Source: Flaccisagitta enflata
Taxonomy: Eukaryota
Reading direction: 5' to 3'
DNA length: 64,000 nucleotides
NCBI GenBank assembly: GCA_965153355.1
Contig: OZ231126.1
Coordinates: 23,312,001 to 23,376,000 of the forward strand
The translations under genes and the position numbers were made by a program. The notes under the pieces are model-generated. The model had not been told where the DNA came from, searched no databases, and worked only from the letters and a program-made list of their open reading frames with translations. Below are positions 1-64,000 of this stretch, piece after piece (positions within the stretch are counted from its first letter, which is position 1; each line of letters begins with the position of its first letter).

Positions 1-1487
1 GATGGACAAAGCCTCTTACAGAGTCGCAAGTCCGCGAGTAAAAATTCTACCGGAAATCACTCATTTAGCGCTTACGCATATGTGGGACACGCGCGCGCGC
101 GCACACACACACACACGCACGTGCGCGCGAACGAACGAGCAATTGTCCGAAGTAGTTGGTTATTCGTACATTCGTATCCGTATTTAACTCGTTATACGAA
201 AGTTAAAAGAGAGCCATACAGGCCTGAGAGTAAGAGAACTCTAAAGCTGAAATGATTTTGACTGATACTAGATAACAGAGGTAATTGAACGAACGTTTGC
301 CCCTTTCTGTGGTCGTAAAAGTCAGTCTTAGTTCAAAACAGGCGGACCAAAAGGTACAAAAGTCGCCAAAGTATGATTGAGAAGGCCATAAAAGTCAGCT
401 TCCTTGCCTCGATCATTGCTCTTTTTAGTCGCGTACACGCATCTCTATAAGCGGCTTTGTCCGTCTGTCCGTCCGTCCGTCCGTCCGTCCGTCCGTCCGT
501 CCGTCCGTCCGTCCGTCCGTCCGTTGGTCTGTTGATCCGTGGTGATCGAGTCGAAAAGTGGAAAAACGAGCGTTATGTCATAGTGTATAGGATCAGGAAA
601 TTTTGGTTTCATTTTACTTTTTGCTTGTGATATAGATTTACAATTAGAAAATATCATTGGGATTTTAGTTAAGTATTTTTGACATAAGGTATAAGGTGTT
701 ATAATGATGTTTTGAAACCCAGAATACTGACTATGGTTTCATAATAATCAGAAGTTAAAATAGAATGTATGAATTCCTTAGAAAAATGGTAAACAAAATT
801 TTAAAACCTTGTTGAGTGAAATTATATGACGGCCTCAGTAAAAAAAATTTTGCAGTTCTAAGAACATAGCTCTTTTCTTATATGTTTTAAAAAAGAGGCC
901 ATGTTTTTGAAAATGTAAATTTCTTTATTTCTATGCAATGATATAATCTCACCTAATAAAAGTAATATGACAAAGTATAATTTTCTATAAAAAACCTTCT
1001 TTTTTCTATCTTTTTTCATTATATTATGCACATCAAAATCTGTAATTCAGCAATTATCTATGCAGAAATTCACAGTTCAACACTTAAAAATATTTTTTCA
1101 GAAAAAAAATATACAGAAAACTAATACAAAAAATATCTAAAAAATTGTAGTGACCCATGAAATTTCTTCTTTCCGTACACTGCGTCTTATCGGGAAAAAA
1201 GTTGAAGTCAGTCTTCAACTTTTTGACATATTTGAGAGAAACAGGGTTTTCATTTTCTTATAAGGAAGTTGTGGGTCTCGATCGAGCAATTTGGGCCTCC
1301 AATGAAATTGATAAGGTAAGTAAATTTGATAATTCTCTTTCATTTGGCGTCAAGCAGAATGCTCTCTGACAAATATTTTTCGCGCTATGATTTTTTAAAG
1401 ATTTATTTATGAAAAATTTGAATAAAATTTTTTTTATCTTTTACGATTTTGTGTACGATTTATAAAAGAGTGTATTTATGTTTGTTT

Positions 1488-1900
1488 GAGCATGCAAATA
1501 CAAGAAAACATGTTTATGAGCACAGCTGCTCATCTGTGAAGGCGTTTTTGAGCATTTTAGCTCATTTAGCTCACTTATCTCAGTCTATTCTTTCTGATTT
1601 CAAATATGATAAATGAATAAATATTTTCAAACTTGTTTAAGCAAGGAAATGAAAGAAAACATGTCAGTGAGCAGAGCTGCTCATCTGTGAGGGCGTTTTC
1701 AAGTATTCTAGCTCATTTAGCTTATTTAGCTTGCGTTTTTCTCTGATTTTAAGTAGGATAAATAAATTAATGTTTTGATTTAAGCATGCAAATACAAGAA
1801 AGCATGCCAGTGAGCAAAGCTGGTTCTCCAGTTGAATAATTTTAATTTTTTTAGCTTATCTAGCTCATTTGGCTCAGTCCTATTTTTCTCTGATTTTCAG
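1488..1900 (+). repeat. Three diverged tandem copies of a unit of about 150 bp
   Basis: GCAAATACAAGAAAACATG...GAGCA.AGCTG...TAGCTCATTTAG recurs near 1490, 1645 and 1785. Confidence 0.75.
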
Positions 1901-2315
1901 TGCAGTCATTACATACAATTGCTTTTGATTTGATCTAATAAAATTTCAGTGACCAAAGATGGTGAAAAGTGACCAATGCTTACGACTTTTTTCCTCACGG
2001 CGACAGCCGCCATTACTGGTAGATACTTTTTATGTATGTTTGTGTGTAAGGTGAGGATTGGGATGGTCGTTGGATGCCCCTGCCCACCGGTCCGCAACGA
2101 TATTGTAAGGTCGTCGGTCCGTTGGTTGGTTGGTTGGTTGGTCGGTCCCTCAAGCAAACATTGAGACCGAACGAATCGGACATTTCCAATGTCTTTCTTC
2201 GTTCCTGTTACCTCTCATGCCTACCCAATTTTTTTTCATTCAGCCATTCATTTATTCATAAAACAAGGCCGCATACACGGCTACCCCAGTCGCGTGCGGA
2301 TGGGCAGGAGCAGTA

Positions 2316-3008
2316 CACTTATTTTTTTTTATAAGCACCTCGTTTATAAGCACGCCCAGCCTCAGATATTGGTAAAATTTAAGCACATTGCTAAGCACGC
2401 TCCAGGCTGAGATTTTCAATTAAAAAAAAATTCTTGGTGATTTTCCGAAAACATACTAATTTCTGTACATTTTTGGTTAGAATTTCACAAAAACCAATGG
2501 AGATTTTGATAGAATTTGAAATCATCTATAATATCAGTCTGTCAGTATGTTCAGGATTTTGATACTGATAGAAATAATTGAATTTCTAATAACATTTAAG
2601 AATATTATTGCTTAGATACTATTGTTAATATGAATCTATTGCTGTAACAAGGGCCACCTCAAAAGAAAAATATGGCATAATACTAAATAACACTAAAAAT
2701 CAAAAGAAATTTAAATCAAACCATGATTTTAATCTCATCCCATGGTTTATATGAAAGTAGCACAACATCAATGAAAGATACTGTATATTTTCTTATATAA
2801 AATACATTCATTACGGTATTCTATACTATACTTTATTCTATACTATACAATACTCTATGCATTACTGTTTTCTATACTTAATAGGATAATTACTTACTAA
2901 TGAATGATAAGCACGCATTTAAGCACACTTCAGCCTCGAAAAAGAGATTTTGCTAAGCACGCTCAGCCTCAGCCAAAAAAGGAGCGTGCTTATAAAAAAA
3001 AAAAAGTG
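2316..3008. mobile_element. TA-flanked MITE (CACT-T(n)-ATAAGCAC TIR) inserted in a hairpin element
   Basis: Inverted ends with TA duplication; the host element reads continuously across the insertion (GGCAGGAGCAG-TA-CTGGAGAAGG). Confidence 0.8.
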
Positions 3009-3881
3009 TACTGGAGAAGGTCACTAGAGCATTTGGGCAGGAGCAGAAGGCTCAAAAACGGCGAAAAAGTAAAAAGTGGACCAACCTACCGACCGACCGA
3101 CCAACGGACCGACCTAGCGGGGTGTAGATTTGCGGAGCACGCGACTATAAACGCTCATTGATTAAAACTGGATATTCATTTGTTGTTAACCAGCGAGGCG
3201 CACTTATTGGCCATAACTTAGGCTTGCTTTTGAACAGGCGTAACAGACTTACAGATGTACAGACGGACGTATGGACCGAGGGATTGGTCAGCTACTGAAA
3301 TCGATATGAAAACCTAATTGATTTAGAATGTCATTTTTTTCTGAAGCCTCGAGAAAGACATAATGACAATTACGGGTAAAGAACTTCAAGATTCTTAGTT
3401 TAAGAGCTAGTTTCAATTCTGATATCGTTACATAAACAGAAACAAGGCCAACGCCAACAGGCCAACAGTCGCGTGCTTCGTTTTACCTTTGCATACAAAT
3501 TTTGAAAAACCGTGTTCACTCCCTCAATTGCAGATGGGTAGACAGAGGCAGTGCAGAAAAAAAAACTGCTCCTACTTTGTAGTAGTTACCGACAAACGGA
3601 CTGACTGATCGACACGGCAAGTTCTAGAGTCGCGTGTCCGCGACTTAAAAATTGTTTGAAGGGAAGCTATAAGTAGCGAGATTCTTGGAATCGAATCTGT
3701 TTCAAAAATCAAAATGTTGAAGAGACATAAACGTAAACCTTCTTAAGAAAGTTTCACACGTTTGAAAGCTCAGAAGCATACAAAAACTGAGCGATAACTT
3801 ACCAGTGTTGCCACCTTTTCCGATCGTATGAAAATTGTGCGTTTAACGCAAACAATTGATACCGTGTCCGTACATGTAATA

Positions 3882-4302
3882 CACTCTTTTTTTTATAAGA
3901 ACATCATTTTTTTTAAGGCTTCATGTTCTTACTTTAAAGACCTAATGAAGCCTTCAACGTTCTTAAAGCGTTCTTAATTTTGAATACGATATGAACTATA
4001 GGAAACCTTATACTACTACTCAATTATAGAAAATATATTTCTATTAGATACTGTTAAAACAAATGCTAATCATAAAAGTCTAGAGACATTTTCATGATCT
4101 TTATTTAAATTTCATAAAATATCATATCAATTATACTAAAATTCAAATGTTTTTCTTATGTTTTTTTAATATTACTTTAACCAAAATTTTTTTCTCAAGA
4201 TATGAAGCCTTCATATGTTCTTAAGATGTTCTTAATTTTTAAACCATTCAAAGCCTTGATGTTCTTATAAACTAGGTACTTATAAAAGAAAAAGCTATAG
4301 TG
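3882..4302. mobile_element. TA-flanked MITE (CACTCT(n)ATAAGAAC TIR), copy 1
   Basis: TIRs plus TA; an inverted homologous copy lies at 4625-5125. Confidence 0.8.
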
Positions 4303-4624
4303 TAGATCAGATACATTTTATATGATTTACCGTTTGTATTTTGTTTCTACCCCAAGGTTCGGAGGTTCTGGCTTTCATCAAGAGATGGCGATCTATATGG
4401 AAATTCGTTCTTCGGCAAAACAAATGAACAGTGATGGGAGTAGAAGAGGATGGAGAGAAAATTTCAGCACGCGTCTTCAAAAAATCCTCACTGGCTCTTT
4501 GTCTGTCTGTCTGTCTGCCTCTCCTTCAGTCTGTCCGTCTGTCTCTCATTCTGTCTGTCTGTCTGTCTATCTGTCTGTCTGTGTATGTCTGTCTGTCTGA
4601 ATTTTGTTTGTATCTGTTTGTTTA

Positions 4625-5125
4625 CACTCTTTTTTTTTATAAGAACCTAGTTTATAAGAACATCAAGGCTTCATATGGCCCAAAATTAAGAACATGCTAT
4701 GAATGAATTTAATTTCAAAAACAAACACAAATTACAACGCGCGGCGATTGTAAAAAGCTTGCTTTCAGGGATAGTCATAGAACATCAAAAGGCTTCATAT
4801 CTTGAGAAAAAAAATTTTGCTTAAGGTAATAGTGGAAAAAATTAAGAAAACACTTGAATTTTAGTATAATTGATATGATATTTTATGATTTTTAAATAAA
4901 GATCATGAAAATATCCTTAGATTTTGATGATTAACATTTGTTTTAACAGTATTTAGTAGAAATATATTAACTATAATTGAGTAATAGTATATTATAAGGT
5001 TTCCCATAGTTTGTATAGTATATAGAATTAAGAACGCTCTAAGAACATTGAACGCTTTATTTGATCTTGAAAATAAAAACATGAAGCCTTTGAAAAAAAA
5101 TGACGTTCTTATAAAAAAAAGAGTG
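4625..5125. mobile_element. TA-flanked MITE (CACTCT(n)ATAAGAAC TIR), copy 2
   Basis: TIRs plus TA; the interior is largely the reverse complement of 3882-4302. Confidence 0.8.
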
Positions 5126-5141
5126 TACCTGTCTGCCTGTC

Positions 5142-5229
<88 letters not shown>

Positions 5230-5752
5230 GACACTGCTCAAACGGACCTCAGCGCAGCGCGACTTTTCTTTCAAGGAGGTAAGAAAGAGCGAAAGAGAAA
5301 AAAAGATAGAAGAAGAAGAAAAAGAGGTAGAAAGAAGAGAGAAAAATTTCTAATGACAGCCCCTCGGCCGCGGCCTCAGAGTCAGAATTGATTTATGCCC
5401 CAACCGTCGGCTTTAAAATATCATAAATAAAACGATGTCCACGAACAGAGTCGCTGTGGCGACATTCCAATCAGGAGGTGGGAGACCAAAGGAGAGAGAA
5501 TGATATAACATGAGAGAGAGAGAGAGAGCGATAAAATTAAAAATGTCGCCGGGTTTAAAATTCATGTTGGTGGGTGGTAGAAGTTTTTTCGTTAAGGAAC
5601 GACGAAATATCGAAAGCAGTAAGACTTCTTTCAGCTTGCCTATCGCCTGAAGGATCTAGCAATTACACTAAATGAAAAGAATGTAACAAATTTGGGAAAA
5701 GACAAATTTGCTATCTACATTTATGTTTACGGGAATCTTTCTTGGTTATCTC

Positions 5753-5881
<129 letters not shown>

Positions 5882-6471
5882 CTTGATGGTTTTATTGTTA
5901 TAGAATGGAGTCTGCGCGGGATTGATAAACGCTAGTAAATTGAAACTTTTGATGATCAAAGGTTACTTGCATAGTTCAGTTTGAGGTAAACTAAATTGTC
6001 TTCTCATTGTAGTTTCCTTAACAATATTGAATGATACAGATGGGAATATGAATTTAGTCATCAAACCCTTGCACGAACTTACCTAAGTAGATTGTTGCAG
6101 GACCCTGTTGCTACATCATTAAGCAAACCAACATAGCGATAAGGCGATCTAGTTCAGAGATATTTTTGATTCAACAGATGAGACGCTCTCGTGGGTGATT
6201 CAAGGTCTACACTGAGTATCAGTGTCTGGTCCGGTCGTGACGTTCACGGTATAACCGCGTTTAACGGTCGTTTCCATCACCAGTCCTCATACCTTGTGCA
6301 ATTCTTCATTATTGTACTTTTAATCCGCGAGGCACATTTATTTGCCAGGACTATGCCTTATTTCGGTGTTGTCTTTTACGTGCTGCTCAGTTTTTGGATC
6401 ATACAACCCCATTAACTACTCATTAGCCATCACATTCGTCGCGTATTCAATTCATTTTCTCCTTATTTCAG

Positions 6472-6515
6472 TCACAAAACCCTATACCGGATCCAAGAAT
6501 AACAAAACTCCGTCT
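6472..6515 (+). other. Candidate non-coding 5' exon of the NHERF-like gene
   Basis: ttcattttctccttatttcag acceptor (also overlaps an Inr-like TCAGTC) and a GTAAGT donor at 6516. Splice signals are the only evidence. Confidence 0.25.
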
Positions 6516-7026
6516 GTAAGTTACCGGCATTAACGGACATAGAAACTTGGTCTCTTCAAGTCATTTATTCCTCTAATGTCATTCTTCTCCTTTTGTTTCC
6601 CTTTTCGTTTCCCAAGATGGTTTCCATTTTTCCTTACAAATGTTGCACGCGTACAAAGAAAAAGGAAAGCCATAAAAAAGCGAATGAAATTCGGTTTTGT
6701 TGCAGTTTTTCGTGTGACCCAAATAACACTTTTATCGTCGTCAACTTAGTCTATCATCATAAAAAACATAAAACACATAAAAAAGCTCATTTCGACTTAT
6801 CTCTCTCTCTCTCTCTTTTGCTCTCCCCCTTCTTCTTTGGAGATCCGCCATGGCTTAATTCCGCCTTCGCATCGGCTTCCTCTCCCAATCTTCTTTTCGG
6901 CTTTTTCTTCTTCTTCTTCATCGTTTATTTCGTCTACGGTCTTCAACGTTTGTTCCTCTTTCTTTTCTTGTGGCGGTTTTTGTTATAGGTTAAAGTTGTT
7001 CTAGCAGTTTTTGTTGTTGTTGTTGC

Positions 7027-7145
<119 letters not shown>

Positions 7146-7670
7146 TGTTTTTCTTCTCCTTCTTGTTCTTTCTTTTTCTTTTCTTCTTTTTCCTTTTCTT
7201 GTTCTTTTTCTTTCTTTACTTGTTCTTGTTCTTCTTTTTCTTTTTCTCTGGGCCTTCCTTTTTGAATTCTCCTAATCCAACTGATTCTCCTTCTTTCAAC
7301 TTTCTTCTCACATGAAACCTCCTCATCCCCGCCGAACGCGCCAACCCCCATCCATTTCTTCGTCGCTACAAGCTTTTCCAAATAAGCAACCCAATCTGCG
7401 ACATGACCAAAATTCCCAAATCCCCAAATCCCCAAATCCCTACCCATAAACACATAATTTCCATTTCCATAGAATTTCAAAAGAGAAATATTCTCATTCT
7501 AATTTTTTCTTTTTTGTTTATGCCTAATTTTGTGTTTTACTTCATTTCGATATCTCGTTTTTTTCTTCATAGCCTTTTTTTAGTCGCACGCTACGCGACT
7601 CTACAACCCACTATGTCGGTTGGTCGGTCGGTTGTCTCTGTCTGTCTGTCTCTGTCTCTGTCTCTGTCTG

Positions 7671-7728
<58 letters not shown>

Positions 7729-7795
7729 CTCTCGTTCGTCTGGCTGTCCGTCCGTCCGTCCGTCCGTCTGTCTGTGTGTCTATCTGTCTGTCTCT

Positions 7796-7856
<61 letters not shown>

Positions 7857-8134
7857 GTTGTTCTTTCATGTAATCTTTTGAAAAGGTTGGTAAATGTTCC
7901 TCTATCATTCTTCTCCTGGATTACGTGACAGAAACCACTTCAAGCGAGAGAATTTCGAAACAAATGACGCGGGGTTACAACATCGTTGCGGAAGGGGGGG
8001 GGAGTGGGGGTACTTACAACCCCCATTCCCTTTAAACAAAAATAATTTCGGCATTCTATGTGCAATTTTTCACTTTTTAGATGGACAAATACTCTCATAG
8101 AGTCGCAAGCTTGCGTCCTAAATGAGAGAGAGAC

Positions 8135-8235
<101 letters not shown>

Positions 8236-10297
8236 GTAGACAGAGAGAGAGTATCAAAATGGGTGGACAAACTGTCAAAGTCATTCATAGGTAGATTGAT
8301 AGACTTACATGAGCCTATACCTTTGCCAGGGAATCAGAGAAAAAACAACAAAATCAATGGACAAACCACCCTTCATTCGAAAACGCCTTTTCCCGTTCCT
8401 GACGCGCCAATGCCATGTCCATTGTAATGATTGCAACATGCTAGACTCTCTTTGATGGCTAGTTTACCTTTGGAATGGCTCAGGTTTCGCCAATTGCTTT
8501 AACATAAACATGATCACTGATCACGTTACATGAAGTAACGTGTCATGACGTGACAAGTATGAATGAACTACATTTATGCAGCGTTTTTCAATAAAGTGTT
8601 TGTTGCAGATCTTTGACACTACGACTACGACCGAATTATGAAAAACAGATCGCTCTCGGCATTCTATTTCTTATACACTTTATTCCTCAAGTATTTTTTT
8701 CTTTTACCTCTTTTTTTCTTTGCCTCAAATTTTTAAACTTTCATGAAATTTTTCGCGAGTGAATTTTTTTTCGACGAGAGCATTCCAAATACGAATGATC
8801 CAAAGATCTTGTTGAGATAAGGCAAGTAATAACGAGAAAACCGCTCCTTCACAGCACCAACTAATTTTTGGCTCAGAGGATCCGGTCTCCGCTCTCTCAC
8901 TCGCGTAAATGATTAGTGTGCCATCTTGGTCAAAAGTTTATGCAGAAAATAAGCTGCTCTACTTATACAACAAAAAAAAAAAACAAAAGAACAAAAAAAA
9001 AACAATATAATCAGTTTGCCTTATGAAACAAGATTTGTATAGTAACTGCTTAGATAGTAATCAGTAGTGGGATTCATTCAACTGCATTATTTTTTTGTCG
9101 ATCAAAACCAGAAAGAAAAAGTTCAATGCTGAAAGTGCAAAAAACACAAATAAGTTTAAAATGGTTTTTAAAAATTTGAAAAATAGTCTTCAAAATTAAC
9201 AATATTGTCTTAAATTAAGAATTTGATTATGTCCTGCCACCTTTAGATGTTGGCTTTGTTCTTCCCTATATCATTTTTTAAATTTTTTTTCTTATGACAA
9301 GTGGAATAATATCCCTCACTATACCCAAACTGAAAAATTTAATGTTTTCTAGCATTTTTACGGTTTATAGATTAACTACTTCAGACTTGTTGTGCACGAA
9401 TAGAATACAACCGTTTAGTCTATTCTTTTATATTCTTGCCTACCTTTTCCTCTTTTGATTTCCTTCTCCATCTCCAAACCCCCATTAGTATCGGTGAATT
9501 CTCATTTTGACCGTCCACGATCTACCTTTGCTTCAGATAGTAAATGGACTAATCACAAAGCAACTTTTATCTCGATGATTTACATGACTCTGATGTATCC
9601 GAATTCAATGTCATTTTCATTTTCCATTATTCATTATCGCCATTACCAGAAATAAAAAGAAAGAAGTGTTATTGGCAGATTTCCGGTACTCTTGGATCCG
9701 TTATAGCGAGGTGTAACTGTACAAGCGATTCTAAATGTTGTTGTTTCGATTCTATGCATTTCTCCATTTTTCCGTCTGTACATCGAAACATACGTCAGGG
9801 AAGAAACATGTTCATGTCTATATTTGGATCATGCGCGCAAACGGATTTAAAAAAAAAAAGAAAAAAAAAAACATCTTACTGGATCTCCACTTCGAAGTTT
9901 TTAATGAATTTTTGCGGCCATTTAGTTTTTAAGTGCGTCCTTGCACTTCTATAGGAGTTCATGTCCGTCGGTCGGTCGGACGGTCGGTCGGACGGTCGGT
10001 CGGTCGGTCACGCAAACGGTTGAAATGCGCAAAACGGCTCCTCCATTCCTATCTTGCCTCACCACATTCATTCATTCATTCATTCATTCATTCATTCATT
10101 CATTCATTCATTCATTCATTCATTCATCAAAAACGTTCATTCATAAATTCATAATCAAGCGAGTCGCACTTATTGGCCTTCACTTGGCCTTGTTAACGAC
10201 ATCGATCCAACTGCGATGTGATCACACTTTAGGAGTTTAGCAATCAGAAAACCGTTTTCTTCAATTCCTTCTTTCGTTTCTCTTTTCAATCCTTATA

Positions 10298-10427
10298 CAG
10301 TTGAATCCCGCGCTAGCGAACCCGTTAGCAACGGATGTCCTCTTGTCGCAGTTAAACATTGAAACTTTTCTTTGATACTTGAAAAAAACATTGGTCCTTT
10401 GTAATCCGCTTGAGCGGGATTGAATGG
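10298..10427. mobile_element. Short pogo/Tc1-like MITE (CAGTTGAATCCCGC TIR)
   Basis: Inverted ends with TA; same family as 28119-28298. Confidence 0.7.
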
Positions 10428-10828
10428 TATATCTTTGTAAATCTGTCAGGTAACTCTGTGCATGTGCGACCATGTGTTTGTGCAATTGGTGGTGCCGTAA
10501 GTTTTTATCCCGTGCTTCAAAAGTATTTGAAATTGTGCATCTGACTGTCTTGCAAAGTCATTGTCTGGAACCCATTAATGACAGGACGAGCTAATGGATG
10601 TGTGGTTTTACTGTATGAAGTAATTAAAACAGGCCATGATTTATCCAATAAGAGATAAAGAAACTATGAAAAAACTTCCAAAATTGAATTTGATAAAAAC
10701 ACGATTGTTACAATGGTAAAACAAATTAAATGACCTACCGACGGACGGACCTACTGAGAGACACTTCTGCTTGATATGGGGGAATTCATGATAATACATT
10801 TCATCCAAGAATTCTCGGCTTAGATTTA

Positions 10829-11087
10829 GGGGGTGTTTCGAGTCGAAGACAATCGCGTTTCTGACGGGCCACTCGGTCCCTCGCAATGTTCATTTGCTTG
10901 CACGGCTCACTCCGCTCACTCGCTCCGAAGTGTTATGCTCGTTTTGCTCGCTTACTCCGTTCACAGGCTCACCCATTCAATTTGCTTACTCCCTTATGGG
11001 ACAGTAAAATTTATGAATATGTGTTCATACTGTAAACGTATTAAACGGCAACAAACGCGTTTTTGGTCGTCACTAGAAACACGCCCC
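10829..11087. mobile_element. PIF/Harbinger-type MITE, copy 1
   Basis: GGGG..GTTTC.AGT TIRs; reverse-complement homolog of 17495-17786. Confidence 0.75.
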
Positions 11088-11369
11088 TATTATCCGTGTT
11101 GGATTAGGACCTAAAGTTTCTCTGCTGCAAATTGCGGGGGACACAAGCTTTTGGGGTGCTGGGTGTGGCTTGAAGAAACTTCTGCTGAAGGATGAATTTC
11201 CAACAAACGTTGTTTGCTGTCTCAGCATTCATCATCTTTTTTGTTTGTTTTACGTAACCATTTTTTTTTCTTTCCTTTTTTCCCACTTTTTTTCTTTTTG
11301 TTGTATGCCAAACCTCTGTTGGTCTATCTTCGACTGTCTCTCCGCCTCGGTCTGTCTATTTGCGTCTTT

Positions 11370-12490
<1,121 letters not shown>

Positions 12491-12586
12491 TCTTCTTTCC
12501 AAAATTCTATTGCGAGATCAGTGGTACCTCACCTAACCAATTCACCTAACCTTTCCAACTCCCTTTTTTTTCTCCTTTTTTTTCAG

Positions 12587-13097
12587 TGCAGAGTTTCACT
12601 CTCTGTCTGATGAGTGGCGAATTCCTACGCTCTGGGTGAAATTGACTTTTTAGGAAGAGACTCCTCGCATTTTTTTTTGTTCAATCTCTGTTGCGTCAAT
12701 CTTGAGGCACATATGAAAAAAAAAAAGATTTATTAAAAAAGAAGAAAAAAAAAGCGTCATTCTCCAAAAATATTTCTCATCGCTCAAAAAATTCCATCAA
12801 CTGTGATTGGCAACTACAAGAGGAAAGAAAAACCTTTGAAATAAAAGGAAAGGAGAAAGAAAATTTGAAAACGAAAAAAAACAAAAAACAAACCAAACTA
12901 AAGATTAATTCAAAAAACGACTAAAGATTAATTCAAAAAACGACTACCACAGACGCCGATGTAAGAGGCTTTAACTAAAAAAGTAAAAGAAGCACAGACA
13001 CACATATACCAAATAAAGTATAAATATACCCAATCTACAAACCTCCCTGACTAATCAATAGCGGAGACATTGTGTTAAACAATAAAAACCTGTCGGT
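12587..13097 (+). other. Probable 5'UTR part of NHERF-like coding exon 1
   Basis: Very strong pyrimidine tract plus tttcag acceptor at 12585-12586, upstream of the ATG. Confidence 0.5.
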
Positions 13098-13208
13098 ATG
13101 GGTGACTCTGAGCTGCCAAAAGACGCTCCACGCCCACGGCTGTGCCATTTGGTGAAGAGGATCGATTTTGTGGGATATGGATTCAATTTACACGCCGAGA
13201 GAAACAAG
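13098..13208 (+). CDS. Sip1: NHERF/EBP50-like PDZ scaffold, coding exon 1 (MGDSELPKDAPRPRLCHLVKRIDFVGYGFNLHAERNK)
   Basis: ATG at 13098. PRLC..GYGFNLH is the NHERF-type PDZ start with the GYGF carboxylate-binding loop. The exon ends AAG|GCAAGT (GC donor, phase 0), in frame with the next exon. Confidence 0.9.
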
Positions 13209-13781
13209 GCAAGTTGATGATTAAACGTTGAGTATTCTGACAGGGGGGGGTGTTGAATTGATTTGGGGTATGTTTTCGTAGTTTGTCGTTTGTTTGTTTT
13301 TGTTTGTTTTTTGTTTGTCTTTCTTTTTTTCTGGACAATTTTTTCTCGAAATAATATCTGCATGTACAAAATTGAGGATCGGGATAGTCCAGAGTTGGCA
13401 AGTACAAGGCCAAGTAATAGGTCTCACATAATTAGGCGGAAAAGTATAATGATCAAAATACATAGTAAAAATGCCCTCAGCATGATGAAATTTGACATGG
13501 AGATAGCTCAGACTTAGTATTTTGACGTAGCGAGGCGATGTTGGCGACTTTCCTGCATGTAGGGCAAGATGGAGGGTGTTTTACCAAAAGTGAGGTGTCA
13601 GATTATTGCTGATTTTTAAGGAAAAAGTGTAGCAAAGTGGAAGACGTTTGCCATTCGTGATTTGAAGAGGATAGAATGCAAAAAAACTGTCATTTATCGT
13701 GTAATGCAGTTGGTGGATGCAGGAGAGTCAGTCATGCAGAAAGAAAGCCGTGTATGTTGACAGCAGTTAAAGATTTGTAGG

Positions 13782-14120
13782 CATAAGTGTATGGCGCGAA
13801 TTTTAAAAGGGCCGTCTCGGCAACCAGTTTCAAGTCCGACAGAGCTTCAAGCCCGACAGGAATTGTTACTTATTCAGTTTTTTTCAATCCTAAAAATCAT
13901 ATTCTCATGTAATAAATAGCAGCCAAATTCGATAGAAAAACACACATTCGTTCTCATTCTTTTCCTGAGAGTGCTTTTTATCCTCCAGTTTTTCTTTTTC
14001 TTTCATTCTTAATCATTTTTTGTCTTCTTTTTCTACATGGGCCTGAGTCCGACAGGGGTGTAAGTCCGACAAACTGGGACGTCGGCCGACGTCCCTGACG
14101 CCCCTCCCCGTACACCCATG
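13782..14120. mobile_element. hAT-type MITE
   Basis: Ends CATAAGTGTATGG / CCGTACACCCATG; 8-bp TSD TTTGTAGG on both sides. Confidence 0.85.
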
Positions 14121-14783
14121 TTTGTAGGTGAAGTTGAGCATAAACAATAAGAAGAGTGTGTCAATCCCAAATTTGGTTACCTTTTACTCATCAGCATATT
14201 TACGTTCATTAGGGGATGGCCTTTTACTTTTTTGGGCATTTTTTGCATTATGTTGATAAAATGAACATAAATTGGTGATATACATCTCTTGGATTGATTA
14301 TATATCCATGTTTAACGCTCTTTTCAACGAGTTTTCATCCCTTTCCACCTAATTTTGTTGAAACAAGACCAAGTAGGCCATTAGGTGCGCCGGGTGGATC
14401 GTCAAAGGTTTACGTGACCAACAGACTGACCAACCCACGGCCACGACCAGTTAAAGAGGTGCGTTAGCGCATCTAAAACTCACAGGAAGAAGCTGTGGCA
14501 TCTTTCCGGATTTAACAGCAGATTTACAATACATGAAGACGGGCGTTAAAATGCCGATCTATTCTCGATGTCCCGTGTATTTAGAACAACAACAACAACA
14601 AATAACAATAACGACAACAACGATAACGACAACGACAACGACGGCAACGACAACGACAACGACAATGACAACGACAAAAACAACCAATTCCATTTACTGC
14701 TATAAGCTATTCTCCAGTAAAACTACATCGCTATGACTGCGATCGTTGGTAATAGCATGCCAACAATTTACACAAAGTCAAAA

Positions 14784-15042
14784 GAAAGTTCTCTATCAAA
14801 GGGATATAGCTCATGTATAAAGATGGTCCAGGAAAAAAATTTAGCCACAGGACCCCTGTAAACTATGGCCGCACTCCCCCATGTCCAGAAAATGTATGGA
14901 CAGATTTCACCTCCAGGGTTTCAGTACTTTATTGTGTGTATAAAAGTGGCGCTATAGTTTATAGGGGTCCTATGGCTAAATTTTTTTCGTGGACAATCTT
15001 TATACATGATTTTGAGCCATATCCCTTTGATAGAGTACTTTC
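14784..15042. mobile_element. Foldback MITE (near-palindromic)
   Basis: About 95-bp arms (CTCTATCAAAGGGATAT...AAATTTAGCCAC/TAGGACCCCT) in inverted orientation around a short spacer. Confidence 0.75.
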
Positions 15043-16674
15043 CTATTCCTAAGTAATTGTTAGGCTAGTTGGTAACCTTTACATAGATATACCATATCAA
15101 AACATTGTCAAACGGTGACATCTAAGTTCAGGTAGAGTTGTCTCCCTGATAGATGAACTTAAATCAACAAAGACCAACTGACAGTCATAAATTCATAAGA
15201 GCTAATTGGTTTGACCTCCCTTGCGCGGTGTTTTAAAAGCCAACTCTCGATCTCACTAATGAGATTGCGTAACTGTTATGTGGATTGATGAGACACTTGA
15301 CAATTTACGTGCTTCAGCTCAACTTCACCATCATCATCTTATGCAGCAAAATAGATCAATTTGAGTTTTTATTGGTTTTTAAAGCGATGTACCTTATTTG
15401 TTATTTCCTCTAATTAGCGCCCGGGGCGCTTGCAAAATTGAAAAAAAATGACATTGCCTGTTTTACCTCCTAATTAGCGCTCCCTCTAATATATTACACA
15501 GTGAGTAAAATACTGAAAACTTAATTAAAATAAAAGATATTAGTAAGAAAAAAAATCTACACATGAAGTTAGAAAGATAAAAAAAAATTCAATAAAAAAC
15601 TCCTTATAACACAATATTCAATGAAATAAATAACATGGCTGAGATGAGATTTTTTTCAAAAAGATTAAAGGGGCACTAACTTGAGGAAATACGGTAATAC
15701 GTATATATCTGTTGATTGTCTCAGCCAATGGAGATATGAATTTAGACAGGAATTGAATTGAATTGAAAACACATCTATTCCCGAGACAAGCAACCGAGGT
15801 CATCAAAAAAGGACAGGGATACTGATGCGAACCCAACCCGTACAGGCAAAAACAACAGGGCCGGATACGCGCTCAATAAGTAGTCGCTTGATGGTGGGCA
15901 AGGGCAGTATGTGAGTGTGGCCCTGTATTGTGGCAGGGCAGGGCCGCTGATGCATGATGCTCAGAAAGGGCCGATTTCGTGTCATCCAAGTTTTCGCGTC
16001 CCAGACTGTCCTACCAAGTGGCACACTTAGCCAATGAACATATAGGAAATTGAGCCGGTTTGGGCTTTTTTTTTCATGACGAAATTAGTTTGCGTCTGGA
16101 GGAACCAAAAAGAGAAATGCTGCCATTTACTTCCACGGTATTAAGGCACCGCCCAAGCTTGCAATTCCAAGATCCCATTCAACCATTTCATTTTCTCTCT
16201 CTTTCTCTCTTTTTCTCTTTTTCTCTTTCTCTCTACAGCGAACTAAAAAAGTAACCTTCCTTTGCTTTTAATAGAATCGTACTAGGGAGTGCTCTTTGAT
16301 TTGGTTTTAGTTATTAAAGTGGCAACTATATCAGGAATGGAATGTGGTGTCTCTCTTTAGCTTGTTTTGAGTGTTTTTTTTATCTCTTGTCAACCGCGCT
16401 TATGATGATTTACAATGTCCTTTTTGTTGTTACGCGCGTGAATATTATTTTGCGCAGATATTTAATTGAGCATGCTTTGCTTTCCACCGAGACCCAAAAT
16501 CGATAATTCACACAAATTTTTGTTTGTTTGAAGTATTTGCTGCCTGGACTTGAACATGAGAACATCCTTCATTGAATCAATTGAATCATTCATTCATCCA
16601 TTCAAAGATTCATTGAACCATTTCATTTATTCATTCATTCTTCCATGGCTTAATTCGTTTTTTTTTTTTTTTTG

Positions 16675-17140
16675 CAGCGGCCCTGAAGGGGAAAGAAGGG
16701 GACGAAGTCCTGTGGAACACGGGGGACTTTCGTTCGTCCGACCATACGTCCATTTGTTCGTTAGTCCCCCCCCCCCGGCACTCTTTGGCCTGAAATTGCC
16801 CTCTCAGGCCCTCTCAGACCTTGAATCTGCCCTCTCAGGCCTGAAATCTGCCCTCTCAGGCCTGTAACCTGTCCTCTTGGCCCTAAATCTGCCCTTTCAG
16901 ATTCAAGGCCTGAGAAGGCAGATTTCAGGCCTGAGAGGGTTGATTTCAGGCCTGAGAGGACCTGATGGGGACTGAGAGATGGACGGACAAACAAATGGAC
17001 GGATGCAAGTCCCCGTGTTCAACGGGACTTCGTCCCCTTTGGGGCCGCTGCCCTGCTTGCTCTCATTCCAATTCACAACCATGCAAAGCAGGGCAACGGG
17101 TATCGCTGACCACATACATTGCCCTTGGGCGACCTGTTTA
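16675..17140 (+). mobile_element. GGGCAGCGGCCCC-family interspersed repeat (Helentron/DINE-1-like). Other copies near 31170-31850, 39140-39690, 40105-40625, 40935-41410, 42355-43037, 46478-46695, 52385-52680, 54355-55100 and 59257-59760
   Basis: Asymmetric subterminal inverted repeats enclosing 21-bp tandem repeats, then a tail ending in a small hairpin and T-rich end. The family assignment is inference. Confidence 0.6.
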
Positions 17141-17494
17141 TTCATCCATTGATTTACTCAGTCTTCCGTCCATTCATTGAGTCATCCATCCATCATTCAT
17201 GCATTCATATCGGCCGTTTTGTAATTTTTTGTTGAAAATGCCGATCTTAGACTTAAATCATAAGCGCTTTGAAACTCATCCATACATCCATACGTCCATT
17301 CATTCATTCATTCATTCATTCATTCATCCGTCCATTCATTCGCTGATCGGCCATTTCTGCTATTGAGCGGAGAATGTCGGTCTAAACTCATTACCGCTTT
17401 GATTACGAGCTTCATTTAGACAGATTTGAATTTGAGTGTGTCAAAAAGGTTTCAAAAAATTAATTTTTGGTCGAGATTTTTCCCGGTCGTTTAA

Positions 17495-17786
17495 GGGTGT
17501 GTTTCTAGTGAAGACCAAAAACGCGTTTGTTCCTGTGAAACGCGACCACAGCGTGAACACATATTCAAGAATTTCAACTATCCAAAGAGGGAGTGAGCGA
17601 AGTGAGTGAGCAAGCCCTTGAATGGAGTGGAGTGAAGCGGAGCGCAGCGAAGTGAAGCGGAGCGCCGCAAAATGAAGCGGAGCACTGTGAAGCGAGTGAG
17701 CGTAATGAGCGGTGCAAGCGAACGGACGGAGCGAGCGACCAAGTGGCCCTTTCAAAACGCGATCGTCTTTGACTAGAAACGCCCCC
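17495..17786. mobile_element. PIF/Harbinger-type MITE, copy 2
   Basis: GGG-starting TIRs (GGGTGTGTTTCTAGT / ACTAGAAACGCCCCC) with a TAA TSD. Confidence 0.8.
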
Positions 17787-18316
17787 TAAAAGGAGGAAAC
17801 GACCATGAAATTGATTATAAGGTTTTAGTGGATTTACAAGAATTGTTTTGATATAATTTTCGATTTTTTGAATTGCGCGAATGAAATCATTGAACGACTA
17901 TGGTTATTGTCTTTGTTACACTTAGTTGCTGTAGTTATTGATATATTTTGACATCTTAAAAATTGACATTTCTGTTTAAATGGTTAAATTGAATTTCTAA
18001 GGCGTTTCATGATGTCTGTCTGTTATTTTTTTTTCTTTTTCTTTTTTTTTTTAGTCGCGTGCCACGCGACTCTATAACCCGCTATGTCGGTTGGTCGGTC
18101 GGTCCGTCGGTCTCCGCTAATTTTTTTCGTCATTTAACATCGTTTTAGGTCATTTTACATTTTGACTTTTTGTCTTTTAATCTTGACGACCGCACGCGAC
18201 TTAAGAGGTGTTGGCCTTGTTTTGTTTTTTTGCCCATCAATTATTTCCACTAAAGCCTTTTTTTTTTTTGCTGCCGATGCTCAAAGTTGTTGTTTTTGAT
18301 AAAGCCCAAGTAGCAG

Positions 18317-20128
18317 CAGGCCTGTATATAGTTGCATAATCCCCCCTCCTCCGGCGGGGGGGGGGGGGGAAATAAAATCAAAGGATTTGGAAATGGTGGA
18401 AAAATGAAAAGAAGAAGAATAAAGAAGATTTTACACTTTTGGCAGTACTAAAATATAATATTTAGGTATTACAACACTATTTTATACTATTTAAACCCAT
18501 ATATTACTTTATAGGGGGTATATGACATGGAGAAAGATAAAAGTGAATTAGCTAGTCACGTTATTTTTGCATATAATTTTGCATCGAAAACTCTCATTTT
18601 TGACCAAAAATGTGTTCTGCTGGCAAAATAGATATCATATTGTCACTTCCCAGGCAGATGATACTCTTGTGGGCTCATAAGAGTCCTAACTGAAGTGATC
18701 TCTCTTAAAGAAAAATAAGAAATCTCAAAAAAACGCTGTAATGATCCAGACAACCTGACTTCTTTACCCTGTTGACGACACATATTGTGGTTTCAGTTCC
18801 TGTTTTTGGATGAAATCCACTCAGGCTTTCATAAGGTTTGTGTGAAAAAAATTGTCACAATTTGTGCCAATTAACATATGCCAAAATAAAAATTAATATA
18901 GAAATAGCCAAAATGTAATGAAAAATGAGAAATTTTAGCAAAAATTGGTTCTGCTCTGATTTGGCGCACTTCCTGATGGCGCAGCGCCACAAGATTTTAG
19001 GACAAGTTAACTGGATGTGTCATCCACTTGCAGTTCAAATTTCATCCCCCTGCGACTATTTTAACATGTGTTTCTAAAAATTTTTTGTTGAGATGTGTGG
19101 CAATCAAGGGTTTCGGGAAAAAACATTTTAGAATTTGAGAATCAAGAATAAGGAAAACCAAGAACAATTTTGCATTTCCAAAAACATGAGCACCTAGATA
19201 TTGGATTTTGCCAGGTGCTGATGTTTTTCGTTTTTGCAGTTTTTCATTTTTTATGCAAATTCTTGATTCTCAATGAGACATGTCGGAATGACAAAATTGT
19301 GAATTTCTCCTTGACACTTGATCTAAGTACTGATGAGCACAAATTAAGGCTCTGAGGGTCCCCATGAGTGGCCAGGTGGCTCAATTAGATCCAGGGTCAT
19401 GCAGAGGGGGGTCACCCCCATCTAAGATAGGGGCCCAGGCCCTAGGGGGGCTTAAGGGCCCCCTAATGTGTGAGAAAAAAAGAAAAAAAGACAGGCCAAA
19501 AATCACTGGAGCAACTTACAAGTGTAAAAGAACAATATATGGGGGGCGGGTTTGACTCAGAATAGTCACCCGGGGTAGGGGCGTTATTTCTCTCTACAGC
19601 CCTGATTAGATCTTAGGGGGCTAATATGCTGGTACGAACTCCAAATCAATCAAGGATTATATATGATTCACAGTTCCTGAATTCCTGTCACAAGATTGTG
19701 GGCTGAGAGCAGGGGTGAGTTTTCATACATCCAGTGCAGGGGTGAGTTTTCATACATCAGATGCAGGAGGGGGGGGCAGCTTTACAGAGCCCAAGAGCCT
19801 AAGAGGGTTGATTTCAGGTTCTAAAGACTAGATTTTAGACCTGGACGGTTTAGATTAGGGCTTCATGCATGTGAGGGCTGCTCTCAGGATAAAGCAAGTG
19901 AAAACTGATTTCAGCCTTTAGTGAATTCAGCAATTTATGGCTTGGGAGGGAACTTTTCAGGCTCATAGGGCTGATTTTTGGCTTATTTTGGGCTAGTTTC
20001 AAGCTCTAGAACAAGATTTCAGGCCTCAATAGGCTTTAATGGGGCTTCAGGTCTCAAGAGGGGGGGAAGATAGATGGACATGAAGAGGAAAGAGTGAAAT
20101 GAAGAAAGAAACAAAAAAGAAAGAAAAA

Positions 20129-20180
<52 letters not shown>

Positions 20181-20184
20181 AAAA

Positions 20185-20227
<43 letters not shown>

Positions 20228-20426
20228 GAAGAAAGAAAAAAAGAAAGGAAAAAAGAAAGGAAAAAAGAAAGCAAGAAAGAAAGAGAGAAAGAAAGAAAGA
20301 AAGAGAACGCGAGAAAGAAAGAGAAAGGAAAAAAGAAAGAAAGAAAGAAAAAGAAAGAAAGAAAGAAAGAAAAGAAAGAGAATGAATGAGAGGATTAAGA
20401 CTAAGAAAGAAAGAAAAGAAAGAAAG

Positions 20427-20506
<80 letters not shown>

Positions 20507-20510
20507 GAAA

Positions 20511-20566
<56 letters not shown>

Positions 20567-20760
20567 TAGAAATGAAAGAAAGAAAGAAAGAAAGAAAGAA
20601 AGGAAAAAAAGAAAAAAAGAAAGGAAACAAAAAAGAAAGAAAAAGAAAGAAAGAAAGAGAAAGAAAAAGAAGGAAAAAGAAGGAAAGAAGGAAAGAAGGA
20701 AAGAAAGAAAGAAGGAATGAAAGAAAGAAAGAAAGAATGAAAGAAAGAAAGAAAGAGAAA

Positions 20761-20808
<48 letters not shown>

Positions 20809-21016
20809 GAAAGAAAGAAAAAAAAAAAAAAGAAAGAAAGAGGTAGAGAGAAGAAAGCAAAAAAAAAAAAAAAAAAAAAAAAAACTAAGAAAGAAAGAAA
20901 GACAGATAGAGGCAAGAAAAAAAAGAAAGAAAAAGCAAGAAAGTAATAAAAGAAACAATGGGAAGAGAGAAAGAAAAGAAAGAGAAACAAAGAAAGAAAG
21001 AAAGAAAGAAAGAAAT

Positions 21017-21052
<36 letters not shown>

Positions 21053-21097
21053 AAAGAAAAAAAAGAAACGAAAGAAAGAAACGAGAGAGAGAGAGAG

Positions 21098-21144
<47 letters not shown>

Positions 21145-21235
21145 GAGAGGAGAAAACTATTCTCAGTAGTGAAAGCAGAAAGAGAGAAAGAAACGAGAAA
21201 GAAAGAAAGAAAAAAAGAAAAAAAAAGAAAGAAAA

Positions 21236-21268
<33 letters not shown>

Positions 21269-21275
21269 AAGAAAC

Positions 21276-21315
<40 letters not shown>

Positions 21316-22720
21316 AAAAAAGAAAGAAAGAAAACGCGCAGACAGAAAGAAAACGCGCATTTATGATGGTGCAGTTGTTATTGTATGTGTGCTTGTGTTG
21401 GAGTGGGGGTAAGGAGTCAGGGTTGGGGTAAGGCTGGGGGTTAGATGGCCCTGCCCACCCGTTCCCAACGATATTGTGACCCCGCGTTACTTGTTTTTTA
21501 GGAGCGACAAAGCACCTCTATAACTGGCTGTCTGTTGTTCAGTCGGTCGGTCGATTGGTTGGTCAGTTGGTCGGTTGATTGGTCGGTAACGCATTTGTTC
21601 GACAATCCACACGTCGCACCTATTGGCCTACTTGGCCTTGTTCATTCATGAATGCTTTTTAGTCGCTTGCTAAGCGACTGATCAGAGGGTATGTTCATTG
21701 GTCGGGAGCGACTCTAAAAGAGCCTTTCTCATTGAGAGGGAGTGTTGATTGAATAGAGGGATGCGCCACTTTTCCTGCCCACCCACATAACAGCCCCCAA
21801 CCACCCACAAAACTGCCCCTGTCCACCCGAATAACTGCTTCTGCCCATTCCAAGCGATTCCGTATTGGTCGTGTTTCCGTCCTCGTTTTTGTCCCGTGCA
21901 GATGTCCAGCATGTGCATCTGTTCAATCCACGAATGCCCTTCCATGAATAAGACTGATGTGTTGGTCGGTGGGTCGCTCAGCCCTCTATTTGGTTCCGAA
22001 TTAAGGATTGCTATTGATGAGAAAAGCAGATAAAAAAATAGTTATCATTCATGACTGAATTGAAATCTTATCTCATCAAATCAAATCAAATTTATAAATG
22101 AAAGAATGAATGAATGAGTGAATGAATGAATGAATGAATGAATGAATGAATGAATATGCATACAAAGTATGGATGATTGAAGTTATAGACAACTGCTGAA
22201 TGTGTAATCGCAAGCTAACATCCAGATTATAACAATCAAATTATGACATGATGAAAAAATGAGCAAAAAATGGCTTTTTATTGCTTTTATTGACTTATAA
22301 TTAAGCAAATTAATAAAGAATTTTATAAAAATTGGATATTTTATATAAATTAGATATAATAACAATATTTTGAAGTATTTTTTTATTGAATATACTTGAA
22401 AAATATGAAAAAATCTCATTATATTGTGAAAATCATTATTAAATATTAAATTATTAATATTTAGCTAATTAAAATAGATTTTGCATTAATTTTTTTTGTT
22501 TTGTAATCAGAAAGTGATATACTATGCTACCATGAAGAAAAAAAATATTTTATGACACTTTGATTTTTTAACCTTGGTGACTACCAAATTTCACGCGATC
22601 TTGCACCGTGTCATATGGGGAAGAAAATCAGATGTAGTTTGACCCCGCGGGAAAGGAAATCAAAGGACCAAGAGGGGGGGGGGGAAGAAATCAATAGTCG
22701 TGCAACTATTCACACCCCTG
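18317..22720. mobile_element. Non-autonomous hAT-type element, 4.4 kb, with nested insertions
   Basis: Imperfect TIRs CAGGCCTGTATATAGTTGCA / TGCAACTATTCACACCCCTG; perfect 8-bp TSD AGTAGCAG (18309-18316, 22721-22728). Confidence 0.85.
20095..21345 (+). repeat. (AAAG)n purine tract, about 1.25 kb
   Basis: Directly visible. Confidence 0.95.
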
Positions 22721-22764
22721 AGTAGCAGTCTTTGATAGATTTTGCATTTATTTTCTTTTTATAG

Positions 22765-22840
22765 GTTGGTCAGTATGTGGGGAAGGTGGACGAGGGTTCT
22801 CCTGCTGCGCTATCAGGAATGAAAGAACATGACAGAATAG
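22765..22840 (+). CDS. Sip1: NHERF-like exon 2 (VGQYVGKVDEGSPAALSGMKEHDRI)
   Basis: Acceptor ttttttatag, donor G|GTGAGT (phase 1). PDZ core GQYV..V..GSPA...G....DRI. Confidence 0.93.
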
Positions 22841-22876
22841 GTGAGTCACTGTTGATGTGTGTGTGTGAGTCACTGT

Positions 22877-22984
<108 letters not shown>

Positions 22985-23011
22985 TTAGCCTTCTTGGGTA
23001 AAGTAAAGGAT

Positions 23012-25850
23012 GGCTGTCTTATTCTTAATCAGTGGCAGGAGTGGCAAGTGGGGAGTGGGCAGTGGCGTCTGATACTATATAAAGTTTACTGTTGTCATTG
23101 TTAATTACAATTCACTGCCCACTGGTCCTGGCCCCACTTGCCACTTGCCACCCCCCACTTGCCACTTGCCACTCCCCACTTGCCACTCCCCTTACCACTC
23201 CCACTAGCCATACTCCCCACTGGCCACTCCTCACTGGGCGCCACTCCCTCACTGGCTGACTCCCCACTGTCAGCTCCTCACTGGCCACCCCCCACTGCCA
23301 TCCCACTGGCCACTCCCCACTGGCCACTCCCCACTGGCCACTCCCCACTGGCCACTCCCCACTGGCCACTCCCACTGGCCACTTCTCACTGGCTACTCCT
23401 CCCATTGGCCACTCCTCTCTTGCCACTCCCCCACTGGCTACTTGCCACTCCCCCCTACTCCCATTTGGTTACTCCTTATTTGCTACTTCCCACTTACATT
23501 TCCTACTCTTCTTATTTGCTACCACTCCCTACCTGCCACTCCCTACTCCCCACTTGCTGTGGAAGAGTAGAACCGGTTAGCAAAGGAGATTTGCTAGAAT
23601 CTCATTTGCATATTGCAGACAGTTATTAATGCATTTATAATTTATAACATTATCTTTTCATTAGTTTGATTTCCAGTTATTCTTACTAGTCTTGTTTAAA
23701 TTTCATAGCTATATTTATATTGTTATATTGATGATCATTTGATAGTTTTATTTCACCTTGATGGTTTCAACTGTGGTTAGTTTGATGTGTTTGGAGGATT
23801 TGATTATACTCAAAGGAAATCCACTTGCCACTCCCCACTTGCCACTCCCCACTCTGCCACTCCCCCACTCTGCCACCTCCCCACTCTGCTACCCCCACTC
23901 TGCCACTCCTCACGGTTGCTCCCCACTCTGCCACTTCCCACTTGCCACTCCCCACTTGCTACTTCCCACTCCCTACTGCCAACTCCTCACTCCACTTGCC
24001 ACTACTCGCTTCTCCCAACTACCTGCTAATATCCCGATTCTAGTTGCAGGAAATTAGGAATATAGCTGATAACATCCTAGTCCAGGTTTTACTATCCCCT
24101 TCGAGCTCCGTTTTGCGCCGCTTCAATGACGATTTCGCCTGCAGTTTCATCTTAACATTTGGACCTCGCTATTCTCTTCGCATCCCATCTTAGCATCTTT
24201 CCAACTTCTTATCCCATCTCATCTTCGCGTCACCATGGAAATAGGTAAAAGATAGGGATTTGGGGTTGAGGTTAGTTTAAGGGTTGAGGTTAGTTTAGGG
24301 TTGAGGTTAGTTTAGGCTGAGGTTAGTTTTAAGGTTGAGGTTAGGTTTAGGGTTGAGGTTAGGTTTAGGCTTGAGGTGTTAGGTTTAGGTTGAGCAGTTT
24401 AGGCTGAGGTTAGGTTTAGGTTGAGGCTATGTTTAGGTTGAGGCTATGTTTAGGTTTGTGGCTTGAGGCTAGGCTTAAGGCTGAGGTTAGGTTTAGGCTA
24501 TTTAGGTTGAAGAAGTTAGGGTTGAGGTTAGGTTAAGGTTAGGTTAAGAGTTGAAAGTTAGGTTTAGGTTGAGGTTAGGTTTAGGTTGAGGCTTAGGTTG
24601 GAGTGCTTAGGTTTAGGGTTGAGGATAGGTTTAGGGTTTAGGGCGGAGGCGAGTTTTAGGTTGAGGTTAGGTTTAGGTTGAGGTTAGGCTTAGGGCTATG
24701 CTAGTTTAGGGTTGAGGTTAGGCTTAGGGTTGAGGCTAGGTTTAGGTTGAGGTTAGGGTTAAGGGGCTGAGGTTAGGTTTAGGTTGAGGTTAGGTTTAGG
24801 GTGAGGGTTAGGTTTAGGTTGAGGCAGCCTAGGCTGAGGTTAGGTTTAGGCTGGAGGCTAGGTTTAGGTTGAGGTTAGGCCAGGGCTGAGTGCTAGGTTT
24901 AGGTTGAGGTTAGGCTAGGCTGAGTGCTAGGTTTAGGCTAAGTTAGATTAAGGGGTTGAGGTTAGGGTTGAGGTTAGGTTTAGGGTTGAGGTTTGAGGTT
25001 GAGGCTAGGCTTCAGTGCTGGCGTTTGTGGGCCTAGGCTGGGAGTTAGGCCTTAGGGGCTGAGGTTAGGCTTAGGGTCCAGGTTAAGCTTTTAAGGCTGA
25101 GGTTAGGTTCCAGGTTGTTAGGTTTAGGGTTGGAGTTAGGTTTAAGGTAGATTAGGTTTAGGGTTGAGGTTAAGTTTAAGGTTGAGGTTAAGTTGTGAAC
25201 ATGTGATTTTTTTGGATTTTCCCATTTTTATTCAGGATACTAAACCGAACTTTCGTTGGTGCCTTTCCCATTGCTTTGAAATCACCGCATCTTTCATCGC
25301 CGCAGCCTCGCGCATTGCTGCAGCTTCGTGCATCACCACGCCACTGCATCGCAGCGCCGTCGCTGCATTCAGTTGACTCGAATCAATTACAGCGACTTCT
25401 CCCTCAAATCTCTCCTTCGTTCAATTGGCAAGAGTTCTGTTTCCATTTCAAGGTAGCTTCCCTTTTAAGGTTTCTTGAAGAAAATATCATGGTGTTGGTG
25501 AATCCTACCATGAATGGTCAAAAAAGAATCTCAGGTATGTCATAATTATGTTTTACTCAGTTAATCAACTTTTTGCTTAAGGTACGTCGTTAGCTAAATC
25601 TATCCACCACACACTACTTTAACTTACCAATGCCCAGTGCCTACTCTTCACTCCCTACTCCCCACTCCCCACTGCCCACTCCCCACTGCCCACTCTCCAC
25701 TGCCCACTCCACTGCCCACTCCCCACTCCCCACTGCCCACTCCCCACTGCCCACTCCCCACTGCCCACTCCCCACTGCCCACTCCCCACTGCCCACTGCC
25801 CATTGGGCAGTGGCAAGCCACTGCTCCCACTGCTCAAAAATAAGACAGCT
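23012..25850. mobile_element. Degenerate TIR element with CCACT minisatellites and a nested TTAGG-like array
   Basis: GGCTGTCTTATTCTTAATCAGTGG at the left end versus CCACTGCTCAAAAATAAGACAGCT at the right; the TSD is not clear. Confidence 0.55.
24262..25192 (+). repeat. Degenerate telomere-like array (about 17-nt unit GGTTGAGGTTAGGTTTA)
   Basis: Many TTAGG/TTAGGG/TTGAGG units, with one G-rich strand. Confidence 0.85.
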
Positions 25851-26710
25851 ATTGTTAAATCGAGCCCTTTTCTTTTCTTTTCTTTTGTGTTTTTTTTTTG
25901 TAAGATAGAACGGCTAATAGAACATGGCCAAGTAGGCCGATAAGGCGCGACGAGTGGATCGTCAAACGAATGCGTTACCGACCAACCAACCAACCGACTA
26001 ACGGACACAGCCAGTTAAAGAGGTGCTTTGTCGCACCTAAAAACAGATGTCGTGATCATGACTAGATTTCGTCTCATTTTACGATAATCATTGACCTGAT
26101 GAGAAATAGATTGTACTCCACTATAAGAATAAATTCAAGTCTCGGCACGCGCTCAATAAATCAAATTTTTCAAACTATTTTATATCAGTCATAAAAAATC
26201 TCGTGAATGCAAATGGTCTGATAGGAAACGGTAAATACAATGATCTGTCTGAATTTAGCAGGAGAAAGGAAAATTGGTCTTTTGTTTTTCTAGCTGAATA
26301 ATATTTTCGCGCGGGTGGGTTTTAGCTGAGGTGTGGTCAGGGATAGGGGTTGGTTAGGGGTAGGGTCAGAGGTTATGTAACGTTTAGGGATAGGGTTAGG
26401 GTAGGGTTAGGGGTAAGGTTGCAGTAATGAATTCGTGAAAAAAACAAGTGCACAACCACTTTGGCTGATCTGTCCCGCCATACGCCAGTGAAAACAGCTC
26501 ACAATTTACAGTTGCCATTAGCCAGTAAATGCATTTCACAATTAAGTACAGTAACAGTTACGACTTACAGTTGAAAAACGGATGCCAAGGGTCTTAAGGG
26601 ACCATCAAATCTTATCTACTTAAGGTAGATTCCTCTATTGCCAATATAGGTAACGACTTAATTGATATTTTGTGTTTTCATTTCCCCCCCCCTCCCCCAC
26701 CCTTACCCAG

Positions 26711-26914
26711 TTGAAGTGAACGGCGTGAACATCGGCAACGAGAATCACAAACAGGTCGTCGAACGCATCAAAACCAATCCCAACGAGACCCAGCTGCTCG
26801 TCGTAGACCGGAACACAGACAATTTCTACAGAGACAAGAAGATCGTCATCAAAGGCACACTGCCTACTGTACTTTACCTCAAAAACCCTACGGTCGAAGA
26901 AGAAAGGCTCAATG
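26711..26914 (+). CDS. Sip1: NHERF-like exon 3 (VEVNGVNIGNENHKQVVERIK...LLVVDRNTDNFY...)
   Basis: Acceptor ccttacccag, donor G|GTGAGA. C-terminal half of the PDZ domain (EVNG, H..VV..IK, LLVVD); phases match the flanking exons. Confidence 0.95.
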
Positions 26915-27154
26915 GTGAGAAGGGGGTTGGTGTTGATGTTGTTGTTTTCATTGTTGCTGTTATTGTTATTATTGTTGTTAGTGTTGTTGGTGTTGGTGTT
27001 GTTGTTGTTGTCGTTGTTTTTGTTACTGTTGTTGGTGTTGTTGTTGTTGTTTTTGTTGTTGTTGTTATTGTTGTTGTTATTGTTGTTCTTTGTTCTTCTT
27101 CTGTTTCATTTTCCTCTTCTGGTTATAAAACACTCACTTCGATCTTTTCAACAG

Positions 27155-27201
27155 AGAGTATGGCAAAACGCGTGACCATATCGGAACCAGAAAAGTTAAA
27201 A
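27155..27201 (+). CDS. Sip1: NHERF-like exon 4 (ESMAKRVTISEPEKLK)
   Basis: Acceptor cttttcaacag, donor AAA|GTAAGT, phase 1 to 0; keeps the frame. Confidence 0.7.
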
Positions 27202-28118
27202 GTAAGTCAACTCTTTACAGTAACTATATCAAGACTAACTGCACTGGATCCTCTGGGTCAAAACATTAGATCTTGACCAATAAACAGACATTTTGAAAAG
27301 TTAATGATTGGATACTATCGAATATGAAGAACAGTAAAAACTACTTGTAAAAGATCTGAAAAACAAAACATATAGATAGACGGACTAAAGAACTGACGAG
27401 GGGCTCGACAGACCATCTTAAGAGACAAGGAATCCTCGTCAAGTACGCATCGAAACATTTGCTTATATATCCTTCCCTTATGTTTCTACCGTTTTTACGG
27501 TGGAAGACTATAATTCGCGAATCATAAAAGATTTTTTTCACCCTGGCCAATTTGTAGCAATATGATTTACATATTCAATACTCTACAAAATGACATGCCG
27601 CGTAAAAAAAATTGAAATAAACAAATCATTCTTTTTGCTTCATTTCCTTTTATAGAACTAAATTACTGGATTCTCATCACCATAATCACCTTCACGGCTT
27701 ACTCTAGCAATCTCTCATCTCTCAACATCTTTCGGCTTTTATTTAAAACAAAAGTAGCTTCAATCATTATTTTTTCCATTTTCTCATGTTGTAAGTTCAG
27801 TTTCTTTCTATATCCTTTTTCTATCGCCAATCTTTTTTATTCTTACGCCCAATCATTGATTTTTTGCCGGTACATTATAATAAAGACAGTTCTCCCTAAC
27901 CATTTATTCATTGAATTGTCAGAGTAATAAATTTGAATTATAGTGCTGAAATTGTCTCTTCAATTATAGTGCTGAAATTGTCTCTTCAATGAAAATGCAG
28001 ATGTACACTGAAATCAATGATGGGTGTCGTTATTAATTATTCTAAGTCTAACAATCTATTGTTTCCTTATACTAGGCATTTTAACACAACACACTTACTT
28101 GCATGAAAATAGCACGTA

Positions 28119-28298
28119 CAGTGGAACCACTCTCCTACGGACCCGCTTCAAACGGAATTCCACCTTTATTAAATATTTGTTACTCATTGCTTCAAGTTGA
28201 TTTCTTTTTTTTTTTCCTTTTTTGACAATAACAGAAGTTCGCCTATAATATAAAAAAATTAATGGTCCCCTGAAATCCGTTAGAGCGGGGTTCAACTG
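28119..28298. mobile_element. Short pogo/Tc1-like MITE (CAGTGGAACC / GGTTCAACTG)
   Basis: Inverted ends with TA on both sides. Confidence 0.75.
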
Positions 28299-28778
28299 TA
28301 TTCCTAACTTTTAGAGCTAACTTTTCGACCTTTGTTCTCTTGTGGATTACTTGTTCACTTCTTTTCAGTGCAGACTTCAAAGCCTCGATAAGAATTGATT
28401 TCCAGGTTGAAAACCGAGAAAATACCGTACTTGCCCCAGAAACTATGAGTATCGCATGTAACTCTGATCACTATTTTGCTTATTCATATTTAAGAAACAA
28501 TTTAGTTTTGATAATTCCGTTTAGTAACATTTGGTCATTTTTTTTCTACTCAACTTATCCAAAAATAGTGTGTTGTGTCGCAAGTTTCAGTCTTCTTGAT
28601 ATTGGTGCCCTAACTCCCCTCATCATAACTCCCCTCATCACTTTATTTGAGTCAGGATGAATATGAAGCATGATTTGCCGTTTTCTAAGTGTTCCAACCA
28701 ATTCATTCAAAAATCCACACTTTCAAATTTCCTTTCATAACGTGTGATTGTGTTCTTGTTTTTTTTTTACATTTGAAG

Positions 28779-28869
28779 ACTGAGGAAGAATACGATCCAA
28801 ATTACGCGACTATTGGAACTCCATCACCACCTCCTCCACCCGAAGTCTCCTCCCCTCCATCACCCATTG
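28779..28869 (+). CDS. Sip1: NHERF-like exon 5 (TEEEYDPNYATIGTPSPPPPPEVSSPPSPI)
   Basis: T-tract plus tttgaag acceptor, donor G|GTAAGG, phase 0 to 1; Pro-rich open frame. Confidence 0.75.
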
Positions 28870-28999
28870 GTAAGGATTATCTGGATACCCATTATATGTA
28901 TCTGTAACTTTGCGTGACTCGTCATTACGCTGTTACGGAACTTGGCTCGTGCGATGACATATCATGAAAAGTGAAAATCAGACTCGTCCATGTATCTAA

Positions 29000-29121
<122 letters not shown>

Positions 29122-29175
29122 TTTTATCAGCTGTTTGTGAGCGCGTATGTAAGCCGTATGTAAGCCGCATGTCAG

Positions 29176-29251
<76 letters not shown>

Positions 29252-29320
29252 CTGATTCTAACGGCCTGAGAACTTTTATTGATTTTTTTTATCTTTCAAA
29301 CTTTTATTCAATAACAAAAG

Positions 29321-29553
29321 AGAGTGCAGCTCCTCTCGAACCCCAAGCAAATGAGCCGGAGGAGTTCCCTCTTCCACCAGCACCCGTGATTGAGCCTGAA
29401 AATTCCTCTTCCCCTCCTCCTCCTTCTCCTCCTCCTGCTGTTACTGCCGCCAACTTAGAGGAAGCCCCTGCCCCTCTCACGCCCCCGCCCGAAACCGCTG
29501 AAGCTTTGGTGTCGCCACCCGCTCCTGCCCGAGACGCCGTTGAACATAACCAG
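29321..29553 (+). CDS. Sip1: NHERF-like exon 6, Pro/Glu-rich linker (ESAAPLEPQ...DAVEHNQ)
   Basis: AAG acceptor after a pyrimidine tract, donor CAG|GTACTC, phase 1 to 0; GC-rich open frame. Confidence 0.8.
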
Positions 29554-30098
29554 GTACTCTCGCGTAATAAATGAATGAAAAATGAATGAATGAATGAATG
29601 CATGAACGAACCTACAAAAGAATAAATGAATGAATGAATGAATGAATGAATGAATGAATGAAGGAATGAATGAAAGAATCTGTTCAAATAACCCTCATAA
29701 GAACTCAAATCTTTATTTGGAAGGATCCTGAGTCACTACATTTACTGGTAGGGGCAAAAATAGCAATGCCCATTCAGATAGATGGACAGACAAACAAACC
29801 GACCAAGGGACAAAGCGACAGATTAATGCATGCACGGAATTTGCATGGATCTTCATGACATCAATTTGCATTGCTATTTTTAGATGCGTACACGCATCTC
29901 TATAGGACGCTTTGTCTGTCCATTGGCCCATCCGTTGGTCCATCATTGGTCTATTGATCTATGAATAGCTGCAAAAGCGTTAGATGGTCAGCGGTACCCG
30001 TGCCCTGCTTAAGTAGGTTGTGGTTAAAGTTGAGGGGGAAACAGGCATCTAAAGCGCTCTTTTTTGGGCAGCGGCCCCAAAGGTGTCGATGACCTAAC

Positions 30099-30687
30099 AC
30101 CCCTCTCAAAATTAAACGAACTCGGAAAATGATCAGAATTGAGAGTAAAAATGCATTATGAGGGCTGAAATTTGACACAGAGATAGCTCAAACATAGTAT
30201 CTTTGCAAACCGAGGCCAAATGGAGCATTCACGTTCGTGTGGGGCCCTGGTTGTGTGCTATGTCAAAAATGTGGTGGAAGACTTTTATTGATTTTGACAA
30301 GAAATCTTTTCATGGGGAGACGGCACAAACTTTCTCATTTTTTCCCAAATAAGCGGGGAGAAAACTGCCATTCCCGAGTTGGTAAATATCTACCAAGTAA
30401 CAATGACGCATTAGGAATAAGGAACAGCCCCACAAAGTGACTGAATCCCTTGACAAATAGGTTGGTTTAACCTAACAATTTGGAACTTCCATCCAAAATA
30501 CCATAGCATGTTACCAATTGAAATAAGAGATTAGGAGCCATTGGTTGACTTTCTTCAGAGAATTTTTTTAGAATGCTGCTGGAATTACATATTGTAAAGT
30601 TACCTTAACATTCAGACTATTCATCTGTAATTCATAAAGCATTTACAGACTTGCTCTGATCCCAGTTCGCCTAATTTTGAGAGGGGT
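30099..30687. mobile_element. TIR element nested in a GGGCAGCGGCCCC-family repeat
   Basis: ACCCCTCTCAAAATTA..CGAACT / AGTTCG..TAATTTTGAGAGGGGT; the interior resembles 13480-13540. Confidence 0.7.
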
Positions 30688-32316
30688 CAAGCAGTGCCAT
30701 GATCTGGGGAATTTTTCTCCCTCCTTCTTCGCACCCCCCCACCACCCAGTTCATAACTCAACCTGAGGCCCACATCCCAGCTCCCGGCACTAAACTCAGC
30801 CTGAGGCCCAAACCTTGTGAGACTGGAATCTGGGCCTGGGGGAGGCTGGATTGTGGGGCCTGAGGTGGATTGGGCCTCAAGACTGAGATTTGGTCCTCCA
30901 GGCTGGGATATGGGCCTCCAGGCTGGATAACTCAGCCTGAGGCTGGGGGGAGGGGGGTATGAAGGGGCCGCTTCGGGGCCGCTGCCCAAAAAAGAGCGCT
31001 TTAGGTGCTTTTGTGTGTGTGGGGTGAGGATTGTGAAGTGTTGATTAGGGTTAGACACCCCTGCCCACCCGTCCGCAATATTGTGACCCCGCGTTACTTG
31101 TTTCTAATTCTCATGGGTAAATTGAAATCGATATTCTTCCCATGGTGACTGCTGTCCAATCTATGCTTTTTGGGCAGCGGTCCTGAAGGGGCCGATGACC
31201 TATGCTTTCACACATAGGGGAAATTTTTCCTTCTCCTTCTCCGTCCACCCCCTTCGAAGCTCATGTCCTGGCCTTCGGGCCCTAATCCTAGTCTTGAGGC
31301 CCAAATCTTAGTCTCGAGGCCCAAGTCCTCAGCCTCTCATGGCTCAAATCCAACTCTAGAGGCTCAAATCCCAACCTTGAGGCTCAAATCCTGGCCTAGA
31401 GGCCCATCCTAGCCCCCGAGGCTCAAAATCCCAGCCTCAAGGCCCAAATCCCAGCCTGTTACCACAAATCCCAGCCTCAAGTCTCAAATTTCAGCCTTGA
31501 TGCTCAAATCACAGCCTAAAACCTCAAATCACAGCCTCAATACTCAAATCCTAGCCTTGAGGCTCAAATTGCAGCTTCGAGGCCTCAAACACAGCGTCGA
31601 GGCTCAAATCACAGCCTTGAGGCTCAAATCAAAGCCTCATGGCCTCAATCACAGCCTTGAGGCTTAAATCTATTGATGCCTCAAATTCAATCCCTGAGCT
31701 TCATAAAATCACTACATAGGTCATCGGCTCCCTTCGGCCGCTGCCCCTCTCACCATCACACACCCATATATACTTAGTAACTTACATAGTTACTTACTTA
31801 CATAGGGGCAATGGGTACCGCTGACCATCTAACGCTTTTGCGACTATTTTTGATACATCCGTTAGAAACGCATCTCTATATTTGGTTCAGTCCAACCGTC
31901 GGTCCATCCTGCCTGAGCAAAGACTGTGTTTCTTGGTTGATTATGGCCACAGTGAGATACTTTACTGAAATGACCGACAGACATGTTTTGAGAGCCTCTT
32001 TATGTTACTATGTCGTTTCATCCGTCTGTTCCTCTTTCCGTATATGTGCAATACATGCAGAAACACAGCCCGGACACATTGTAGCACGGTCGGGCTTGTT
32101 TCTTCTTTACAGCAACTTAAAACCGAAATTCTTTCTCAGAGTGGCAGTGGTTCTAATAATTGTTTTTTTCACTTATAGCAACTTGAAATCGAGATTCCTT
32201 TTTCTAGTGGCAGTAGTTCTAATGATTGTTGTTTTTCCCTTACAGCAACTTGAAATTGAGATTCCTACTCCTAGTGGCAGCGGTCCTATTGATTGCTCTT
32301 TTTTTTTCCCTTACAG

Positions 32317-32400
32317 CAACTTGAAATCGAGATTCCTTCTCCAAGTGGCAGCGGTCCTAATGATCAGGTCACACCGCCACCGCCTTATGAAGCTTCTGTG
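32317..32400 (+). CDS. Sip1: NHERF-like exon 7, symmetric cassette (QLEIEIPSPSGSGPNDQVTPPPPYEASV)
   Basis: Acceptor ttcccttacag, donor GTG|GTGAGT, 84 nt, phase 0-0; contains a PPxY motif. Confidence 0.75.
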
Positions 32401-32577
32401 GTGAGTCAATGAGTCATTTTGACCTTTTCTGATCATTTTGAAGAAATTACTATACATTCCCCCTCCCCCTACCCTTTGAGAAAATTTTTGTGTAAAATTA
32501 ACGCCATCGCTATGATGGGAGCAAATGGACAGAAAAAAGGTGTGGACTACATAGATACCTAAGGCTAAGGATATGTA

Positions 32578-33324
32578 CAGGGTGTACCAACTCAGTTGTA
32601 ACATAAAGAATCATTTATCTCTGCTTCTAAAAAAGATATTATAATTCTGAAAGTTCTGTTATATTTTTGAAAACGATTTTTGCTTGATAGGATAAAAATA
32701 ATGGGAATATAAAATAGCAGGAAAAAAAGGCTCAAGTATAATGCTTTTTATAAAATTTTGTATATTTTCATTGATTTCCAATATCAAACTCTCGTTGACT
32801 TTGTCTTTAGTTCTTTTGACAAAACATGCCAATGTGCAAAAAAAATATATATTTTATGTAATTAAAGAGAATTCAAGAGAAGAACTCACATTTTTTCTGT
32901 AGAGATTGTGAGTTTACAAAATCATTTGGAAATCGAGGTTTTTTTAAAAGCATGGTTTTGAAGGAAAGAAATGCAAAATTTTCACTATTTTGAAGATGTT
33001 TGTTATTGGGGCCAAAAACTACAGCTAAAAATCTTTGATTTGAGACCAATCTGAGGTCTGTAGCTCAATTCGTTTTGAAATGAGAGCCTTTCAAAGAAAC
33101 AGTATCCAGAAAAAAAGATAGTTAAATTTGTTTTTATTTAGAAATAGCTGTTTCACTTTGTGCTAACACAGAAATTTTTACAGGATCGATCTGCCTTCCT
33201 TTGCACAAAGTAGGTGCAACCTGTTTTTTAAGAGCTTTTGTAATTTTTTTCTGTATTAAGATTATCTTCTCTAGAAGCTGAGATACATCGATTCTTTATG
33301 TTACAACTGAGTTGGTACACCCTG
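32578..33324. mobile_element. Tc1/mariner-type MITE
   Basis: Perfect TIR CAGGGTGTACCAACTCAGTTGTAACATAAAGAATC; TA TSD. Confidence 0.92.
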
Positions 33325-33520
33325 TAGTTGATAAATAAAGCGTCCAGTTATTTTGATATTCTACAAGCAAAAAGTGGAGACCGTGATCTTTTCAAAGCCT
33401 TGTTTACAGTCATTGAGAATTGTTCCTGGAAGCCGGATTATGTCGATTGTTTTTGTTGCAACTGAAATGAATCACCCTATTCTTATGAAACTTATCTCTT
33501 TGCGCGAATTTGTCTTTCAG

Positions 33521-34009
33521 GAAACTCCGGAGGCTTCTCCTCTTCCTTCTCCTCATCCTGGCAACTTTGCTGAGGAGGCGTCTTCCAATTTCGTCGTCAA
33601 AAAGCAGAGTCCGCCTTCAACATCTCGTGTGGAGCATCCGGAAGTGGCCGCTGCCAACAACGGCGTCAACAACGACGTCAACAACGGCGTCAACAACGGC
33701 GTCAACAACGGCGTTGACGCCGGCGTTGTAATTCCGTCGAAAAGCGCCGCAGTCAGTCGCGACAACCACGCCGCCGCCACCAACACTGCCGCGTATAATA
33801 ACCATGGCAGCAACAACAATAATAGCACCAGCGCCACCAACACCAGCAGCAACAACAATAATAATAAAAGTTTGGACGGCGAACCAGTTTTTGGACTTTC
33901 AGTGGCAGACATGCGAGCGCGTTTACAAGCGAAAAAACGAGCTGACGTAAGAGAAGCTGACAACAACAGAAATTTTAAGGAGAAATACGAAATCTTTCAA
34001 AAGTTGTGA
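33521..34009 (+). CDS. Sip1: NHERF-like terminal exon with ERM-binding tail (...LSVADMRARLQAKKR...FKEKYEIFQKL*)
   Basis: Acceptor tgtctttcag, phase 0. The C-terminus resembles the EBP50/Sip1 ERM(FERM)-binding tail. The spliced CDS totals 1335 nt (444 aa plus stop). Confidence 0.92.
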   Translation, partial: ETPEASPLPSPHPGNFAEEASSNFVVKKQSPPSTSRVEHPEVAAANNGVNNDVNNGVNNGVNNGVDAGVVIPSKSAAVSRDNHAAATNTAAYNNHGSNNNNSTSATNTSSNNNNNKSLDGEPVFGLSVADMRARLQAKKRADVREADNNRNFKEKYEIFQKL

Positions 34010-35750
34010 ATGTACGTGGGAAATGGGTGATATTGTAAGTGTCCATAACCCATGCTTAGATGAATCGCGACTTCGATCTTTTAGGCTTTGATAGAGAAAC
34101 AAGGCCAATATTTTTAAGTCGCGTGCGAGACTTACAGACTTAAAATGACTTAAAATGACTTGGAATGACTTAGATGACTTAGAGTTCTTGAGAATGACTT
34201 AGAATGACCTAATGACCAAAAAAGTAAAAGGAACCGACCAACCGATCAACCAACCAACAGACGGACAAAGCAGGGTAAAGAGTCGCGTGCACGCGACTTA
34301 AAAAGAAAATGATAAGATAGTTTCTGGCCACAATTTTTTTGTTTTTTTTTCATGAGAATTATGTCAGAACGGCTTAGTATTGATCTAATTTTACAGAACA
34401 ATGTAGCCTACATAGGTCAGTTGCAATTAATCTGAGTATGATTGTGATTAAGAATTTGAATTGGTTGGGTTTCCTCCTGAGAGACGCTGTTATACATTCG
34501 GCTTTCCCCTGAAAAATTCACACCAAAGCTGTACGGTTTCTATTTTCATTTTCTCAAAAATCATAAATCAGTTTTTTTTCCCCATGGCCTACATTGTTTG
34601 TCTAAAGATGACATTCTTTTATACAATTGTGATAATATCATTTCCTTGCGCGGTTATTTACATTAATAAGCCATGAATTTTGTTGATCATTCCATAATTT
34701 CCATTCATTGCTTCGCGAAAAGTTTGTTGATTTTTTTTCGCCATCAAATCCCTTTTTCCATATTTTAGTCATTTTTGTAAGAATTGTCTGTTTGTCAGTC
34801 TGTTTGATGATCTGACTGTGGGTCTGTAACGCACAAGGCAAAAAGTGCTAAACTCGTATACATGACGTGAGTGTGTGTGTCGGGGGGAGGGACAGTACGC
34901 CCTGCCCACTGCCCAGTGCCCACTCGTCTGCAGCAATTTTGGAACCCCGGGTTACATTTTTTTGAAAACTTTTTTCAAGGTTGCTATAAAACTAGTGACC
35001 TTAATAGAAGTTTCTTTTTAGTTGCGGACATGTAACTCTATACGAGCTGAGTGCACGAAGACGCGCATTTATGATGCTGCAGTTGAGATTATCTGTGTGT
35101 GAGTGAGCATGGGGTGAGGAAGGGTAAGGATGTGGTAAGGTGTTACATGTACCTGTCCGTCCGTCCGCAACTTTATTGTGACCCCGAGTCACTTGGTTTA
35201 TTTGAAGTTATTTCAAACCCAGGATTTCAAGGGAACTATGCCTCTGACAGTTAAATTTCCTCAGTAATGGTGAGAGTGATTATTTTTCACAAAGATAGGC
35301 TTCGCTGACGATTTTCTTTTCTTATGAAAAAAACATGTCAATTGCCCTCGCATTTTCCTATTTTTTTCCGCCCTCCAAAGATTTTCCCTACATGATTGCC
35401 CAAAGATTTTCATTTATCCTGGCATAATATATCGTCAAGTGCTTTAAGTACTTAAAGCCATTTGATGTTACTGCGATCAAAATGATTATATATTTATATA
35501 TATACACGTGATCTTTCTTCATGGTAACTATTTGTATCATTGAAACCAGTTTACTTAATGGAGATGTGTTTTAACGGTTGGCCGTTGGTAAGACTGTAGA
35601 TCTAACCAAATTTATGCGGCACATGCTACAAAAACCTATACCATAAAAAGCTCACCCGGATCTAGTTATCATACTTCATTACTCTAAACTGCTCAAATTC
35701 AAGGCTAGTTTTGCAGATTCATACCAGCTCTATCATACAAGCTCTCACTG

Positions 35751-35820
<70 letters not shown>

Positions 35821-35831
35821 CTCTCTCTCTC

Positions 35832-35917
<86 letters not shown>

Positions 35918-38900
35918 TCGGCCCGGGTTGTCATGTTACATTGCATTTCATGGTAGATGCCATCTTCTTGGATTTTGATGGAACAGTTTATTTTTGATTA
36001 TCGCTGGTAGAGGCAAGCAAGTATTTTCGGTGTGAGTCATGTACAAGATCATCATCTCCTTTCTACTATCTAGAAAAGGTAATACTCACACACCTACAAC
36101 CAGTGTTTCGATGGAAGGACGCAATTTCTAAACGTTTGCAGTCTTTTCAAGTTGAAGCTCATTTTCAGGTGGGCGCATTTCCATTTCTAGATAGTAGTTC
36201 CTCTATAGTTTCTGGTCACATTTATAATTTTATCTACATTTCTGAAATTGTCGTCCATTTAGCCTTCTCTTAACCTCTTTGAATCAAAGATTGTATTTGT
36301 CGATAAATATCATTAGTTGAACAATAAATCGATCATCATTATCAATTTATCATTATGCTAATTATTTTAGTTTTTGACCTCTTAACTTAAGACTTAGGGC
36401 ACCCTCATTTAAGGCGTGTGTTGCCTTGTTGATAGCTTCTAACCTTTTTAACAAGGCCGGATACACGGCTACCCCAGTCGCGTGCGGGTGGGAAGGGGTG
36501 GTATTAGAGGTCACAAGAGCATTTGGGCAGAAGCAGTGAGCCCAAAGACCGCAAAAACATAAAACAAGTTAAGGGTGGACCGACTGACTGACGGGATAGC
36601 CGACAAACCAGCAAAGCCGAGTGTCGCGTAGTACCCGACCTGAAATGCTTTACCATATTAAGCTTAATGAAAATAAAATGTCATTTGTCATATGTAAGGA
36701 ATCCAAAAGCATATGTTACTTCTTGTGTATTTTGCTCGTAGAATTTTACAATATGAAATGTGGAACACAAAGTACATTACAGAATATCGAATCGCAGGAT
36801 GTAAACAATATTTTATAATGAATGTAACAACTCATCGTAAAATTCTATGTGGTGCTGCTAGGTACTACTTGGAATCCTGAATTTCCCTGTTTTAGATTCT
36901 TCTTTTTTAGGTGCGACAAAGCACCCTATAACTGGCTGTGTCCGTTGGTTGGTCGGTTGGTCGGTCTGTTGGGTAACGCATTCGTTCGACGATCCACACG
37001 TCGCACCTCATTGGCCTACTTGGCCTTGTTTCTTTTACTGCGCGCCATTATATGGCCCAAGAGGGCAATGGCTTTTCAAGATGGAGACTATCTTTTCTTT
37101 GCTGACGTTTGCTTCGCACAAATTAACGAAGGCCTGAATTAAATAGATAAAAGGCGATGGATTAAAAGACGTATCCTTGGGGGCAAAAAACTACCAAAAC
37201 ACAAGAATAACTAATAAAAATCGTTGGAAGCTCTACACAAGATCTTTCATTTGAGTCGTGTCTGGGAGCTGCAGCTCAAACGGTTTAGAGTCAAACGGTT
37301 TAGAGGTTGCAACAATTTGAATACAACAAGTCATTTTCTGTACGGTTTCAGTATGTTTTTTTGAGATGTGAAATACAAAAGCATAGTTAAAATCATCCAA
37401 TAGACACAAAAATTGAGTAGGTATTAGAGGTAATACACCCTTATAACTACCTAAAATTTTGTGGTAATCCAACAAAAACTTCTATCATTTTTCCAACTTC
37501 GAATTTTTTCTTTGATTCCCCATCAACGAGAAACGCGCACTCGATGAAATGAGTAGTTTTGTTCAAATCACTGTAATTCTTAAACTATTTGAGCTAGTAA
37601 TTCCAGACAACTCAAATGACAGATCTTTGTTAGCCCCCAATGTTTATGGCAATAAATAGAGAGTTGGGTAGAATTTTACCCCAACTTGAGTGACTTGAGA
37701 GTAACTGAAATTCAGCTGTAACAGATATCTAGAGCTTCAGTCTCTTCTGAAAATGGTAAAAAAAGTCAATTTCTTACTTGTAACTTCCTGAGAGGATAAT
37801 CATTGTCGCTCAGGTTGAAGCAGTTTTCGCTGAAAGTATCAACAACTGATTCGTAGCATGACTCCGCGTCTTTGTTTAATGGTTGTTGGTCCTAGAAATT
37901 GAAAGTGCAGACAATTATTCGGCTACTTCATTATGATGCTAAATTATTGATGGTAGAATTAAGTGTTTCAAACCACTTTTTGAATTTAAAGTTGAACAAG
38001 TATGAAGTAACGAACTACAAATATTTTTCTTGGGCACATTGTCTCTAGGGACACTTGGTGTGTACGTCTTTGTCATAAGCTGACCTCACCTTTAGATAAG
38101 GCAAGAAAATCAAGGATTTTGTGAAATTTTGCTTACATTTTTTTTTCTTTTCCTGTGGTCGAAATTCTAAGACACTTAAAGGCAGCGAAACTTTGCATCG
38201 TCAAAACATATTTCTCTCTGTAATCGAATTTGGAAGATAACTATGTTTTCCATTTTTAGATGCGTCCTCGCATCTCTATAAGAGGCTCTGTCCCTATGAA
38301 GGTATGTATGTATGTATGTATGTCTGAAGATCCGTGACAGGAAAATTTCAAAACGCGATTTCTATGGTTTTCTCTTCATTTCTCTTAATGTCTCTTCATA
38401 TATCTTCATGTCTCTTCATATATCTTCATGCCTTTTTGTCTTTTTGTCTCTTTTTGTCTCTTGTCTTTTTGTCTCTTTTGTCTCTTTTGTCTCCTCTATG
38501 TCTCCTATATGTCTCTTATGTCTTTTACGTCTCTTATGTCTTACGTCTCTTATGTCTCCTATTTCTCTTATGTTTCTCATGTCTCCTCATGTCTCTCCAT
38601 GTCTCTCCATGTCTCTTCATGTCTCTTAATGTCTCTTCATGTCTCTCATGTCTCTGTATGTTTCTTCATGTCTCTTCATGTCTCTCCATGCCTCTCCAAG
38701 TCTTTGTGTCTCTTTGTGAGAACAAGGTGTGGGGAGGGGGGTGGGGAGGCGTGGGGGGTAAGGAGGCGTGGGGGCGGAGGTGGGGAGGCGGGGGGTGGGG
38801 GTGGGGAGGCGGGGGGTGGGGGTGGGGAGGCGGGGGAGGGGGTGGGGAGAGGTTTGGGAGGCTGGGGGAGGGGAGGAGGGAGGAATCAGTTTATATTTTT

Positions 38901-39695
38901 CTCTTTATCTCAGTATCTTTATATCTTCATATCATTATATCTTAATATCTTGAATTCTTAATACTTTAATAATTTGTATCTTAATATCCTACATCTAAAG
39001 AGGACGCATCTATTGGACATCTCTTGGCCTTGTTTTTATTTTCTATGCAATTTAAGAATTTCGACTATCCCCTTGTCAGTGAACAAAAATGAGCTTTCCT
39101 CTATCAATGATACATTTCATCTCTCCCTCCTACTCTTTTTGAGCAGCGGCCCGAAAGGCCGATGTCCTGTAGAACACAGGGGGGAATTTCCAGACGTCCG
39201 TCCGTCCGTCCCTCCGTCCTTCCATCCTTCCGTCTGTCCGTCCTTCCGTCCCCCCCATCAAGACCTTAAATCTGCCCTCCCAGCCCTCAATTTAGCCTTC
39301 GAGGCCTCAAGTCAGCCTTCCAGGCTTATAATCAGCCCCCTCAGCCTCAAATCTGCCCTCCAGACCTCAAATCTGCCCTCCAGACTTTCAATTAGCCTCT
39401 AAAGCATCAAACCAGCCGTCCGAGGCTCAAATTTGCCCTCAAAACCTCAAATCTGCTCTCCAAGCCTTGATTCTGCCCTACAGCCTTCAAATATGCCTTC
39501 AGTGGCTTAAATTAGTCATCTAAGGCCTGAAATATGCCCCCTCAGGACGTCTGGAAATTCCCCCCTGTGTTCTACAGGACATCGGCCCTTTGGGGCCGCT
39601 GCCCTGCTCTCACTCCACTTCATCACTGAATCACTCCCAGCAGGGCATCGGGTACCGCTGACCATGTGCGATCCTTGGATGACCAGTTCTCTCTC

Positions 39696-39872
<177 letters not shown>

Positions 39873-39879
39873 CTACTAT

Positions 39880-40103
<224 letters not shown>

Positions 40104-40701
40104 TTTCTGGCCCCAGGATGCTGATACACTCCTTCTCTTCCTTCTTCTTCTCCTCCTTCTCCGTCCACCCCCTTCAAAGCTCACATCTTGGCCCTGAGGC
40201 TCAAATCCCAGCTTTGAGGCCCAAATCCTCGTCTCGAGGCCCAAATTTTAGCCTCAAGGCCCAAATCTTAGCCTTGAGGCTCAAATTCCAACCTCAAGGC
40301 TCAAATCCTAGTCTCAAGGCTCAAATCCCAGCCTTGAGGTTCAAATCCCAGCCTTAAGACTCAAATTCCAGCCTTAAGCCTCTAATCCCAGCCTTTGAGA
40401 GTCAAATCCCAGTCTGGACCAAAATCACAGCCTCAAGGCGCAAGTCACAGCCTCGAGGCTCAAATCCCAGTGTTGATGCTCAAATTCAAGCCTAGAGCTT
40501 CAAAACTTACTAAGCATAGGTCATCGGCCCCATCGGGGCTGTTGCCCCTCTCACCATCACACACCCACATACAAACACACAGGGGCAACGGGTACCGCTG
40601 ACCATCTAACGCTTTTGCGACTATTTTTCTTTCTTTTCTTTTTTTCTCCCTCTGCGTTTTCCCCCCTCATTGCTTTACTAGACTGAAGTCAAGATAAAAG
40701 A

Positions 40702-40762
<61 letters not shown>

Positions 40763-43717
40763 TGACAGTCAGACAGTCAAAGAGATAGTGGACAGACTTT
40801 GGACAATCATTCTGATGTGGTAATAAACGTCGTCGGTCTAAACTCAAAGGGTAATAAAAGATCAATTTATGCCGGTCTCCTCCTCTTCATCCTCCTCCTC
40901 CGCCTCTTCATCCTCCTCTTTCTCCCCCTCCTTTTCGGCAGCGGCCCCAAAGGGACCAATGACCTTTGCTTTCACACATATGGGAGATTTTCACTCAATT
41001 TCTCCTTCTCTTTCTTCTTCTTCTCCCTCTCCATCCTGGCTTCAACGCCCAAATTCTAGCCTTCCGACTCATATCCCACCCATCTGGCTCAAACCCCAGC
41101 CTCAGTACTCAAATCCTAGCCTCAGGAACAAATTTCAGCTGCAAAGGTCAAATCCTAGCCTCAAGGCCCAAATCCCAGGCTCAAGGCTCAAATCCCAGCC
41201 TCAAAGTTCAAATCCCAAACTTTGGGCTCAAATACCAACCTCAGGGCTCAAATCCCAGCCTCCACGCTAAAATGCCAGGTATTAAGAATACACATCGGCT
41301 ACAGCATTGGTCATCGGCCCCTTCATGGCCGCTGCCCCTCTTACCACTGCATAACTTAAACAACTTAGGGGCAGCGGGTACCGCGGACCATCTGACGCTT
41401 TTGCGACTATTCTCCCTTCAACTTCCCCTCACTTCTATCCTCTCTCCCAGTTGAGTCGCTTTTTGGCCCAAGCGCGAGTTTGTAGCGAATTGCCGAACCA
41501 GCGAAAATATATTCGCGTTTTCCTACTCAGTCAAAGACGCAAACTGCGCGTTAGAAAACGAACTAACTTTACCGACTGAAGTATTTGGTCACTCTTTTGC
41601 AAATTGAGCGTCTTTTGCCGCGATCAATATGATATGATATACATTGAGAGCAATAAGGCCCAAAGAAAGAGGTTCGTTTCCAGCTTCACTGTTAACCAAA
41701 AAGAAAAAAAGTCCACTAACTCTCTGGCTCTCCGGGTATTAACTTCTGACTCTGATGAGAGAGGAATACTCAACTAAAACCCGAAACCTATAGATCTAGA
41801 GCTTTCACGTCAAATGTGATGAAAGGGAATTCATAGTCGGTTTTATCCTAAAACATTTAGCATGGAGTTTATATTCACTCCAAGCCTTGGATCATCAACT
41901 TTCAGTAAAACTGTAGAAGGTCAACTTTGCATTGGCCCTATTGATCTCGACGTACTACGAGAGGGAGTGCCCGAGGATCCGTGGGTAAGTAGGTAGGTAA
42001 GTATGAAGGTAGGTAGGTAGGTTGGCAGTAAGTTGGGTAAGTAGGTAGGTATGAGCGTCATACTGAAATGAGCATTGCACTACCGTCCATCAGCATTTTG
42101 TATTCGCATCTTATTGATTAGTTTAGATGAATTCATCTTACTCATGTAATCATGTTATTCATGTACCATTAAATGACTTTGAAGAATGGGTTTATGGAAG
42201 AGATTGTGGATTAAACGCAAGCCTCATGTAAAAATCGAACTTAACTAAAGATGGAACGATGTAATCATACTAATTGGCAAATATGATTATCAGGGAATGA
42301 TTAGTTCAATTGATGCGGTTGTCCCTGAGTCTGAGTAGGTATCAAAATGTTAACAGGTCGCCCAAGGGCAATATGTGGTCAGCGATACCCGTTGCCCTGC
42401 TTTGAGTGATTGTGAATTGGAGTGAGGGGGAGCAGGGCAGCGGCCCTAAAGGGGACGAAGTCCTGTAGAACACAGGGGGACTTTCGTTCGTCCTGCCTGA
42501 AGAAGTGGATGAGATGCTATGGAGGGCTGACTGATAGCCTTCAAGAGCCTAAACTGAGGTCTAAGAAGGCTGATGTAAGGCCTGAGATTGCCAATCGAAA
42601 GCTTGAGAGGGCTGACTTGAGGCTTGAGAGAGCTGGATTAAGGCTTGAATGGTCAGAAAGCGATAAATCGAGGCTTAGATAGCTGATTTGAGGCCTGAGA
42701 AGCCCAATTTGAGGCCTGGGTGGTCAGGTTTGAGGCCTCAGAATTTGGATTTGAGGCCTGAGAAGCCCAATTTGAGGCCTGAGAGGCCAGGTTTGAGGCC
42801 TGAGAGGTTGGATTTGAGGCCTAGGAGGCTGGATTTGAGCCCTGGGAGGCTGGATTTGAGGCTTGAGAGGCTGGATTTGAGGCTTGAGAGGCTGTATTTG
42901 CGACCTGAGAGGCCAGATTTGTGGCCTGAGGGGCCTGATGAGGGGGGGGGGGGACGAACGAACGAAGAAATGAATGGACGAACGAAAGTCCCCCTGTGTT
43001 CTACAAGACTTTGTCCCCTTCGGGGCCGCTGCCCAAAAATCGATGTATCTTAAAGAGATATTTGACAAGGACATCGTTCAAAATCAAATTTGCCAAAAAC
43101 TAACCATGGCATGTTTTGACGAAAAAACATGGTTCATTTTGCAATGGTCTCTTTTCTTCTTTTTTCTTCTTCTTTTTAGTCGCTGGGTAAGCGACTCTAT
43201 AAGAGGGTCTGAAGGTCTGTCCGTAACGCGAAATTTTGGATGACACCAAATTGGTAATTTCTGAGGATAACAGCCCCTGTCCACCCAAAATACAGCCCCT
43301 GCCAACTCGTATTACTGCCCTGCCCCTCAGTATACTGCCCCGCACACCCGCCAGCGACTGCTTATTGGCCGTGTATCCGGCCTCGTTTGCATTCTTCTCG
43401 TTTCTTGATCCATTTTCTGTTACCTTTTACTCGCAAGCGGACAAGCGAATTTTTACGTTGCTTGGTGCTGTTGTTGTTGATCTATCATTGAGCTAGTTAG
43501 CAATTTTATCATCCGATTCTTAATTAACGTAATCTTCTTTGGATTGAAGAAGCGGCAAATCTTTATGTGAGGAATTAAATGTTCTTTATCAAGAGTTAGT
43601 GGCATTGCTTCTAAATGAGGGAGGGATCAATGAAAAAAGAAAAAAGATACTAATGACCAGGGCCGTATGGCAAGGAACCGCCGGGCCGCCATAGCGGCCC
43701 CTTGTTGGGACACACTT

Positions 43718-43815
<98 letters not shown>

Positions 43816-44530
43816 CTTTCTTTTACTGATGTGCGCTAAAGATTATAATTGTCTATACATACAGTCTTACAGAGAAACAAAAATCACCAATTAGATTGAT
43901 TGAGACACATGTGTCCTCGAATCTCTGTAAGAGAGTGTGTCAGTCTGAAGGTCCATAACATATGTCAACACTCAACAATTATGCGGAAAAACATAGGACC
44001 CGCAATAGTTAACTTTAAAATAATTAAGATATTAAAATCCCCAAATACAGAAAGTTAAAAAGTACAGAGACAGAAAATCTATCATGAAAAAGCTTATTTT
44101 CACAAGAATTGCTTGAAAGAAAAAATGATGCTTTCAAGATGTTTCCATCGAGGAGTTGGTTGGTCACACTTCTCTTTTTTTATTACTCTTATTTCTTTAA
44201 GTCATTCTAGGTCATTGAAGGGTATGCATTTGAGATATCAAATGATCATTTCCAAGATCACCACGATTTTGACAATAACAATGCATGGACGAAATGATAC
44301 TGGCTCACCTAATTCAAATGTATAATCCAATTTGGTTTGTTCTTTTAGACAAACGTCCTTGGAGTTAGCACAACCGTGAAAAAAAAACTTACAATAATCG
44401 GTTTTCTTGAAAATCAAATTGTTAGATTTCTATTCCCGATGAGAAAATCCTTTGATTCAGTAATAGCTTGTTGAAGAGATGCAATCTTATTCGTAATGAC
44501 TAAGTAATTCTAAGTCATTCCAAGTCATTC

Positions 44531-44704
44531 TTAGTCATTCTTAGTAAAGTGTAAGTCTTCCTCGCGACTTAAAGGTGTATAAGTATAGTGTGTTGCAAGT
44601 ATAGGTGTTGGCCTTGTTTTTTTGTTTCTTCGATAAGTCACCGCAATGATGACTATGAGTAAAAGGACAATGGCGATGATGAATCCCAGCAGATTCCTTG
44701 GAGA

Positions 44705-44738
<34 letters not shown>

Positions 44739-44857
44739 GGAGATGTTGTTGGAGATGTTGTTGGAGTTGTTGTTGTTGTTGTTGGAGATGTTGTTGTTGT
44801 TGTTGTTGTTGTTGTTGGAGATGATGTTGGAGTTGTTGTAGTTGTTGTTTTTGGAGA

Positions 44858-44939
<82 letters not shown>

Positions 44940-45993
44940 GGAGATGTTGTTGTTGTTGTTGTTGTTATTGTTGTTGTTGGAGATGTTGTTGGAGATGTTG
45001 TTGGAGTTGTTGTTTTTGTTGTTGTTGGAGATGTTGTTGTTGTTGTTGTTGTTGTTGGAGATGTTGTTGGAGTTGTTTTAGTTGTTGTTTTTGGAGATGT
45101 TGTTGGAGTTGTTGTTGTTGTTGTTGGAGATGTTGTTGTTGTTGTTGTTGTTGTTGGAGATGTTGTTGGAGTTGTTGTTTTTGTTGTTGTTGGAGATGTT
45201 GTTGTTGTTGTTGTTGTTGGAGATGTTGTTGGAGTTGTTGGAGTTGTTGTTTTTGGAGACGTTGTTGGAGTTGTTGTTGTTGTTGTTGGAGATGTTGTTG
45301 TTGTTGTTGTTGTTGTTGGAGATGTTGTTGGAGTTGTTGTTTTTGTTGTTGTTGGAGATGTTGTTGTTGTTGTTGTTGTTGTTGGAGATGTTGTTGGAGT
45401 TGTTGTAGTTGTTGTTTTTGGAGATGTTGTTGGAGTTGTTGTTGTTGTTGTTGGAGATGTTGTTGTTGTTGTTGCTGTTGTTGGAGATGTTGTTGGAGTT
45501 GTTGTTTTTGTTGTTGTTGGAGATGTTGTTGTTGTTGTTGTTGTTGTTGTTGGAGATGTTGTTGTAGTTGTTGTTTTTGGAGATGTTGTTGGAGTTGTTG
45601 TTGTTGTTGGAGATGTTGTTGTTGTTGTTGTTGTTGTTGTTGGAGATGTTGTTGGAGTTGTCGAAACAGACGATGAAGATAAGGGAGGAGGCGCTGATGA
45701 AGAGGAGGCTCCTGGATTGTCACGTTTACGGAAATGGGTTGTCAAAGCAGAAACTAAAGATGAGGGGGGAGACGCTGATACAGGTGAGTTGCCTTGAGGG
45801 GGGTGCAAAGTTGTAGCAGATGTGGACCGAAAGTTGCCATCCTTGTCAATTCTGGAAGTTGAAGTTGAAGTTGAAGTTGAAGTTGAAGTTGAAGTTGAAG
45901 TTGAAGATATGGGAGGAGGTGGTAATGAAGAGGAGGCTCCTGGCTTGTCATCATGAGGAAAATGCTCCCATTTGTATTTGTTGTAGAAATAAT
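44531..45993 (-). CDS. Mucin-like (Thr/Ser/Pro) single-pass membrane protein, terminal exon; paralogous TM segment shared with the sushi gene
   Basis: Acceptor tctctctcctctcag (phase 1). One frame stays open through a unique N-terminal part, about 950 nt of TTPTTSP repeats, the TM segment PRNLLGFIIAIVLLLIVIIAVTYRRNK and a short tail. Upstream exons are unresolved. Confidence 0.65.
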
Positions 45994-46164
45994 CTGAGAG
46001 GAGAGAGAAACAATTGAACAACATTAATCAGGTTCATGTGACCATGTCCATCCAACGATGTGCCTCTCTGTCTTCCAAACATACTTTATTTTTCTTTACA
46101 TTTTCATAATTGTTTTGCCCCTGCCTATTGACCAAATCAGTATCAGTATTCTATGCCTGTCCAC

Positions 46165-46258
46165 CTGCACATGCCAAAGGCTTTGACAAGTTCAGGAAAA
46201 ATGATTGATGTCGTGGATATTGTACATCAATCCTGTGTCCCTTTGTTTGTTTTTCTGT
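46165..46258 (-). CDS. Candidate upstream exon of the mucin-like gene (TEKQTKGHRIDVQYPRHQSFFLNLSKPLACA)
   Basis: The phase-1 donor CAG|GTGGAC fits the phase-1 acceptor at 45993; its own acceptor is weak. Confidence 0.2.
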
Positions 46259-46278
46259 CTGTACAAATGTTTGTCTCA

Positions 46279-46379
<101 letters not shown>

Positions 46380-49149
46380 ATTAAAACCTAAGTGTTCACG
46401 TCAAGTTGGCACGGTACTGGGCCCCTGAGCATGTTTTTCTGGCTGTCAGTCTGTCTAACTTTCTTCTCATTCTCCTTTTTGGGCAGCGGCCCCGAAGGGG
46501 CCGATGACCTATGCTTTCACACAGGAGAAATTTCTCCTTCTTCTTCTCCAGTGTACCCCCCCCCCTCTCCCCAGCCTCGAGGCTCAATTTCCAGCCTCAA
46601 GGCTCAAATCTCAGTCTCAAGGCTCAAATCCTAGCTTTAAGGCTCAAATCCCAGCCTTGAGGCTTCAATCCAAGCCTTGAGGCTCAAATCCCAGCTTGGA
46701 GGAGGAGCGTAACTATGTGTGACAGCTCTCTGATGCTCCCAGCTTGGAGGAGGAGCGTAACTATGTGTGACAGCTCTCTGATGCTCCCTAGCAACCGCCA
46801 AACCAGCGATATTCTTACAGAACATACTGTGGGAAAGTTGTGGCAAATTTTATTTCAAAAAGTGTTCCCTAAAAAAATTTCTCAAAATATTGATACTTAA
46901 GCGTGAATACATGAAAATGTGTTTCCATAGCAACCAACACCCATGGGCAACAAAGCATCCTTTTATTAGTCTATATTCCAAATATCAGTCTCTTAAGTAA
47001 ATTTGTCTTCCTGTAATGAACTCCCCCGTATTTCCAAGTCTAGACGACATCTACTGTACTCAAATTGAAAGATGTCCAGGTCATTGATCAATGAGCACAG
47101 TATGCGATTGATATCTTTTCAATTCCACGGCTGTTGGGGGAAACAATGATTTTCCTCTTTGTGACTTACCTACTATTACTAACGTTATGAGAACAAAAAT
47201 CCAACGAAAAGCAGATTTTTTCGTGAGTTCCATTATGGATTCCCCACGCGATCACTTGCGATGTTTGTCCTAATTGGTAAGATTCAAAGAATTAAAATAT
47301 CTCAATTCCACGGCTTTGGAATAAACAAGGCCGGATACACGGCTACCCTAGTCGCGTGCGGGTGGGCAGGGGCAGTATTTGAGTTTCTAGAGCGTTTTGG
47401 CAAGTGCAGTGAAGCCAAAGACCACAAAAATATAAAAAAAGTAAAATGGGGACCGACCAACCGACCAACCGACCAACCGACCGACCGACCAACGGACGGA
47501 CAAAGCGGGGTGTAGAGTCGCGTAGCACGTGACTAAAAAGAATTCACCCCAATTTTTTTCACAGGAGTTCTCAGAATGATGTGGAATCAGAAAATTTGTT
47601 TTTTGAATGAAAATGGCATTTGTAATTCATAACAAAGCCGGATACATGGCTACCCTTGTCGCGCTGCGGGTGGGCAGGAGCAGTGCTGGAGGTGACTAGG
47701 GCATCTGGGCAGGAACTGTGAGCTCAAAAATCTAAAAAACGCCAAAAAAGTTAAAAAGGGACCGACCAACCGACAGATGGACCAATCAATGGACCGACAT
47801 AGGGGGTGTAGAGTCGCGTAGCACGCAATTAAAAACACAATAGAATGAATCTATTCAAGATTTTTTTGATACTGATAATGAAATTCATTTGTTAGTAGCG
47901 TGCTGTTGGTCCGTCAGTCAGTTGGTTGGTTGGTCGGTTGATTGGTTGGTTGATTGGCTGGTTGGTCCCCTATTCACTTTTTTGGCGTTTTCAAGCTTTT
48001 TGAGCTTACTGCTCCTGACCAAATGCTCTAGTGGCTTTCTTCAGCACTGCCCCTGCCCACCCACACGCAACTGGGGTAACCATGTATCCGGCCTTGTTTA
48101 CTTCAAAAATACTATGCTGATTCAATTTTTAGTGTTTCACTTATTTTTGGCCATTTTTGAAAATTTGCACTTAAATCTTATTTATGTATTGTGGTTTTTC
48201 ATTTTTTTACTTATACAGTCAATGCTCTAACTAACATGTCTGTTAGGAAATTTACCTCTGAAAAAAAGATTGCAAAATATTCAAAACGAAATATCATGTA
48301 AGTCCCTTGAAGTTTGCTAGAATTATTTTTGAATATAACTCACAAGTTTCCTTTAATAGATTAATGAAATTTAAACCAAACTTCTACTTTACCCATGGAC
48401 CTAGTTTCTACTGCTTTTTTGAAAGAAGTTTACAAACTTAGCTTATTTTCAGTTTAAGTCTTTAAAAGAAATAATGAAAATATGCAAATAAACACTGTTT
48501 TGAGAGCAAAAAAAGTGATTTTCAGTACTAGGTCAGATACATGGCTACCCCAGTGACGTGCGGGTGGGCAGGAGCCGCATTTGAGGTCACCAGAGCCTTT
48601 GGGCAGGAGCAGTGGGGGCAGGGGCAGCGGATTGGTGGGCAGGGGCAGCCAATTCCCATCCACACCTAACGCCCCTCCCAACACCCCTTCCGACACAGAC
48701 ACTTACACAAAAAGCTTCTACAACACTTGTTTGTCCACTTTTCGACTCACACTCAAGTACCGACGGACCAATGGACGGACTGACGGCCCAATGGGCGGAC
48801 AAAGCCTCTTATAGAGTTGCTTGTCTGCAACTTTAAACAAGAAAACATATGACTGACTGACAGACCAAGAAATCAACCAGCTGATGTTTTTGATTTTATT
48901 GGCCAATGATTGACTAACATAAACAACACACTTTAATTCAACTTCTTTTTAAGGACCCCTGTGCAAAAAAAATGGGATGGGTTTTTAGGTGCGCCATAGC
49001 ACCTCTATAACTAGCTCTGTCTGTTGGTTGGTCGGTCGGTCGGTCGGTCGGTCGGTCACGCTCGAGTTGAAAATCTCGAAAAGAAGCAAAAATCACTTGA
49101 AATGATTCAGAAATCAATTGAAAACTCATTACGTTCATTTCAATCACTA

Positions 49150-50110
49150 GAATTCATTCATTCATTCATTCATTCATTCATTCATTCATTCCTTCACTCC
49201 ATTCATTCATTTCATTCATTCATTTCATTCAATCATTCCATTCATTCATTTCATTCATTCATTTCATTCATTCATTTCATTCAATCATTTCATTCAATCA
49301 TTTCATTCAATCATTTCATTCAATCATTTCATTCATTCATTTCATTCATTCATTTTATTCCATTCATTCATTCATTTCATTCATTCATTTTATTCCACTC
49401 ATTCATTCATTTCATTCATTCATTCATTCATTCATTCATTTCATTCATTCATTCATTTCATTCATTCATTCATTTCATTCATTCATTCATTTCATCCATT
49501 CATTTCATTCATTCATTTCATTCATTAATTTCATTCATTTCATTCATTCATTCATTTCATTCATTCATTTCATTCATTTCATTCATTTCATTCATTTCAT
49601 TCATTCATTCATTTCGATCATTCATTTCATTCATTCATTTCATTCTTTCATTTCATTCATTCATTTCATTCATTCATTTCATTCATTCATTTCATTCATT
49701 CATTTCATTCATTTCATTCATTCATTTCATTCATTCATTTCATTCATTCATTTCATTCATTCATTCATTTCATTCATTCATTTCATTCATTCATTTCATT
49801 CATTTCATTCATTCATTCATTTCATTCATTTCATTCATTTCATTCATTTCATTCATTTCATTCATTCATTCATTTCGATCATTCATTTCATTTCATTCAT
49901 TTCATTCATTCATTTCATTCATTTCATTCATTCATTTCATTCATTCATTTCATTCATTCATTCATTTCATTCATTCATTCATTTCATTCATTCATTCATT
50001 CATTCATTCATTCATTCATTCATTCATTCATTTCATTCATTTCATTCATCTCATTCATCTCATTCCTTTCATTCATCTCATTCATTTCATTCATCTCATT
50101 CATTCATTCA
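49150..50110 (+). repeat. (TTCA/TTTCA)n satellite
   Basis: Directly visible; lies inside a hairpin-family element. Confidence 0.95.
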
Positions 50111-50321
50111 ATGAAAATGTTTGAAATCAATTGAAAACTCATTTTGTTCATTTCATTCACTGAAATACATTTCATTCACTAAAATTCATTTCATTCACTA
50201 AAATAATCAGCTACGTTGAGGTCATTCATTAAAATTCATTTCATTCACTAAAATTCATATCATTCACTAAAATTCATTTCATTCACTAAAATAATCAGCT
50301 ACGTTGAGGTCTGATCAAGCT

Positions 50322-50566
50322 GGGGATAGGTCGGATAGGTCTGGTAATAGGTCGGATAGGTATGGGGATAGGTCTGTTAGAGCTCGGGATAGGTCTGATA
50401 GAGCTCGGGATAGGTCTGATAGAGCTCGGGATAGGTCTGATAGAGCTCGGGATAGGTCTGATAGAGCTTGGGATAGGCCTGAGAGAGCTCGGGATAGGTC
50501 TGATAGAGCTCGGGATAGGTCTGATAGAGCTAGGGATAGGTCTGATGGAGCTAAGGATAGGTCTAA
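50322..50566 (+). repeat. 21-bp minisatellite GGGATAGGTCTGATAGAGCTC
   Basis: Roughly ten head-to-tail copies with no spacers. Confidence 0.9.
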
Positions 50567-50704
50567 GAATAAATAACGCCCGGCGCACCGTCTTGGCCCG
50601 TGTATCCGGCCTTGTTTTTTTTTTTTTTGGTTTATTTTTGTATTGTTTTTTTTTTTTTTTTTTTTTTTTTTTTGAGATATTTTCAAATTTTTTACAAAAA
50701 AACT

Positions 50705-51421
50705 AAGGCATGTTTTGACAAAAAACTTAGTTCGTTCTGCAGTAGTCTCTTTTCTTCTTTTTCTTCTTTTTTTTTCTTTTTTTGCAATCTTCTCGGTTCT
50801 TAATCCATTTTCTGTTACCTTTTACTCGCAAGCGGACCGGTGACTTTTTGCGTTGCTGTGCTGGTTGGTGGCTTGGTGCAGTTGTTGTTGATTTATCATT
50901 GAGCTAGTTTGCAATTTTATCATCCGATTCTTAACAAACTTTTCTATGGATTGAAGAAGCGGCAAATTTTGATGCGAGGAGCTAAAATATTCTTGATCAA
51001 GAGTTAATGGCATTGTTTCTAAATGAGAGAGGGATCAGTAAAAAAGGAACAAGATACTAATGATTAGGCTGTACAATAGAATCACGTGCGCCCTCGAATC
51101 TCTGTAAGGCGGTGTGTCAGTCTGAAGGTCCATAAGACCATCATGCATGTCAACACCCAACAATTATGCGGAAAAACATAGCACCCGCGATAGTTAATTT
51201 TAACTAGCCAGTAAAATAGTCAAAATTATCAAAATCCTGACAGTTAATTCCAGGACAACAGCTAGTTAAACCAGGGAAAATGAGTAAGAATCCCCAATTT
51301 TTCCTCAAATACGGAAATTTAAAAAGTACTGCAAGAAACAGAAAATCTATCATGAAAATACTTATCTTTAAAAGCATTGCTTGAAAGAAAAAATCATTCT
51401 ACCAAAACGTTGCCATCGAGT
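50705..51421. repeat. Local segmental duplication (paralog at about 43105-44152)
   Basis: Colinear blocks such as CCATTTTCTGTTACCTTTTACTCGCAAGCGGAC, CAACAATTATGCGGAAAAACATAG and CAGAAAATCTATCATGAAAA occur in both copies, separated by different insertions. Confidence 0.9.
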
Positions 51422-53061
51422 AAATGAAAATTTTGACTATCATATCAATTTACAAGCGGAAATGACAAGTAGCTATTGACGAGTTGATCATGGCTCGGCA
51501 CTGGGAGGATTGTGTTACGTAACTAATAATTAGTATGATGAATAAAAAAAAGCCAAAATACCAAAAGATATACTTCACTGACAAACATTTACATATTGCA
51601 TCATACACCAACTCGACTTTGAAAACTAAAAAGCTCATAGCTATGATGAGACGCTTCATCAAAAAAAAAAGTTACGCGGGGTCACAATATCGGTACGGAC
51701 GGGTGGGAAGGGGCATCCAACCCCCGTCCACACCCCATGCCCCCCCCCCCCCACCAACACACATACGACGTCAAATCTGCCAGGGAAAAATGAACTGCTT
51801 CACCCCACTTTTGCATCAATAATGGACTAATCATCCATCCACAAATGTTTTCATTGCTCAAGTTGTCATTGGATACACTTGTTATGCATGTCTGTTTCAG
51901 ATTTTACGCTTTCAGTTGCCTTTTGATAAGCAATTCTCTCGGCAAATGGCAAGAATATGAAGATTTTTCGTAAAATTTTGTTGACATTTTTTTCTATTTT
52001 CTGAGGTCAAAATCATAAGGAAGCCACAACCAAAAAGAAATTGGCATTTTCAAAAACATAGATCTCTCTAAAAAGGATTTGGGAAGAGAACTATGTTCTT
52101 TGTTTTTTCATTTTTTCATTGTCTATGCAAACTTATAATTTCGACCAACCCCTTGTCAGTGACAAAAAAGAAATTTTTCTAGATTTTCAGTAAATCTTCC
52201 TCAATAACATAGGCTAAATCTTAGTCTCTTGCTGAATGGATGCAAATTTTGCTTTCAAATATCATGCATGTCTTATCTCAATCATTTTATTCACATGATT
52301 TTCTATTTTCACTCATTTATGTTTTCTATTTTGACCCATTTTGATACCCTAAATGTTGGCTTCGTGGGCACGCTTTCATTCCTAAACTGGTCGCCTAAGG
52401 GCAATATCTCGTCAGCGAAACCCGTTGCCCTGCTCTGCATGATGGTGAAATGGAATGAGAGGAAGCAGGACAGCGGCCCCAAAGGGGACGAAGTCCACTA
52501 GAACACAGGGGACTTTCGTTCGTTTGTTCATTCGTTTGTCAGTCTGTCCGTTCCCCCCAGGCCCTCTCAGGCCTTTAATCTGCCCTCCCAGGCCTGAAAT
52601 CTAACCTTTTAGGCCTGAAATCTGCCCTCTCAGGCCTGAAATCTGTGGTAGCAGATTTAAGGCTCGAGAGGGCAGATTTGATGAACTTTTTAATCCTTTG
52701 ATATACAGACTTGGGATTGGTCTAGAATGAAAGATAATTCAAAAATCTTCAAAATTACTTTGTTTGATAATCGCCCATGAGATTATTTCAAGCCATTTCA
52801 TTAGATGCAGAAATGATACAGTAGTTTTCCAATTTAGTATTTTATCATGTGCTCTAAATAGTGGTTGACTGTGACAGACTGCAACTTTTAAACGACATAC
52901 AGACATGGGATTGGTCTCGAATGATGGAAAATTCAAAAATCTTCAAAATCATTTTAATGGAGAAAAGTTTTAACAATTTTTTTTCAGTCATTTCTATCAA
53001 CCATTGATGAGCTGTGTTTTTTTTTCGCGTAGTATCATTATTGTTGAAATAGCTCTCGATA

Positions 53062-53653
53062 TCACATGAGTACCTCATAATCAGGAAGCTCTACCCTGTC
53101 GTCAGAACCCGGCCTATTCACAAAACGCACGATGGTCGATTTGATTTTTTCTTTGTTTCTTCGATAAGTCACCCCAGTGACGACTATGAGTAAAAGGAAA
53201 ATGGCAATAATGAATCCCAGCAGATTCCTTGGGAAAGAATCTAAGGGAGCGCAACTGTAATCATATTTGGTATAATTTCCCCCCTGTTTTTCCTGCATCG
53301 GAACAATATTTCCATTACTGCACCAGACGTGGATTGTTTTTAGGCCCTCTATCATTTCATATCCACTTTTGCAACTTTTTTCACATTTTGATTCTATTTC
53401 GTTGACCCTCTCGCATTTCCACGCAACGTTGGCATCCACATCCGTAGGTGGACACGGAGTGCGGATCGCACATCTGTGTTCCTCACGCCATTTTCCAGTT
53501 TTGTCGCATTGGAAGACAGACTTTGCATTCGATCCTTCGAGACATGGTCGAGAACACTCAGCGTTGAAGTGATAACCTGAACAGTTCCAAAAGGGACTGG
53601 TTCCGTTTTCTTTTCTACCGGCATTGAGATCTGAGCATGAAATTGATGAAGAG
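53062..53653 (-). CDS. Sushi protein terminal exon: two CCP domains, TM helix (NLLGFIIAIFLLLIVVTGVTY), basic stop-transfer RRNK and a tail ending DYEVLM*
   Basis: Acceptor ttttcttttcccccag, phase 2; open frame to the stop at 53062; Cys/Trp spacing of selectin-type sushi repeats. Confidence 0.88.
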
Positions 53654-54034
53654 CTGGGGGAAAAGAAAAAAAAACAAGTCGTTATTTTCTAATGATTTCC
53701 AGAAACAAAGGATTTCGTGTTAAACAACCAGGTAATTCGCTCCGTGCTTTGAATCGTTACAACACTTGTGTTATCCACAATGTTGTAACTGTTGGTATGC
53801 TTGTGTTACATAACAACTTAAAAATGCCTTAATGACACCCTTGGGGGTTTCATGAAGTGTGTTTTTGGGCGTAACGAAACGCAGGCATACCAGCTGTTAC
53901 GTAAAGTCTGTAAATTGGCCTAATAAAAGGGTCCTAAGGATACCATGATGGAAGCTAGACTTACACATCCATTGCTTGATTTATTATTTAGTCAATCATA
54001 GATACACGCCATCATATCATAAATGGCAATTTTA

Positions 54035-54348
54035 GCTGTGTCAACACACTGTTTATTGGCTGTGTCAACACCACTACTTATGGTTGTATTAACACTTGGT
54101 CATCTTAAAACCTCTTTGGAATTGTGTCAATACACCAATTTTTGTAAGTGTCAACACGCCCTTTTTTTTAGTGTCAACACGCCCATATTTGTAAGTGTCA
54201 ACACGCCCGTTTTTGTAAGTGTCAACACACCCATTTTTCCTTGTGTCAACACATTCATTTGTAGTTGCTTCATCGACTACAATTTTGATAGTGTTGAAGC
54301 GCCCTTTCTTACTAGTGTCAACAGGCCCCATTTCAGTAGTATCAACAT
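54035..54348 (+). repeat. About 24-bp minisatellite with a GTGTCAACAC core
   Basis: About ten copies of the core with semi-conserved intervening sequence. Confidence 0.8.
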
Positions 54349-56016
54349 GCTCTTTTTGGGCAGCTGCTTCAAACCTGGTCTTTCAGACCTCAAACCAGCC
54401 ATCTAAGCCCCTATTTTATGCCTCATGTCAGCCCTCTCAAGCTTCCAATTGGCATTCTCAGGCCTTACATCAGCCTTCTTAGACCTCAGTTTAGGCTCTT
54501 GAAGGCCTTCAGTCAGCCCTCTACAGCATCTCATCCACTTCAGGCAAGTCCCCCTGTGTTCTACAGGACTTCATCCCCTTTGGGGCTGCTGCCCTGCTTC
54601 CCCTCACTCCAATTCACAATCACGCAAAGCAGGTCAACAGGTATCAATGACCATATATTGCCCTTGGGCGACCTGTTGTTTGTCCGTGCGTCCCCCCAAG
54701 GCCTTCTCAGCCCTGAAATCAGCTCTCTCAGAACTAAAATCTACCCTCCTCTCAGGCCTGAAATCTGCCCTCTCAGGCCATGAATCTGCCCTCTCAGGCC
54801 TGAAATCAGTCAACTTAGGCCCAAAATCTTCCCTCTCAGATTCTAGGTCTGAGAGGGAAGATTTCAGGCCTGAGAGGGTAGATTTAAGGCCTGAGAGGGC
54901 GGAGTTCAGAGCTGAGAGGGTCTGAGGGGCGGACAGACAGATGGACGAAAGAATGGACGCACAAATGAAAGTCCCCCTGTATTCCAAAGGACTTTGTCTC
55001 CTTCAGGGCCGCTGCCCTGCTTCCCCCATTCCAATTCAGAATCATGCAAAGCAGGGCAACGGGTATCGCTGACCAGATATTGCCCTACATATTGCCCTTG
55101 ACCATGCAGAAGCCCTCTGGGCCCCCTGAGGCCCAGGCTCCTATAATTTGTATAGGGTGTATAGGCCTCTACAGGCCTCTGCTGCTCTCACTCTACTTCT
55201 TCAGCTGATCACAATACACGTCAGGTATCGCTGACCATATGCAATCGTTGGATGACTTGCTTATTGCTGCCCCTGCCCACCAGCACGCAACTAGGTAGCT
55301 ATGTCTCTGGCCTTATTCTTAAGCAAAATAAGGATTCATCGCATTCCTCCTCTGGAGTATGCTAGTGGTTTTCAGTCGCATGCTACGCAACTCTGCAACC
55401 CGGTCTATCCATCCAACTATGGGGCTTTTGGGCGTGCCGCTCCTGCCCAAATGCTCCCCTGACCTCAAATATGGCCCCTGACCAGCCACACGCAACTGGA
55501 GTTAGTTGAGGATTGGCTTCTCTAAAAAAGGCTTTGTCCATCCATCTGTCTGTCCATCAGTCTGTGTGCACAAGTGGAGAAAACAGGCATTTCCGCTCCT
55601 GCCCACCCGTCTGCGACATGCATTGGTTGTGTATCCAGCTTTGTTTTTTTTCTTTGTCAAAACAAATCCATTTCTTGACAATACAAGAATGGGTGCTTCA
55701 AGAACAATCTTTTTTTGCATTTACCAAACGCTAATAAGTGGTGTTTCCTTACTTCACATTTTGGTGTTTATGAAATGCCAAACATTGTGTTTCTAAAATG
55801 CCAAAAACGGTGTTTCTGAAATGCCAAAAATGGCCTTTCTGAAATGCAAAAAATGGCATTTCTGAAACGCCTAAAATGGCGTAATTGAAACACTAAAAAT
55901 GATGTAAATGAAACGCCAAAAATGGTATTTCTAAAATGCCAAAAGTGCCGTTTCTGAAACGCCAAAAAGGGGGTTTCTGAAACACTAAATGCTGTTGTTG
56001 CATAACTTAACATTTA

Positions 56017-58045
56017 CAGTAGATGTTGTCTAGACTTAGAAATACGGGGGAGCTCATAACCTGAGTATTAGTAAAGTGAGGGGGCTGATATTTTGCAGAT
56101 GTAATGTGTAAACCCTAAAGGATTGACAATGGGGTATGATATCCCCCTACGGCTTATCTTAGGAAAAAGACTTTTAGTATAAAACTATAGGAACAATCAT
56201 TTTTAGTCGCGTGCAAGCGACTCTACACCTTGCCGTGTCGGTCGGTAGGTCCGTCGGTAGGTCCGTCCGTCCGTCCGTCACATTTTTGAAATTATGACTT
56301 TTTAAGGTTATTTAGGGTCATTTAAGGTACTCTAGGGTATTTCAGGGTACTTTAGGGTACTTTGGGGTACTTAAGTTATTCTAGGTACTTAAGGTGCTTG
56401 GGTACTTTTGGGTACTTTAGGGTACTTTAGGGCACATAAGGGTACTTAATGGTTTTTAAGGTATTTAAAAAAATGAATGTAGATTAGGGTACTGAAGGTT
56501 ATTTTAGGGTACAGAAGGTTACTTTAGGGTACCTAAAGGTATTTTTTTGCATTTCAAAATATTTTAGGCGGCGGTGGAGCCGCTCGCCGAGTCGGCGGCT
56601 TAAGTATGTAAATATGTAAGTATGTAATTAGGTAAGTATGTAATTATGTAAGTATGTAATTATGTAAGTATGTAAGTATGTAAGTAAGTATGTAGTATGT
56701 AAGTATGTAGTAAGTAAGTATGTAGTATGTTAAGTATGTAGTATGAAGTTATGTAGTTGTGTGTAGTATGAAGTTGTGTACATTATTAACATTTTTAACA
56801 TTTTTAACATTTTTAACGTATGTAAGTATGTAAGTATGTAAGTACGTAAGTATGTGAGTATGTAGGTAAGTATGTAAGTAAGTATGTAAGTAAGTATGTA
56901 AGTAAGTATGTAAGTATGTAAGTAAGTATGTAAGTATGTATGTAAGTATGTAAATATGTAAGTATGTAAGTAAGTATGTAAGTATGTAAGTAAGTAAGCA
57001 TGTAAGTATGTAAGTATGTGAGTATGTAGGTAAGTATGTAAGTATATATGTAAGTATATATGTAAGTATGTAAGTATTTAAGTATGTAAGTATGTAAGTA
57101 TGTAAGTACTTAAGTATGTAAGCAGTGAGTATGTAGGTAAGTATGTAAGTATGTATGTATTTAAGTTAGTAAGTATGTATGTAAGTATGTAAGTACTGTT
57201 ATGTAAGTATGTGAGTATGTAGGTAAGTATATAAGCATGTAAGTAAGTATGTAAGTAAGTATGTAAGTAAGTATGTAAGTATGTATGTAAGTATGTAAGG
57301 ATGTATGTATGTAAATATGTAAGTAAGTATGTATGTATGTATGTATGTATGTATGTATGTATGTCTGACGTATGTATGTAAGCAAGTATATATGTAAGTA
57401 GTTAAGTAAGTATGTAAGTATGTAAGTAAGTATGTAAGTAAGTATGTATGTAAGTTTGCATGTAAGTAAGTATGTAAGTATGTAAGTATGTAGTATGTAT
57501 GTAAGTATGTAAGTAAATATGTAAGTATGTATGTATGTATGTAAGTATGTAAATATGTAAGTATGTAATTAGGTAAGTATGTATTTATGTAAGTATGTGA
57601 GTATGTAAGTATGTAAGTATGTAAGTAAGTATGTAGTATGTATGTATGTAGTAAGTAAGTATGTAGTATGTTAAGTATGTAGTATGAAGTTATGTAGTTG
57701 TGTGTAGTATGAAGTTGTGTAGTTTTATGTAACTTAGCACGCGACTGTTGGCCTGTTGGGCTTGTTTTTGCAGAATTTCAGCTTCATCTATTTGCTGGAA
57801 TAGTAAAACCAGCCGTGGATTTAAACCTTAAATTAAAAGATCAGTAACTGATAAATCTGATGTCAAGTGAGTTAACCACTAGACCAACTTCTGAAGCTGA
57901 TTTTATGACGAGAATTTGATTGAGTGTATTAAAGGGAGTTTTCCATCCACAGAGCTGCCATACCCCATCGTCAACCCTTCAGGTCATAAGCATTATACAT
58001 ACACAGTTTCAGCCCTGTATTTCTAAGTCTAGACAACATCTACTG
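56017..58045. mobile_element. Tc1/mariner-type MITE carrying a nested hairpin element and a TAAGTATG satellite
   Basis: TIR CAGTAGATGTTGTCTAGACTTAGAAATAC at both ends with TA; the same terminus also appears near 47030-47058. Confidence 0.85.
56600..57732 (+). repeat. (TAAGTATG)n satellite
   Basis: Directly visible. Confidence 0.95.
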
Positions 58046-58464
58046 TATGCCTTTCAGAAACGCAAAAAGCGGGCCTTTTGATACAAGAAAATAGTAGCTA
58101 CATTTAGTTTTTTTAGCACCAGTATGCCAGCTGTATGAAACGCCCCCAAAAATGTGTTTCAAAACTGCAGCATGCCATGAGTGTTGTAACACCAAAAAAA
58201 GATCGTTTTGTAACGGCCCTTAATGGCTGTGTCATAACGATATTTTTCATGGGTTAATGACAGATTTTCTGTGTCACTAACTTCAAAAATGGCCGTTTTG
58301 AGACAACCCCAAAGCACGTGACGGACTATCTCGCACTTGTACAAGTGCATTAGGAGTTAGGATTTTTTTTCTTTAGACCACCACAATAATGGAATCTTAT
58401 GAAAAGAAAATAGCCAGCACGTTTTAATACCACTCTCAGTATTAGTGTCCTCAAAAAAGGATTC

Positions 58465-58640
58465 CTGACACATTTTTCATGGGGATAAATCCAGCTACCG
58501 TCATCAGAGCAAGTTGCCAGAATTTCCTTCTTTGCGATAAATTTTTGGTGGCAAATCAATTTACATTGGTATCCGGTTAGAATCCCTTCCGATCCGCACT
58601 GACACCTCCAATAACCGTTCTTTCCTACAACTGTGGCAGC
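58465..58640 (-). CDS. Sushi protein exon (AATVVGKNGYWRCQCGSEGILTGYQCKLICHQKFIAKKEILATCSDDGSWIYPHEKCV)
   Basis: Acceptor attttctcag, phase 0; remainder of the third CCP domain. The 3' boundary is uncertain (see the GA donor finding). Confidence 0.8.
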
Positions 58641-60233
58641 CTGAGAAAATATGATTTTTTTAGCAAGTTAGTGCAGGAATTACGAATTATATTTCCTATT
58701 TAGCAAAGATTTGATGTACAGGTGCAGATGGACACTGTCCATTGGACAGGGGGAGTGTAGCAGAAAGAGTACTTGAGATTAATGTAGGGACAGTGATGGC
58801 AAAACTACCTAAAATGTAGTGGAATTTGTTTGGCCAGATGGACAGATGGACGAATGTGAGTAATAGAAATACTGTCAGGCCATGGAAATGGTTCATAGGT
58901 GAGAGGCAAGAGATCAGAGGTCTGATATAAGATTAAACCTCGGGGGTCGCTCAGGGTATTCCCAGATTGCTTGAGGTTGCAATCCCCAAGCAACCCCAAA
59001 TGAACGAAAGGCAACCCTAAGGCAATCCCGAGGCAACCCCAGGCAACGCTGAGAAATTCCCAGAGTACAAACATAACAGACAAACCTCAAGACAATATTC
59101 TAAGAAAAACAATGAATATAATATAATTATAACAAGGCCAGATACACGGCTACCCTAGTAGCGTGCGGGTGGGCAGGAGCAGTGCTAGAGAAGGTAACTA
59201 GGGCATCTGGGCAGGAGCCATATGCTCAGAAAGCTCAAAAAAGCCGAAAAAATTAATAGTCGCAAAAGCGTTAGATGATCAGCGGTACCTGTGCCCTGCT
59301 TAAGTAGGTTGTGGTAGAAGTTGAGTGGGGAGCAGGTCCCAAAGGGGTCGATGACCTGTACTTTCACACATATGGGGAATTTATTTCTCCTTCTCCTTCT
59401 TCTTCTCCTTCTCCTTCTCCTTCTCCTCCTCCGCACCCCCTCTCCCCCAAGCCTCAAGGCCCATATCTCAGCCTCGAGGCTCATATCCCAGCATCAAGGC
59501 CCAAATCCCAGTCTTGAGGCCCAAATCCCTTGAGGCTGGAATTAGGGCCTTAGGGTTGGGATTTGGGCCTCAAGACTGGGATCTGGGCCCCGAGGCTGGG
59601 ATATGGGCCTCGAGGTTGAGAAATGGGCCTCGAGGCTTGGGGGAGGGGGGGGGGGGTACAAAGGAGGAGAAGGAGGAGAAGAAGAAGGAGAAGGAGGAGA
59701 AAATTCCCCATATGTGTGAAAGCATAGGTCATCGACCCCTTTGGGGCTGCTGCCCAAAAGGGGACCAACCAACCGACCAACCCACCAACCCACCAACCGA
59801 CTGACTGACGGACCAACATAGCGGGGTGTAGAGTCGCGTAGCACGCGACTAACAACTGCAAAATCAAAAACAGTAACGTCAACTCCAAGCAACTCCGAGG
59901 TAACCCCGAGGTAATCCGGAGGCAGCCCCTTGAGTAGCCGAGTAGTCCGAGACAACCCGAGCAATCCTGAGAGTTGCGGGCCGAGATAACCCAAAGCAAC
60001 CCCGAGCAATCCCGAGACAACCCAGAGCAACCCCAAGCAATCTGGAGCAACCCCCGGGTTTTATCTTGAAGTTATATACTACGCGTTTCCCAGTGTCACA
60101 CAGGTTTGAAAGTATCAACTATTGTATTTTCCCTTGAGTAAACAAAGAATTTTACTGTACTTAATGTAATGATTTTCGTTTCCTTTTATCATTCTTCTAT
60201 CTTCTACTTATGATTTCATAAGAATGCAATCAC

Positions 60234-60319
60234 CGGTGGCATTTTGCAGGTTACGATTTCACAGTTTTCTTTCGGTTCGGACCATATCCGGTTGGCTTGA
60301 CACGTCCGAGATACACCGT
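60234..60319 (-). CDS. Sushi protein, remainder of the interrupted exon (SRTCQANRIWSEPKENCEIVTCKMPP)
   Basis: Removing the MITE plus one TA restores GGA GAC ATA TCT CGG ACG TGT (GDISRTC). Donor CCG|GTGATT, phase 0. Confidence 0.8.
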
Positions 60320-61075
60320 CTTTAAATCGAAATGGCAAATAGTAAACCTTTGTAGCTCCAAAACTACTAGCCTGAAAGCCTTCAAATTTTCAGTGAATGT
60401 TGGTAACAACTGACCATTTTGTCATGCCAAAACTCAGATTTCAATATTGAATAGTTTGGGGGTCATTAAAGCATTGAATAAGCCATCAATTTCATGGAAA
60501 AAATCAATTTCTCCTTGCTACCCTTAGAAGAATCTTTTTCTTCATTGATTTTTTCCTGGTTAAGCAAGCTTGGACCCTGGGGTTGGTCTTAAAAGAAGAG
60601 TAACAAATCATGAATATAAGTTCTGCTTAAAAATTTCATCATTTTATTGTATTTATGAAGATTTGAATGATTTTCAAATGATTGACATTCTGGATTTTAG
60701 CAATGATTGTCAAAAACCAATGATAACCTCAAAGTATTTCTAACTTTTTTCAACTTTTTTTGGTAAATGTGTAGTCTTTGAAAAATTTCCTATCATTTGA
60801 GACCAACCCCGGAGTTCTAGCTCAATTTCTTTGACATCTGTATATGGATAAAGACAAGTCTTCTCAAATAAAACAAGAAAAAAAGATTAAGCCTTGAAAA
60901 TTTGGCCTATTCCGTTTATTTTACTGACTCCAAACTATTCAGAATGAAAATCTTGGTTTTTGCATGATAAAATGGTCACTTGTTACCAACCTTCACTGAA
61001 AATTTGAAGGCCTCTGGGCTAGTGGTTTTGGAGCTACAAAGGTTTACTATTTGCCATTTCGATTTAGATACGGTG
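60314..61075. mobile_element. Tc1/mariner-type MITE with long TIRs, inserted in a coding exon
   Basis: TIR CACCGT...TAAATCGAAATGGCAAATAGTAAACCTTTGTAGCTCCAAAAC extends about 150 bp at both ends; TA at 60312-60313 and 61076-61077. Confidence 0.93.
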
Positions 61076-61250
61076 TATGTCTCCTGTTCTCCTATGAATT
61101 CCTCTCCAAGGAGGGCAAATCCACGAACAATTGGATTTGAATTTGTTATCTTGCGTACAAGAGGAATTGGCCGGTATCTCATTGGCAGGACAGGATACTG
61201 GTTTGCAGACTACGTCCGTTGAAGTCCATGTCCGATTCGATTGACAGAAG
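61072..61250 (-). CDS. Sushi protein exon (FCQSNRTWTSTDVVCKPVSCPANEIPANSSCTQDNKFKSNCSWICPPWRGIHRRTGDI), cut by a MITE
   Basis: Acceptor ttttactgcaacag, phase 2, matches the previous donor; C...W....C CCP pattern. The frame runs into the MITE at the TA (61076-61077). The 61072 end assumes the proposed MITE-internal donor. Confidence 0.8.
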
Positions 61251-61309
61251 CTGTTGCAGTAAAAACTAAAAAGTCATTGCGATTCTTGCACAGTGCACAA
61301 AACACTCTC

Positions 61310-61469
<160 letters not shown>

Positions 61470-61499
61470 GCTTCTGCGCCAATATGTACATATGTTTAC

Positions 61500-61704
61500 C
61501 TTTCAGAAATTGTTCCATTTGGCAAAAAATATCCATCGTCGCATTTGAATTTGCAAGTTGTGTTGATCAGGGAAGTTGTATTGATCAGGGAAGTAGTGTT
61601 GATCAGGGAAGTAGTGTTGATCAGGAAATGTTCGTTGGTGCAATTCCACTGTCCGTTAGAAACAGGAAACGCTTGTCCAATTTCTACGCATACATCCCAA
61701 TCAC
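61500..61704 (-). CDS. Sushi/CCP membrane protein, first recognisable exon (DWDVCVEIGQAFPVSNGQWNCTNEHF(LINTTS)3LINTTCKFKCDDGYFLPNGTISE)
   Basis: Minus-strand acceptor cttaag, donor AG|GTAAAC, phase 1 to 2; CCP motifs NG.W.C and C.F.C..GY. Confidence 0.85.
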
Positions 61705-62241
61705 CTTAAGTCACAATTAAGGAGAAAGATATCTCTGTGTTCAATATTTGTCTCTACTGTGTCAGAGACATAATGTTTTATGAGGCGTTTGAGGAAGTTT
61801 GAAGGCAGAATGAGACTACGCATGAAATTAATAGCTAAGAAAGAGCTAATTCTCTTCTTTCAGATGACGCCAAGCAGAATTTGTGTGACCGATAGTTTTG
61901 GAGCTATGATTTTTTAAATCTTTTTTTATTTTTTCACATTTTTCCCAAAATCAAGGAATCGAGTAAGCTGAAGTCATTAAACTTTGATATGTCCGAGGTG
62001 ATGATTGTGCATCCTGGCAGCCCAGTCACTCTCTCATTTAAACTCTGGACTCTAGGAGAGGCATTGTCCGTCAGTCTATCCATTGGTCTGTTGGTCCGTC
62101 TGTCCGTCCAAGTGGAAAAGTGGAAAAACAAGCAGTCTTGATGCTTGTGTGTGGGGGTTGGGGTTGGGGTGTGGATGGGGGTTGGATGCCTCTGTCCACC
62201 TATCCGCAACAATATTGTAACCCCGGGTTACATGAGAGAAG

Positions 62242-62284
<43 letters not shown>

Positions 62285-62349
62285 AGAGAGAAAATGAGAA
62301 TGGGAGAGAGAAAGAGAGAGAAGAAAAAGAGAAAAAGAGACAGGCAAAC

Positions 62350-63878
62350 AAACAAGGCCAACACCTATAAGTCGCGTGCGAGACTTACTTAATTACGTTA
62401 TCGCCTAATTGTATAAGTACGTTATTTCCTGTAATCACGATAATGACTACAACTACCTATTGACCTATAATTGCCTATAATGACCTATAATTACCTATAA
62501 TTACCTATAATTACCCATAATTAAATACTGACCTATAAGTACCTATAAAGACCTATGATTACCTATAATTACATATGGACCAATAATTACCTATAATGAC
62601 CTATTATTACTCATAATTACCCATAATTACCCATAATAACATAATAACCTATAATTACCTATAATGACCTATGATTACCTATGATTACCTATAATTGCAT
62701 AATGACCTATAATTACCTATAGTGACCTATGATTACCTTTAATGACCTTTGATTACCTATAATAATCCATAATTTCATAATGACCTATAATTACCTATAA
62801 TTACCTTTAATGACCTATAATAACCTTTAATTACATAATGACCTATAATACTTATAATGATCTATAATAACCTTTAATTACCTATAATTATCTATAATTA
62901 CATAATGACCTATAATTACCAATAATGACCTTTAATTGCATAATGACCTATAATGACCTATAGTTACGTATGATGACCTATGATTACCTATAATAACATA
63001 ATGACCTATGATTACTTATAATTACCTACAATGACCTATAATTACCTATAATTTCCTATATTTACCTATGATTATATACTGACCTATAATTACCCATAAT
63101 GACCTACAATTGCATGATAACCTATAATTACCCTTAATGACCTATAATTACCTATGATTACATAATGACCTATAATAACCTATAATGACCTATGATTACC
63201 TATAATGACCTATGATTACCTATAATTGCATAATGTCATATAATGACCTATGATTACCTATAATTACCCAAAATTGCATAATGACCTATAATTACCTATA
63301 ATTATGTAAATAAAAAGTGCAATGACTATACTATGCGAATTAAAAAAATGACTGAAATGATATAAAATGACATAAATTGACTTAAATTGACTTATACTGA
63401 CTTATACTGACTTAAATTGACTTAAAATGACTTGAATTTACCTGAAATGACTTGAATTTACCTAAAATGAGTTAAATTGACTTAAAATGACCTAAATTGA
63501 CTTAAATAAACTAAAATTCAAAAATGACTTAAAATGAATTAAATTGACTTATACTGCCTTAAATTGACTTATACTGAGTTGAACTGACCTGTATTGACTT
63601 GAATTTATTAAAATGACTTAAAATGACCTAGATTGTCTAAATTGACTAAAATTCAATGATGACACAAATGACTTAATTTGACTTAAAGTGACTTAAAATG
63701 ATTTAAAATGACTTAAAATGATCTAATTTGACTCAAAATCACATAATTGACTTAAAATGACTTGATAGGAATAAAACGAATAAAAAAAGTAAAATGGGGA
63801 CCGACCAACCGACCGACCAACCGACCAACCGACGGACGGACAAAGCGGGGTATAGAGTCGCGTGCACGCGACTAAAAA
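62350..63878 (-). mobile_element. AGTCGCGTGCACGCGACT-hairpin family element (Helentron/DINE-1-like) with satellite cargo. Other copies near 9928-10192, 18050-18222, 34098-34303, 38253-39035, 48983-50618 and 56199-57768
   Basis: One end has TTTT plus a hairpin and a (CCGT/GGTC)n microsatellite; the other ends GGCCTTGTT. Confidence 0.6.
62440..63765 (+). repeat. 10-bp satellites (AATTACCTAT/AATGACCTAT, then AAATGACTTA)
   Basis: Directly visible. Confidence 0.92.
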
Positions 63879-64000
63879 CAAATAGAGAAAGACATGTAGA
63901 GAGTGGAACGAGCCAAAAGATGCCCGGTGAATAAACAAGGTCGGATACACGGCTACCAAAGTCGTATGGGGGTGGGCAGGGGCCATATATGCATATTTGA

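Follow-up and report, generated by a model that had tools for sequence, protein, structure and literature searches.

Does a long open frame on the minus strand, which reads as a mucin-like membrane protein, mark a gene being born or the remains of an old one? In the window, by which we mean the whole 64-kb stretch of Flaccisagitta enflata DNA analysed here, eukaryotic in character with introns and a high density of microsatellites, six-frame ORF reading gave a single stop-to-stop frame of 498 codons at 44531..46027 (-), in which a Ser/Pro segment, an (ACA)n array, a transmembrane (TM) block and a repeat-derived tail are joined. The preliminary description had already placed these four components, and ORF reading, TRF, BLAST and motif counts recovered all of them at those places; its comparison of the TM block at 44621-44701 with 53152-53232 in a neighbouring sushi gene, with 6 mismatches, is exact. 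The chimeric origin that it proposed, from a microsatellite, a duplicated TM segment and the end of a repeat, is likewise supported and can be stated more precisely, the TM segment being part of a colinear copy of that gene's 3' end. We believe, with modest confidence, that the locus is probably a partial tandem duplicate, now in decay, of the 3' end of the sushi gene and not a working gene.

Read as an exon from 45991, the frame consists of 52.5% T, 12.8% P and 12.6% S and, judged on the translated frame only, carries the PTS-rich tandem repeats by which mucin domains are recognized; the T/P/S percentages also agree with the compositional criteria for mucin domains as quoted in PMC9417175. 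This composition favours the main alternative, namely that we are looking at a real, lineage-specific exon for a type-I, membrane-tethered mucin-like stalk, which the sushi gene might use as an alternative last exon or which might be the main exon of a young gene of its own. Its product would be a 'mucinized' duplicated exon, with a Ser/Pro linker, a Thr/Ser/Pro array of ~320 residues with predicted O-glycosylation, a TM helix and a short repeat-derived tail. We consider such an exon possible, if doubtful. In its most complete form, that of a membrane mucin at birth, the exon would be spliced via 45993 and would encode a TM anchor bearing an O-glycosylated stalk some 490 residues long, the ectodomain having been lost to an array that arose from Ser-Pro codons, and the tail, stop and poly(A) signal having been supplied by a mobile element; this fuller account seems to us rather unlikely. 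The frame's extent also speaks for a mucin exon, as beyond the array it stays open for 110 codons on the 5' side and 57 codons on the 3' side. On the other side of the balance, the only Met of the 498 codons is codon 2, and the hydrophobic stretch behind it is weak (judged by eye), and no signal peptide or upstream exon for the frame was found between 46 and 53 kb by ORFs, tblastn or RNA reads, which argues against the exon. In a Pfam search of the 498-residue frame, Sushi (PF00084) was not matched, and the sole match was a sub-threshold RIFIN over the TM region.

The (ACA)n/(GTT)n array lies at 44702..45661 (-). Its 320 codons in the TM frame comprise ACA 215, CCA 43, TCT 29, ACT 19, AAA 10 and four singletons, which translate mainly into T 235, P 43, S 30 and K 10, with the ACA codons punctuated in frame by TCT-CCA, ACT-CCA and AAA. 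TRF reports a period of 12 with 0% indels and, in addition, a higher-order period of 99 nt; the higher-order units measure 99 and 66 nt and are built of blocks such as T8-SP, T6-P-TT-SP and K-T6-P-TT-SP, while the longest pure run is (ACA)27. Thr is encoded by ACA in 215 of 235 cases and Pro always by CCA, leaving no synonymous diversity, and this near-exclusive use of ACA, CCA and TCT shows a recent amplification of few variants and not an old coding sequence.

The openness of the array is a property of the repeat and not evidence of coding. Over 44705-45661, the three minus frames hold 0, 1 and 1 stops and the three plus frames 1, 0 and 4, so that two of the six frames lack a stop and three have one, and on the opposite (plus) strand a Val-rich frame is open across the array for 386 codons. 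Units of 3 nt leave the reading frame unchanged and repeats based on ACA contain no stop codons, so that a frame entering from the TM block is bound to continue through the array. The absence of frameshifts is equally mechanical, since the unit is 3 nt long, and every indel between units is a multiple of three, as 3-nt slippage predicts; frame preservation in the array thus weighs against, and not for, a selected mucin exon, and an allelic length variation that keeps the frame in such arrays would be no evidence of selection. The flanks, both the Ser/Pro side and the 3' side, are more telling about coding than the array itself. For comparison, three other (GTT)n arrays in the window, at 5753-5885, 7007-7149 and 26926-27087, have T-frame ORFs of 61, 90 and 82 codons, which end 2-22 codons past the array.

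The origin of the TM block leads to the sushi gene. The parent terminal exon, at 53062..53653 (-), encodes two 6-Cys sushi-like modules, a TM helix and a conserved cytoplasmic tail, and it begins at 53653 behind a phase 2 acceptor; Pfam gives it a Sushi score of 19.2 bits, short of the cut-off of 20.7. Further upstream, the gene has sushi-like exons in open frames at 58350-58667, 61064-61273 and 61496-61705, also on the minus strand, with Sushi E-values of 0.011-0.013, below the cut-off, and weak tblastn matches. An intron from about 61.5 to 61.25 kb has a phase 2 donor and acceptor, and this intron and the parent acceptor are the only parts of the gene model, drawn by eye and with simple site scores, that can be read with confidence; the same reading yielded no exon immediately 5' to the parent exon. 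Elsewhere in the window, Pfam had no family for the two plus-strand frames at 26.6 and 33.3 kb.

The family to which this gene belongs could be outlined from protein sets. A search for proteins near the parent exon's length returned 0 matches, and an HMMER scan with the parent exon matched 15 proteins, among them a 97-residue ORF 99% identical to it, which together with its four cluster mates makes five parent alleles. All five have Val where the parent in the window has Phe, and one of the six TM mismatches is therefore a polymorphism of the parent. Four divergent relatives from the marine metagenome (P0002, P0004, P0005 and P0006; 27-35% identity) are multi-sushi proteins with Pfam Sushi E-values from 1e-10 to 4e-18. 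The family architecture is thus a series of sushi modules, a TM helix (G-F-x-x-A...I/T-Y-x-R/K-N-K) and a conserved tail, whose motif N-K-x-K/R/H-I-D/K-S-T-I/V ... D/E-R-x-E-I/L is present in the four relatives and in the five alleles of the parent exon. In the relatives, the linkers span about 5-20 residues, and a Ser/Thr/Pro stalk is found in none of the four. By alignment, the copy has a TM helix of the family type (tblastn of P0002 against 44621-44689, 70% over 23 residues) and lacks the family's cytoplasmic motif. No sushi exon was found between 44.7 and 53 kb by tblastn with 6 relatives, a search that did find the parent exon and the TM of the copy.

The relation between copy and parent extends well beyond the helix. 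The TM-coding block (PRNLLGF...YRRNKK) at 44614..44701 (-) is paralogous to 53145-53232 in the terminal exon of the sushi gene; the mismatches counted over its 81 nt, 2 of them synonymous and 4 not, fall in the same frame in both, and BLAST extends the match to 88 nt (44614-44701 vs 53145-53232, 91%). Two probes from the block match only these two sites in the window, where shuffles predict 0, its word depth is that of single-copy DNA, and an exact 23-nt probe common to both blocks hit 0 loci in the metagenome contigs. Four further blocks between 43084 and 44152, at 43084-43177, 43386-43661, 43899-44058 and 44055-44152, are homologous to DNA downstream of the sushi terminal exon, their counterparts being 50683-50774, 50781-51068, 51076-51247 and 51319-51420. 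These flank blocks are 78-82% identical, gaps included, and with the TM block they form five colinear blocks of 78-91% identity in the same orientation, a duplication of 43084-44701 vs 50683-53232 that corresponds to the 3' end of the sushi gene. A segmental (tandem) duplication is recognized by several colinear blocks in the same order and orientation, and this is the pattern found here. Judging from these alignments, the 3' end of the sushi gene is copied as one segment, and the 81-nt TM block does not stand alone. Upstream of the TM block, no homology survives between copy and parent, and the block is directly flanked by repeats on both sides. The position of the copy, downstream of the parent gene and on the same strand, would also suit an additional exon of that gene.

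At the upstream junction, the array starts at the codon before the Pro-Arg common to copy and parent, and its last unit, TCT CCA, occupies the place of the parent's TCT TTC CCA. We speculate from these six letters that the array may have been seeded by the exon's own juxtamembrane Ser-Pro codons.

The degree of divergence gives an indication of age and of constraint. The duplicated flanks differ by 88 substitutions at 621 aligned sites (14%), and the duplication itself is thus not very recent. In the TM block, 8 of 88 sites differ, compared with 88 of 621 for the flank blocks (binomial P 0.11), and 5-6 differences in 81 nt stand against 7.2 expected if the parent alone were constrained; TM divergence, as far as these sequences tell, fits constraint on the parent alone. 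At three adjacent non-synonymous TM codons, the copy agrees with one distant relative and is similar to the others, and the changes at these codons may lie on the parent's branch. On the copy's branch we count at most 2 TM changes where 5.7 are expected (Poisson P 0.07). The intact, hydrophobic TM of the copy with its ancestral-looking residues is a point in favour of a mucin exon. Purifying constraint on the copy's TM was considered in its own right and was rejected as unproven at binomial P 0.11 and Poisson P 0.07.

Downstream of the helix, the copy takes a different course. Its cytoplasmic tail of about 29 codons and its stop codon, at 44531..44619 (-), are the terminal part of a dispersed repeat, with a hairpin-like CGCGAC motif, a TTGGCCTTGTTT end and a (CTAAGTCATT)n decamer array, and the tail diverges fully from that of the parent after RRNKK. 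Two motifs of the repeat's terminal part occur in 10 and 11 copies in the window against 0.54 and 0.65 expected, and the copies align; in addition, word depth in the bin 44435-44639 is about 845,000, compared with about 65-100 in single-copy bins (~10,000x). DNA contigs of other genomic copies of the repeat break at 44619/44623, and this repeat boundary, 44619-44623, coincides with the start of TM homology. The repeat-derived stretch of ~470 nt, 44153..44623, fills the gap between the homology blocks, its extent being inferred from the limits of homology and from word depth, with a left end that is not sharp; inverted repeats around it amount to weak pairs only. In the same place, the parent holds about 1.7 kb (51421-53144), in which its conserved tail is encoded and its 3' UTR begins. 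A candidate poly(A) signal, AATAAA at 44179..44184 (-), lies 347 nt downstream of the stop and is the sole AATAAA/ATTAAA on the minus strand between 43000 and the stop. As the tail, the stop and this AATAAA all lie within the dispersed-repeat stretch that replaces parent DNA, all three are repeat-derived. For a mucin exon, the AATAAA after the stop is favourable and the loss of the conserved cytoplasmic motif is not.

Other arguments for such an exon come from the opposite end of the frame. The Ser/Pro-rich, low-copy segment at 45662..45993 (-), 332 nt or 110 codons, contains a hexamer array, (AACTTC)8.7, at 45855-45906, and an internal duplication of 77 nt (45888-45964 vs 45660-45736, 78%) in the same reading frame, and no Pfam family was found in it. 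Word depth is near single-copy in 45665-45869 and few-fold higher in 45870-46074, the bin of the hexamer array. The three minus frames of the segment hold 0, 2 and 5 stops. A candidate 3' splice site, a polypyrimidine tract at 45994..46013 (-) with AG at 45995-45994, would start an exon at 45993 in phase 1, and it sits at the 5' end of the frame, 34 nt past the upstream stop; the end coordinate 45993 chosen in the preliminary description is the first base after this acceptor candidate. Both observations support a mucin exon, in that the 332-nt flank is open in the TM frame as in only 302 of 5000 dinucleotide shuffles (about 6%), and in that acceptors of comparable strength (at least 17 pyrimidines of 20, then YAG) number only 17 on the minus strand of the 64-kb window, with the limits that both figures are post hoc and that the local minus strand is pyrimidine-rich, which favours an open flank and an acceptor alike.

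The phase of this acceptor is less accommodating. The donor that feeds the parent's terminal exon does not match it in splice phase, the copy being in phase 1 and the parent acceptor in phase 2, as is the one upstream intron, and all other AGs checked in the Ser/Pro segment are phase 1 as well (by eye). Hence the copy is no direct substitute for the parent exon, with a phase-1 donor elsewhere being possible, and we count this against a mucin exon. A phase-2 donor joined at 45993 would instead reach a stop after about 13 codons (count by eye). This last outcome belongs to another explanation, in which the DNA would be transcribed and not translated as a mucin, either as read-through, an extended 3' UTR or a non-coding tail of the sushi gene, or as a last exon that adds ~13 codons and so yields a truncated, secreted sushi protein. 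Its position 7 kb downstream of the parent's stop on the same strand and the strong acceptor would be in keeping with it.

The RNA evidence bears on both of these alternatives. We used one polyA RNA-seq run of the same organism, of which 12.2 million records, about 6% of the run, were read. Depth was 0 in 11 of 11 bins over 43410-45664, covering the mappable TM, tail and 3' flank with the array skipped, in this one library without positive control, and 0.3-1.75 in the two bins of 45665-46074, from partial-match reads only. Of the 669 reads placed on 43000-49140, 666 fit only partly, on dispersed repeats or on the hexamer array, and no RNA joint or loose end at 45993 was seen in the one polyA library. 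The zero depth over the mappable parts thus speaks against a mucin exon, as far as one library goes; together with the missing loose end at 45993 it also speaks against transcription without translation as a mucin, an explanation that we regard as improbable.

A mucin exon is also weakened by the protein sets, since no protein resembling the copy's TM and tail was found among 5.8 billion proteins, either near its length or shorter, a result that does not amount to absence, as the organism's records resemble short genomic contigs and a gene caller could well pass over the frame. Comparison of alleles is more ambiguous. Of 24 sequencing runs listed, 23 contain some of the sequence words, and those used here are the runs of this organism and one metagenome run. 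Parts of the locus are covered by contigs from two of the organism's DNA runs and from a marine metagenome, and at 45934-45978 one haplotype has 14 substitutions and indels of +2, -1 and -1, while another has two substitutions. With the differences at 45934-45978 applied, three haplotypes keep the frame open at unchanged length, in support of a mucin exon; the allelic differences in the first 40 codons, which cover the Ser/Pro part and not the array, are all replacements or in-frame indels, with none synonymous, and tell against it. The same contigs bear on assembly. An X1 contig (independent DNA run) of 494 letters lies on 44512-44695 with 5 differences and, as inferred from its record coordinates, runs a further 310 letters towards the array; since it thus joins the tail to the TM and continues in the direction of the array, the junction of TM and array is not an assembly artefact. 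An artefact joining unrelated repeats is accordingly the least credible explanation and a very improbable one, for although long arrays are hard to assemble and no listed contig spans the whole stretch, this X1 contig, an X2 contig (marine metagenome) identical to 44516-44650 with 0 differences, and X1 and X5 contigs over 45876-46267 all stand against it.

Together, these observations lead us back to the partial, decaying duplicate as our preferred reading. The sequence comparison shows that the end of the parent's last exon, together with DNA beyond it, was copied to a place about 8.5 kb downstream on the same strand, and that the copy retains alignable coding sequence only in the 88 nt of the TM helix. 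A dispersed repeat occupies, 3' of the helix, the position of the family's conserved cytoplasmic tail and of the first part of the 3' UTR, and 5' of the helix the position of the parent's two sushi modules is taken by a (GTT)n/(ACA)n array. We propose that this array would have grown in situ by slippage and by unequal exchange of 12-, 66- and 99-nt units, possibly from a seed of juxtamembrane Ser-Pro codons. As a stop-free array of 3-nt units carries the TM frame on, the mucin-like frame of 498 codons would be mainly a by-product of composition, and the DNA would presumably not be translated, serving at most as raw material for a future exon. Against a relic we count the open 5' flank, the strong acceptor, the frame kept in three haplotypes and the early closure of the frames of the other GTT arrays. 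Also counted on that side are the P of 0.07 for the TM on the copy's branch, the AATAAA 347 nt past the stop and the reliance on RNA from one uncontrolled library.

The preliminary description had gone further and seen here a young gene or an alternative terminal exon. 'Young' can be retained for the array, with its pure (ACA)27, and has to be given up for the duplication, whose flanks differ at 88 of 621 sites. A gene or terminal exon found no support in the analyses made here, in view of an RNA depth of 0 (with no positive control), no similar protein, the absence of tail motif and sushi exon, and phase 1 in place of phase 2. On transcription across 44531-45993, the lack of which it had named as grounds for abandoning the gene, the one library without positive control gives depth 0 over 43410-45664 and partial reads over 45665-46074, and the comparison of individuals that it suggested yielded a frame kept in three haplotypes at 45934-45978.

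Among known systems, gene relics, that is, truncated tandem duplicates eroded by microsatellite growth and transposon-associated deletion, provide the closest parallel to our preferred reading. As in these, a colinear copy of a 3' end lies beside its parent in the same orientation, lacking the ectodomain, the cytoplasmic motif and the beginning of the 3' UTR, and repeats occupy both break points; unlike most relics, the remnant here heads an open frame of 498 codons with a good acceptor at its start. Should the frame be unused, which we think more likely, the locus is a caution for annotation, as ACA-type arrays keep adjoining coding remnants in frame and free of stops and can thereby produce long and convincing mucin-like membrane proteins on paper. 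Compared with the parent's own family (P0002, P0004, P0005 and P0006), the copy shares an alignable TM helix and differs in having neither a sushi module nor the conserved tail motif. Within one CD46 transcript, short STP exons separate the sushi modules from the TM. CD46/MCP (PMC2118878 and PMC5064401) is a sushi-family membrane protein with a Ser/Thr/Pro-rich region and alternatively spliced tails, and it offers a mucin exon a precedent, given that here too a sushi gene goes together with an STP-rich stretch next to the membrane and with alternative C-termini, a likeness of architecture only. In contrast to CD46, the array here forms a separate, downstream exon-like unit with its own TM, and the parent's four relatives have no STP region.

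The nearest precedent for a functional frame is 'mucinization' (Pajic et al. 2022, PMC9417175), in which a non-mucin precursor gains exonic Pro/Thr/Ser tandem repeats; the precursors described there are secreted proline-rich proteins with demonstrated expression, and one example has repeat units of 39 nt. The present locus differs in having the TM end of a sushi receptor as its precursor, with a frame that is predicted only, in that the unit is a trinucleotide microsatellite with higher-order structure, and in that the sushi part was replaced and not supplemented. It agrees in having a PTS-rich array of near-identical units in a pre-existing coding exon and a non-repeat end that is homologous to a non-mucin relative. 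If the frame were used, one locus would record almost every step in the birth of an exon, from duplication through the turning of a microsatellite into a glycosylated stalk to the supply of tail and 3' end by a mobile element, and the route of 'mucinization' would be extended to a membrane receptor of a marine invertebrate, starting from a receptor and not from a secreted proline-rich protein.

Within the TM block of the sushi gene's terminal exon (53152-53232), the parent of the partial copy that lies inside the mucin-like frame, the helix codon at 53199-53201 encodes Phe in the allele of the window, and Val occupies the same position in all five of the other sushi exon alleles in the protein collection. 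The duplicate likewise carries Val (position 44668), and as such matches the other alleles and not the Phe of the window. The parent is polymorphic at this codon, and Phe is the derived state. In the Ser/Pro segment of the mucin-like frame, haplotypes are separated by a dense cluster of changes at 45934-45978, which looks like the insertion of a hexamer unit together with a paired 12-nt deletion, rather than a series of point mutations.

Between the duplicate and its parent lies a very long (ATTC)n array (49152-50110) of about 222 units with a higher-order period of 13 nt. Arrays of 20-21-nt units, namely GCCCTCTCAGGCCTGAAATCT and relatives and CCCAGCCTCGAGGCTCAAAT, are present at 16808-16959, 42685-42934, 52561-52645, 54701-54921 and elsewhere as part of very high-copy dispersed elements, to which RNA reads of the polyA library show partial matches (e.g. 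at 46485-46689 and 47305-47509). A dispersed non-autonomous repeat family (3440-3650, 18049-18222, 34097-34306, 44153-44623, 56201, 62350-62390 and 63867) bears a near-palindromic GTCGCG...CGCGAC hairpin motif, the end AAACAAGGCCAA / TTGGCCTTGTTT and internal microsatellites, which comprise tetramers of the GGTC/GACC type as well as an array of the decamer CTAAGTCATT; MITE and Helitron-like elements are its candidate classes.

Within the gene region of the plus strand, a 71-nt unit is present in four tandem copies (32096-32364), and every copy contains a splice-acceptor-like pyrimidine tract and AG. Two open frames were found on this strand, at 26662-27276, after which comes a degenerate GTT array (26926-27087), and at 33335-34009. 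A Pfam search assigned neither frame to a family; the two bear a putative resemblance to a portion of a PDZ domain and to the C-terminus of a NHERF/EBP50-like scaffold protein.

What the first reader, a model, noticed from the sequence alone, without database searches (positions are those of the whole stretch)
60312..61077. A MITE inside a coding exon whose asymmetric TIR ends form an in-frame intron (introner-like intron gain)
Seen: a 762-bp TA-duplicating MITE splits the second sushi domain between GDI and SRTC. On the gene strand its 5' end reads CACC|GTATCT (GT at 61071) and its 3' end reads TTTACTATTTGCCATTTCGATTTAAAG|ACGGTG (AG at 60321-60320). Splicing out 61071-60320 removes 752 of the 764 inserted nt and leaves GDI-HHGV-SRTC, in frame. 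The two TIRs differ exactly here (CACCGTATCT versus CACCGTCTTT). A symmetric end would give TAG|ATACGGTG, which is out of frame, so the asymmetry is what creates the frame-preserving acceptor. AAG acceptors are also used in the NHERF gene model in this window. Established: non-autonomous DNA transposons (introners) create spliceosomal introns in several aquatic lineages. Inference: this is either a rescued insertion or recent intron gain, or else a simple knockout allele.
Basis: partly seen in the sequence, partly recalled or inferred. Interest (0 to 1): 0.8.

Follow-up and report, generated by a model that had tools for sequence, protein, structure and literature searches.

The report
Segregating MITE insertion in a coding exon
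A small hairpin-forming jumping-gene fragment sits inside a protein-coding exon on this haplotype while other individuals carry the intact exon, so it is a young insertion variant, and nothing yet shows that it is removed from the messenger RNA as a new intron.

Summary
The sequence facts hold. A 762-bp non-coding element (60314-61075) with about 150-nt inverted ends and a TA duplication splits a sushi-type exon on the minus strand between GDI and SRTC. A GT at 61071 and an AG at 60321-60320 would leave 12 nt in frame (HHGV).

The intron reading is untested and is not favoured.
- DNA contigs from a second sample of the same organism and from a marine metagenome join 60311 to 61076 exactly. The intact exon therefore exists, and the insertion is a segregating allele, not a fixed intron.
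- The element family is extremely abundant.
- The one RNA run of the organism laid no read on the stretch. A metatranscriptome held only element-internal pieces, so splicing was not tested.
- The proposed donor ACC|GTATCT is far weaker than the five donors I could place in the window.
- 29 in-frame, stop-free GT-AG pairs exist, so finding one is expected by chance.
- The acceptor-side end appears to be the family's usual terminus; the donor side is the variant one.
- Unspliced read-through stops after three codons.

If the mRNA is rescued at all, hairpin-triggered "SOS" excision (Nature 2025) is at least as likely as this GT/AAG splice.

The parts
60314..61075 (.). 762-bp non-autonomous DNA transposon (MITE); nearly the whole element folds into one hairpin
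   Evidence: Read directly. Inverted arms. RNA fold -314.6 kcal/mol, z -20.75 against 20 shuffles. Longest internal stop-to-stop frame is 59 aa. No Rfam match at E<=1. Many contigs with unlike flanks end at 60311/60312.
60312..60313 (.). TA target-site duplication, low-coordinate copy
   Evidence: The empty-site joint 60311->61076 skips 764 nt with 2 letters fitting either side.
61076..61077 (.). TA target-site duplication, high-coordinate copy (part of codon ATA = Ile of GDI)
60314..60459 (.). Inverted-repeat arm at the gene-strand 3' end. Its terminus CACCGTCTTT (plus strand) looks like the family's usual end.
   Evidence: No variant of 3% or more is listed at 60320 or 60322 despite summed depth 574,025 in X2 (6 rows of that table were not shown).
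60930..61075 (.). Inverted-repeat arm at the gene-strand 5' end. Its terminus CACCGTATCT departs from the other arm at positions 7 and 9.
   Evidence: Much lower summed depth than the other arm.
61076..61250 (-). Upstream half of the interrupted coding exon (end of sushi module 1, first part of module 2)
   Evidence: Acceptor ...ctgcaacag|CTTCTG at 61251/61250 and the open frame
60234..60311 (-). Downstream half of the interrupted exon (SRTCQANRIWSEPKENCEIVTCKMPP), donor CCG|GTGATT at 60233
61070..61071 (-).
   Evidence: 4 of 9 matches to CAG|GTAAGT; -5.0 bits on a rough recalled matrix; rank 26 of 45 GTs in exon plus element
60320..60321 (-).
   Evidence: Rank 8 of 60 AGs. It is the acceptor of the top-ranked, third- and fourth-ranked of the 29 in-frame stop-free combinations.
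61064..61066 (-). First in-frame stop (TAA) if the element is read through: GDI-HRI-stop
61500..61704 (-). Preceding sushi exon. Its 5' end is tentative (AAG acceptor at 61707-61705). Donor AAG|GTAAAC.
   Evidence: (Pfam Sushi E 0.011, below cut-off)
58470..58640 (-). Following sushi exon (acceptor ...ttctcag|GCTGCC); 3' end not fixed
   Evidence: (Pfam Sushi E 0.013, below cut-off)
53065..53653 (-). Last coding exon: sushi-like modules, a hydrophobic span (LLGFIIAIFLLLIVVTGVTY) and a short tail
   Evidence: (Pfam Sushi E 0.0016, 19.2 bits against cut-off 20.7)

Best explanation
This is a young, still-segregating cut-and-paste insertion of a very abundant, TA-targeting, hairpin-forming MITE. 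It sits in a coding exon of a multi-sushi, single-pass membrane-protein gene. The assembled haplotype carries it; other individuals carry the intact exon.

At the DNA level (shown) it is an insertion allele, not an established intron.

At the RNA level (inferred):
- Read-through ends after three codons (GDI-HRI-stop).
- The default outcome is therefore a truncated protein or a decayed message, that is, a null or weak allele.
- Any rescue needs the element to be removed from the message.
- I rate removal by pairing of the long inverted ends (SOS-type excision at variable sites near the ends) as more likely than spliceosomal use of the weak GT at 61071 with the AAG at 60320.
For: Insertion anatomy: 762 bp, TA duplication, 152-nt arms at 88%.

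Empty site as DNA:
- In X2, a second sample of the same organism, one 613-nt contig (depth 47.8) runs 60060-60311, then 61076-61300. It supplies all the depth on both flanks.
- In X3, a marine metagenome, 1 contig shows the same joint (depth 5.5, 30 letters on the shorter side).

Abundant family:
- 1,766 contigs laid in X2 and 887 in X3.
- Summed depth over the arm is about 12,000 times the flank depth in X2 and about 7,500 times in X3. The tool warns that this is no copy number.
- 48 contigs in X2 and 25 in X3 run on into unlike flanks at 60311/60312.
- There is no second copy in the 64-kb window.

The exon is real:
- The frame is continuous across the empty site with a C..C..C..W..C pattern.
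- Neighbouring exons give weak Pfam Sushi hits.
- 3 of the 5 differences between the two alleles in the upstream half are synonymous.

RNA-level points:
- Premature stop on read-through.
- Weak donor: -5.0 bits against 2.5 to 8.5 for the four scored of the five donors placed by protein continuity.
- Long hairpin: -314.6 kcal/mol, z -20.75, with both proposed sites at the base of the stem.

Published mechanism: exonic Tc1, Tc3, Tc4 and a human mariner reporter are excised from mRNAs at multiple, rarely GU-AG sites near the inverted ends. Excision is triggered by pairing of the ends, and non-autonomous elements are also substrates (PMC12779559, Main parts 1-2 and Discussion read).
Against: - No RNA covering the exon was seen, so none of the RNA fates is shown.
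Its frequency is unknown.
- The proposed acceptor is reasonable: about 75% pyrimidines at -5 to -20 by my count, and rank 8 of 60 AGs. One tentative AAG acceptor occurs in the same gene. The GT/AAG pair ranks 4th of 29 in-frame combinations.
- My splice matrix is recalled and human-like, not trained on this organism.
- SOS splicing has been shown only in C. elegans and human cells. The organism here is unnamed and its AKAP17A, CAAP1 and RTCB genes could not be looked for because no genome is held.
Confidence: 0.75

Rival explanations
1. Reader's reading. The spliceosome removes 61071..60320 using GT at terminal-repeat position 5 and the AAG seven bases from the other end. This leaves four extra residues (HHGV) in sushi module 2, making the element a nascent, introner-like intron.
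For: - The arithmetic is right and the product is open.
- The GT at 61071 is the only GT inside the element that lies before the first in-frame stop.
- The acceptor has a fair pyrimidine tract and ranks 8 of 60.
- On the donor side, the A at position 7 gives +3 A instead of the +3 C of the other arm (-5.0 against -8.8 bits).
- A known introner type in Aureococcus also carries both splice sites and adds 12 bp, or 4 residues (PMC9860276, Fig. 2 legend passage).
- Introners are reported from copepods to protists and are enriched in aquatic species (same paper, abstract passage).
Against: - No junction read was seen, but there was also no coverage, so this is no test.
- The donor has neither G at -1 nor G at +5, matches 4 of 9 positions, and ranks 26 of 45 GTs.
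- The donors placed in the window are conventional: GCAAGT, GTGAGT, GTGAGA, GTAAAC, GTGATT.
- The insertion is polymorphic and the intact allele is present elsewhere.
- The two arms differ by 12%, far more than a young insertion could acquire in place. The asymmetry was therefore inherited from the source copy, not selected at this site (inference).
- 29 in-frame combinations exist by chance.
Confidence: 0.12
2. SOS-type removal. Pairing of the long inverted ends in the exon marks the transcript. The element is cut out at variable, mostly non-GU-AG sites near its ends and the halves are ligated. This gives a mixture of in-frame and out-of-frame messages and a partly buffered allele.
For: - The element has the published trigger: inverted ends able to pair, located in an exon.
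- 54-nt ends suffice for Tc1. Scrambled but pairing ends still work. Elements without transposase and endogenous non-autonomous elements are substrates. Efficiency was 90-100% in six exonic Tc1 insertions (PMC12779559).
Against: - It is not tested here at all.
- It has been shown only in a nematode and in human cells.
- Host factors cannot be checked without a genome.
- Even if it is active, the products may be mostly out of frame: 98% were for Tc3::unc-22.
- An indel next to the third cysteine of a sushi module may not be tolerated (inference).
Confidence: 0.3
3. Artefact: the insertion is an assembly error or a somatic event, not a germline allele.
For: The filled junctions were not seen in X2 or X3 among the pieces shown.
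Against: The element has a perfect TA duplication at the exact point where the empty allele has a single TA, complete termini, and the boundaries of the family. A mis-join would not produce these.
Confidence: 0.03

Closest known systems
TA-duplicating MITEs of the Tc1/mariner type (Stowaway-like)
   Same: Short, non-coding, with terminal inverted repeats, a TA duplication, very many copies and presence/absence polymorphism.
   Different: The arms are unusually long (about 150 nt) and pairing extends through most of the element. No autonomous partner or transposase was identified, so the superfamily is inferred from the TA duplication alone. The family names are recalled, not from a call.
Introners, including the Aureococcus type that carries both splice sites and adds 12 bp (Gozashti et al. 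2022, PMC9860276)
   Same: A non-autonomous DNA element inside coding sequence. A GT and an AG lie inside its ends, and using them would leave a 12-nt in-frame footprint.
   Different: No evidence of splicing. The donor is weak. Here 10 nt would come from the element and 2 from the duplication, against 4 and 8 in Aureococcus. Whether other copies sit as introns in genes could not be examined. The insertion is not fixed.
SOS splicing substrates such as Tc1::rsd-3 (Zhao et al. 2025, PMC12779559)
   Same: A DNA transposon with pairing inverted ends, inserted at TA in a coding exon of an animal gene, bringing in premature stops.
   Different: A natural allele in a wild marine animal rather than a laboratory nematode allele. 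The ends are three times longer. Removal from RNA and the host factors are untested.
MITE-derived non-canonical introns of Fritillaria borealis (Henriet et al. 2019, as summarised in review PMC11282704)
   Same: Introns thought to derive from MITEs in a planktonic animal (passages only).
   Different: That organism mostly uses AG-AC and AG-AT boundaries. The five introns I could place in this window have conventional GT(or GC)-AG boundaries.

Membership tests
MITE (non-autonomous terminal-inverted-repeat DNA transposon) | Terminal inverted repeats | tested here: met
   152-nt arms, 88% complementary; first 59 nt differ at 3 positions
MITE (non-autonomous terminal-inverted-repeat DNA transposon) | Target-site duplication shown against an empty site | tested here: met
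   TA on both sides. Empty-site contigs join 60311 to 61076 with 2 ambiguous letters in X2 and X3.
MITE (non-autonomous terminal-inverted-repeat DNA transposon) | Short, with no coding capacity | tested here: met
   762 bp; longest internal stop-to-stop frame is 59 aa. The internal frames were not scanned against Pfam.
MITE (non-autonomous terminal-inverted-repeat DNA transposon) | Many dispersed copies with unrelated flanks | tested here: met
   1,766 (X2) and 887 (X3) contigs laid. 48 and 25 contigs run into unlike flanks at 60311/60312, with flank agreement 0.39-0.45.
Tc1/mariner superfamily | Related autonomous element with a DDE/D transposase sharing the termini | not testable with these tools
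   No genome held. Two scans of metagenome contigs with arm words found 0 loci.
Introner | The copy is removed from mature mRNA as an intron | tested here: inconclusive
   X24 laid 0 reads, with about 6% of the run read. X9 covered 13 of 30 bins, all inside the element and none on the exon halves.
Introner | Many near-identical copies serve as introns in unrelated genes | not testable with these tools
   No genome or annotation held. Only one copy in the window.
Introner | Carries or recruits working splice sites | tested here: inconclusive
   GT and AG are present and in frame. However, the donor scores -5.0 bits against 2.5 to 8.5 for donors in the window, on a recalled matrix.
SOS-splicing substrate | Inverted ends able to base-pair within an exon of an mRNA | tested here: met
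   Fold z -20.75. The exonic position follows from frame continuity and the empty allele. That the exon is transcribed is not shown.
SOS-splicing substrate | Excision at variable, mostly non-GU-AG sites near the ends; dependence on AKAP17A, CAAP1 and RTCB | not testable with these tools
   No RNA coverage; no genome
Sushi / CCP repeat protein | Match to Pfam PF00084 above the gathering score | tested here: inconclusive
   3 of 5 exon translations tested hit Sushi at 16.4-19.2 bits, below the 20.7 cut-off. The two halves of the interrupted exon hit nothing. The four-Cys-plus-Trp spacing is visible in the rejoined exon.

The most novel reading that the evidence does not exclude
The family's usual termini (CACC|GT... 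and ...AG|ACGGTG) plus the TA duplication always add up to 12 nt, in either orientation and in any codon phase. Every exonic copy could therefore be removed in frame. On this reading the allele is an intron being born and still segregating in a wild marine animal. It would be removed from the message by the spliceosome, by hairpin-triggered excision, or by both. The family would be an animal introner in the making.
Probability: 0.15. Interest if true: 0.7.

Novelty: new member of a known kind. Interest (0 to 1): 0.3.

Why it matters
As it stands this is an ordinary event: a mobile element has landed in an exon and the allele is still polymorphic.

Its value is as a test case. Both alleles exist in public data, and the element has the long pairing ends that trigger SOS excision in worms and human cells. 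One RT-PCR on a genotyped carrier would show whether a wild animal buffers such an insertion. It would also show whether that happens by the spliceosome (intron birth) or by hairpin-directed excision.

If many exonic copies of this family are removed in frame, it would be a clear animal example of transposon-driven intron gain.

Tried and rejected
- RNA test: X24, poly-A RNA of the same organism, had about 6% of the run read and laid 0 reads. X9, a metatranscriptome, laid 20 contigs, all inside the element. This is no test of splicing and no evidence on expression. The small shares of X9, X19 and X20 are not evidence of expression either.
- RNA editing: T>C is the commonest change in the RNA contigs (8 of 23 places). 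It is equally common in the DNA runs (16 of 44 and 13 of 39), so there is no sign of editing.
- More copies of the family: two exact-word scans of metagenome contigs with arm words found 0 loci. No genome is held. BLAST of the element against the window found only itself and its own arms.
- Annotated or transcript-derived protein spanning the site: a search with the upstream exon half (near lengths) found no candidate. A search with the last exon (longer proteins) scored none of 274 candidates at E <= 0.001.
- Gene content and the NHERF model:
  - Pfam on 147 of the 166 frames of 68 aa or more gave no PDZ. The 19 frames above 59087 were not sent.
  - Pfam on 127 frames gave only a weak PDZ_6 hit, E 0.014. 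These were 125 of the 186 short plus-strand frames, all downstream of 22722, plus the two known exons.
  - Three NHERF-like exons were placed by eye and by motif instead.
- Rfam on 60200-61300 gave no match at E <= 1.
- Earlier findings and the protein atlas were closed.
- The broad lineage of the organism was not established.
- Supplementary tables of the introner papers were not opened. They may list animal introner families with TA duplications.

Full report
**What is there.** On the minus strand the window carries a gene made of sushi-type modules.
- One exon is at about 61704-61500.
- The exon in question is 61250-60234.
- The next exon starts at 58640.
- The last coding exon is 53653-53065. 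It has further Cys/Trp modules, a hydrophobic span and a short tail.
- Three of five exon translations tested hit Pfam Sushi, but below the gathering score: 16.4-19.2 bits against 20.7.

The exon in question is interrupted by a 762-bp element, 60314-61075, flanked by TA on both sides. The repeat finder reports inverted arms of 152 nt at 88% complementarity. A gapless comparison shows only three differences in the first 59 nt, at positions 7, 9 and 52.

As RNA on the gene strand almost the whole element folds into one hairpin: -314.6 kcal/mol, against a mean of -170.2 for 20 shuffles, z -20.75. The longest internal open frame is 59 aa. Rfam finds nothing. There is no second copy in the 64-kb window.

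It is correct. The gene-strand 5' end reads ACC|GTATCT with G at 61071. The 3' end reads TTTAAAG|ACGGTG with AG at 60321-60320. Removing 61071..60320 leaves ...RRTGDI-HHGV-SRTCQ... in frame, whereas the empty site reads ...RRTGDI-SRTCQ.... Read-through gives GDI-HRI-stop.

**Evidence from public reads.** I laid window:60060-61300 against four runs:
- X24, poly-A RNA of the same organism, raw reads;
- X9, a metatranscriptome;
- X2, DNA from a second sample of the same organism;
- X3, a marine metagenome.

Three results matter.

1. *The empty site exists as DNA.*
   - In X2 a single 613-nt contig (depth 47.8) covers 60060-60311 and continues at 61076-61300. It skips 764 nt, with two letters that fit either side, which is the TA.
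   - That contig supplies all the depth on both flanks, so the filled allele is not visible in that sample.
   - X3 shows the same joint in one contig (depth 5.5, 30 letters on the shorter side).
   - The insertion is therefore a presence/absence polymorphism, and the intact exon is present both in another individual and in the sea.
   - The X2 allele differs from the window at five places in the upstream exon half. Three are synonymous and two are Asn/Asp exchanges.

2. *The element belongs to a very abundant family.*
   - 1,766 contigs were laid in X2 and 887 in X3.
   - Summed depth over the low-coordinate arm is about 12,000 times (X2) and 7,500 times (X3) the flank depth. Over the interior it is about 1,800 and 900 times. 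The tool warns that this is not a copy number.
   - 48 contigs in X2 and 25 in X3 reach 60311/60312 and run on into flanks that disagree with one another. This fixes the family boundary at the TA.

3. *RNA gave no test.*
   - X24 laid no read, with about 6% of the run read.
   - X9 laid 20 contigs, all inside the element and none on the exon halves.
   - Splicing of 61071 to 60320 is therefore neither seen nor refuted.

**Is the in-frame GT..AG more than chance?** It is not.
- Exon plus element holds 45 GTs and 60 AGs, and 29 GT-AG pairs are in frame and stop-free.
- The acceptor is fair, at rank 8 of 60.
- The donor is poor. It has no G at -1 and none at +5, matches 4 of 9 positions of CAG|GTAAGT, scores -5.0 bits and ranks 26 of 45.
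- The donors I could place in the window by protein continuity are AAG|GTAAAC, CCG|GTGATT, AAG|GCAAGT, TAG|GTGAGT and ATG|GTGAGA. The four I scored give 2.5 to 8.5 bits; GTGAGA was not scored.
- The matching acceptors are CAG four times and TAG once. There is one tentative AAG at 61707-61705, in the sushi gene rather than the NHERF-like gene.
- The organism thus appears to use conventional splice signals.

**The asymmetry argument.**
- Two of 17 arm mismatches in the first 10 of 146 nt is unremarkable, P = 0.33. Judged against the conserved first 59 nt it is 0.07.
- No variant of 3% or more is listed at 60320 or 60322 under a summed depth of 574,025.
- Contigs pile up on that arm about ten times more than on the other.
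- I infer that CACCGTCTTT is the family's usual terminus at both ends, and that the donor-side CACCGTATCT is the departure. The caveat is that 6 rows of that variant table were not shown.
- A symmetric consensus element would also leave 4 + 6 + 2 = 12 nt, so the frame does not depend on the asymmetry.
- What the A at position 7 does is turn an almost impossible donor, +3 C at -8.8 bits, into a merely weak one.
- The arms differ by 12% while the insertion is young. The asymmetry was therefore inherited from the source copy, not acquired at this site.

**How it most likely works.**
- Shown: a cut-and-paste insertion at a TA in a coding exon, still segregating.
- Inferred: without removal the message ends three codons into the element, so the allele is null or weak.

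For removal there are two routes.
- *SOS splicing.* It was described in December 2025 (PMC12779559; Main parts 1-2 and Discussion read).
  - In C. elegans and human cells, DNA transposons in exons are excised from mRNA at several sites in or near the inverted ends, and rarely at GU-AG.
  - The trigger is pairing of the ends.
  - Elements without transposase and endogenous non-autonomous elements are substrates.
  - Only some products are in frame.

This element has that trigger in strong form. I therefore rate hairpin-directed removal (0.3) above the exact GT/AAG splice (0.12). I rate no useful rescue as the single most likely outcome.

**What is left open.**
- I could not examine other copies of the family, their position in genes or their orientation.
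- I could not find any annotated protein across the site.
- The filled junctions were not checked in reads independent of the assembly.
- The organism's lineage was not determined.

**Verdict.** The sequence observation is real. The interpretation as an introner-like intron gain is not supported by anything beyond arithmetic. The finding is best filed as a polymorphic exonic MITE insertion, a new member of a known kind. It is of moderate interest as a ready-made natural test of how animals handle a DNA transposon in an exon.

Noticed in passing
window 13098-13214, 22765-22857, 26711-26916 (+): An NHERF-like PDZ gene. Exon 1 reads MGDSELPKDAPRPRLCHLVKRIDFVGYGFNLHAERNK and ends in a GC donor (AAG|GCAAGT), followed by a 9.5-kb intron to a TAG acceptor. 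Exon 2 ends TAG|GTGAGT. Exon 3 starts after a CAG acceptor and encodes ...VEVNGVNIGNENHKQVVERIK.... No AAG acceptor was seen in these three exons.
   Followed up: partly
window 61555-61625 (-): An 18-nt tandem repeat (3.9 copies, 94% matches) lies inside the coding exon that precedes the interrupted one. It reads LINTTS four times, so it multiplies an N-x-T glycosylation sequon inside a sushi module.
   Followed up: no
window 61305-61467: A compound (CT)41(TG)41 microsatellite fills much of the short intron just upstream of the interrupted exon.
   Followed up: no
window 60312-60900 (run X9): Pieces of the MITE family, including one contig that reaches the terminus at 60312, are present in a marine metatranscriptome at depths of 9-86. 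This could be transcription of some copies or carried-over DNA.
   Followed up: no
window 60312-60437 versus 60480-60900: Summed depth over the terminal arm is roughly six to eight times that over the interior in both DNA runs. The arm may therefore be shared by several sub-families or by a longer parent element.
   Followed up: no
window 56601-57696; 62463-63304; 63345-63763; 44825-45673: Long tandem arrays: an 8-mer TAAGTATG x138, a 10-mer ACCTATAATT x87 and a 10/20-mer x21-43. In addition, an 850-bp stretch reads as almost pure Cys/Trp/Arg in one frame.
   Followed up: no
window 61707-61705 (-): A tentative AAG acceptor for the first sushi exon seen in the window. A stop codon lies immediately upstream, and there is no other AG before the module's first cysteine.
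   Followed up: partly
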